NCBI GenBank assembly: GCA_002010215.1
Contig: MTMY01000044.1
Location: 1 to 42,499, forward strand
Direction of reading: 5' to 3'
Length of the DNA stretch: 42,499 nucleotides
Source: Archaeoglobus sp. JdFR-37
GTDB lineage: Archaea > Halobacteriota > Archaeoglobi > Archaeoglobales > Archaeoglobaceae
The position numbers and the translations under genes were made by a program. Below are positions 1 to 42,499 of this stretch, piece by piece (position 1 is the stretch's first letter; each line of letters opens with the position of its first letter). Under the pieces are notes generated by a model. The model saw nothing but the letters and a program-made list of their open reading frames with translations. It searched no databases and had not been told where the DNA came from.

Positions 1-2
1 TA

Positions 3-65
3 CAGCTGAAGCTTCTTAGCGAAGGCGGCAATCACGTTGTATTCGACGAAGTGGCGGTATATTAA
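3..65 (+). CDS. 3' end of a gene truncated by the window edge (..QLKLLSEGGNHVVFDEVAVY*), function unknown
   Basis: Open frame from 3 to TAA at 63-65, followed by a T-rich terminator-like tract. Confidence 0.55.
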   Translation, partial: QLKLLSEGGNHVVFDEVAVY

Positions 66-161
66 AATTTTTATTAATTTTAATTTTTTTGTTAATTTAT
101 TTTAGGTTGTTTAAATTGTAAAGAAACCTATTTTCGGCTAATACAAAATAAACTGGCTTTT

Positions 162-208
162 CGAAAGTATTATATATCGTTGTTAACAAAAATTAGTAAT
201 TGGAGGTG
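162..208 (+). promoter_or_regulatory. BRE/TATA promoter and strong Shine-Dalgarno for the first cytochrome gene
   Basis: CGAAAG followed by TATTATATA at about 162-176; GGAGGTG at 202-208, 10 nt before ATG 219. Confidence 0.6.
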
Positions 209-218
209 GAAATGAGAG

Positions 219-914
219 ATGAATGGTAAAATAGCGTTGATAGTGGTAGTATTGCTTGCTATCGGTGTGCTGGTGCTACCATCCACTGTCTCTCTCTTTG
301 CAGGGCAGCACTATTGGTATGACATAGAATCATCTGGCAACCAGATTCCCTGCCAGAAATGTCATGCTGATGTTTACGAGGAGCTGAACCAGAGCAATTA
401 TCATCTCGGAGCCAATAGTGTTGCTGATGAAGACGACTGCCGGTTCTGCCACCAGGCAAATACAAGTATTACATATGCAAGCGGTGATACGCCATATACT
501 GCTGGTGTCGAAGCTCATGCGGCATCAACAATAAGCTGTGCCTATTGCCACCTTGATCCAGGCGTTTCAGGCGCCCCACCGGCAGGTGGCTTTGGCTTGG
601 CGGATCCAACATTCTACGCAAATGACTCTGGAACTTATGCTGCACACTTGGATTTCGTTACATCTGCAGCTACTGATTCTTTGCTTGAGGACTCCAACGA
701 AGCATGCATTGCGTGTCATACACATGTGGCTGTGAAAATTAACTTTACTCACTATAAGGCAATGGAGTTTGACGTGAACTGGGATACTCTACTTAGCCAG
801 TATGCAACTAGCAACTACAGCATAAACACCTCAACACAGGTGGTAAACACCATATGGGGTAACCAGAGTGGTTCTGGTTGGACAAGCTATCCTGGTAGCG
901 CTAACTGGCCATAA
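219..914 (+). CDS. Secreted tetraheme c-type cytochrome; candidate major extracellular cytochrome nanowire (ECN) subunit
   Basis: Signal peptide; CQKCH, CRFCH, CAYCH, CIACH; extra His in GQH, YH, AHAA and AAH; 7 N-x-S/T sequons; no C-terminal anchor. Confidence 0.85.
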   Translation: MNGKIALIVVVLLAIGVLVLPSTVSLFAGQHYWYDIESSGNQIPCQKCHADVYEELNQSNYHLGANSVADEDDCRFCHQANTSITYASGDTPYTAGVEAHAASTISCAYCHLDPGVSGAPPAGGFGLADPTFYANDSGTYAAHLDFVTSAATDSLLEDSNEACIACHTHVAVKINFTHYKAMEFDVNWDTLLSQYATSNYSINTSTQVVNTIWGNQSGSGWTSYPGSANWP

Positions 915-922
915 GGGCAAAA

Positions 923-938
923 TTTTCTTTTTATTTTT
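923..938 (+). terminator. Oligo-T archaeal terminator after the first cytochrome gene
   Basis: TTTTCTTTTTATTTTT just after the stop codon. Confidence 0.55.
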
Positions 939-1275
939 ATAAAAATTTAACTAAAACAGCTTGATAGGTATGTGTTTCATGTGGGCGTTAGATGAATATT
1001 TGAGATGTTCAAAAGTGGCAAAGAAGCTTAATAGTTTCAATTTTAGACTGCCTGAAATGTCTCACTCGAGAGAAAGAGTTACTCCCCAACTATATTAACA
1101 ACTTCATGGATTCTTCTACTGTTCATCATTAAATAAATTATTAAACATAAATTCTGAACCTCTGGGTTGGGCGAAGAACAAATAACTCGCCAGAAATTTT
1201 GGATAAGAATGCTGTGGGAATGTAAAATGAGACCTCGAAAGATTTTTCTTCTCTGAATAACAACTATATATAATC

Positions 1276-1923
1276 ATGGCCATAGAAAAAGGATTGCTGG
1301 CTCTCATCATTACTGCAGCCATTGGTGTTCTCATACTCCCGACCACAGTATCCATCTTTAGCGGGCAGCATATCTGGTATGATGTCGAATCCCTCTATGG
1401 TGAAAAATGCCTGAAATGTCACGCCGATATTTATGACGAGCTGGTTGTGAGCAGTTATCATGACGGTATAGATGGGGTTTCTGGTTTTGGCGGAAGGGAA
1501 TGTTATGTCTGTCACAGGGCTAATGAGTCAATCACTTATGCCAACGGCTCATCCAACACTCCTGGTGAGGAGGCGCACGCAGCCTCTTCCATAGCCTGTG
1601 CCTACTGCCACTTTAATTCCTCAAACCGCTATAATGCACCTATTGCTGGCGGTTTTGGGCTTTCTGATCTAGCCACTGACATCGGCCTCAACTCAACCCA
1701 CTTCGAAATATTGTCTGGCACTTCATTCTCCAGCTCAATATATCCTGATGAATCTGAAGGCTGTGTAATTTGCCATACGCCAGTACAGGTTAAAATCAAC
1801 TTCACCACTTACGATTCCTACAGCCTAGTGGTGAATAACAGTATAGCCGGAAGCACGAGCCAGTGGGTCGTGGAGTCAATTTCGCCCGGTTCATGGATAA
1901 ACTACACGGAATATAAGAAATAG
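1276..1923 (+). CDS. Secreted tetraheme c-type cytochrome, paralogue of 219-914
   Basis: Signal peptide ending PTTVSIFSGQH; CLKCH, CYVCH, CAYCH, CVICH; shares the EAHAAS..CAYCH, AGGFGL and VKINFT blocks. Confidence 0.85.
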   Translation: MAIEKGLLALIITAAIGVLILPTTVSIFSGQHIWYDVESLYGEKCLKCHADIYDELVVSSYHDGIDGVSGFGGRECYVCHRANESITYANGSSNTPGEEAHAASSIACAYCHFNSSNRYNAPIAGGFGLSDLATDIGLNSTHFEILSGTSFSSSIYPDESEGCVICHTPVQVKINFTTYDSYSLVVNNSIAGSTSQWVVESISPGSWINYTEYKK

Positions 1924-1953
1924 TTTTTTAAGTTTTCAGGATAAAAGATATCC

Positions 1954-3309
1954 ATGAGGTGGATGTTTGCTGTAATTGTTATCATTTCGCTATCACTTAT
2001 CGCTTTATTTCCTAGTACTTTCTCAGTCCTCCAAAACACCCACACAGTCTCAAACATCTCATCTCCCTCCAACGACATACCATGCGCCTCTTGCCACTCA
2101 AAAATCGCTGCCGAGCTGAACAACTCAGTTTACCACACCTCCCTCAGCTGCGAAGATTGCCACAGAAACCCCTACCTCGGCCAAACTGTTGCCTATGACA
2201 ACGGAAGCATAAAGCCAGGGGAAGAAGCCCACGCAGCCGTAAAGCCGAGATGTTTAGACTGTCACTCAAAGACAACCATAACTCTTGCCAATGGAAGCGT
2301 TGTTGCAATAGCAAAAGCAGATGCTTTCGGCGATGCAAGCTATGGCAGCGATTATTCTGCTCATAAGAAGTTCGTGCAAGATGCTCTGAATTTTAATATC
2401 GGCGTTGCAGAGAATGAGGCGTGTTTGAGTTGTCATACTGAGTTCAGTGTGGGCATAGAATTCAGGTATTTCTGGAACATCAGCTACACAAAAAGTGGTA
2501 GTAGCTGGGTGCTACAGAATTTTAACGTAAATGGTACTAGAACCTACATTAAAGTACTCACTAGAACGGGTGCGAAGCACCAGTGGATTAATACTACCCG
2601 AATAAATTGTGTGAGTTGCCATAAAAATATCTATGATGCCCTAGTCAATGGTACACCTCAGTCCCCGTACTACGCTTACACACACTCTCCCATCGAGATA
2701 GATTCAGCAGATTACGGAGGAAATACCTACGGAAACTGGGTAAACCCCAAAGACCACGACTGGCCGCTTAACAATTATTGGGGGAATCCGAGATATCACT
2801 ACATTGAATCAAACAGAGCTATATGGGTGAACTCCACGTACTGCATCAAATGTCACAATGCAGCAAAATATGCGAATCAGAACCCCTCAGACAGTTTAAC
2901 CTACGACCTCATCAATGTCACGTCTGACACTAACTCAACACTGGTACATGCAGCAGAGTCTGTTAGGTGCATCACCTGCCATGGTTACGGAAAAACGAAG
3001 GATCCTTACGATGTAATTGCACCGAGTGGTAGATGGGGGAATGAGATAGGGCACAGAAATTTCATGAATCAGACTGAAAGTTATGCCAGAACGTTTAATG
3101 GCGATATGTGCATGGGTTGCCATGAAGCGGCTGGACATAATGTAGATGACGGAGCATACGAGAGTGGGAGTAATATGTATTGCAACAGCTGCCATAGTTA
3201 TGGAGGATATGCTAGGTGCGGCGCCTGTCATTCTGACAGTTACAACTACAATATAGATGTGATCATAGAATCTGAACCGTCTGGGAATATCACACACAAT
3301 ACATACTGA
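1954..3309 (+). CDS. Secreted decaheme c-type cytochrome (two tandem tetraheme units plus two C-terminal hemes)
   Basis: 10 CxxCH: CASCH, CEDCH, CLDCH, CLSCH, CVSCH, CIKCH, CITCH, CMGCH, CNSCH, CGACH; signal peptide; HAA motif present twice; about 13 sequons. Confidence 0.85.
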   Translation: MRWMFAVIVIISLSLIALFPSTFSVLQNTHTVSNISSPSNDIPCASCHSKIAAELNNSVYHTSLSCEDCHRNPYLGQTVAYDNGSIKPGEEAHAAVKPRCLDCHSKTTITLANGSVVAIAKADAFGDASYGSDYSAHKKFVQDALNFNIGVAENEACLSCHTEFSVGIEFRYFWNISYTKSGSSWVLQNFNVNGTRTYIKVLTRTGAKHQWINTTRINCVSCHKNIYDALVNGTPQSPYYAYTHSPIEIDSADYGGNTYGNWVNPKDHDWPLNNYWGNPRYHYIESNRAIWVNSTYCIKCHNAAKYANQNPSDSLTYDLINVTSDTNSTLVHAAESVRCITCHGYGKTKDPYDVIAPSGRWGNEIGHRNFMNQTESYARTFNGDMCMGCHEAAGHNVDDGAYESGSNMYCNSCHSYGGYARCGACHSDSYNYNIDVIIESEPSGNITHNTY

Positions 3310-3366
3310 ATGGATTAAGTTCATTAGTTATAAATATCATTTCAATAATTTCAATCAAATACTAAT

Positions 3367-3576
3367 TCAAACAAACTTCCAGAACAAAAACCCGAGAAGA
3401 ATCAGAATCACTATAATTGCAGCATCAATAATCCTCACCAACCATTTATTATTCTCATCCACAGAGACTTGATATAAATCCTCAAAGTTCTCATTTCTCA
3501 CCCACTCCATATCCATTTCCAATTCATCATCCTCAATAACAGCTCGAAGCAAATCGTTTTCAACCACTTCAATCAC
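3367..3576 (-). CDS. Small acidic protein with a C-terminal transmembrane helix
   Basis: Overlaps the stop of the MinD-like gene; acidic N-terminus, hydrophobic C-terminus. Confidence 0.6.
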   Translation of the reverse strand: MIEVVENDLLRAVIEDDELEMDMEWVRNENFEDLYQVSVDENNKWLVRIIDAAIIVILILLGFLFWKFV

Positions 3577-4297
3577 CCTTCAACCTCGCCCATAATTTTC
3601 CGTAAGGCTTTATTCTCCTGTTTTGTCCTGTTATATTCAGCATGGTATTCACAAGGTCTTTAGTGATTCCTGAGTTTGGATACAGTACTACAAAGGGTTT
3701 TCCAATCTCCCACGACTTCGCTACATATTTCGACTCTCTTATTAGCCCAACAATCCTGCCCAGCATTGTCTCCGTCACTTTGAATAACTCTTTCTCTCCA
3801 GCGTATCTATTCAGTATTACTCCCCCTCCCTTAACTCCCAGCTCTTCACCTATCTTCTTAACCTTTTGGGCAGATACCAGCGAAGCCTTTTCGGGATTTG
3901 TAATCAAAAAGAGGATGTCAGCAGACTCCATGGGTATGCTCGCCATTTTGCTCAGCCCTGCAGAAAAGTCTATCAATATTCTGTCATAATCCTTTTTCAA
4001 TTCGTCTATAACCTCAGATAATCTATCAATCTTCAGATTTGGGGCAGGAGAGGCTGGCATGACGTGGAGATTGGTTGAAACGCTATATATCGCCATTTCC
4101 ACATCCACGTTTCCTGTCAGCACGTCAGAGAGGGTTGTAGCAGTTCTCAAACCAAAAGCAGCGTGCAAATTCGGAAGAAAGACATCTGCATCTACTACTA
4201 TTACTTTCATCCATTTGGACATGAGTATAGCAAGATTTGCGACAATTGTAGTCTTTCCAACCCCTCCTTTGCCAGAGGCAAACCCAATTACCCTCAT
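3569..4297 (-). CDS. MinD/ParA-family P-loop ATPase
   Basis: Deviant Walker A SGKGGVGKTT, VDAD, ILIDFSAGL; C-terminal amphipathic PYGKLWARLK. Confidence 0.85.
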   Translation of the reverse strand: MRVIGFASGKGGVGKTTIVANLAILMSKWMKVIVVDADVFLPNLHAAFGLRTATTLSDVLTGNVDVEMAIYSVSTNLHVMPASPAPNLKIDRLSEVIDELKKDYDRILIDFSAGLSKMASIPMESADILFLITNPEKASLVSAQKVKKIGEELGVKGGGVILNRYAGEKELFKVTETMLGRIVGLIRESKYVAKSWEIGKPFVVLYPNSGITKDLVNTMLNITGQNRRIKPYGKLWARLKGD

Positions 4298-4944
4298 GCT
4301 CCAAAAATCAGTTTAATTAAGCTGATTATGAGTTCGCTGATGCTGGGAAATACCTTTTCAACCTTTGGTTGCGGAGTTTTTATTACTTTAACACCCTCAA
4401 CCTCCTTAATTTCTGGAATATAGTCTTTTATGTTTTCTGAATGGCACGAAACACAAATCTCATCCAGAACTTTCCCATGCACTCCATGTACTCCACCTTT
4501 ATGGCAGTCGGTGCAAAGTCTGGCCTCAGGTAAAGCGACAGCTTCACCATGACAGCTACTGCACTCAACTTTTTTGTGAGGAACATGCACTTTAGCACCA
4601 ACGTTTTTCCTTGAATATTCATTTCCCACATGGCATTTTATGCAGATATTTACCCCATGGAGCTTTTTCACAAATTCAGGATTGGATATTTCCACTCCTT
4701 TCGAGTGACATGGTGAGCAATCTAAAAATCTGTTCAGCTGAGATTCAGGAAGTGTGTTTATGTGGCATGGCATGCATATCCTTGCTTTATGCCATTGAGC
4801 CATCATTCCTTGGAATTTGGAGAACTGGGCACTTGTCGGAACTGTGATAAGTATGAGCGCAATAGATAACACGATAAGCACAACTCCAAATTTCAGTCCA
4901 CTTGTTGGTCTTTCATTGCTCTCCGACCCCATCCAAAACCTCAT
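4294..4944 (-). CDS. Hexaheme c-type cytochrome with an N-terminal signal/TM segment and a C-terminal amphipathic tail
   Basis: CMPCH, CSPCH, CIKCH, CSSCH, CTDCH, CVSCH; ATGA overlap with the MinD-like gene. Confidence 0.85.
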   Translation of the reverse strand: MRFWMGSESNERPTSGLKFGVVLIVLSIALILITVPTSAQFSKFQGMMAQWHKARICMPCHINTLPESQLNRFLDCSPCHSKGVEISNPEFVKKLHGVNICIKCHVGNEYSRKNVGAKVHVPHKKVECSSCHGEAVALPEARLCTDCHKGGVHGVHGKVLDEICVSCHSENIKDYIPEIKEVEGVKVIKTPQPKVEKVFPSISELIISLIKLIFGA

Positions 4945-4990
4945 TCATAGCAAAGTATTTATTTCTTTCTTCAATCTAAACTTGGGGGGA

Positions 4991-6853
4991 ATGCACTTGG
5001 GAAAAAACAGAAAAATGCTTGTATTAGCCTCCAGTCTATTTGCTATAATCATTTTTATAACAACACCTGTATCTGCCATTTCTTCTTCCAAATTCCATGT
5101 GGCTTTTGTTGATGAAGTTTACGACTTCGGCAAATACCTACAAAAGACTCCAGAATATGAGAAAGGAGATGTGGTAAAAATATATGCCGCAATTGAGGAC
5201 ATCAACAGGGGCAGAGCGTATGCTGTGGACTTCGTTGCAGTAATCACAGATCCCAATGATTATGTGGTTGCCGGGAAGGTCCTGAGTAAGAGGCATATGG
5301 GATACGAAGACCGCACGTATGTGGTATTCAGTTTCGATATACCGGAAGAATGGGCTTACGGCAAGTATAAAGTGGACATATATGTTTTTGATGTCCTCAA
5401 TTATACCGCAACTTATGAAGAATACCGCTCTCTATACGATGAAATCCTTTACAGTGGAAAATTCGATGTGAAGATTCATTCTGTTCCCAGAGAGGACGCC
5501 GATTACGTGAAGAAAACGGTTTATTTCCACGTGAAAAAGGAAGTTGTCAAACCTGCATCCCTCCTAGTATTCGATTCGCATCTCAAAGCGATGATACTGC
5601 CGAAAGGCATGAACAACACTCTGTTATTAACAGTCCTCAACACGTTAAAAACTCCTCAAAAATTCTATGTAAAACTTTATATCGATGGGGAAAAATTTGC
5701 TGAGAAAAAAGTAGAGCTTCAGTCTGAAAATGCTCGGCAAGTAGAATTTGAGATTCCAGAACTCGAAATAGGCGATCACAGCATAGAAATTACTATTGAT
5801 ACAAAGGGTGTACTCTATTCTGAACTTCTGCCCATTTTCATCCCACCGCTCCTATTCGACAAGCCGATTGAGGTTGGAAGATACGGGGAAGGATACATTG
5901 CGTATCTGCCAAACAATTACGTGCTTGGAAGTGTTGGAATCTCTGAGCTGAAAGACATCAATCCTAAAAAAGCAGTAGAAACATTTGAGAAAGCACAATA
6001 TGATTACAACAGAGATAATGCTGCCAAAATGCTCACAAACGTCTTGGCATATCTCTGGAAACAAAGTAAAGGCAACGGAACCATAGAAATTGCACTTCTG
6101 AAGGGGAGTGATGAGCGGGCTGAGGTCGTTCTTCCTGAACTTCTGAATTACATTACTGATATAAGCAAAGCACCTGTAAAATACGTAGGTGTTAGAGAAT
6201 ATGATGAGTTAGAAGGTGTCGATGTCCTGTTTTACGTAACATCCTCTCCACAACTTGAAGGACTCAAAAGCTACCTCTCAAAGGGTGGCATTGTTATTCT
6301 GGACATCACATCCTACTGGACTGAGTTATCAGATACGTGGCGCAGGGAATTTAACTTGGGTGTGGAAGACGAACTGCTCCATTCTTTCTTTGACCTGAAC
6401 ATTAATAAAACAGTCTCAATTCGTCTCAAAACCGAGCTCAAGCTTCCACCTGAACTGAAATATTCAGATCTTGAAGTAAGTGATTTCATAGTTGATGTAG
6501 GTACGCCTGTGACCATCACGTTTAAAGTTAAAAACGAAGGTGGCGCAGGTAAGGAGAACGTTACAGTTTTCATTAACGATCAGCCAGTCTATGACGTGGA
6601 GATGGAATTCTTTACAGGTGACGAAAAAACTGTGACGTTTGAATACACCCCTGAAAAAGAAGGTTCCTACAAAGTTGTTCTTGATAAAAGCGATATTGGA
6701 AAAGTATTCTTTGCAAAAGCGAAAAAAGTGGAAAAGAACGTCACAAAGACACCCACACCAGAAGCTAAGGAAAGAAAAGGTGGAGAGCTTATTGCAGTGC
6801 TCGCCGCTCTGCTGGCGGTGCTGATAGCATTGAGAATATATTTGAGGAAATGA
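4991..6853 (+). CDS. Large cell-surface protein with CARDB/Ig-like domains and a C-terminal membrane anchor
   Basis: Start reassigned from 4817 to ATG 4991 (TTG 4997 or ATG 5015 also possible) because 4817 overlaps the opposite gene; signal peptide ..TPVSA; CARDB-like GTPVTITFKVKNEGG..YTPEKEGSYKV; TPTP linker, TM helix, basic tail. Confidence 0.7.
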   Translation: MHLGKNRKMLVLASSLFAIIIFITTPVSAISSSKFHVAFVDEVYDFGKYLQKTPEYEKGDVVKIYAAIEDINRGRAYAVDFVAVITDPNDYVVAGKVLSKRHMGYEDRTYVVFSFDIPEEWAYGKYKVDIYVFDVLNYTATYEEYRSLYDEILYSGKFDVKIHSVPREDADYVKKTVYFHVKKEVVKPASLLVFDSHLKAMILPKGMNNTLLLTVLNTLKTPQKFYVKLYIDGEKFAEKKVELQSENARQVEFEIPELEIGDHSIEITIDTKGVLYSELLPIFIPPLLFDKPIEVGRYGEGYIAYLPNNYVLGSVGISELKDINPKKAVETFEKAQYDYNRDNAAKMLTNVLAYLWKQSKGNGTIEIALLKGSDERAEVVLPELLNYITDISKAPVKYVGVREYDELEGVDVLFYVTSSPQLEGLKSYLSKGGIVILDITSYWTELSDTWRREFNLGVEDELLHSFFDLNINKTVSIRLKTELKLPPELKYSDLEVSDFIVDVGTPVTITFKVKNEGGAGKENVTVFINDQPVYDVEMEFFTGDEKTVTFEYTPEKEGSYKVVLDKSDIGKVFFAKAKKVEKNVTKTPTPEAKERKGGELIAVLAALLAVLIALRIYLRK

Positions 6854-7149
6854 TGGTCTCTGAATTTGAAAAACTGGTGCTTGAAGCGATATATACAGGA
6901 AAATTCAGTGTGGAGGAAATATCCAGCTCCACCTCTCTTCCCGAAACAGTGGTTGAGGCTTGTATCAAGAGGCTGGTTGAGAGAGGACTAGTGGACGATT
7001 CTCTAAACATCACTGAAGAAGCACTGCAGTTGATTGGTGCAACGGGAGAATATCTCTGGGAAAAGGATGCTTTTAGGATGGCGATAGATGTGCTTATATT
7101 TTCAGTGGGAGTGCTTCTTCTCCTGTATTTATTAGAGGTGATAATGTGA
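6850..7149 (+). CDS. Winged-helix-like protein with a C-terminal transmembrane helix
   Basis: SVEEISSSTSLPETVVEACIKRLVERGLV is wHTH-like; ATGA-coupled to the upstream gene. Confidence 0.6.
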   Translation: MMVSEFEKLVLEAIYTGKFSVEEISSSTSLPETVVEACIKRLVERGLVDDSLNITEEALQLIGATGEYLWEKDAFRMAIDVLIFSVGVLLLLYLLEVIM

Positions 7150-7583
7150 GGCTTCCTATGAGGTGTTCGTTAATTCTGGTTCTCCTGACATCCGCATTTA
7201 TGGTAGCATGTATTCAAATTCAGGAGACTCAGAAGGTCCCTGTTATTGAAGTGAATTTCAGTCATTATATAATCTCAGGGCAGCACATTGTTAAGATTAA
7301 TTCACTTAAAAAGGTGGAAGTGGAAAGTGACAAGGTGAGGGCAACAACCTCTCCACCATTCCCTGGAATACATATATTTGCCATATATCCTTTAAAGGGT
7401 AAAATCCAGATTTCACCTATCGCCTTTACGAATTTGAATGTGGAAGGTGAAATTACAGTATATATTGGAATGGAAAAGGATAAACTTCCGGAAACAGGAA
7501 CAAATATAACTGTAGTGTTGGAAGTAAGAGATGCCGAGGGTAAGAGGATGGCTGCAGACAGAGGGGTGGTAAAATGGATATGA
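7146..7583 (+). CDS. Putative lipoprotein
   Basis: Hydrophobic signal ending in a lipobox-like MVAC; beta-rich body; overlaps its neighbours. Confidence 0.6.
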   Translation: MRLPMRCSLILVLLTSAFMVACIQIQETQKVPVIEVNFSHYIISGQHIVKINSLKKVEVESDKVRATTSPPFPGIHIFAIYPLKGKIQISPIAFTNLNVEGEITVYIGMEKDKLPETGTNITVVLEVRDAEGKRMAADRGVVKWI

Positions 7584-8467
7584 GCAAATTTACTGGGTTT
7601 ATTAGCATAACATCGCTAGTATTAATAATAGCAGTCCTTTTATCCGTTCCATTTGTTTCACCTGTTTCGGCTGAAGTACCATACTTCCCTATCTCTATAT
7701 ACCCCTCAAATCCCGTGGATGGAGATGTAGTAGAAGTGAGCGTCTCAAACTACAATGATTTAGCAGCAGGTGCAGTATTCGAGTGGTACCACAATGGAAC
7801 TAAGGTCAGAGAAATAGAGAAAACCTTTACAGACACCTTGCTCTCGGATTCATATGTTGTTCAATCGGGTGAGTGGGTAGTTACAGTTTACCTGTATGAC
7901 CGCACCGAGCCTAAACAGCTGATCAATTCGTCAACCATCTCCTTCACCGTTCAACCATCTCCTTCACCAACCCCAACACCCTTTCCAACGCCTACCTCCA
8001 CTCTCACCCCTACTGTTACGCCAACTCCCACTCCCGAATCAACAGTTTCACCTACTACCTCTGGTGGTACCACAGGTGCTGGTGGCGCAGGTGGAGGCGG
8101 ATTTGGTGGGTTTGGTGGAGGTGGAGGCGCTCCTGTAGCCCCACAACCAACATCTACAGCCACACCAACTCCCACACCCACTCCTGCAATTACACCGGCA
8201 ATTACGCCTGCACCATCTGTAACCCAAGAAAAACATGAGAAGACGGGGGTTCAAGAACAGAAGCCGAGTACCCCAGTTCCCAGTGTGAAAGAGACTGAAG
8301 AAGAGAGACCACTGGAAAAACCACCAGTTAACGCCACAGAGAAAAGCATTAATGAGACAGGGGAAACACAGGAATCAACTCCTGAACAGACTTTCAAGAT
8401 ACCTCTTGGAGCTGAAGTTGGGATTCTTGGCCTAATTGTGGCTCTCGTTCTGAGGAAAAGAACATGA
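7574..8467 (+). CDS. Surface protein: Ig-like domain, Pro/Thr stalk, Gly-rich hinge, C-terminal sorting-like anchor
   Basis: Signal ..PVSA; PTPT repeats; GGAGGGGFGGFGGGGG; C-terminal IPLG, TM helix, RKR. Confidence 0.7.
   Translation: MDMSKFTGFISITSLVLIIAVLLSVPFVSPVSAEVPYFPISIYPSNPVDGDVVEVSVSNYNDLAAGAVFEWYHNGTKVREIEKTFTDTLLSDSYVVQSGEWVVTVYLYDRTEPKQLINSSTISFTVQPSPSPTPTPFPTPTSTLTPTVTPTPTPESTVSPTTSGGTTGAGGAGGGGFGGFGGGGGAPVAPQPTSTATPTPTPTPAITPAITPAPSVTQEKHEKTGVQEQKPSTPVPSVKETEEERPLEKPPVNATEKSINETGETQESTPEQTFKIPLGAEVGILGLIVALVLRKRT
7953..8216 (+). repeat. Coding low-complexity repeats (Pro/Thr and Gly-rich)
   Basis: Repeated PTPT, GG and TPAI codons within 7574-8467. Confidence 0.7.
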
Positions 8468-9180
8468 ACCCGATATTTCCTGTTTTATTATTTTTGTTAT
8501 CTTTTATTATTTTTTCATTCCTCTTTCTGGCCCATCTTATGAGAAAAGGGCTCCTCGTAAGTCTAAGACTAAGACTGGAGCTTCTGTCTGCAAGATCAAG
8601 ACTGGCTGCAAAGCTGTCTGATATCCTCAAACCAAAAAAGAAAGAAGTTTCCGTACTCAGAATAGCTCTTGAACTCGGAGTGTTTTTATTGCTGATCTAC
8701 GCTGCCCTCTCATACAAAGTCTTCTGGGTGGCTGTTGTATCCAACAGTATGTATCCAACCTTTGAAAGGGGAGATATGGTTCTCGTTCAGAGCTTGTTTG
8801 TTGATCCAAGCCCTGGCGACATCGTTATGTTCAACAGACCAGATTTGAATTACCCTGTCACCCACAGGGTTCTGAAAGTTAGTGATAGTAGAATTTATAC
8901 TGGTGGCGATGCATCCGGGCCAGACAGCTTTCCGATTTCAAGGAGAGATGTGATAGGTGAGGCAGTTTTAATCTTTGGGAAACCGGTAGTTCTCAAAGGA
9001 GTTGGGAAGTATTTCATACTTGAAGCGACAGAATTGAGGGATATTGGCCCCTTTGGACAGGAGTATCTCTTTTACAAGAGGCTTGTAGAAACATTCAGAC
9101 AGTATGCGATAGCCATTATAATCATCTCAATTTCACTCTACATCTATCTGGAAGTCAAGGGCAAAAAAGTTAGGATTTAG
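8464..9180 (+). CDS. Signal peptidase I (S26, Sec11/SipW type) with an N-terminal membrane extension
   Basis: VVSNSMYPTFERGD (catalytic Ser), GDIVMF, VTHRV (His), TGGD. Confidence 0.88.
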   Translation: MNPIFPVLLFLLSFIIFSFLFLAHLMRKGLLVSLRLRLELLSARSRLAAKLSDILKPKKKEVSVLRIALELGVFLLLIYAALSYKVFWVAVVSNSMYPTFERGDMVLVQSLFVDPSPGDIVMFNRPDLNYPVTHRVLKVSDSRIYTGGDASGPDSFPISRRDVIGEAVLIFGKPVVLKGVGKYFILEATELRDIGPFGQEYLFYKRLVETFRQYAIAIIIISISLYIYLEVKGKKVRI

Positions 9181-9931
9181 GGTTGTGGAAACATATAAAA
9201 TCCTTTAGTAAATCTCTCAGTTTCACAACATCTCCCACCACTATAACTGCTGGAGGCCTCACACCTTCCTGCTCTGCAATATCTGCAATCTCAGCAAGCC
9301 TTCCAATTACAACCTTCTGCCTCTCAGTCGTTCCGTCCTGAATTATGGCTACAGGCGTGTCAGGGTTTTTTCCGTATCTGATTAGCTTCTCGGTATTCTC
9401 CCGAAGCTTTGAGACGCCCATGAGAATGACAATTGTCGCATTAAGCTTCGCCAGGGCTTCCCAGTTAAGCCTTTCGTTTCCCTTCGCCTCCCTCCCAGTT
9501 ATTATCACAAAAGCTGGATCGCAGTTTCGATGAGTGACAGGAATTCCGGCATAAGCTGGAACGGCAATAGCAGATGTTATACCAGGAACCACTTCAAAGC
9601 GTATTCTGTGCTTCGCCAGATACTCTGCCTCCTCACCGCCTCTGCCGAAAACAAAGGGGTCGCCACCCTTTATCCTTACCACTGTCTTTCCTTTCTTTGC
9701 GTGCTCCACCAGCAGTCTGTTTATCTCATCCTGCCTTTTTTTATGCTGCCCTGCTCTCTTGCCAACATCTATTAGTTCAGCTTTTGTCCTCTTCAGCATT
9801 TCCTTCAAGCCATCTCCAATGAGCTCATCGTAGAGAATTACGTCAGCCTCTCTTATTGCCCTCTCTGCCTTTACGGTCAGAAGTTCTGGATCGCCGGGAC
9901 CAGCTCCCACGAGATAAACCTTACCTGACAC
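9170..9931 (-). CDS. cobA: Uroporphyrinogen-III C-methyltransferase
   Basis: VYLVGAGPGDPELLT, RIKGGDPFVFGRGGEE, VPGITSA. Confidence 0.95.
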   Translation of the reverse strand: MSGKVYLVGAGPGDPELLTVKAERAIREADVILYDELIGDGLKEMLKRTKAELIDVGKRAGQHKKRQDEINRLLVEHAKKGKTVVRIKGGDPFVFGRGGEEAEYLAKHRIRFEVVPGITSAIAVPAYAGIPVTHRNCDPAFVIITGREAKGNERLNWEALAKLNATIVILMGVSKLRENTEKLIRYGKNPDTPVAIIQDGTTERQKVVIGRLAEIADIAEQEGVRPPAVIVVGDVVKLRDLLKDFICFHNPKS

Positions 9932-9941
9932 GGCACCACCC

Positions 9942-10838
9942 TTAATCCTTAAATCCTTGAGTCATAACTTTGAGCCTCTCAACAATTCCCGATATCACAT
10001 CATCCTGTTCATCTATACTAAACCTCTCCTCCACCCTCACAGCTATGGCCCCGTCGACGCTGAGTATCTCGCAGAAGGCCTCTATCTTATCGTTGGCAGA
10101 CCTTGCATAAACTCCAGCAGGAACAGCACAGCCTATGCCCAGCTCCCTGATAATCTTTCTCTCAACACTCGCCTCAATCCACGTTTTCTGGTGGTTCATG
10201 AAGCTGACAAGCTCCTCTTCTCCTTCCCTAGTGGCAACAGCAATTATCCCTTGGTTGGCTGATGGGATGAATTCTTCAGGAGGCAATGCAACATAATTTA
10301 CCTCTCTATCAATCCCCAGCCTGATCAACCCAGCCTCAGCTAGAAGAATCGCATCGTAGAGTCCCTCATTCAGCTTCCTTAGTCTCGTATCTACATTTCC
10401 TCTCAGGTTCTCTATGATGAAGTCTCTTCTGTGCCGAATAAGCTGGGCCCTCCTTCTAAGGCTCGAGGTGCCGATTTTCGCTCCAAGCCCCATCTCATCA
10501 GGCCCTCTCCCATCAGCAGTTATGAAGGCATCACAGGGGCTTTCTCTCTCCAGAACCGCTGCTACTACAGTTCCTTCTAACCTCTGGCTGGGGACATCCT
10601 TCAGGCTGTGGACTGCTATGTCAATCTCCCTTCTTGCAAGAGCCTCATCAATAGCCCTCACAAAAGCTCCAATTCCCTTGAACTCATGTAAAGGGCAATC
10701 TTTCATTATGTCTCCCGATGTCTTGATTATCTTCAGCTCCACCTCATAACCCTCTTTCCTAAGCTTATCCACCACTTTCTGTGTCTGAGCCAGAGCGAGC
10801 TTGCTTCCTCTGCTTCCCACTACAACCCTTTCAGGCAT
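9942..10838 (-). CDS. hemC: Porphobilinogen deaminase
   Basis: [36 protein letters not shown]; start moved to ATG 10838 (MPERVVV). Confidence 0.95.
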
Positions 10839-12112
10839 TCTCCAACCGCCTCTATGGTCTTTTCTGCATCCTCTTGAGTATGGGCTGTGCTCACGAAACA
10901 CGTCTCATACTGAGAGGGTGGGAAGAACACACCTCTTTCTAGGAGCTTCCAGAAGAGCTTTATGAAGGCATCCTTATCAAGCTTCAGAGCTTCGCTGTAG
11001 TTTGAAGGCTTATCACCCAGATACAGACAGAACATTGAGGCAATCCACTCGACGTCAGCCTTAATATTGGAATCTGCTATCTGATCAGCCAAACCCCTGC
11101 CTATCGCTTCAGTTAAGCTGGCGAGAGCAGGATAAACGTTATTCTCCTTTAGGAATTTGACGGTAGCATAACCCGCTGACAGACTCAAAGGATTGCCGCT
11201 GAATGTTCCCGCATGATAAACACTACCGGCTGGAGCCAGATTCTCCATTATCTCCCTCTTCCCGCCAACGATGCCTATTGGTAATCCGCCTCCAGCAATT
11301 TTTCCAAGGGTTGTAAGGTCTGCTTCAACACCGTAATACTCTTGGGCTCCGCCCAGCGAAAGCCTGAAACCGGTTATGACCTCGTCGAATATTAGAACCA
11401 CATCGTTTTCCTCTGTTATCTTTCTGACCTCTTTAAGGTAGCCCTCCTCTGGCAGTATCAGGCTGGAATTACCCATCACTGGTTCGAGGATTAGAGTCGC
11501 AACCTCCTCCCGATTCTTTTCTAAGACCTCTGAAAGAGCTTCAATATCGTTATATGGAACCTGAAGGGTGTTCTTTACGAAGTCTGCAGGGATGCCGGCA
11601 GAGTTGGGAATCCCATGGGTCGTAGCACCACTCCCTGCCTTAACCAGCACTGCATCATGGGCTCCATGGAAGCTGCCCTCAACCTTCACAATTTTGTCCC
11701 TACCGGTAAATCCTCTAGCGAGTCTAAGGGCCGTCATTGTTGCCTCGCTACCAGTATTGGCGAACCTGACCATGTTTATGCTGCTGAAGATGGATGTTAT
11801 GAGCCTCGCAAACTCAATTTCTAGTTCAATAGGCGTGCCGTAAATCCAGCCCTTTTCGATGGACCCCTCTATTGCTTTTTTCACAGCATCGTTACCATGT
11901 CCCAGAATAAGGGGACCATAGGCCATGCAGTAATCTATATACTCATTTCCGTCCACATCAACAATTTTCGAGCCTCTTGCATGGGATGTGTAGAAGGGAA
12001 AGGGTTTTATTGCCCTTACAGGACTGCTCACACCTCCCGGCATTAGACTAACAGCCTCTTCATAAAGCCTTCTTGAGTTATTCCACCTTGATTGATTCAA
12101 TTCTTCCTGCAT
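10820..12112 (-). CDS. hemL: Glutamate-1-semialdehyde 2,1-aminomutase
   Basis: [37 protein letters not shown]. Confidence 0.95.
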
Positions 12113-13104
12113 CAAATTCCCCCCGCTTCACCCGTTTCACTCAGCATTTCGGCAATCTCCTTTGCATGGTAGGTGAGGATTAAGTCTGCTCCTGCCCTTT
12201 TAATTGCAACAAGTATTTCGTAGGCTATCTGCTTTCCATCCAGCCACCCCATCTTTTCCGCAGCTTTGACCATGCTATATTCCCCGCTGACGTTATAGGC
12301 TGCTGTAGGCATCCTGAATTTCTCCTTTACCCTCCAAATAATGTCAAGATATGCAAGGGCAGGCTTGACCATAATTATGTCTGCTCCCTCCCGAATGTCT
12401 AACTCAACTTCTCTAAGCGCTTCGCTGCCGTTATGTATGTCCATCTGATAACTCCTCCTATCTCCAAAGGAATAACCGCTCTCTGCAGCCTCTCTGAAGG
12501 GTGAGTAAAAAGAAGAGGCGTATTTTGCTGCATAGCTCATGATTGCTATGTCTGTAAACCCTTCAGCGTCCAGAGCACTTCGTATAGCCTGAACCATCCC
12601 ATCCATCATGCCTGAAGGGGCAACTATGTCTGCACCAGCCTCCGCATGACTTACAGCGATTTTGCCCAGAACTGGCAGGGTTTCATCGTTCAGAATCTGC
12701 TGATCCTTCACTATCCCGCAGTGGCCGTGGGTGGTGTATTCGCACATGCACACATCTGTAATTACAACAGCATCGCTGTGCTGCTTCTTTATCTCTCTCA
12801 CAGCCCTCTGAACAACTCCATCCTTATCGTAAGCTGATGAGGCAACTTCATCTTTATGGGAAGGTATGCCGAAGAGGATGAAGGCTTTCAGGCCAAGTTC
12901 CATGGCCTTCCCCACCTCATTGGCAACAGCAGCAATGGGGAGTCTGGAATAGCCGGGCATTGAAGCAATTTCCATTGGCTTCGAAATGTTTTCATCCACA
13001 AAAATTGGCATTATCAGATCTTCAACCTCAAGTTTTGCTTCTCTGAACAGGGGCCTTAAGCTGTCTTTCCGCAGCCTCCTCATTCTCAAAATCGGAAATT
13101 TCAA
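12112..13104 (-). CDS. hemB: Porphobilinogen synthase (Zn-type)
   Basis: [34 protein letters not shown]; probable TTG start at 13104 after GGAGGTG. Confidence 0.95.
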
Positions 13105-14341
13105 AATCTTCACCTCCAAAAAGGTAATGAACTGCTTCGATAACCTCTGACCTGCCGTTTCTTGCAGCGTCTCTCAGCCTCACGGTTGGGGACCTGAGAA
13201 ACTTCTTGATGAGGGAGTTGGCAAAGCTCTCAAGCAGTGGTAGTGATGATTCGTCCACGTCATATTTCGCTTTTAATTTGTTGTAAAGTTCAATTACCTC
13301 CTCTTTCTTCACAACTTCAGCCCGGGCATAGAGAAGATGAATTGCTGAATCAGCCTTAATATCCTTTAATTTCATTTTGAGGTGTTCCAACTCCTCGGCA
13401 ATTATCTTTTCAGCCTTTTTCGCCTCTTTCAACCTTTTTCTCAGGTTTTCCTGACTTATGGCCCTGAGATCATCAATGGTGTATAGCGTAACTCCTTCAA
13501 CTTGGGCGACACTCTCCTCAACATCTCTGGGTAGAGCTATGTCGATTATGAGGAGAGGCCCGTTCTTCACTTTCATAACCCTCTCAACAACATCTCTGGT
13601 GATTATATAGTGGGGAGCAGAGGTGGCGGATATGACCACATCGCATGAGACCATGTAGCGTTCTAAGTTGTCGTATCTAACGGCTCTCCCTCCAACCTCT
13701 TCAGCCAGTTTGACGGCTCTGTGGAAGGTTCTATTTGCTACAAAGACTGCTTTCGTCTCTTTGTGAGCTATAGCCCTGGCAACCAGACTTCCCATCTCTC
13801 CAGCTCCGATGATGAGGACCTCTTTTTCGTGAAGAGAGCCAAGAGTTTTCTCTGCCAGCTCCACCGCAGCAGAACCTATGGACACCGACCCCTTATTGAT
13901 TTTTGTCTGATTTCTTACCTTCTTACCCACCTGTATTGCTTTCACAAAAACAACGTCAAGAATTTCCCCGATACCACCATACTCCTTGCTCAGATTGTAG
14001 AAGTACTTTACCTGCCCGAGGATCTGGTCTTCTCCAACCATCATGGATTCAAGGCCAGATGCAACCCTCAAAATGTGCTCTAGGCACTTTTCATCCTTAT
14101 GTATTTCAATGATCCTCTCAGATACCCCCATACGCATGGCAAAATTACGCAGGGTTTTTTCAGTCTCCGTCCCCACTACATAAACCTCAACCCGATTGCA
14201 TGTCATGAGGACGGCGCATTCCTTTATGTTAGGTATTGAAAGAATTCTCTCGATCAGACTCCTGTAATCTCCATGCCATGCTCTCTGGATCTCGTTTATG
14301 GAAGCTTTTTTGTGAGAAATGACTAGGTTAGCAATCTCCAT
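13028..14341 (-). CDS. hemA: Glutamyl-tRNA reductase
   Basis: [36 protein letters not shown]. Confidence 0.95.
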
Positions 14342-14353
14342 TTTTCCACCTTT

Positions 14354-15160
14354 TCAGCGTGAATTTCTTTTCATCAATCTGAATACTCCTGTTTTTATCT
14401 TTTGCCCCTTCCTTCTCCTTATTATGACATTTGGATTTCCGAAAATGTCGTCTATTTTCCACTCCACAACGTCCTCATGCCTTGAAAGCTCTTTAACACC
14501 TTCAAATGGGTTGAGAAAGTCGAAATACTCATAATCGTCCTCTTCCCGTGTTCTTCTGATAACTAATGCTCCAAGGTCAAGGATGACTGCCAAAAGGGAT
14601 ACGACAAATATGGCATCAAGGACTCCGCCACCACCCATTGTAAAGCGGAGGGATGAAGAAAAATCCATAAATGCTGGTAGATTTGCAATATCCGCTCCTA
14701 TTATGACACCCATGCTCCCTGTAGAATAGGCTATTGGCCCCATTTCCTTACTACTTTGTGAAACGTAAAGAGAATACAGAGATGTTACAATGACAATAAC
14801 TAAGACATTGTTAACAAGGACACCGAAGTGGCTTGGAGAGGAGCTGGAATAGACTACGAATGATACAATGAAAATCCCCACCAATGTCTTTGTTATAGGT
14901 GCCCGCCTCGAAGAAAGAAATCGAATCGTGAGGGAAAGCGGGATAAGGAACCCGGCAACATCAATGTAGACATCGAGATTGTATATTTCACCGATGTGGA
15001 GCGGCTTAAGAAAGTAATCTACTAGAAACGGTAGGATAAGGATCGAAAAGGTTTCTGCTGGTGTAAAACCAATTTCTTGGAAGAGGCGGAAAAAGTAAGG
15101 AAACAGCAAAGCTATGACTAAAGTAAGGAGGGAAACCAAGAATAAAAACCCGTGTTCCAT
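14354..15160 (-). CDS. DUF1614-like multi-pass membrane protein with a charged C-terminal extension
   Basis: IDVAGFLIP, IAYSTGSMGVIIGADIANL, MGGGGVLDAIF. Confidence 0.7.
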   Translation of the reverse strand: MEHGFLFLVSLLTLVIALLFPYFFRLFQEIGFTPAETFSILILPFLVDYFLKPLHIGEIYNLDVYIDVAGFLIPLSLTIRFLSSRRAPITKTLVGIFIVSFVVYSSSSPSHFGVLVNNVLVIVIVTSLYSLYVSQSSKEMGPIAYSTGSMGVIIGADIANLPAFMDFSSSLRFTMGGGGVLDAIFVVSLLAVILDLGALVIRRTREEDDYEYFDFLNPFEGVKELSRHEDVVEWKIDDIFGNPNVIIRRRKGQKIKTGVFRLMKRNSR

Positions 15161-15219
15161 AAATGCATGAGATAGAAATTGTTTTTTAAATTTTGGAAGA
15201 AAAAGTTGGTATTCTAATT

Positions 15220-15402
15220 TTAGCTCTTAACTCCAACTATGCTCTTAGGCGACCTTGCAATTCTTCTCCTTTTCTTACCATCGGACGTATATTTCTGATT
15301 TGGCCCGGGCTTCTTATAATTCTGATACTTTGGAGGTACAAGCCTGGTCTGACCCTTTCTTCCCTTTATCTTAACCCACTGGGTTGTCCCTGTCTTACCC
15401 AT
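15220..15402 (-). CDS. Small basic protein (DUF5350-like)
   Basis: 60 aa, K/R-rich, MGKTG..W..KGRKGQ.RLVP..KKPGPNQ; SD-like GGGGG upstream. Confidence 0.7.
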   Translation of the reverse strand: MGKTGTTQWVKIKGRKGQTRLVPPKYQNYKKPGPNQKYTSDGKKRRRIARSPKSIVGVKS

Positions 15403-15441
15403 GTTATTCCCCCAATGTTGAAGAATTTAAAAATATTTTCC

Positions 15442-16335
15442 TCAGCTCACCTGATCAGGGGCAAGCTTCTTTAGGATTTTCTGATCAGTTATAACTCCTA
15501 CAGGTTTCCCTCTGTCTGCCACAACCAGCAATCTGACGTCCTCATCTTTCATAAGCCGAAGAGCTTCTCTCAGCGTTGTATCCTTGTCAACAATAACTAT
15601 CTTAGGCCTCATGACTTCCCTTACACTCGCATCCAGCTTACCCTCTGCCAGAGCCTTTGCAACGTGATCGAGGGTAAAGATTCCAACAAGCTTCCCATTC
15701 TCCTTGACAGGCATGCAGTAGATTCCTCGCTCAGCTAGCTTCTTTGCAGCTTCCTTCACCTTCTCTTCAGCCTCAACGGATATCACAGGAGAGGACATGT
15801 GCTCTCCTACCCTGTCCTTTGGCAACGCTACAATCTTGTCAATCTCCAGAACTATTGAGTTCTCTGTGTCATCCCTACCAACGACTCTCCCATAAACCAT
15901 CAGCTCATTGACGGGGGTTGGGCCCACAATGACCTTATCCCCAGGATTGATGCGCTTGATGTCGCCAACGATTCTAACCCTTGCCTGACACACCTCAGGA
16001 TGGCTGAGAGATGGCATGTCAATTTCTTCTGCAGAGAGATCTTCCACAGGCTCGTCATTGATCATAATGGGTACTCTCACAGCCTCTTCGGGTTTTGTTA
16101 TTGAGAGTAATTCGTAGGCTTTGGATGTTGGTCTATATCCACCCTTTGGCCCTGGAACACCTTCAACTAACCCCAAAGCTCGTAGTGCCTGCATTTGATT
16201 TCTTACCGTACCCGGGTTTCTGTTTATCAGCTCTGCAATCTCTTCACCTTTAATAGATGATCCTCCCTTTTTCTTGTATAGAGTAATCAGCGCGTAGAGT
16301 ATATCCTTCTGAATTTGAGTCAAGTCTAGCTCCAT
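15442..16335 (-). CDS. HrcA-like HTH transcriptional regulator with a CBS pair (COG2524-like)
   Basis: KGEEIAELINRNPGTVRNQMQAL, GPKGGY, two CBS domains; start moved to ATG 16335. Confidence 0.85.
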   Translation of the reverse strand: MELDLTQIQKDILYALITLYKKKGGSSIKGEEIAELINRNPGTVRNQMQALRALGLVEGVPGPKGGYRPTSKAYELLSITKPEEAVRVPIMINDEPVEDLSAEEIDMPSLSHPEVCQARVRIVGDIKRINPGDKVIVGPTPVNELMVYGRVVGRDDTENSIVLEIDKIVALPKDRVGEHMSSPVISVEAEEKVKEAAKKLAERGIYCMPVKENGKLVGIFTLDHVAKALAEGKLDASVREVMRPKIVIVDKDTTLREALRLMKDEDVRLLVVADRGKPVGVITDQKILKKLAPDQVS

Positions 16336-16551
16336 ATTCCTTCCCTCCAACAATTTAGTAAGGATTAAAGATATGAGTATAAATAATTTTCCTCCTTCAA
16401 CTTCCTTCTTTTTTCCAGAGCTTGTGTTTGCCAAGCTGACGCAGCGATCAAGAGAACGAATGAATTTAATGAAAAATCTTATAAATTTAATGATGTTTTA
16501 AAATAATTAATTGTTATGGATTAAGCTTTTAACCCTGCTGGACTCTTTCCC

Positions 16552-17538
16552 TTGATGGAATTCAATCCCAGAAAGCTGCCCACCGTGCTGTACGCAGATG
16601 AACTTATTGACAAAGCTTTCAGAAGAGCATCAAAGGTATCAGGCAGAAATCAGAAAGAGAAGGCAATAAACAAGCTATCAACCATAAGCAATGTCCTGTC
16701 TAACTATTTCCAAAGAATAATCTCATCTCATCCCTCCTACGATAACCTCCCGGACTTCTACAGAGAGATGGTGGATGTGGTTGTGGGCATTAGAAGGCTC
16801 AAGAAGTCTCTTGCAGCATTAAAATGGGCAGATGAGATGACTCAGAAGCTGATAAGCAGATACATGAGAAAACTGAAGGGGACAAGAAATCCAGATCAGG
16901 TTCTGAAGGAAGCTTACGGCAGGATTGCTTCAGTTATTGAGCAAATTGACGATGAGCTGAGATTTCTCAACAAAGCAAAGCAGAAGATGAGGGAGATACC
17001 AACCCTCAGAGATATGCCCACAGTTGTTGTTGCCGGCTACCCCAACGTTGGAAAATCCAGCTTTGTGGCTACTGTCAGCAGCGTCAAGCCGGAGGTGGCA
17101 AGTTACCCTTTCACAACCAAGGCGATATATGTGGGCTACGCTGAAATGGGAGGGAGAAAAGTTCAGTTCATAGATACGCCCGGACTTCTGGACAGGCCAC
17201 TATCAAAGAGAAATGCCATAGAAAGGCGGGCAATCCTCTGCCTGAGATACGCCGCCAACTGCATACTTTTCATAGCCGATCCAACTGAAACGTGCGGTTA
17301 TCCTTTCAAAAAACAGAAGAGACTGCTGGGCGAGATAAAGAGAACCTTCGACATTCCGGTTATCGTTGCCTACAGCAAGGCTGACCTACACAACCTGAGA
17401 GATAATCCGGCCTTCTCTGCTGTCACGGGTGAGGGGATAGATGAAGTTTTATCGTTAATAGAGAAAGTTTTAGAAGATGTTCTGGATAAGGAGGCCCAAG
17501 AAGTAGCCAATGACAGCACCGCCGTTCAGGAAGGGTAA
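16552..17538 (+). CDS. NOG1-family GTP-binding protein
   Basis: GYPNVGKSS, YPFTTK, DTPGLLDRP, SKAD. Confidence 0.92.
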   Translation: MMEFNPRKLPTVLYADELIDKAFRRASKVSGRNQKEKAINKLSTISNVLSNYFQRIISSHPSYDNLPDFYREMVDVVVGIRRLKKSLAALKWADEMTQKLISRYMRKLKGTRNPDQVLKEAYGRIASVIEQIDDELRFLNKAKQKMREIPTLRDMPTVVVAGYPNVGKSSFVATVSSVKPEVASYPFTTKAIYVGYAEMGGRKVQFIDTPGLLDRPLSKRNAIERRAILCLRYAANCILFIADPTETCGYPFKKQKRLLGEIKRTFDIPVIVAYSKADLHNLRDNPAFSAVTGEGIDEVLSLIEKVLEDVLDKEAQEVANDSTAVQEG

Positions 17539-18285
17539 ACCCGGATGAGCCCCTTCTCTCTTCTCCATATATTTCATCAGGACGTAAAGCCCTGCAAGTG
17601 CTCCAGCCAGTGCGGTGATGGATGGGATGCTGAGCAGAAACACTTTTTCACCGAAGGCAGTTGCTGAAACAACCAGTATGTTTGGCATTACCACATCGCC
17701 AACCCCCATGAAGGTTGCTTTCCCCTTTTCCAGCTTATCAAGCTCCAGACCCTTCAACCTTTTCTCCTTCGGAATTATGAAAAGCATTGGGAGCTTCAGC
17801 TTCACAACGCTGTCTGCCAGATCCACCATGTGGCCCGTTTTGTAGACTGCTATGAAGTCGTAAGCAGCCAGCATCAGGAGCAATACGATGACTGGAAGGG
17901 GCTGGAGGCTTATTCCGAATATTGCGGTTACACCTGCTGCCAGAATCATGGCAGAGATATCTATTGTAATCCAGCTGGGTTTGTGGACAAGCAGCAGTAC
18001 CATTAGGATTGAGATTGGTAGGGAGAGAAGCCCTATGAAGGGGGAAAGTATGTAGTATCCTGACACAACCACCAAGAGAAGTATGATTGCATGGATAATC
18101 TTCTCCCAGACTCTTGAAAGGACGAGCATAACAGCTGTGAAGGCCAGTATGACTCCAAAATAAAGGAGAGAGTTTCCTACGCTTGAAGGATCTTCAAATG
18201 CCCTCATCCCTGCCATTTCGTATTCAGGAACTGCCAGAGTGGCGAGTATAGCATTTATAATGAATAAGGCAAAGATTGCCAGCAT
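17470..18285 (-). CDS. Presenilin-family intramembrane aspartyl protease (PSH)
   Basis: YD, MGVGD (GxGD), PGLPFL; multiple TM helices. Confidence 0.9.
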   Translation of the reverse strand: MLAIFALFIINAILATLAVPEYEMAGMRAFEDPSSVGNSLLYFGVILAFTAVMLVLSRVWEKIIHAIILLLVVVSGYYILSPFIGLLSLPISILMVLLLVHKPSWITIDISAMILAAGVTAIFGISLQPLPVIVLLLMLAAYDFIAVYKTGHMVDLADSVVKLKLPMLFIIPKEKRLKGLELDKLEKGKATFMGVGDVVMPNILVVSATAFGEKVFLLSIPSITALAGALAGLYVLMKYMEKREGAHPGLPFLNGGAVIGYFLGLLIQNIF

Positions 18286-18294
18286 GCTGACACC

Positions 18295-20082
18295 TTAATA
18301 GTGGATGTAGATGGTATTACCCTTCATTAAAGCCAGCCTCAATGCCTTCCCATTCTCGCTGTCCTTTTTAACCCTGATAACGCCCTTCCTGCCTACAGAA
18401 GCTGTGAAAAGGTACTCGTTCTCGGCATAAACATTGACCTGCCTTCCCTGAAGCCCATCAGCATAGATGATGTAATGCTTGCCTGTCTCATCTACGCTTG
18501 CTTCTCTTCTCTCCCCAAGTATTTCTTCCCTGAGGGGCTGGACCTCGATTCTGATGCCAAGCTCCTCCTCGATTTTGTGTATTCTTCTACCCTTCCTTCC
18601 GAGAAGATGAGGTATCTCATCCTCTGGAACCCTCACAACAACTTTCCGCTCACCTAGCGCCTCTATTTCGTATAATGAGAGGTAATCCTTTATCTTATTC
18701 TCTACAGCATTAGCTACTATTGTGTAATCAGCTTCCTCACCTTCAACGGGCATTACCACAACCTGCTCCCCGTAGGTGTAGATCTCGTACTCCACTCTCT
18801 TGGTCTCGAAATCAACAACCTCTATGACCGGCCTTGCAAGGTCAGCTTCAAACATGCCGTGGGGGACTTTAACGGTAAAGCGAAGCTCGTAGACCTTCGT
18901 AATCTTTCCGGCATCTATGAATATGACAGTGTCAACAACCTGAGGTATTACGCCCAGCTCAACCCTGCCGATCATTCGCTGAATTGCATCTATTGCTCGA
19001 GTTGCATGGGTTACACCTATCATTCCAACTCCCGCTAAACGCATATCTGCAAAAACCTGAAAGTCTGATGTCTTCCTTACCTCATCGTAAATTGTATAAT
19101 CGGGCCTTACAAGAAGTAGCACGTCTGCTGTGAGGCTCATATCACCTTCAAGTGGAGCGTACTGGGTTATCTCATCCCTGACCATCAAATCTCGGGGGCT
19201 CTCCATTGTCTTGACCATGTATCCATTCTCCATCAGGAAGTTTGCAACGCTTGCAGCGAACGTGGACTTGCCGGCTCCAGGTGGGCCGGAGATAAGGATA
19301 CCTCTCTGCCTCTCCACGATCCTCCTCTTGAGCTCCTCACTTATGCCGTATTCCTCTATGCTCACTTTTGCAATTGGTCTCACAGCGGTTATTTCCATGC
19401 GGTCTGCAAAGGGCCTTTCGGCAATGGCTATTCTCAGATCTCTGAGCTGAACAACAGTAACGCCATGCCTCTCTATCTCTATGCTGCTCTCCTCATCCTG
19501 CCTGGCAACCTCAAGGATTTCATGTGCGATTTTTCTGAGGTCTGAGAGCTCCATTACCTCATCGCTGAGCTTCACAAGCTTCAGAGCACCTATCCTTCCC
19601 CGCTTTGCATAAGGCTCAACCCCCTCTCTCAGATGGACACTAGCTGTATCAGATGTGAAAAAGCTGTAAATGGTGGTTTCATCTGGCTTTTTACGGTCTC
19701 TGGTCACATAATAAGCATCAATGCCCTTGGCAATTGCAACAAGGTACTGAACCCTGTCGCTGGTGAGAAGGACTGCTTTCTCCTCCTCTGCCACCTTTCT
19801 AATCAGATTATCTATCTCTCCACCTTTGGCAAGCCTTATCTCCTCAAGACCTGGTCTCTCGCCGAGAAACAACACATCGAATCCCAGTTTCTGGGAGAGT
19901 TCCTTTATCCTCCTTATCTCTTCCAGACCCTGGAATCCGCTCATCTTGCCAAAATTAGCCTGGGCTTCCAGTTCTGCAAGTGCCGCCTCAGGTATAATAA
20001 TAGTACCGCTAATCTCACCGCTTTCAATCATCATGGATACTCTTCCGTCTATAAGGACGCTAGTATCAACCACGTATTTCAT
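18295..20082 (-). CDS. PINA: PIN domain, ATPase and KH domain (Holliday-junction branch-migration ATPase family)
   Basis: VVDTSVLIDG (PIN), GPPGAGKST, RPDYTIYDEVR, LLGRKG KH motif. Confidence 0.9.
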   Translation of the reverse strand: MKYVVDTSVLIDGRVSMMIESGEISGTIIIPEAALAELEAQANFGKMSGFQGLEEIRRIKELSQKLGFDVLFLGERPGLEEIRLAKGGEIDNLIRKVAEEEKAVLLTSDRVQYLVAIAKGIDAYYVTRDRKKPDETTIYSFFTSDTASVHLREGVEPYAKRGRIGALKLVKLSDEVMELSDLRKIAHEILEVARQDEESSIEIERHGVTVVQLRDLRIAIAERPFADRMEITAVRPIAKVSIEEYGISEELKRRIVERQRGILISGPPGAGKSTFAASVANFLMENGYMVKTMESPRDLMVRDEITQYAPLEGDMSLTADVLLLVRPDYTIYDEVRKTSDFQVFADMRLAGVGMIGVTHATRAIDAIQRMIGRVELGVIPQVVDTVIFIDAGKITKVYELRFTVKVPHGMFEADLARPVIEVVDFETKRVEYEIYTYGEQVVVMPVEGEEADYTIVANAVENKIKDYLSLYEIEALGERKVVVRVPEDEIPHLLGRKGRRIHKIEEELGIRIEVQPLREEILGERREASVDETGKHYIIYADGLQGRQVNVYAENEYLFTASVGRKGVIRVKKDSENGKALRLALMKGNTIYIHY

Positions 20083-20145
20083 TCAAATCCCTCCACAGAT
20101 TTTTTTCTGCTTTCTTGCCCTTTATTCTGCTCTTCTGCCACTTCA

Positions 20146-20481
20146 TCATCTAACCTCATCATCCAATTTCTGAAAGAAGCATGAATAACTGCCAGTGTGA
20201 CAGGCAACTCCCTTTTGCCTGACGATGTAGAGCAAAGCATCACCATCGCAATCTATCCTTACCTCAACCACATCCTGAAAATTTCCAGAGGTCTCACCCT
20301 TCACCCATATCTTCTTTCTACTTCTACTCCAGTAATGGGCTTTCCTAGTTTTCAGTGTTAGCTTCAGAGCGTCCTCATTGGCATAAGCCAGCATGAGCAC
20401 CTCCTTTGTTTCCACATCTTGGACTATGACGGGCACAAGACCTTTTTCATTGAACTTCACATTCTTAAACACCACGTTCAT
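20146..20481 (-). CDS. hisI: Phosphoribosyl-AMP cyclohydrolase
   Basis: [29 protein letters not shown]. Confidence 0.95.
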
Positions 20482-20541
20482 CTGATTTCAATTAGAGAAG
20501 GAAGTTTTATAAATACTTGCATGGATTAAAAACAGGGGAGA

Positions 20542-21258
20542 GTGATGAAAACGTTCAATACCGGCATAATGTCCCTCGATTCTCAACTGAATGGTGGATT
20601 CCGAGCTGGGAGCGTCGTTCTCGTTCTTGAAGACCCTGGAGCCGGAGGAGAGGTTTTTACTTATCATTTTGCCCTCGAAGGCGTAAAAAAGGAGGAGAGA
20701 GTTCTTTACGTTTGTACTGAAGACACGTCAGAGGAGATCGTTAACGGAATGATGAATCTTCTCGGCGTGCCTGAGGAGATTGCTAGGAAAATAGACTTCG
20801 TGGATGTGATCGGTCAGAGGCTCAGGATTGGCGGTGATGAAAGCGATCCCAGGAGTTTCATCAGGAGCATGCGATATGACCCCCTCAACGGCCTCAAGAG
20901 CCTTATTGAGAAAGAAAAATACGATAGAGTTATCATAAACAGCCTCTCCTACTTTGTGATGAATTACGAGGAAAGAGATGTTATAGGACTGGTTGAGACC
21001 TTCTCATTGCAATCAAAGAGAAATGAATCCATTTTCTTTGTCCTTCTTACCAAAGGCATGTTTAATCCCCAGTTTGAGACGACAATAAAGCACTTCGCCG
21101 ACGGAGTGATCGAGCTTACGCTGAAAGAGGTTGAGAATGAAGTTCAGAGAAGGTTTAAGATAATCAAACTGAAGAATGCATTCGTTCCAAAGGCAGTTCT
21201 CCGCTACGACATCGCCCAGAAAGGAATAAGGATGGAATCGGTGATGAGGGTGCTGTGA
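20542..21258 (+). CDS. RAD55/KaiC-like RecA-fold protein with a degenerate Walker A
   Basis: TGIMSLDSQLNGGF..DPGAGGEVF; ADGVIEL; RRFKIIKL. Confidence 0.8.
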   Translation: MMKTFNTGIMSLDSQLNGGFRAGSVVLVLEDPGAGGEVFTYHFALEGVKKEERVLYVCTEDTSEEIVNGMMNLLGVPEEIARKIDFVDVIGQRLRIGGDESDPRSFIRSMRYDPLNGLKSLIEKEKYDRVIINSLSYFVMNYEERDVIGLVETFSLQSKRNESIFFVLLTKGMFNPQFETTIKHFADGVIELTLKEVENEVQRRFKIIKLKNAFVPKAVLRYDIAQKGIRMESVMRVL

Positions 21259-21265
21259 AGGTGTT

Positions 21266-21751
21266 ATGGAAGGTTCTATGAAGATTGTCCAGGGAGAAAT
21301 AGAGGTAGAAAATGTCCAAGAGTTCCTGAGGGAGTTGAATGAGAAGGGATGCCAAGTAACTTTCATCAATGCAGATTATGTGGCGGACTTATCACACGTT
21401 GAATTCGCTGCGAAAAAAGCCATCAAAGCCTGGAATGAGGGCAAAAGAATATCCAGAAGCCTAACTATGGAGATTCTGCTTTACACAGCAGCAACCCGTC
21501 AGATCTGGAAAGCCCTTGAACTCGGGCTGAAAGAAGGAAAGAATAGGGTTGTGACCGTCGTTCTGAACGATTGCAACCTCTCAAAATTTGGATTTCATGA
21601 AGAAGGAGTGCTAAAGCTGGATAGCTCGAAAATAAAGAGGATTATGGAATTTTTTGAGATAAGTGATGAAGAGCTGAAAATTGCTGAGGTTGAGAAGCTT
21701 CCACTGCTGGTCAGGGAGAGAATTCTCCTCTTCTGTCTTTCTGAATTTTAA
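21266..21751 (+). CDS. cgi121: KEOPS complex subunit Cgi121
   Basis: NADYV..HVEFAA..A, MEILLYTAATRQI..AL..GLK. Confidence 0.88.
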   Translation: MEGSMKIVQGEIEVENVQEFLRELNEKGCQVTFINADYVADLSHVEFAAKKAIKAWNEGKRISRSLTMEILLYTAATRQIWKALELGLKEGKNRVVTVVLNDCNLSKFGFHEEGVLKLDSSKIKRIMEFFEISDEELKIAEVEKLPLLVRERILLFCLSEF

Positions 21752-21909
21752 GGCAGATTTGAGGCTTTAGGGCACGTTAAAGTCAGCTGTCATTTTTATC
21801 TGCCCTTTCAGCACTCCTCCTAAGTTTATCCATGTTTATCTCCTTCTCTCAACTCTCCACAATCTCTGTTTCCCACGATTATAAATTTGAATGAAAAAAT
21901 ATTAGTCAT

Positions 21910-22947
21910 TTATTTCAAAATTTTAGGTACATTCTCGCTATATGGTGGGAAAACAACACCTCTCTCGGTTATCAGTGCCGTGACGTATTCAAGGGGTGTA
22001 AAGTCAAATGCTGGATTGAATACTTTGGTATTCTCGGGAGCTATCAGGCTCTGTCTGCACTTCACATGGCAGTATAAGAGCTCTTCTCTGCTTCTTTCTT
22101 CTATTGTGACGTCTTTCCCGCTCTTCTCCCAGTCGAAGGTGGTAACTGGGGCGGCGATGAAGAAGGGCAGGCCGTGTTCTTTGGCAAGAACCGCAAGCGT
22201 ATAAGTGCCAATTTTGTTGAAGACCCCATCTCTGACGATTCTATCAGCTCCAGCAATCACCTTGTCAACCATCCCCTTTTGCATCACTATTCCCGCCATA
22301 CTGTCCGCTATGAGGGTAACATCGATACCATCATTCATGAGCTCCCAGACGGTGAGGCGTGAGCCCTGATTCAGAGGGCGAGTTTCACATGCAAAAACTC
22401 TGATATTCTTACCTTCCTGAACAGCGCTCCTTATAACTCCAAGAGCTGTCCCCCATTCAACTGTCGCAAGGCTTCCGGTGTTGCAGATTGTAAGGATGCT
22501 ATCACCATCTTCCAGCAACTTCGCTCCAAAGCTTCCTATGAGCTTGTTTCTCTGAATGTCTTCTTCAGCGATTGCTTCAGCTTCCTTAAGCGTTAATTCT
22601 CTCAGCTCTTTGACGCTTCCAGCCTTTATGGCCACATTAAGAACCCTATTAATCCCCCTGAAGAGGTTTACAGCCGTTGGACGTGTGGAGGCAAGCAGCT
22701 CTGCTCTTCGCTTAATATGTTCCATTGCCTCCTCAACACTTCCGAAGTTCTTTTCGTGGGCTGCCAGAGTAATTCCATAGGCGCCAGCAGCCTCAAGGGC
22801 TGGAGCCCCCCTTATAGCAAGCCTCTTAATGGCATCTGTCAGTTCCTCAACGTTTCTACAATGGAGAATTGTTAACTCATCTGGCAGCCTTGTCTGATCT
22901 ATGAGCTTAACTCCATCCTCCCAGAATATGGTTCGCATGCTCTGCAT
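21910..22947 (-). CDS. mtnA: S-methyl-5-thioribose-1-phosphate isomerase (aIF-2B family)
   Basis: IDQTRLP, IRGAP, TRPTAVNL, CETRPLNQG, GADRI, NKIGT, NPAFDFTP. Confidence 0.9.
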   Translation of the reverse strand: MQSMRTIFWEDGVKLIDQTRLPDELTILHCRNVEELTDAIKRLAIRGAPALEAAGAYGITLAAHEKNFGSVEEAMEHIKRRAELLASTRPTAVNLFRGINRVLNVAIKAGSVKELRELTLKEAEAIAEEDIQRNKLIGSFGAKLLEDGDSILTICNTGSLATVEWGTALGVIRSAVQEGKNIRVFACETRPLNQGSRLTVWELMNDGIDVTLIADSMAGIVMQKGMVDKVIAGADRIVRDGVFNKIGTYTLAVLAKEHGLPFFIAAPVTTFDWEKSGKDVTIEERSREELLYCHVKCRQSLIAPENTKVFNPAFDFTPLEYVTALITERGVVFPPYSENVPKILK

Positions 22948-23000
22948 TGTCTGTGAAGTTTTTTAAGTTTCATCCTCGTGGCCATCTCTAATCACCTCGA

Positions 23001-23462
23001 TCAATCCCCACATCTATGCCACCACCAGTCATCCATATAGGTCTGCAGAAGAAGGATGATGAACCAGAAAGGGATGAAAAAGACCGCATATCTGAGATCA
23101 GGTTGAGGATGGAGCAGCAGAATCAGGAGCAGAAGAGCTGGAATTGGTCTCATGAAAGAGGAGAGTTTGGAGGGGGCATTAAGATTCAGACAGTGAACGA
23201 AGCGAGAGGTAGAATAAGTGAATACGATGAAATACAAGGTTGCAGTCTGAAAATTAGTTCTAAAAGCGAAAATGAATGATAGAAGACTGATGACTGCTAC
23301 AAAAAGCAGATGAAGTTTGATATTCGCTTCAAGCCGTGTTGCATAGAATGTAAAGTATGCGGTACCTACTATTAAAAGCGGCGTTTCAAATATGCCGTAA
23401 AACCAAAGAATAAAGATGGCGAACAGCAGGATACTAGAAGCAATATATCTGAATTTTACCAT
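23001..23462 (-). CDS. Hypothetical multi-pass membrane protein
   Basis: 153-aa hydrophobic ORF with ATG start and an AT-rich upstream region. Confidence 0.55.
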   Translation of the reverse strand: MVKFRYIASSILLFAIFILWFYGIFETPLLIVGTAYFTFYATRLEANIKLHLLFVAVISLLSFIFAFRTNFQTATLYFIVFTYSTSRFVHCLNLNAPSKLSSFMRPIPALLLLILLLHPQPDLRYAVFFIPFWFIILLLQTYMDDWWWHRCGD

Positions 23463-23739
23463 GACGTATGATTCTGATTTAATTCAATTAACATTTTTTG
23501 CGATGGTGAAATCATACATTTTTCTGAAACTTTGGGGTAAGAGAGGGGCTAGGTGGGCGAGATAAATGAATGTGGTGATAAATAAAAAAGGATGGTAAAT
23601 ATCAATACAGCTGAGCAGAATAATTTTTGAAATAATCCCCCGAATAACCGGATATATGCATCAAAATACAACTCTAACCTTAATAAGCACCTTAACATCC
23701 AGATAAAAGAGTCTTGTTTAAATCAAAAGGGTCCTAAAA

Positions 23740-24303
23740 CTATTCTATCTCATCCCCAGCTATCTCAATAACAGTCATTCCTGTTTTGAGTTCTGAAGCC
23801 TCCTCTTCGCTCAAGCTCTCCCAGAAAGCGTCATCGCTCACAATCATGCTGTTTCCGAAGGGGTCTTCAATAACAACTGTCAGCTCCTCTTCGCCTTCCA
23901 TAGCAAGTTTCAGCTTCTCCAGAATTCTGTCGCAGATGACGACCTTCTCCGCATCTTCTTGGTTCCATCTCCTAGCAGTCTTCACTATGTCTTCGAACCT
24001 CATCAGAATGCCCTCAACATTGGTTATAAAGCCCTGGCTTGCAGGACCAGGCTCCATGGCCAGACCAAGCTCCGGTATTTTCACTGTGCCCGAAGAGGAG
24101 CGAATCACCTTTGCAAAGAGGTTCTCTTGGTTAACTTTTATGATAAATCTCGTGGGTTCCTTTATTTCGGTAATAATTGCATCTGCATGCCTGAAACCGC
24201 ACTGACAGACGATGGAGGTAAGTAGGATTTTACCAAAGTACGGGGCATCGTAGGTAGTGAAGGTGATTTTTATTTCCCTACCACACCCCGGGCAGGAGGC
24301 TAT
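23740..24303 (-). CDS. ZPR1-type zinc-finger protein, apparently initiating at ATA
   Basis: Frame is open upstream of GTG 24108: IASCPGCG..PYFG..CQCGFRHAD; GPASQGFITNVEG; in-frame TGA at 24333-24331. Confidence 0.85.
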   Translation of the reverse strand: MASCPGCGREIKITFTTYDAPYFGKILLTSIVCQCGFRHADAIITEIKEPTRFIIKVNQENLFAKVIRSSSGTVKIPELGLAMEPGPASQGFITNVEGILMRFEDIVKTARRWNQEDAEKVVICDRILEKLKLAMEGEEELTVVIEDPFGNSMIVSDDAFWESLSEEEASELKTGMTVIEIAGDEIE

Positions 24304-24668
24304 CTCTTGACCCCCCTGATCTTCTGTCTGTCAACTTTGACGCCATTGGGCGTGATTATTATGTAATCGTCACCCAATCCTACGATATCTCCATTAATCT
24401 CCTCCACAAAACCTGTTAGGTCTTTTATTATCCTGTCCAATGTGAGCTTGTCGTGTCTGATATAAGCAATATCGGCAATCACAATGTTCCCATCATAAAT
24501 CTGCCTTTTGATTTCAGGAATCTCGTTTATTCCCGTAACCTCAGCTACTTTGATGTGCATTGCAGCTTCCGCTTCTATTTCAGCTTCGTATTCACTCAGA
24601 TCCAATTCCTCATAATCTTCCACTGCCATCTTCTCTTCTTTTCCAAGGAGTTTTTCAAGAAATCCCAT
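24300..24668 (-). CDS. sepF: Archaeal SepF-like protein
   Basis: MGFLEKLLG amphipathic N-terminus; YDGNIVIADI; GDIVGL..IIITP.GVKVDR. Confidence 0.8.
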   Translation of the reverse strand: MGFLEKLLGKEEKMAVEDYEELDLSEYEAEIEAEAAMHIKVAEVTGINEIPEIKRQIYDGNIVIADIAYIRHDKLTLDRIIKDLTGFVEEINGDIVGLGDDYIIITPNGVKVDRQKIRGVKR

Positions 24669-24708
24669 ACTTCATCCCCCTCAAAACTGCAACCATCAAA
24701 TATTTAAC

Positions 24709-25176
24709 CTATTTGCTGAAGAAATTCCAGATGTCATCTTTCAGGTGATGAATTGTCTTAACAGCTTTTCCTTTCTCACCCATCATTTCCGGGCCATTTA
24801 CTAACGCTACACCCACAGCTATTGGTGATGCTTTGCCTTCAACAGTGACATACACAAAATCTCCTTCTTTTGTGTCCTCATCAGCATAAACGATGCCGGG
24901 CTTCATGACGTCGGCACCATTCATAATGTATGGCAGTGCTCCGTTGTCAACAGTCACCCTCCCCTTTCCAGGCCTGAATTTCAGCAGTCCGAAGAGCGTC
25001 AGGTAGTGCTTCCCACCATACTCCAGAAGAAGAGGCTCGTTCTCCACCAGTATCACTTTCAGCGTTTTAAATTCAACCTCATCCATATCTCCCTTGATTT
25101 CGAAACCGTATTCCTGCATTTCCTCTGCAATTCTTTTCGCCTCTTTCTTTCTGAGCCTCCGCCTCTTCATTGGCAT
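24709..25176 (-). CDS. PUA-domain RNA-binding protein (MCT-1/Tma20-like)
   Basis: VTVDNGA..IMNGADVMKPGI, KGKAVKTIHH..D.IW. Confidence 0.88.
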   Translation of the reverse strand: MPMKRRRLRKKEAKRIAEEMQEYGFEIKGDMDEVEFKTLKVILVENEPLLLEYGGKHYLTLFGLLKFRPGKGRVTVDNGALPYIMNGADVMKPGIVYADEDTKEGDFVYVTVEGKASPIAVGVALVNGPEMMGEKGKAVKTIHHLKDDIWNFFSK

Positions 25177-25243
25177 CCTCCGATATTTTTAAATATTCAG
25201 CACCTCACCCATCATAAAAGTCTTTTTGATGGAGGAAGGAATC

Positions 25244-25471
25244 ATGGCAAACAGACCGCTGGATGTGCTGAATAAAGCTTTGAGAACTCCCGTAATTGTA
25301 AGGCTCAAAGGGGGAAGAGAGTTCAGGGGAGTTCTGGACGGTTACGATATTCACATGAACCTTGTCCTTGAAAATGCCGAAGAGATTCAGGAAGGGGATG
25401 TTGTAAGAAAACTCGGCAGTGTCGTTATAAGAGGAGATACAATCGTTTTCGTATCTCCTTCACAGGTGTGA
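25244..25471 (+). CDS. Archaeal Sm/LSm protein
   Basis: [24 protein letters not shown]; start at ATG 25244 after GGAGG. Confidence 0.93.
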
Positions 25472-25480
25472 GGTGGTGCA

Positions 25481-25660
25481 ATGTCCGAAGGAACGGCTTC
25501 AATGGGAAAGAGAGGCAGGAGAATCGTTCATATTAAGTGCAGGAGATGTGGTAGGGTTTCTTTCCACAGAAGAAAGGGTTACTGCGCTGCCTGTGGTTTT
25601 GGAAGGAGCAAGAGGCTGAGAAGCTACAATTGGGTAAGAAAGAAAAAGGATTCTTACTGA
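25481..25660 (+). CDS. rpl37e: 50S ribosomal protein L37e (absent from the ORF track, 59 aa)
   Basis: Manual translation [51 protein letters not shown]..; SD GAGGTGG; known Sm-L37e synteny. Confidence 0.95.
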
Positions 25661-25661
25661 A

Positions 25662-27026
25662 ATGTGCGGGGTAGTTGGAGTCTATTCTTCAAACCCATCC
25701 CTTTCTTCCCGGATAGCATATTACTCTCTTTTCTCCCTCCAGCACCGTGGCCAAGAATCTGCAGGCATGGTTGTCAGCTCTAAAGATCATGTTTACATCC
25801 ACAAGGGCATGGGGCTTGTCAGTGAGGTTTTCGATGAAGAAATCCTTGACAGAATGAATGGCAGCGTAGCTGTTGGGCATGTGCGATACTCAACAACTGG
25901 AGAGAGCAGACTTGAGAATGCCCAGCCCTTACACGTCAAAACCGCAAGGGGACATGTTTCCATAGCCCACAATGGAAATCTGGTCAACTACTGGGAGCTG
26001 AGAAAAGGGCTGGAAAAAGAGGGTAGGGTTTTTCTGACCGATTCAGATACAGAGGTCATCGCACAGCTCCTTTCAAATCTCATGCTTGATGGAGACTACT
26101 TTGAAGCTCTGAAAAAGCTCAATGACATCCTGGTTGGAAGCTATACTCTAGCTCTGAGCATCGACGACGTGCTTATAGGATATCGTGACCCCCTAGGATT
26201 CAAACCCCTGTGTGTCGGAGAGAGCGATGAAGGAGTTGTTATAGCCAGCGAGTCATGTGCGCTGGATGCGGTTGGAGCGAGATTTGTGAGAGACGTTGAG
26301 CCTGGAGAAGCGGTGATAGTGAAGGATGGCGAAGTTGAATTTGTGAGGATTGCTGAGAGTCCAAAAAGGTCATTCTGCGTCTTTGAATATATCTACTTCG
26401 CAAGGCCAGATTCAATCATTGATGGGCGAAGTGTTTATGATGTCAGATACAACATAGGCAGAATTCTGTATAGAGAGGCGCCGGTGGAGGCTGACATAAT
26501 CTCCCCGGTTCCTGACAGCGGTACCACTTCTTCTCTGGGCTTCGCATACGAATCAGGGATCAGGTATCTTGAAGCCCTCATCAAGAACCGTTACGTTGGC
26601 AGAACCTTCATCATGCCCGAGCAGAGGCTTCGTGAGTTCAGTGTGCACCTCAAAATGAACGCGATAAAGGAGAACGTGAAGAGTAAAAGGGTGGTTCTCA
26701 TCGATGACAGTATTGTTCGCGGCACTACAAGCCGGAAGATCGTTGACATGGTAAGAAATGCCGGAGCAAGGGAAGTACACTTCAGGGTTGGCAGCCCACC
26801 AATCGTTTCTCCCTGCTATTTCGGAATAGATATGTCCACCAGAGAAGAGCTTATAGCTTCCCGAAAAAGCGTTGAGGAGATACGGAGGGAGATTAACGCA
26901 GATAGCTTGGCATACCTTAGCATAGACGGTCTGCTGGAGGCTGTTGGATTTAAGAGAGAAGACCTCTGCCTTGCATGCCTTACAGGCGTTTACCCCGTCC
27001 CCATTCCCGGGGAAAGGTGTTGTTGA
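25662..27026 (+). CDS. purF: Amidophosphoribosyltransferase
   Basis: N-terminal MCG, QHRGQESAG, HVRYSTTG, DDSIVRGTTS, PCYFGID. Confidence 0.96.
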   Translation: MCGVVGVYSSNPSLSSRIAYYSLFSLQHRGQESAGMVVSSKDHVYIHKGMGLVSEVFDEEILDRMNGSVAVGHVRYSTTGESRLENAQPLHVKTARGHVSIAHNGNLVNYWELRKGLEKEGRVFLTDSDTEVIAQLLSNLMLDGDYFEALKKLNDILVGSYTLALSIDDVLIGYRDPLGFKPLCVGESDEGVVIASESCALDAVGARFVRDVEPGEAVIVKDGEVEFVRIAESPKRSFCVFEYIYFARPDSIIDGRSVYDVRYNIGRILYREAPVEADIISPVPDSGTTSSLGFAYESGIRYLEALIKNRYVGRTFIMPEQRLREFSVHLKMNAIKENVKSKRVVLIDDSIVRGTTSRKIVDMVRNAGAREVHFRVGSPPIVSPCYFGIDMSTREELIASRKSVEEIRREINADSLAYLSIDGLLEAVGFKREDLCLACLTGVYPVPIPGERCC

Positions 27027-27068
27027 TTATTTAATCAACCATGGTGAGGAGTTCCATGAGGTGGTTAA

Positions 27069-27629
27069 ATGGTCCCTGAAAAACCCGACAGAAACCAGGC
27101 AATCGAACTCCTGAAAAAATATGTAAGTGAGAACCTCTTCAAGCACTGCATTGCGACGGCAGCAATCATGAGGGAAGTTGCGAAAGAGCTTAGAGAGGAC
27201 GATGAGCTCTGGGAGGTCATCGGCATTCTACACGATATAGATTATGACGTGGTTGGAGAGGACATGGAGAAGCACGGCATAGAGGGGCAGCGAATTCTGC
27301 TGGAGAATGGTGTTAGCCAAGAGATTGCAGAGATCATTGGCAGACACAACCACATGCTGTTTGGAGAATACGACAAGCCAGTCGAGATTACTCTTCAGGC
27401 TGCAGACAGCATTTCAGGGTTGATAGTTGCCTGTGCTCTTGTTAAAGGCGGTAAGGTAACAGATGTGAGCGTTAAAACTGTCAAAAAGAAATTTAAGGAA
27501 AAGAGCTTTGCTGCTGGTTGTGACAGAGACAGAATAAGGCTGATTGAGAAAATTATGCCCCTGGAGAAGTTCTTTGAGGTGGCAATCAGAGGTGTGGTGA
27601 GTGTCAGAGAAGAGCTCGGACTATCGTAG
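27069..27629 (+). CDS. HD-domain metal-dependent phosphohydrolase
   Basis: KHC, GILHDIDY, HG, HN, AAD; KEKSFAAG. Confidence 0.85.
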   Translation: MVPEKPDRNQAIELLKKYVSENLFKHCIATAAIMREVAKELREDDELWEVIGILHDIDYDVVGEDMEKHGIEGQRILLENGVSQEIAEIIGRHNHMLFGEYDKPVEITLQAADSISGLIVACALVKGGKVTDVSVKTVKKKFKEKSFAAGCDRDRIRLIEKIMPLEKFFEVAIRGVVSVREELGLS

Positions 27630-28371
27630 CATTGCCGTCATGGGAGCAGGAAATTTGGGCTCAGCCATAGCTGTGGCTTTGAGTAAGGATTATGACGTCA
27701 TTGCCGTCAGAAGAGACGTATCAAAGATTTCCTGGCTGGAGGAGCACGGAGTTGCTGTGACCAGCGATAATGTTGAGGCAACAAATAGAGCAGATGCAAT
27801 AATTATCTGCGTTAAGCCCAAAGACACCATTCCTGTTCTCTCAGAAATAAAGGATGTGTTGAGAGGTAAACCAGTAATAAGCTTCGCTGCCGCCGTGAAG
27901 CTGGAAGAGATTGCCAGGTACTGCCACAGACCCGTGAGAGCGATGACAAACATAGCCTCCCAGTTTGGAGATTCAATGGTTGTTTACTACTCGCTATTTG
28001 AGGATGACGGAATCCATGCACTCCTTTCGGCTCTGGGAAGAGTGCGGAAGGTTGACAGAGAGGAAATAGTGGATGTATCTACCGTTTTTCTCGGCAGCGC
28101 CCCCGCCTTCGTTTCACTGCTAATCCAAGCTTTCGAGTATGCTGGCATAAAATGCGGGCTGAATGCTGAACTTTCCAAAGAGATGGCAGCCTCAGCCTTC
28201 GCATCAACTTCAAAACTCATGGAATCTATGAGTCCCGATGAGATCATCGAGAAAATAGCAACCCCTGCCGGAACGACCATTGAGGGGCTGGTGAAGATGA
28301 AAGAACTTAAAGTTGAGTACTCAATAATCGAATCCTTAATGGCGGCAGTTGAAAAATTAAAGAAAATGTAG
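27601..28371 (+). CDS. proC: Pyrroline-5-carboxylate reductase
   Basis: GAGNLG, CVKP, RAMTN, GSAPAF, ATPAGTTIEG. Confidence 0.9.
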   Translation: MSEKSSDYRSIAVMGAGNLGSAIAVALSKDYDVIAVRRDVSKISWLEEHGVAVTSDNVEATNRADAIIICVKPKDTIPVLSEIKDVLRGKPVISFAAAVKLEEIARYCHRPVRAMTNIASQFGDSMVVYYSLFEDDGIHALLSALGRVRKVDREEIVDVSTVFLGSAPAFVSLLIQAFEYAGIKCGLNAELSKEMAASAFASTSKLMESMSPDEIIEKIATPAGTTIEGLVKMKELKVEYSIIESLMAAVEKLKKM

Positions 28372-28389
28372 TTTTCGGAAATCAAAGCT

Positions 28390-29319
28390 CTACAGCTCTG
28401 CTCCGCATACCAGACAGAACTTCGAGTTGTCTGGCAGGAAGTCTGCCCCGCACTTCTGGCACTTCTTCATCAGCGGGCCATACGGATATCGTGGATCCAT
28501 TCCCTGTCCAATCCTGTTCCTTATCTCCCTCATTCTGGACTTCCTCTTCTCTTTGAAGGACCACAGCCCCTCACTTGGCTCAACACTTCCAATGTTCAGG
28601 GAGAACCAGGCCTTGCCGTGCTCCCAGGTGAGGCGCCACACCAAATCTCTCCACCAGTTAAGATGCACTTTGAAGTACCAGAGGCTTGAGGCTGAGAGTT
28701 CAAGCATCCTGTCCAGAACTTCCTTAACCCTCTCATCTAGCTTTTCCAGCGGCACCACATCATTTACTATGCCCCACTCCAGTGCAGTTCTCGCATCGAT
28801 TTCGCTGCTGAGCATAACGATTTCTGCTGCTCTCTTCAGTCCGATATGGAGGGGTAGCCACTGTGACAGCCCACCTATTGACGTCATCCCGACGCGAGGT
28901 CCAGGAGATATGAATCTGGCATTCTCACTAGCTATTGCCAGGTCGCATGCAGTCACGAACTCAAAACCTCCACCGGCCGTAATACCGTTCACTCTGGCAA
29001 TAACAGGCTTTCCGCAGTGCATTATCATGTCAAAGACTCTTCCATAAATTTCTCCCCACTTCCAGAAGTCTGAGGACTTTCTTGTGTACTCTTCAGCATA
29101 CTCGTGGACGTTTCCACCTGTGCAGAAAGCCTTGTCACCAACACCAGAGAGGACGATGAACTGGATGTTATCATCCCACATGGCATCCTCAATGGCAGCC
29201 ACCATCTCTTTAAGGGTCGTAAGGGTGTAAGAATTGTATTCATGGGGCCTGTTTATGGCAATCAGCGCCGTGTGGTCGTACCACTCCTTGTCGTAAACTA
29301 TCTCTTTAAACTCTGCCAT
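28390..29319 (-). CDS. Crotonase-family C-C hydrolase, Oah/BamA-like, with a C-terminal zinc ribbon
   Basis: YNSYT, GVGDKAFCTGGN..EYAE, RVNG..GGG.E, GPRVG; C-terminal CQKC..CLVC. Confidence 0.7.
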   Translation of the reverse strand: MAEFKEIVYDKEWYDHTALIAINRPHEYNSYTLTTLKEMVAAIEDAMWDDNIQFIVLSGVGDKAFCTGGNVHEYAEEYTRKSSDFWKWGEIYGRVFDMIMHCGKPVIARVNGITAGGGFEFVTACDLAIASENARFISPGPRVGMTSIGGLSQWLPLHIGLKRAAEIVMLSSEIDARTALEWGIVNDVVPLEKLDERVKEVLDRMLELSASSLWYFKVHLNWWRDLVWRLTWEHGKAWFSLNIGSVEPSEGLWSFKEKRKSRMREIRNRIGQGMDPRYPYGPLMKKCQKCGADFLPDNSKFCLVCGAEL

Positions 29320-29431
29320 GAAAAAAACTGAACATTCTTAAATTTAAAGTTTACGAAAGATGGAGATTCTCCCATGTAATTTGACAAAATCAAATAAAAG
29401 ATAGGCTAAGCTGGACAGGTGGAAAACAGCT

Positions 29432-30238
29432 TTATTTGGGATTTCCTTCTGGAATATTTAATATTTTCTCCCTTGCAATAATCGCTGCTCCAAAAGCTCC
29501 TACTATCTGAGGCTCATCAGGAACCTTTATCTCTGCACCTATCTCTTCCTTCAGAGCCCTGACAACTCCCATGTTCTTTGCAACCCCACCGGTCATCACA
29601 ACTTCCTCAACAACGCCCACCTGCCTCACCAATCCTGCAACCCTCCTTGCGATGGCTTTATGCAGCCCTGCAACGATATCTACTGTCTCATGGCCAGAAG
29701 CTAGGAGCGATATCACCTCGCTTTCTGCAAAGACTGTGCAGACACTGGTTATATTCACAGGATTCTTGGATTTCATTGCCACCTTTCCCATTTCCTCAAG
29801 CTCTATGCCAAGGGCGGAGGACATGACTTCAAGAAACCTACCTGTACCTGCGGCGCACTTGTCGTTCATGGCAAAGCGGATAACCTTACCCTTATCATCT
29901 AGACTCATCACCTTGGAGTCCTGTCCGCCAATGTCGATGACAGTGTGGCAGGATGGAAAAAGAGCCTTTGCTCCTCTGGCATGACAGGTTATCTCAGTCA
30001 CCTTCTCATCTGCAATGCCTGAAAGGGCAAGATTTCTGCCGTAGCCTGTGGCCACGATATATCCAACGTCTTTCTTCTTCAATCCCGCATTATCCAGGCA
30101 CTCTTGGAATGCATCCTCTCCTATTTCCCTTATCTTCGCTCCCGTCTTCTTTATCAGGTATGTGACTATTTCACCTTCCTCATCCACTATGCAGACCTTT
30201 GTGGCGAGAGAACCGATGTCTATTCCTGCAAAGAGCAT
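29432..30238 (-). CDS. ASKHA-fold CoA-substrate-specific enzyme activase (HgdC/BzdQ type)
   Basis: GIDIGS, ATGYGR, EITCH, DIGGQD, NDKCAAGTG, CTVFAESE, GGVAKN. Confidence 0.92.
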   Translation of the reverse strand: MLFAGIDIGSLATKVCIVDEEGEIVTYLIKKTGAKIREIGEDAFQECLDNAGLKKKDVGYIVATGYGRNLALSGIADEKVTEITCHARGAKALFPSCHTVIDIGGQDSKVMSLDDKGKVIRFAMNDKCAAGTGRFLEVMSSALGIELEEMGKVAMKSKNPVNITSVCTVFAESEVISLLASGHETVDIVAGLHKAIARRVAGLVRQVGVVEEVVMTGGVAKNMGVVRALKEEIGAEIKVPDEPQIVGAFGAAIIAREKILNIPEGNPK

Positions 30239-30304
30239 TCAACCACCTTTGGAGAAAAATAGGAATATATGCATATATTTTTTCCCTCAAAAATTAGTGG
30301 ATTA

Positions 30305-31552
30305 TCAGCTCAAAGACTCCAAGAATGCCTCTATCTGGGTTTTGGCTCTCTCAAGGGGCATAGCACGAGCATCACACTGTGGAGCTTCGAGAATAAGGCT
30401 CTGAACTCCCAGTTCTTCCCGCAGTGTGTCTGCAAGAGGTCTGATAATCATTGAGGTTATCCTGCACCCGGTGTTTTCCAGCAGTAGGGCAGCATCAATA
30501 TCAGCCTTCTTGGCAGCCCTCACAACGCTATCTAGCATGTCGTAGGTTGCATTTGTGAAGTGCATGGATCTGCGAACCATACTTTCGAAGGGCTTTGAAG
30601 AGTCAACTAGATGGACGGAAGCGTTGACGTAGAGATTTACCGGAAAAGTTGCTCCGAGCTTCTCACAGTACTCATATAAAGACAGAGAGTGCCAGGGCAT
30701 TATGCCAAATGTCAGAAGCCTGTGCTTCTCATCCGAAACCCCTTCTCCCCTCTTAACCCTGTCCTTGATAAGCTGATAAGCGCGATGGCAGAATTCGTAG
30801 GCGTAATCGCTTCCCAGCACGAAGAAGGCAATGAAGACCAGATCTCCAATCTCTCGCTGGCTGCCCGGTGTTGGCTTTGCCATCATCATGTTCAGAATCT
30901 CTACCAGCAGTCTTGAAGTCTTCTCTGACTTTTTGAAGACTTCCTTGAACTTATCCTCATCCATTTCTCCGGCAACGCTTTCCATGAACTCAATGAGTCC
31001 GTGAAGCCTCTTGGTGGTGTACTCCACATAAAGTTCCTCCGCCCATTCCGCCTCTTTTGTAAGCTCATCAACGTTTTTCAGCGAGTCAGGAGTCCAGTAG
31101 GGGTAGTTTACTGTGTAGCGTGGAACGCCATAGTACTTAGCAAAGACTTCTGCCATCTCATGATGCCCTACACAAAGGGCTCGGCTATCAACTATGAAGT
31201 CTGGTTTTGGCATCAGGGGTTTAGTAGCCTTTTCCGGCTCAACAATGGAGCCAACTGTCGTTTTGAAATAATCACAGAGGAAATGGCTGTAACCTTTGGC
31301 GATTGAAGTATCTATGAGGTCCACTGAAGAACCGCGAGCTGCGCAATAGGCAGAATACTGCTCAGGGAATGCAGAGACAACGTCGAAAACGTATATGAGT
31401 TCGGAGGGATGGAATGAGAAGAACCAGCCCACTGGCCTCTTCTTGGATAGCAAATGCTCCTGCCTTGTAAGATGCCTCTTGAAGAGGTCTCTGTAAAGCT
31501 CCTTATAGCCGAGAGGGTTCCATACCTGCTCTGAAGCCTGAATGTCATTCAC
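30305..31552 (-). CDS. 2-hydroxyacyl-CoA dehydratase alpha / benzoyl-CoA reductase BcrB(BzdO)-like subunit
   Basis: PEQYSA, LCDY, PKPDF..LC, TGCR, TQIEAFLE; start moved to GTG 31552 after GGAGGTGG. Confidence 0.8.
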   Translation of the reverse strand: MNDIQASEQVWNPLGYKELYRDLFKRHLTRQEHLLSKKRPVGWFFSFHPSELIYVFDVVSAFPEQYSAYCAARGSSVDLIDTSIAKGYSHFLCDYFKTTVGSIVEPEKATKPLMPKPDFIVDSRALCVGHHEMAEVFAKYYGVPRYTVNYPYWTPDSLKNVDELTKEAEWAEELYVEYTTKRLHGLIEFMESVAGEMDEDKFKEVFKKSEKTSRLLVEILNMMMAKPTPGSQREIGDLVFIAFFVLGSDYAYEFCHRAYQLIKDRVKRGEGVSDEKHRLLTFGIMPWHSLSLYEYCEKLGATFPVNLYVNASVHLVDSSKPFESMVRRSMHFTNATYDMLDSVVRAAKKADIDAALLLENTGCRITSMIIRPLADTLREELGVQSLILEAPQCDARAMPLERAKTQIEAFLESLS

Positions 31553-31553
31553 T

Positions 31554-32684
31554 TCAACCACCTCCATGAGCCTCGATGAATGCCTCAATCCTCGTCCTGT
31601 ACTGCTCCACAGAGAGCGGAAAATCCAAGTCAAGGACGAGAACTGGAAGCTCTGACTCCATAACTATCCAGGGGCACTGATGGCCGCACACTTCACATCC
31701 CCTGTCTTTCAGAATTACTATTGCTTCAGCTCCGCTCTCATCAATGCGCTGCCAGATAAAGTTGAGCCTCTCTTCAACTGAGAGCTTGCCGGGATGGGCA
31801 GTCATTACACAGGCTGTACAGCCCATGTAGCGTTTAGCCAGCGATTCAATATCAGTTCCTTCAACAAAACCGCTGTAGTATCCTGCAGAAGTGCAGAGGT
31901 CATCTGACACTACAACCGCACCGCATTCTCCCAGAAGGTTCAGCAGACCTAGGTGGTAAAAATCCGTTCCTGAAAGATGAATGCGGAGCCTGTAATCCTT
32001 CATTCCATCCATCTCCTTCAGCTCATCAAGCCTGGCTGAAACCATGCTGTTGAAATCCTCCTTCAGCATGGCATTTGAAGCCAACATAAGGCTCATCCAT
32101 TCAGATGCGGTGATTTTGGGAGCATCATCTCTTCTCAGCTCTTCAAGCTTTTCACACAACTCTCTGAATTCATTGTACACATCTATAGACTTCTCAAGTC
32201 TCTCATCAATGAAGTTGGTGGACAGAAAGGATGAAAGCTTCTCTGCAAATCTCCGCAACTCTTTGGTGAAGAACTCAAAGGATAGCTCGTCATTGACGTA
32301 AGGAAACTGAACCATGTATGAGAAGGAAGGTTTCACGTAGAATCTGTAAGCTGAAAACAGGTGCAGTTTTGTATCATCCGTTGTTGCACCTACAATTCCG
32401 TCCACAAAGTCAAAATCCCCACTCAACCCTCCTTCGAGCACCCCCCTGGCATAGCTGCACATCCAGCTTGGAGCCTTTGAATTGGCAAGCGGCGTGTTCT
32501 CGTATTCACCAATGAGCCTGACAGGAACGCCTCCAAGGGAGTGGATAATCTCCTCGGGGACATTATTGCAAATTGTCCCGATTATTTTTCTCCCATTTTT
32601 CCTGTACTCTCTAAGCCTCTCTTTTCTGCTAAAAATATTGTAGAATTCCCTGAATGGTTCTCTTAACATGTTCTCACTACTCAC
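31554..32684 (-). CDS. 2-hydroxyacyl-CoA dehydratase beta / BcrC(BzdN)-like subunit
   Basis: VPEEIIHSLG, CSYAR, VVSDDLC, GCE, RTRIEAFIE. Confidence 0.8.
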   Translation of the reverse strand: MSSENMLREPFREFYNIFSRKERLREYRKNGRKIIGTICNNVPEEIIHSLGGVPVRLIGEYENTPLANSKAPSWMCSYARGVLEGGLSGDFDFVDGIVGATTDDTKLHLFSAYRFYVKPSFSYMVQFPYVNDELSFEFFTKELRRFAEKLSSFLSTNFIDERLEKSIDVYNEFRELCEKLEELRRDDAPKITASEWMSLMLASNAMLKEDFNSMVSARLDELKEMDGMKDYRLRIHLSGTDFYHLGLLNLLGECGAVVVSDDLCTSAGYYSGFVEGTDIESLAKRYMGCTACVMTAHPGKLSVEERLNFIWQRIDESGAEAIVILKDRGCEVCGHQCPWIVMESELPVLVLDLDFPLSVEQYRTRIEAFIEAHGGG

Positions 32685-32694
32685 TTATCACTTC

Positions 32695-34356
32695 TTACTG
32701 CTGTGCCTTTTTCCTCTCTTCATCTCTCAAAATTCTTCGCAGAATCTTGCCAACAGGAGACTTCGGGAGTTCATTTCTGAACTCAACGATTCTCGGAACC
32801 TTGTAGCTGGCTAAGTGCTTCCTTGCGAACTCTATTATCTCCTCTGCTGTTGCTGTCTGGCCCTCCTTGAGAACAATGAATGCCTTAACCGTTTCACCCC
32901 TGTATGGATCGGGCACGCCTATGACGGCACATTCCTTAACCTTGGAATGCATGTAAAGGACCTCCTCCACCTCCGATGGGTAGATGTTGAAACCGCCAGC
33001 AATTATCATATCCTTCTTCCTGTCAACTATGTAGATGTACCCATCTTCATCCATGTAGCCCATATCTCCGGTGTAGAGCCATCCGCCCCGAATGCTTTCC
33101 TTCGTTCTCTCCGGATCGTTCCAGTACTCCCTGATTATCTTCTTGCTTCTCAGAACTATTTCTCCCACGTTCTCCTCTCCCGGTGGAAGCGTTTCGCCTG
33201 TTTCAGGATCGACTATCTTTATCTCAACTGATGGCACAGGTAAGCCAGCACTCCCAACCTTTATGATACCGTGAACGGGATTGCTGGTACCTATGATTGC
33301 CGCTTCAGTCAAACCCCACTGCTCGATGACCGTTGCGTCGGGCATGAGTTCCTTCACTTTCCTCAGCAACTCGATGGGGACAGGTGCTGACCCAACGCTG
33401 ATAACCCTAACAGAGGACAGGTCTCTCCTTTTCACATCAGGATGATTGACTATTGCCACCAGATGTGTGGGCACGCAGTGAATCTGCGTGATACGGTGCT
33501 TTTCTATGGCCCTGATGAATTCACCCGCATCGAAATACGGAAACAGAACCACTGTTCCACCATTCATGAAGACGTTCATGTTGGATGTCCAGATTCCGTT
33601 ACCGTGGAACATGGGCATCAGGCCGGAAAAGACGTCTTTGCCTCTTCTGGCATCCAGACAGATGGAGAAAATCTGTGCATCAATCATCAGGTTTCTATGA
33701 GTGTAAACCGCTCCTTTCGGCCTTCCGGTAGTGCCACCCGTGTATGTTAGAGATGCAACATCTTCTGGCTTTACATCAACATCAGGCTTCTTAGCGGGAT
33801 GCTTCAGCAGTTCATCAAAGAACAGAACGTTCTCCTCCTCTTTGATCTCCTTTTCATGCAGGAATGGCATGAATCTCTTGGCAGTTGGAGATATGAAGTC
33901 TCGCATGCTAGTTACAATCACGTATTCCAGCGGAGTTTTATCAACAACGGTCTTAACTCTTTCATAAAGGACATCCAGCGTAATGATGGCTTTAGCCCCT
34001 GAATGGTTGAGCTGATATTCAAGTTCTCTCTCCGTATACATCACATTTGTGTGCACCGCAATCATTCCATTGCTCAGGGCTGCAAAGTAACCTATGTTGA
34101 ACTGGGGACAGTTGGGCATGAAAAAGGAGATTCTGTCACCCTTTTCGAGGATGCTCCGCAATGCATTGGCAACTCTACAAACATTGTCGTAAAATTCCTT
34201 ATAACTCAGAGCATTTCCGTAAAAAATTATGGCATCCTTATCTGAGAATTCTTCAGCAACTCTTGTCAACATCTGTGGTGGAGTTTCAGTGGGCTCCTCA
34301 ATATCTTCAGGCCATCCGATATACGGGTACCACCTTCTCCATAATAATTCAGTCAT
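32695..34356 (-). CDS. Acyl/aryl-CoA ligase (AMP-forming)
   Basis: YTGGTTGRPKG, WGLTE, TGD, DRKKDMI, PKSPVGK. Confidence 0.92.
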   Translation of the reverse strand: MTELLWRRWYPYIGWPEDIEEPTETPPQMLTRVAEEFSDKDAIIFYGNALSYKEFYDNVCRVANALRSILEKGDRISFFMPNCPQFNIGYFAALSNGMIAVHTNVMYTERELEYQLNHSGAKAIITLDVLYERVKTVVDKTPLEYVIVTSMRDFISPTAKRFMPFLHEKEIKEEENVLFFDELLKHPAKKPDVDVKPEDVASLTYTGGTTGRPKGAVYTHRNLMIDAQIFSICLDARRGKDVFSGLMPMFHGNGIWTSNMNVFMNGGTVVLFPYFDAGEFIRAIEKHRITQIHCVPTHLVAIVNHPDVKRRDLSSVRVISVGSAPVPIELLRKVKELMPDATVIEQWGLTEAAIIGTSNPVHGIIKVGSAGLPVPSVEIKIVDPETGETLPPGEENVGEIVLRSKKIIREYWNDPERTKESIRGGWLYTGDMGYMDEDGYIYIVDRKKDMIIAGGFNIYPSEVEEVLYMHSKVKECAVIGVPDPYRGETVKAFIVLKEGQTATAEEIIEFARKHLASYKVPRIVEFRNELPKSPVGKILRRILRDEERKKAQQ

Positions 34357-34594
34357 GAATTATTGTTAAATTAAGTTGTAAATAACTTTTTCTGTCTTAT
34401 TTTCTAAAATAGAGCAAGCTAATGAAATATCTCATGATATTATTAAAATTTATAAACCATCCTTATCTGCATCAATTATCCCACCATAAATTGTAAACAG
34501 TAGTTTAAAAATTTTGCGTAATATGTATTAGCAAATAGAGTCTAAGACAAAAATTTGTCAAGCATTGTTCAGGTAATGGAAGTGCTGGTAATGC

Positions 34595-34621
34595 TGCTCT
34601 AGTGCTCTAGTACTGCTCTAG
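34595..34621. repeat. TGCTCTAG x3 intergenic direct repeat
   Basis: Copies start at 34595, 34603 and 34614. Confidence 0.7.
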
Positions 34622-34675
34622 TAATACTTTAGGTGATGATAATTAAAAGGTATAAAAGCAAGGTTCACCAGAGAA

Positions 34676-35707
34676 CTATGATGACTTAGATGTTCTCAAA
34701 GATGCCGTTTCTAGTATGTTCTTAACCTTATCCCATATTCCCTCAGGCGCAAGCACAGCTATGGCGATCAGGATGATGTAGAGGATGACTTCATCGTTTA
34801 TTGGTAGCCATTCAGGGAGGGTCATCACCACTCCCTTCAACCACCAGTTCTTCAGCAGATAGATTATCAGACCTCCAAAGAGAGGGCCGTAGAGGGTTCC
34901 AAGGCCGCCTATGACTGCAGCAAGGATTATGAGTAACATAAGGGGGATGTCGTAGAGGTCAGGGCTGACGGTTATTCTGTAGTGGACTATGGCTGCACCA
35001 CCAATCCCGGCAAAGAACGAGCTTATTACGAATGAGAGGACTTTGTAACGGACAACATCAATTCCTATGGCTTCAGCCAGCTCCTCATCGTCCCTCACTG
35101 CTCTGAATCTCAGTCCAATTTCACTGTTCAGAATGAAACGGATGATGATGAATGACACTATGAGAATCACCAAAGCATAGTAGTATCTTAGAGTTGTAGA
35201 GGCTGCTAGACTTCTTTCAAGCCCTATAGAGAAACCTTCTTCCCCTCCAAAAATACTGGAGAAAACGAAGACTGTCTGCATGAAGACCAAGGGGAGGATG
35301 GCTGTGACCAGCGCAAAATAGTAACCTTTTAGTCTGAGAGTGATAACTCCTATAATCAATCCAAAAATAGCTGCGACAATACCTCCAGCTAGTATGGAAA
35401 CTACCGGTGGAGGTGATGGGAGTGATGCAAGAAAGTCTATTGTTCCGCTGAACCTTGAAGGCACCTGCAATAACGCTGCAGTGTAAGCACCAAGACCCAC
35501 AAAGACTGTGTGGCCGAGATTTACCTGTCCCGTATAACCAACAATCACATCCCAGCTTATTACTAGTATCAGAAAGAGGAGAGCGAGTCCCAGCAGATAC
35601 ACGAAGGCCTCAGGCAAAACAAGGGGAGCTACCACGGCCATCAACAGTAGAATCAGTATGGAAGTTAATTTCTTCAAACCAATCTCTCTCATTTCGCTCA
35701 CTTTCAT
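34676..35707 (-). CDS. livM: Branched-chain amino acid-type ABC permease
   Basis: GYTGQVNLGH, RLKGYYFALVT, AVRDDE..A..IG, GGLGT..GP. Confidence 0.88.
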   Translation of the reverse strand: MKVSEMREIGLKKLTSILILLLMAVVAPLVLPEAFVYLLGLALLFLILVISWDVIVGYTGQVNLGHTVFVGLGAYTAALLQVPSRFSGTIDFLASLPSPPPVVSILAGGIVAAIFGLIIGVITLRLKGYYFALVTAILPLVFMQTVFVFSSIFGGEEGFSIGLERSLAASTTLRYYYALVILIVSFIIIRFILNSEIGLRFRAVRDDEELAEAIGIDVVRYKVLSFVISSFFAGIGGAAIVHYRITVSPDLYDIPLMLLIILAAVIGGLGTLYGPLFGGLIIYLLKNWWLKGVVMTLPEWLPINDEVILYIILIAIAVLAPEGIWDKVKNILETASLRTSKSS

Positions 35708-36561
35708 TCTTCCACCCCGAAAAGTCCTGTTGGCTTAACAATCAGAATTCCAATTATAAAGAGCAGCGCCACAAACTCCGACCACCTTGCTCCAAAGAGG
35801 TTAATGGTTATCGTAAGAATATATCCTACTATGAACGCTGCAATAATGCTCCCCCTCACACTGCCCAGCCCGCCAAGTATGACAATTGCGAATGCAAAAA
35901 TCAAAGATTTTACAGCAGCTATGGGCGTTGCTGCGAAGATCTGAGTGTAAAGGATTCCTCCGATTCCTGCCAGAACAGCGGATATAAACATGGTTACTCT
36001 GAAGAGTTTTTCAACATCCAAACCCACAAGCATGGCCCCTTCAAAGTTCTGGGACGCTGCAGAAATCATCTTGCCAAGCCTAGTTCTGTTGATGAAGAGT
36101 TCAAGCAGAACAATAACAATAATGGCGATTACAAAGGCTGCAATTCTCTTGAGGGTTATGGGTGTACCTCCTAACCTGAGAACCCCAGTAATCAGTGAGG
36201 GATAGGATATGCCATGCTCGCCAAATATCAGGAGAAGAACTTGTTCAACAAGAAGAGCCAGAGCAAGGGTGGCGATGATGACCATGACTTCATGCTCCCT
36301 GATTCTCGACAAAAGGAGTGCGTAAATAGCCACAGCGAAGAAGCCGACCAAGACGATGCTTAAGAGAGTTGCCAAGTAAGGATTGACTCCACTACTCACC
36401 ATGACAATTCCCAGATAGGCTGCGAGAACAAAGAAGGTTCCATGGGCAAAATTCAATATTCTGGCCACACCGAAAATAAGCGTGAAGCCTGACGCCACAA
36501 GAGCCCAGATACCGCTCACAACAGCCCCATAAATAAGGATACGGATTGCCAGATCTATCAT
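35704..36561 (-). CDS. livH: Branched-chain amino acid-type ABC permease
   Basis: GFTLIFGVARILNFAHG, LGGLGS, KPTGLFG. Confidence 0.9.
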   Translation of the reverse strand: MIDLAIRILIYGAVVSGIWALVASGFTLIFGVARILNFAHGTFFVLAAYLGIVMVSSGVNPYLATLLSIVLVGFFAVAIYALLLSRIREHEVMVIIATLALALLVEQVLLLIFGEHGISYPSLITGVLRLGGTPITLKRIAAFVIAIIVIVLLELFINRTRLGKMISAASQNFEGAMLVGLDVEKLFRVTMFISAVLAGIGGILYTQIFAATPIAAVKSLIFAFAIVILGGLGSVRGSIIAAFIVGYILTITINLFGARWSEFVALLFIIGILIVKPTGLFGVEE

Positions 36562-36619
36562 GGTTAATGATGAGTTGACAAAAAATAAAAAAATTTCGGA
36601 AGATGGTTTACAAATTCAA

Positions 36620-37939
36620 CTACTCAAGCCAGGGTGGTAGCTTAAGCTCTCCGTTGGCAACCGTCGATGGGTAGATTATGTACTGTTTGCCGTCCTGCCA
36701 CTGGGCAATCCAGTTTCTGACGTATTCGTCGCCCCAGACCAGAGCGTGGTTCTTGTGGAATGCAACGTTTCTTGTGAGCTTAGCAGGATTTCCGGGCTTA
36801 TACTGCTCCAGATACTTCACAACTACATCTGGATTGAATGGATCTTTTTCTCCGGCCTTGTAGGCTGCCTCAACAGCCATCTTGTAGAGGTATACTGCAT
36901 CGTAAGCTCCGTATGCTTGGTGTGATTCTGGATAGTGGCCGTATTTGGCCTTGTAGGCCTCAACGAATTTCTTGGCTATGTCTGTTGGCGGAGCGGTAAC
37001 CAGAACACCTCCATCAGCCAAGAAGATCTCGTAATTTGCGGCTCCACCTGTCTTTTCATAGAAACCGGCATCTATTGCGGCGAGGTCATGTCCTGCAAGG
37101 AGGACTGGTATCTGGAGTTCGGCCCACTGCTTTGCAAGCACATCGCCTGTTCCAGCTATAGCAAGTATGGGCATGACGAGGTCAGCACCTTTATCTTGGG
37201 CATCAAGGAGGAGCTGCTCATACTCAGTGTATCCTCTTGGAACCTTGGCGTCGCCAACAATTTCAACATTTCTTTCTTCAAGCAGAGGCGTTAATCCCTT
37301 CATAACAGCATCCGTCCATATGTGCTCATCTCTGATGATGTATACTTTGTCAACCTTAACTCCCTTATCGCGGAGGAAGTCAATCATCTCAGCAAGGTCC
37401 CATGCGAAGGTTGAACCATTATTCTGGCTCACTCTGAACCAGTATTTGTATTTCTCGTAGTTCTCAGCTACTTTTGCCGGATGGCCGGGGCTTGACGCGT
37501 CCGCCAAGAATATCGTCTTGGTTTCAGCCATTGTTTCCATCATAGAGTTCATAACACCACTGCTGAAACCGCCAAGAATCATATCTGCCTTCTCAGCAGT
37601 TGCAAGCCTTCTGAACTCTGATGTGGCAGTATCAGGATTGAGTTTAGTATCGCCAACAACAACCCTAACCTTTAATCCCAAAATTCCTCCAGCAGCGTTT
37701 ATTTCTTCAGCAGCCAGCATAGCAGCATTCTTTTCAGCAGTACCCTCGGGCAATGCCATTGGTCCAATGACTCCTATCACAACCTCCTTTTTACCTCCAA
37801 AAGCTGGAGTTGGTGTAGGGGTTGCTTCCGGTGTCGCTGTAGGCGTAGGGGCAGGAGTTGGTGTTTTCGGAGCTTCCTGCTGCGCGCATCCAAGAAGCAA
37901 AGCCGTTACCAATACCAGCAACAACACTTTTCGCATCAT
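36620..37939 (-). CDS. LivJ/K-type ABC substrate-binding lipoprotein
   Basis: Start moved to ATG 37939; lipobox LLLGC; TP linker; EEINAAGGILG; GGFSS; AYDAVY. Confidence 0.88.
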   Translation of the reverse strand: MMRKVLLLVLVTALLLGCAQQEAPKTPTPAPTPTATPEATPTPTPAFGGKKEVVIGVIGPMALPEGTAEKNAAMLAAEEINAAGGILGLKVRVVVGDTKLNPDTATSEFRRLATAEKADMILGGFSSGVMNSMMETMAETKTIFLADASSPGHPAKVAENYEKYKYWFRVSQNNGSTFAWDLAEMIDFLRDKGVKVDKVYIIRDEHIWTDAVMKGLTPLLEERNVEIVGDAKVPRGYTEYEQLLLDAQDKGADLVMPILAIAGTGDVLAKQWAELQIPVLLAGHDLAAIDAGFYEKTGGAANYEIFLADGGVLVTAPPTDIAKKFVEAYKAKYGHYPESHQAYGAYDAVYLYKMAVEAAYKAGEKDPFNPDVVVKYLEQYKPGNPAKLTRNVAFHKNHALVWGDEYVRNWIAQWQDGKQYIIYPSTVANGELKLPPWLE

Positions 37940-37995
37940 TAATAGTGACTTATGAAGGTAATACTTAAATATTTCTACCGCCCACACAATTTACG
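37940..37995. promoter_or_regulatory. Compact divergent promoter between the binding-protein gene and the ATPase genes
   Basis: 56-bp gap with overlapping TATA-like elements (CTTAAATA on +, TTTAAGTA on -). Confidence 0.5.
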
Positions 37996-38691
37996 ATGAA
38001 GGCTTTACTTGAGGTTGAAAATGTAAGCAAAAAGTTCGGTGAGTTAGTGGCACTGGAAAATATAAGCTTCCAAGTAACTGACAAAGAATGCATGGGTATA
38101 ATAGGTCCTAATGGTGCCGGTAAAACCACATTATTTAATATAATCTCTGGAAACATGAAGCCCACTTTTGGTAACATCAAATTCATGAAAAAGGATATCA
38201 CAGGGAAAAAGCCCAGTCAGCTCGTCAAAATGGGTCTTGTAAGAACATTTCAGCTCATAAAGGCATTCAAAAATATGACTGTGGAGGAGAACTTCCAGGC
38301 AGTGGGGGAAGACTACGAAGAGGTGATGAGGGACTTGGGGCTTTGGGAAAAGCGGGCAATGTTTGCCAAAAACTTATCCCAGGGAGAACTTAGAAAGCTG
38401 AATATTGGGCTTGCACTGGTTACAAATCCCAAGCTTCTACTTCTGGATGAGCCTTTTTCCGGTTTGAGTCCGTCAGAATGCGCTGAACTCCATTCGGTTA
38501 TCGACCAACTCAGGGAAAGGGGTGTAACAATGGTGATAATAGAACACAAGCTAAAGGAGCTCTTCAATCACGCAGAGCGGGTAATAGTCCTGAATTACGG
38601 ACACATCCTTTGTGAAGGAACACCAGAGGAGATAGTTAGAGACATAAGAGTCATAGAGGCCTATTTGGGGGTCGGCTATGAAGTTGCTTGA
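37996..38691 (+). CDS. livG: ABC ATP-binding subunit
   Basis: GPNGAGKTT, VRTFQ, LLLDEP, IEH, YLG. Confidence 0.88.
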   Translation: MKALLEVENVSKKFGELVALENISFQVTDKECMGIIGPNGAGKTTLFNIISGNMKPTFGNIKFMKKDITGKKPSQLVKMGLVRTFQLIKAFKNMTVEENFQAVGEDYEEVMRDLGLWEKRAMFAKNLSQGELRKLNIGLALVTNPKLLLLDEPFSGLSPSECAELHSVIDQLRERGVTMVIIEHKLKELFNHAERVIVLNYGHILCEGTPEEIVRDIRVIEAYLGVGYEVA

Positions 38692-39367
38692 AGTGGAAGG
38701 CCTGAAGGCCTACTACGGCAGAGCGAGGATACTGCACGGTGTCAGCCTTCATGTGGATGAAGGGGAAACCTTAGCAGTTCTTGGCCCCAATGGGGCTGGA
38801 AAGACGACGCTGCTGAACTCGATTTGTGGTCTGGTAACTACGGAGGGGGAAATAAAATTTAAAGGTCAACCCCTTGACGGTCTGAAAACCCATGAGAGAA
38901 TAAGAAAGGGTATTGGAATCTGTCCAGAGGGCAGAAAACTTTTCCCAAACATGACGGTCGAAGATAATCTGAAGCTTGGAGCTCCAAGCGAAGATTGCGA
39001 AGACGAGCTCAGGCTTATTTATGACCTCTTCCCCAGAATTAAAGAGCTGAAAAACCAGATTGTTAAGAACATGAGCGGCGGAGAGCAGCAGATGGTGGCA
39101 ATCGGCAGAGCTTTGATGGCAAGACCAAAACTCCTATTACTTGATGAACCCTCAATGGGTCTCGCTCCCATAGTGCTTGGAAAAATCAGGGAAGCTCTGA
39201 TGAGAATAAAGAACGAAACTGATATCTCAATACTGCTGGTTGAGCAGAATGTACATCTTGCTCTAGAGCTTGCTGATAGGGTAAGTGTTTTGGTTAAAGG
39301 GGAGATTGTTAGAGAAGGAGAGGCGAAGAGCATGACAGATTTGGAGAAGCACTACTTCGAGATTTGA
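38678..39367 (+). CDS. livF: ABC ATP-binding subunit
   Basis: GPNGAGKTT, PEGRKLF, MSGGEQQM, DEPSMGLAP, VEQN. Confidence 0.9.
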   Translation: MKLLEVEGLKAYYGRARILHGVSLHVDEGETLAVLGPNGAGKTTLLNSICGLVTTEGEIKFKGQPLDGLKTHERIRKGIGICPEGRKLFPNMTVEDNLKLGAPSEDCEDELRLIYDLFPRIKELKNQIVKNMSGGEQQMVAIGRALMARPKLLLLDEPSMGLAPIVLGKIREALMRIKNETDISILLVEQNVHLALELADRVSVLVKGEIVREGEAKSMTDLEKHYFEI

Positions 39368-39398
39368 TGAGTATTGAGGAGGTTTGAGGAGGTGTAAC

Positions 39399-39809
39399 AT
39401 GACGGTTGTTTTGAAAGTTAGAGATGTTATGAGCAGAAATGTGACGAAGGTGCCTGAAGATGCCACTGTTCTTGATGCGGCCAAAAAAATGGTTGAAAAG
39501 GGTGTGAAGTGTGCTATTGTTGTTGACAGTGATGACAAAGCTCTGGGAGTCGTCACCGAAGGCTCCATTACCAGAAAGGTGCTGGCTGCTGGTAAAGATG
39601 CATCTGCTGTGAGTGTAAAGGAGATCATGTCCTCACCTGTCCTCACAATCCCGGCAGATGCATCAATAAGAGAAGCCTCAGAACAGCTGCTGACAAAGGG
39701 TGTAAAGCAGCTCTATGTCGAAGATGATGGCGAAATTGTGGGACTCGTCACTGAACACTTAATACTGAAAGCCGTTACAGAAGTTGTTCTGACGCTTATA
39801 TCAATTTGA
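39399..39809 (+). CDS. Stand-alone CBS-pair protein
   Basis: VRDVMS..V, GVVTE, VKEIMSSPV, GLVTE; ATG 39399 after GGAGGTG. Confidence 0.85.
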   Translation: MTVVLKVRDVMSRNVTKVPEDATVLDAAKKMVEKGVKCAIVVDSDDKALGVVTEGSITRKVLAAGKDASAVSVKEIMSSPVLTIPADASIREASEQLLTKGVKQLYVEDDGEIVGLVTEHLILKAVTEVVLTLISI

Positions 39810-39874
39810 GGGTTAGAATTTAACGAAGAATCATTAAATTTTTAAATGCCTGTTTACATTGTAATATCAGGTGA

Positions 39875-40633
39875 TTGAAAATGCGGTTTAAGGGTAAAGT
39901 AGTGCTGGTTACTGGGGCTGCCAGGGGAATTGGAAGGGCTATTGCAGATGCCTTCGCCGGAGAAGGTGCTAAAGTGGTCATCAACGACATAAACGAGGAG
40001 GCTGCTAAAGCTGCAGCGGAGGAGATCAAGAAAGCCGGTGGTGAAGCAATAGGAATCAGGGCAGATGTGACCGACTATGAAAGTGTAAAGAAGATGGTTG
40101 AAGAAATAAAGAACGTTTACGGAACGGTTGATATACTAGTAAATAACGCCGGTTACTGGACCATAAAGCTATTTAAAGATACCGCGCCAGAAGAATGGGA
40201 GAGAGATATCAGAATATGCTACTACGGAACTCTGAACTGCACTCACGCAGTGATTAAGGACATGATTGAGAAGAAATATGGCAGGGTAATCAATATCGTC
40301 AGCGACGCTGGCAGAATTGGGGAGCCCTATCTTGCAGTATATTCTGGGGCTAAAGCCGCCATAGTAGGGTTCAGTAAGGCTCTTGCCAAGGAAGTTGCCA
40401 GATACAACATAACCGTTAACTGCATCGCTGCTGGCGTCACAAAGACTCCGGGAGTTGAGGGATTCCTGAAGAGCGTTGGAGGAGAAGAGAAGCTGATTAA
40501 GGCATATCCAAGGGGCAGGCTAGGTCTGCCTGAGGATATTGCCAATGGTGTCATATTCTTCGCTTCTGACGAATCTGAGTACATAACCGGGCAGATCATA
40601 AGCATAAGTGGAGGATATACTACTGTTGGATGA
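39875..40633 (+). CDS. Short-chain dehydrogenase/reductase (BadH/FabG-like)
   Basis: TGAARGIG, VNNAG, SDAGR, YSGAK. Confidence 0.9.
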   Translation: MKMRFKGKVVLVTGAARGIGRAIADAFAGEGAKVVINDINEEAAKAAAEEIKKAGGEAIGIRADVTDYESVKKMVEEIKNVYGTVDILVNNAGYWTIKLFKDTAPEEWERDIRICYYGTLNCTHAVIKDMIEKKYGRVINIVSDAGRIGEPYLAVYSGAKAAIVGFSKALAKEVARYNITVNCIAAGVTKTPGVEGFLKSVGGEEKLIKAYPRGRLGLPEDIANGVIFFASDESEYITGQIISISGGYTTVG

Positions 40634-41020
40634 TCCCATTGGATGATTCGTTTCCAATATTTTTCAACTTTTAATTTTATCATTTTAATTTATCCGTCGC
40701 TATTTTCAATCCCAGAAATATGGTTGCAACATACTATCTGCTACAGGTATCCCGAAATAAATTCTGTTACTTCAAGAACCGAGAGGTGCCCATAGAGTGG
40801 GTAGCACTTAACTGATTAATTATCACCATACTTTATCAACAAGCCACCATCACTGACTCTTTTTAAACTCAATGGTGAAGCTTCGAGAGAAGTGTAGAGG
40901 GGCTTGTAATCTACGAGAAATGACTCTCTAAAAATGTTAAAATGAGTTAAAGATAAGTTCAGAAAAAACAGCGGATGTCTAGGGTAAATTGTAAATACGG
41001 GAGTCACGAAAATAGAAACA

Positions 41021-42340
41021 ATGATAATTTCCGCTGATCCACAAGATGGTAGGCAAGCTCTGATATCCAAAATCATTGAGAAAGGGAAAAAGATTCCTTC
41101 AAGGTTTGGTACATGCTTTACAACTGGCCCAGAACTTCTGGTAATTGAGAATTCTGAATACATAAGCAGGATAGATGCAAAAGCCTGGGATATTTGCGGT
41201 GAAAGTTATGCTGAGAGGGTTGAACCCCTTTTCAGGCTGGCAGCTGAAAAGCTGAAAGAGGCTCCATTCACGCGAAGGGTATCCATTCCAGTGTGGCGGC
41301 CAAAGGATCATCTCTGCCATACTCCCCCAGCAGTTACTGAAATATCCTTTCTGGTGGTGGATGATAAGCTCCATGTAACTGCTTATGTCAGGAGCCTTGA
41401 CGTGCTGAACTATTTCATGCATACCAGCGATTTTGTGACCTATTGTCAGGAAAGCATTTCCGAGCTCAGCGGGATCGAGGCGGGTAGCTCAGCTTTTCTG
41501 ATAGCCTCACCCCATATTTACGAAAGGGATGAAGCTAGGGCAGAAAAGGAGGTTGGAGAAGAAGAGTATAAGGAAGTCTTTGGAGTTCACGACCTCGCTA
41601 CTCATATAGTGGAGGATTACATGTCTACAGCCTGGCATTCAGCACTGGAGTCAATCTATTACAGTGGAAGGGTGAAGAGGACAGAGTGGGGAGAATTGTT
41701 TGAAGGGCAGGCTGAAAGTAAATTCGTTCACAGAATGTTCATTGAGGTGAGGAACCCTTACGAACACATAATCCACGACAAGGCTCCGTTCACGAAGAAA
41801 TACGGAATAGAGTATGCCCATGACTACGTAATTTATGCGGCGTGCATGGACAGAGAGGTTACTGAAAATATTCTGAAGGAAGGTGAAACCTACACCTACG
41901 CTGAAAGGGCGAGGTACTGTGAGGCTGATGATGTGAAGGTGGATCAGCTTTACACATGCATTGAAAAACTGAAAAAAGACAGATTCAGGAGAGACTGCTA
42001 TGTGGGTATAAGCAGACCCCGTGATATCACCAGCGATGAGCCCCCCTGTCTCAGGGGATACCAGTTTCTGGTTGGCATAAATTCTAATGGTGCTGACACA
42101 AACTCTGACACCAATTCTCTCAACGGAATCTTTTATATGCGATCCAATGACGCTTATGGAGCCATGCATGCCAACATGTTCGCCTTTTCGGTGCTAACAC
42201 AGTATGTTGCAGAGCTTACGAGCTTCAGCCACTACAGATACTTCCATTTCGCCTTGGATGCCCATATCTATGGCGAGTTCCTGGATTCCGTCAAGGAGAT
42301 TCTAGAACCTGAAACTCCGGGATTCTCTGCCAGGCGATAA
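41021..42340 (+). CDS. Thymidylate synthase-family protein with two tandem ThyA-like domains
   Basis: C-half: YTYAER, EPPCL, MRSNDAYGA..N, AHIY; N-half: SYAER, TPPAV, VRSLD, PHIY. Confidence 0.8.
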   Translation: MIISADPQDGRQALISKIIEKGKKIPSRFGTCFTTGPELLVIENSEYISRIDAKAWDICGESYAERVEPLFRLAAEKLKEAPFTRRVSIPVWRPKDHLCHTPPAVTEISFLVVDDKLHVTAYVRSLDVLNYFMHTSDFVTYCQESISELSGIEAGSSAFLIASPHIYERDEARAEKEVGEEEYKEVFGVHDLATHIVEDYMSTAWHSALESIYYSGRVKRTEWGELFEGQAESKFVHRMFIEVRNPYEHIIHDKAPFTKKYGIEYAHDYVIYAACMDREVTENILKEGETYTYAERARYCEADDVKVDQLYTCIEKLKKDRFRRDCYVGISRPRDITSDEPPCLRGYQFLVGINSNGADTNSDTNSLNGIFYMRSNDAYGAMHANMFAFSVLTQYVAELTSFSHYRYFHFALDAHIYGEFLDSVKEILEPETPGFSARR

Positions 42341-42386
42341 TAAAATGGAATAAATCGAATCAATGGGAATCAATCGAAACCAATCT

Positions 42387-42497
42387 TTAAATCCTGAGCT
42401 TCCCAATTATCCTCCTGGCAATAATCATCCTCTGCACCTCACTCGTCCCCTCATATATCGTCCCAACCCTCGCATCTCTGTAATACCTCTCCACATC
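42387..42497 (-). CDS. C-terminus of an acyl-CoA dehydrogenase (truncated by the window edge)
   Basis: Manual translation [36 protein letters not shown]. Confidence 0.9.
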
Positions 42498-42499
42498 GT

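Follow-up and report, generated by a model that had tools for sequence, protein, structure and literature searches.

The extracellular cytochrome nanowire of Archaeoglobus veneficus, AvECN, was reportedly described by Baquero et al. in 2023 (Cell). Published passages identify its subunit as F2KMU8, with the structure PDB 8E5G. Members of its family are encoded in the window studied here, i.e. the whole stretch of 42,499 nt from Archaeoglobus sp. JdFR-37 that was analysed, within an island of the following genes:

ECN-A (ORF A), 219..914, + strand: 231-aa tetraheme c-type cytochrome (4 CxxCH) with a signal peptide, full-length homologue of AvECN
ECN-B (ORF B), 1276..1923, + strand: 215-aa tetraheme (4 CxxCH), paralogue of ECN-A
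Decaheme C, 1954..3309, + strand: 451 aa, 10 CxxCH, N-terminal ECN-like tetraheme module and six-heme C-terminal extension
s69, 3367..3576, − strand: membrane protein of 69 aa with a tail anchor and an acidic N-terminus, translationally coupled to MinD by an 8-nt overlap
MinD/ParA-family ATPase, 3569..4297, − strand: 242 aa, deviant Walker A SGKGGVGKTT; Pfam AAA_31, CbiA and ParA above their cut-offs
Hexaheme, 4294..4944, − strand: 216-aa secreted c-type cytochrome, 6 CxxCH, signal peptide, amphipathic/hydrophobic C-terminal tail
CARDB620, 4991..6853, + strand: 620-aa surface protein; the reading frame is open from 4817 (678 aa)
wHTH99, 6850..7149, + strand: 99 aa, winged helix-turn-helix and C-terminal TM helix
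p145, 7146..7583, + strand: predicted lipoprotein of 145 aa, a single Ig/FnIII-like beta-sandwich
p297, 7574..8467, + strand: stalk protein of the cell surface; signal peptide, globular domain of ∼110 aa, long linker rich in Pro/Thr and Gly, TM anchor at the C-terminus
ECN-type signal peptidase I, 8464..9180, + strand: 238 aa, archaeal/ER-type S26

The four heme motifs and the conserved histidines of AvECN recur in its sequence homologues here, namely ORFs A and B and the N-terminal part of C. These are nevertheless distinct proteins, with an identity of about 46–49% (ECN-A), and putative filament subunits. The setting differs as well: here the genes stand beside an accessory module, while genome G007, which encodes AvECN (a 262-aa ORF matches 8e5g_A end to end), carries this module elsewhere on the chromosome.

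An additional signal peptidase I, linked to multiheme cytochrome genes and said to exist only in ANME, Ferroglobus and Geoglobus, figures in passages of Chadwick et al. 2022 (PMC9012536); according to them its gene has CcmF2 and a large S-layer cytochrome as neighbours in ANME-2a/2b/3, one such gene also lies in an ANME-1 cytochrome cluster, and the authors proposed that the enzyme cuts signal peptides and matures multiheme cytochromes. The island peptidase parallels it as an extra signal peptidase I that accompanies multiheme cytochrome genes in an electroactive archaeon and may cut their signal peptides. Apart from the tie to CcmF2 and the large S-layer cytochrome, the difference is that these passages make no mention of ECN-family genes, MinD, a CARDB protein or a lipoprotein. 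The earlier note on this DNA was aware of no functional description of such an apparatus; this needs narrowing for a multiheme-cytochrome-associated signal peptidase in view of the same passages (PMC9012536), while the accessory module is indeed largely undescribed. The genes called '8x TMH' by Chadwick et al. are absent from the island. The 6-TM protein of the Methanoperedens cluster has a homologue on another contig.

Bacillus subtilis uses a dedicated archaeal/ER-type signal peptidase, SipW, for the secreted fibre subunit TasA. The island offers a possible analogy, that is, a second Ser-His-type SPase I encoded with a secreted, putatively polymerising substrate, but here the substrate is a heme protein whereas TasA forms a jelly-roll fibre. 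We rejected membership of the island peptidase in the SipW family (20.7 bits with the SipW model against a cut-off of 190).

In bacterial nanowire clusters (10.1101/2025.10.22.684050, PMC13748539), omcE/omcS lie with beta-barrel and beta-propeller lipoproteins and OmcZ with serine proteases. There too, additional multiheme cytochromes and lipoproteins are encoded alongside the filament subunit, and OmcZ has a protease of its own. Only c-type cytochromes are actually common to these clusters and the island, which has no subtilisin-type protease and, because archaea lack an outer membrane, no outer-membrane barrel; in their place it has a MinD-type ATPase and a surface protein with a CARDB domain. 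MinD/ParA-type ATPases are known to place surface machines, as do Haloferax MinD4 (archaella and chemosensory arrays), FlhG and TadZ/CpaE. The island MinD resembles them in its deviant Walker A, conserved C-terminal tail and encoding with an envelope apparatus; it differs in falling under the minD_arch cut-off (157.2 bits against 201.75), and a positioning role is suggested by analogy.

Results

Contig MTMY01000044.1 begins where the window does, only 218 nt ahead of ORF A, and the island may therefore be incomplete on its left. The four multiheme ORFs hold 24 of the 29 CxxCH motifs of the window in all six frames, while the remaining seven island ORFs hold none; a background of ∼0.06 per 1000 residues predicts ∼0.07 for these four ORFs (1113 residues). 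All that the earlier note had listed was found in its place, including the 24 motifs in four multiheme genes and five surface or membrane proteins (the tail-anchored 69-aa protein, the 678-aa ORF, the 99-aa wHTH and TM protein, the 145-aa protein and the Pro/Thr-rich protein of 297 aa). The MinD-type ATPase and the S26 signal peptidase are borne out by Pfam and NCBIfam matches, and the translational coupling of most genes by overlaps of 4–10 nt at 6 of 8 same-strand junctions, with gaps of 361 nt between A and B and 30 nt between B and C.

That ORFs A and B, like the N-terminal part of C, belong to the nanowire family of AvECN is seen from their matches to 8e5g_A: E-values are 7.9e-50 for ECN-A (residues 2–231), 1e-26 for ECN-B, a full-length homologue, and 7.3e-18 for decaheme C, whose ECN-like module spans about residues 11–196. 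ECN-A and ECN-B are thereby homologous to the A. veneficus subunit of known structure, and 50% identical to each other. Across 16 aligned family members the four heme motifs and H31, H100 and H143 are invariant and H62 nearly so. ECN-A has seven N-x-S/T sequons.

It is unlikely, though worth serious consideration, that the island's ECN-family members serve as electron carriers, monomeric or bound to the surface, and that the island is a multiheme conduit across the envelope, not a nanowire system. To our knowledge, polymerisation within the family is known for AvECN alone; about half of the residues of ECN-A and ECN-B differ from it, and the family is rich in divergent paralogues (up to 22 matches in one genome, G030), among them proteins with 5, 8, 9, 10 or 11 hemes. 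Yet homology to the filament subunit is end to end, no heme site is missing, the four further histidines are kept, and ECN-A is the top match of AvECN-like proteins in close relatives, reaching 73% identity in G019. The physiological role of ECN filaments themselves is called unresolved in PMC13748539.

The decaheme has orthologues of 392–468 aa that come after ECN genes in six genomes (G019, G031, G007, G022, G028 and G059) and one behind an ECN gene in locus L100, which is labelled ANME-1 and groups with family f12. It might be a base or tip subunit that joins the filament to other carriers. Orthologues of the hexaheme occur in 20 of 61 relatives and adjoin ECN, p145 or CARDB genes in other genomes; the protein is a likely electron relay beneath the cell surface. 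Its N-terminus resembles a cleavable signal peptide rather than a membrane anchor.

The peptidase scores 65.3 bits with NCBIfam sigpep_I_arch (cut-off 51.85), and its catalytic Ser95, His134 and Asp149 are invariant in alignments. An additional TM and a linker stand at its N-terminus, and its C-terminus carries a conserved extension and a further TM. The genome encodes three SPase I genes, one of the other two being of a short housekeeping type, and the ECN-type enzyme forms a separate group in the SPase I tree (support 92/92). SPase I was found in 60 of 61 relatives, with at least two copies in all 18 ECN-positive genomes.

A motif across the predicted cut site, LPSTVSLFA↓GQH, follows the signal peptide of ECN-A and recurs at the N-terminus of ECN-B. 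It is near-universal among 52 ECN-like ORFs and preserved in the ANME-1, Methanoperedens and G045 homologues; it is absent from the hexaheme, CARDB620 and p297, which carry ordinary AxA-type signal peptides cleavable by any SPase I. Residues past the cut site could be conserved purely for heme ligation. Both this distribution and the fact that any cytochrome gene touching the peptidase gene belongs to the ECN family argue against the view, in line with the proposal of Chadwick et al., that the enzyme matures every secreted multiheme cytochrome of electroactive archaea, with no specificity for ECN or polymerisation. We find this quite improbable, even though the partners and the ANME-1 cluster named in the cited passages fit it and non-ECN cytochromes, the hexaheme among them, are encoded in the island and its relatives as well.

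CARDB620 probably starts at 4991, since homologues align only from residue ∼45–85 of the 678-aa ORF. Besides a signal peptide and a C-terminal TM anchor, it has a pair of beta-sandwich domains, one alpha/beta domain and one CARDB domain (Pfam, 3.6e-12). It has orthologues in 19 of 61 relatives and 25 of 301 phylum genomes, with shorter homologues in other families. Orthologues of p145, in which the Cys behind the signal helix is invariant (10 of 10), also occur in 19 of the 61 genomes, beside ECN arrays or the hexaheme. The AF2 models of both proteins match generic folds only, Ig-like/CARDB for CARDB620 (pLDDT 83.8) and beta-sandwich for p145 (pLDDT 89; none of the matches TasA-like), so 'anchor' and 'scaffold' are guesses, and CARDB620 is a candidate for either. 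No Pfam or NCBIfam family came above cut-off for p297, whose N-terminal domain has homologues after p145 in G001, G019 and G015 only.

The MinD subtype is confined to module-bearing genomes (25 of 301), and its profile finds nothing above generic level outside Archaeoglobales. Its presumed partners, small proteins of wHTH-TM or tail-anchored type, fall into no family described so far. For s69, Pfam and NCBIfam gave no match; a homologue sits in the same place in G001, and elsewhere the position is filled by a protein of 129–220 aa with an N-terminal motif, a wHTH and a TM. wHTH99 scores 29.1 with Pfam wHTH-PRTase_assc (cut-off 27) and is conserved between the CARDB and peptidase genes in nine genomes (G001, G007, G034, G017, G008, G035, G023, G038 and G031).

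Co-occurrence was followed in 61 relatives, 301 genomes of the phylum and 60 Archaeoglobales genomes; the counts overstate the number of independent events, since related genomes are not independent. Among the relatives, where orthologues of the peptidase are delimited by a jump in E-value from 3e-29 to 8e-13, ECN is present in 18 and the peptidase in 21, including all 18. These 18 also hold the hexaheme (18), CARDB620 (17) and p145 (17), while 39 of the 61 relatives have none of the five. In the phylum, 43 genomes are ECN-positive and 41 have the ECN-type peptidase, with both in 39 and neither in 256; four have ECN alone and two the peptidase alone, and all six are fragmented (180–400 contigs). 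MinD subtype and CARDB620 occupy the identical 25 of 60 Archaeoglobales genomes, adjacent in 17 of them, and these 25 include all 22 ECN-positive Archaeoglobaceae.

Physical proximity is more uneven. The peptidase lies ≤1 kb from an ECN gene in 10 of 11 peptidase-positive f12 genomes, in G183 (family f28), in G196 and in loci L065 and L100. The Methanoperedens locus L099 presents a near-complete module in one single-strand operon, which holds ECN and the peptidase together with a cytochrome of 5 hemes, an ECN-like protein of 11 hemes, a lipoprotein resembling p145 (hhalign probability 96.3%), a CARDB-like protein (99.9%), MinD and its wHTH-TM partner. An ORF with at least 3 CxxCH was present in the fetched flanks of 8 of 32 peptidase-orthologue loci, against 1 of 47 generic SPase loci, which leaves 24 of 32 with no multiheme gene in these flanks. 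In Archaeoglobaceae, linkage of the module to cytochrome genes is the exception: in G007, G030 and G035 the unit of divergent MinD and CARDB-wHTH-peptidase genes is flanked by housekeeping genes (PfkB kinase, Hel308-type helicase), and in G007 it lies ∼1.57 Mb from the AvECN gene. These loci speak against a simple picture of an island. The co-occurrence of accessory genes with the cytochromes in other genomes, whose absence the earlier note had named among the grounds for refutation, is strong at genome level and reaches adjacency in several distant lineages.

The unlinked loci, the conserved housekeeping flanks and the AxA-type signal peptides would suit a cell-surface system in its own right, serving perhaps some other surface protein or appendage, that shares lifestyle and ancestry with ECN archaea and came next to ECN genes here by local rearrangement, but we give this little credence given the 39 genomes with both peptidase and ECN against six discordant, fragmented ones, the peptidase abutting ECN genes in f12, G183 and L099, the short CARDB homologues 1.5–4 kb from peptidase or ECN genes in G080, G155, G183 and G233, and the absence of the whole set from G002 when its congeners G019 and G031 have it.

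Discussion

On balance, we think it probable that the island is an AvECN-type extracellular multiheme cytochrome locus with a conserved accessory set that belongs to the same system. This set is made up of the distinct signal peptidase I clade, the MinD subtype and its small membrane partner, the surface protein with the CARDB domain, the wHTH-TM protein, the secreted hexaheme and the lipoprotein. ECN precursors would be exported via Sec and receive heme from a general maturation system encoded elsewhere. The dedicated peptidase would cleave their conserved junction and expose an N-terminus with His31, a probable heme ligand, rendering the subunit able to polymerise; SipW and TasA may be compared. 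Electrons might be relayed from the membrane to the filament base by the hexaheme and by the decaheme (an ECN module plus six hemes), while the C-terminally anchored CARDB620, the lipoprotein p145 and the stalk p297 would hold or organise this base under the S-layer. MinD, tied to the membrane via small tail-anchored or wHTH-TM partners, might govern where, or whether, such a platform forms. These processing, anchoring and positioning roles are inferred from domain content, topology and gene association.

The window contains a real locus of a known nanowire family together with an accessory module that is largely undescribed. In one archaeal family after another these accessory genes accompany those for ECN, and they may be the assembly machinery of the filament.

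Layout of the locus and its neighbours

Contig C16, which the window covers entirely, belongs to an assembly of 1.97 Mb in 52 contigs that is 94.5% complete (own genome, G000). The earlier note had counted 4, 4, 10 and 6 CxxCH motifs in four cytochrome genes; the ORF listing and motif counts agree, and these genes carry 24 of the 29 CxxCH occurrences found in the window over all six frames. The locus is real and correctly described. Its genes fall into three blocks, with overlaps of 4–10 nt at six of the eight same-strand junctions.

Genes of the island
219–914, 1276–1923 and 1954–3309, + strand: ECN-A, ECN-B and the decaheme C, first genes of the island (ECN, extracellular cytochrome nanowire family)
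3367–4944, − strand: trio following C, encoding a 69-aa protein (s69), MinD and the hexaheme cytochrome
4991–9180, + strand: five-gene divergent operon at the island end, encoding the CARDB protein (CARDB620), the wHTH-TM protein, p145, p297 and the S26 signal peptidase

The contig starts only 218 nt upstream of gene A, and another decaheme-like ECN paralogue is split over two other contig ends, with its N-terminal part at the end of C45 (locus L005) and its C-terminal part at the start of C30 (L004). The part on C30 contains one CxxCK and one CxxxCH site, and a radical-SAM gene comes next. Repeats of ECN genes apparently interrupt this assembly, and the island is therefore probably cut on its left side at such a break.

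On the right, a complete heme-precursor operon (9170–14341, − strand) is convergent with the peptidase gene and overlaps it by 11 nt; it encodes a uroporphyrinogen-III methyltransferase-like protein, HemC, HemL, HemB and HemA. We rejected it as a member of the island and count it as a neighbour, since the adjacency is common only to the same-genus genome G001. A presenilin-type signal-peptide peptidase lies 8 kb off the island (17470–18285, − strand; Pfam SPP, E 3e-61) and is probably a housekeeping enzyme. Further along, genes at 28390–34356 (− strand) for an enoyl-CoA hydratase, a BcrAD/BadFG-type ATPase, two HGD-D dehydratase subunits and an AMP-forming ligase suggest an acyl-CoA dehydratase or aromatic-type pathway with no relation to the nanowire finding.

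The cytochromes and their N-terminal motif

The ECN proteins of the island belong to a known nanowire family. By sequence homology ECN-A matches 8e5g_A over its whole length (residues 2–231 on 3–255, E 7.9e-50), followed by ECN-B (E 1e-26) and residues 11–196 of decaheme C (E 7.3e-18); two papers identify 8E5G as the Archaeoglobus veneficus nanowire subunit F2KMU8/AvECN. In an alignment of 16 family members including the 8E5G sequence, the four CxxCH motifs never vary, nor do H31, H100 and H143, while H62 is near-invariant; these four further histidines would supply the number required for four bis-His hemes. The family is multi-copy, with four matches in G000 and up to 22 in G030, and relatives repeatedly carry a tetraheme, a second tetraheme or a pentaheme, and a nine- or ten-heme protein of about 450 aa with an ECN-like N-module.

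ECN-like ORFs have a common N-terminus, in which a hydrophobic stretch runs into LP[SNQ]T[VA]SLFAGQH.WY; T23, F27, G29, Q30 and H31 are invariant in the alignment. As read from the sequence, the predicted secretion signal of these subunits is such a hydrophobic stretch with a small-residue site behind it. Signal peptides of class III (prepilin-type) were rejected for these proteins, because the residues preceding the hydrophobic stretch are inconsistent among A, B, C and AvECN. In the hexaheme the signal peptide is of the ordinary cleavable kind, and the protein lacks N-glycosylation sequons, of which A, B and C have 7, 7 and 13.

Accessory genes follow the cytochromes across genomes

Co-occurrence was followed in G000 with 60 relatives, and in a second set of 301 genomes of the phylum with at least 90% completeness; both sets consist of related, non-independent genomes, so that separate gains and losses are far fewer than the counts. 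Among the 61 genomes, 18 carry ECN. All 18 also have the peptidase orthologue (21 genomes in total) and the hexaheme (20 in total), and 17 of them have CARDB620 and p145 (19 in total for each). ECN and these four partners are all present in 17 genomes and all absent from 39; of the four genomes with a partial set, G045 has ECN-like genes below threshold and the others are fragmented assemblies. All five are missing from G002, and two of its congeners have all five. The signal peptidase I family as such is nearly universal (60/61), with at least two copies in every ECN-positive member of the Archaeoglobaceae and mostly one in ECN-negative members.

Over the phylum the peptidase profile is bimodal: 41 genomes have full-length matches (E ≤ 3e-47), after which matches are core-only from 3e-20. 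ECN is found in 43 of the 301 genomes. The earlier note named a lack of co-occurrence of accessory genes and cytochromes in other genomes as evidence against its reading; instead, 39 genomes have both ECN and peptidase, against four with ECN alone, two with peptidase alone and 256 with neither; all six discordant genomes are assemblies of 180–400 contigs. Both genes occur in the archaeal families f1, f8, f12, f17, f19, f28, f31 and f33. Profiles for CARDB620 and for the MinD subtype select one identical set of 25 among 60 Archaeoglobales genomes; it includes all 22 ECN-positive Archaeoglobaceae, and in 17 of its members the two genes are neighbours. Shorter proteins of the CARDB family (first sandwich domain, CARDB and TM) are present in 13 ECN-positive genomes of other families.

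As to physical linkage, 10 of the 11 peptidase-positive f12 genomes, and also G183 and G196, have their peptidase gene no more than 1 kb from an ECN gene. A locus labelled ANME-1 (L100) has the order peptidase, 5-heme ECN, 9-heme protein, and one from Ca. Methanoperedens (L099) encodes on one strand a 5-heme cytochrome, a p145-like lipoprotein, ECN, the peptidase, an 11-heme ECN-like protein, a 6-TM protein, a CARDB-like protein, MinD and its wHTH-TM partner. A homologue of this 6-TM protein (270 aa, multi-TM, E 4e-18) is encoded in G000 away from the island, at ORF 1486–2298 of locus L149 (G000:C27:2437–6120), beside a secreted beta-propeller-like protein with a C-terminal anchor.

The full island arrangement is common only to the same-genus G001. 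In G007, G030 and G035 a unit of MinD divergent from CARDB, wHTH and peptidase genes is flanked by the genes for a PfkB kinase and a Hel308-type helicase. G007 encodes a protein that matches 8e5g_A end to end; its unit is at 1.646 Mb, and its AvECN gene, at 0.076 Mb, has a pentaheme paralogue and the hexaheme as neighbours. A gene with at least three CxxCH motifs is present in the fetched flanks of 8 of 32 peptidase-orthologue loci versus 1 of 47 generic signal peptidase loci. Given these unlinked units and the few multiheme flanks, the island of the window is one arrangement among several. Directly after the module, G035 has genes for DUF7287, DUF7288 and a DUF7266-VWA protein (L060, G035:C53, 10317–14544), none of which is beside the module in the other annotated loci.

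The signal peptidase

The island peptidase passes the archaeal signal peptidase I model (S26, TIGR02228; 65.3 bits, cut-off 51.85) and matches Pfam S24 and S26, each above its cut-off. Across 19 sequences including two paralogues S95, H134 and D149 are invariant, which we take to be the catalytic Ser, His and Asp of the archaeal/ER type, and D154 is near-invariant. Its extras are an N-terminal TM with linker and a conserved C-terminal extension with TM, none of which is present in a 189-aa housekeeping-type paralogue on contig C18. In a tree of 85 signal peptidase I ORFs, the 37 rows labelled ECN-type fall on one side of a branch (support 92/92, not starred); since the label had been set beforehand from the E-value gap, the tree speaks for the cohesion of the group and is not an independent discovery of it.

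SipW of Bacillus is alike in logic but not in family membership, the island peptidase scoring 20.7 bits with the equivalog NF046067 (cut-off 190). A third paralogue in G000, 343 aa in length and with an extended membrane part at its C-terminus, is encoded among three small secreted proteins with similar N-termini (L046, G000:C20:26328–29702; ORFs 352–885, 938–1447, 1486–2517 and 2499–3323), in what looks like a separate SipW/fibre-type cluster. That p145, p297 and the peptidase form a TasA/SipW-like pilus module apart from the cytochromes was considered and set aside, since the L046 cluster fits such a module better. Compared with the jelly-roll of TasA and the archaeal bundling pilus, the p145 model gave Ig/FnIII-like matches only (best, the N-domain of 4df9_A, Z 9.2, rmsd 3.3, 102 residues aligned).

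Surface proteins, MinD and its small partners

In the p145 model (pLDDT 89) one Ig-like sandwich follows a signal helix; as this helix closes with a Cys that never varies and has A or G before it in 10/10 orthologues (lipobox-like), p145 is a predicted lipoprotein. Its H40 and H47 are invariant and H76 near-invariant in Archaeoglobales. A role for p145 as donor of a His heme ligand was dropped because these residues are not kept in the Methanoperedens homologue. The CARDB620 model (pLDDT 83.8) opens with a signal helix and closes with a C-terminal TM helix; in between lie two beta-sandwich domains, one alpha/beta domain and a CARDB domain, and then a disordered spacer. Foldseek with the full model returned only multi-domain beta-sandwich matches (TM ≤ 0.20), the ESM Atlas gave no match at 0.9 or above and no structure, and a VIA-align search resolved the CARDB and Ig-like domains. 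The central alpha/beta domain has a weak likeness to GH3 C-terminal domains at very large rmsd, which leaves an enzymatic reading unjustified; indeed the fold matches of the accessory proteins gave no hint of activity. p297 consists of a PT-rich stalk and a C-terminal anchor.

MinD scores 157.2 bits with the curated archaeal MinD model (TIGR01969), below its cut-off of 201.75; it belongs more broadly to the MinD/ParA P-loop proteins and exceeds the cut-offs of Pfam AAA_31, CbiA and ParA. The deviant Walker A motif SGKGGVGKTT (KGGxGK[ST], with the signature lysine) and D36, D38 and D110, the Walker A'/B aspartates, are invariant in 14 orthologues, and the C-terminal tail is conserved. None of 20 ECN-centred loci contained MinD, and a first impression that MinD is not conserved was overturned by loci around the CARDB and peptidase genes.

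Proteins encoded after MinD (for example L056:2848–3327 and L058:5294–5956; alignment A5) combine an N-terminal motif close to IDVLMDDG with a strongly charged linker, a wHTH and a TM at the C-terminus; in the version of G000 and G001 just the acidic N-terminus and the TM are left. This family may be a MinD-binding adaptor. Complex prediction for MinD (alignment A6) with residues 1–45 of s69 gave a score of 0.01, which speaks neither for nor against binding.

Discussion

The module is only partly anticipated in the literature, and the locus is not categorically new. According to the accessible text of one study, multiheme cytochrome genes of ANME, Ferroglobus and Geoglobus have an extra signal peptidase as a neighbour, with the same role proposed (PMC9012536). 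The bacterial omcE and omcZ clusters, as described in the accessible parts of two reports, have their own helpers, unrelated to those of the island (10.1101/2025.10.22.684050, PMC13748539). In the accessible text of the literature searched, which excludes the AvECN Cell 2023 paper and the 2026 Methanoperedens supplements, there is no mention of the tie between the peptidase clade and ECN, of the cut-site motif or of the MinD/wHTH-TM/CARDB/lipoprotein set. Searches on Archaeoglobus veneficus signal peptidase and on archaeal cytochrome nanowire with MinD returned nothing relevant; combining archaeal cytochrome nanowire with signal peptidase gave, among the matches listed and judged by title and opening of the abstract, papers on pili or cannulae.

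What the accessory module does is a matter on which we infer, with the following strengths. The CARDB protein, p145, the hexaheme and the decaheme probably take part in one envelope assembly. We also lean, somewhat less firmly, towards cleavage of ECN precursors by the peptidase: gene adjacency in distant lineages and a conserved motif across the predicted cut site make this the best-supported step of the mechanism, in which the dedicated enzyme would cut between SLFA and GQH. That MinD positions the envelope assembly appears rather unlikely. Taken as a whole, the conserved set (ECN-clade peptidase, MinD subtype with small membrane partners, CARDB surface protein, lipoprotein and hexaheme) might be the long-sought archaeal machinery for nanowire biogenesis and anchoring. 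The peptidase would license polymerisation by exposing a heme-ligating N-terminus, and cytoplasmic MinD, via tail-anchored adaptors, would decide where filaments are mounted on a cell without an outer membrane; this larger picture we offer tentatively, with more doubt than conviction.

The question of how cells secrete, assemble and attach cytochrome nanowires 'remains unanswered', in the words of a 2025 preprint (10.1101/2025.10.22.684050), and the module offers direct experimental handles on this question. Cleavage of ECN at the SLFA/GQH site by the dedicated peptidase is a checkable prediction. If the module is indeed the assembly system, it would amount to a minimal parts list for building wires in a chosen host. 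A short list of candidate genes tracks the filament family across Archaeoglobales, f12 (with its ANME-1-labelled locus) and Methanoperedenaceae, groups of importance to iron reduction at hydrothermal vents and to the anaerobic oxidation of methane.
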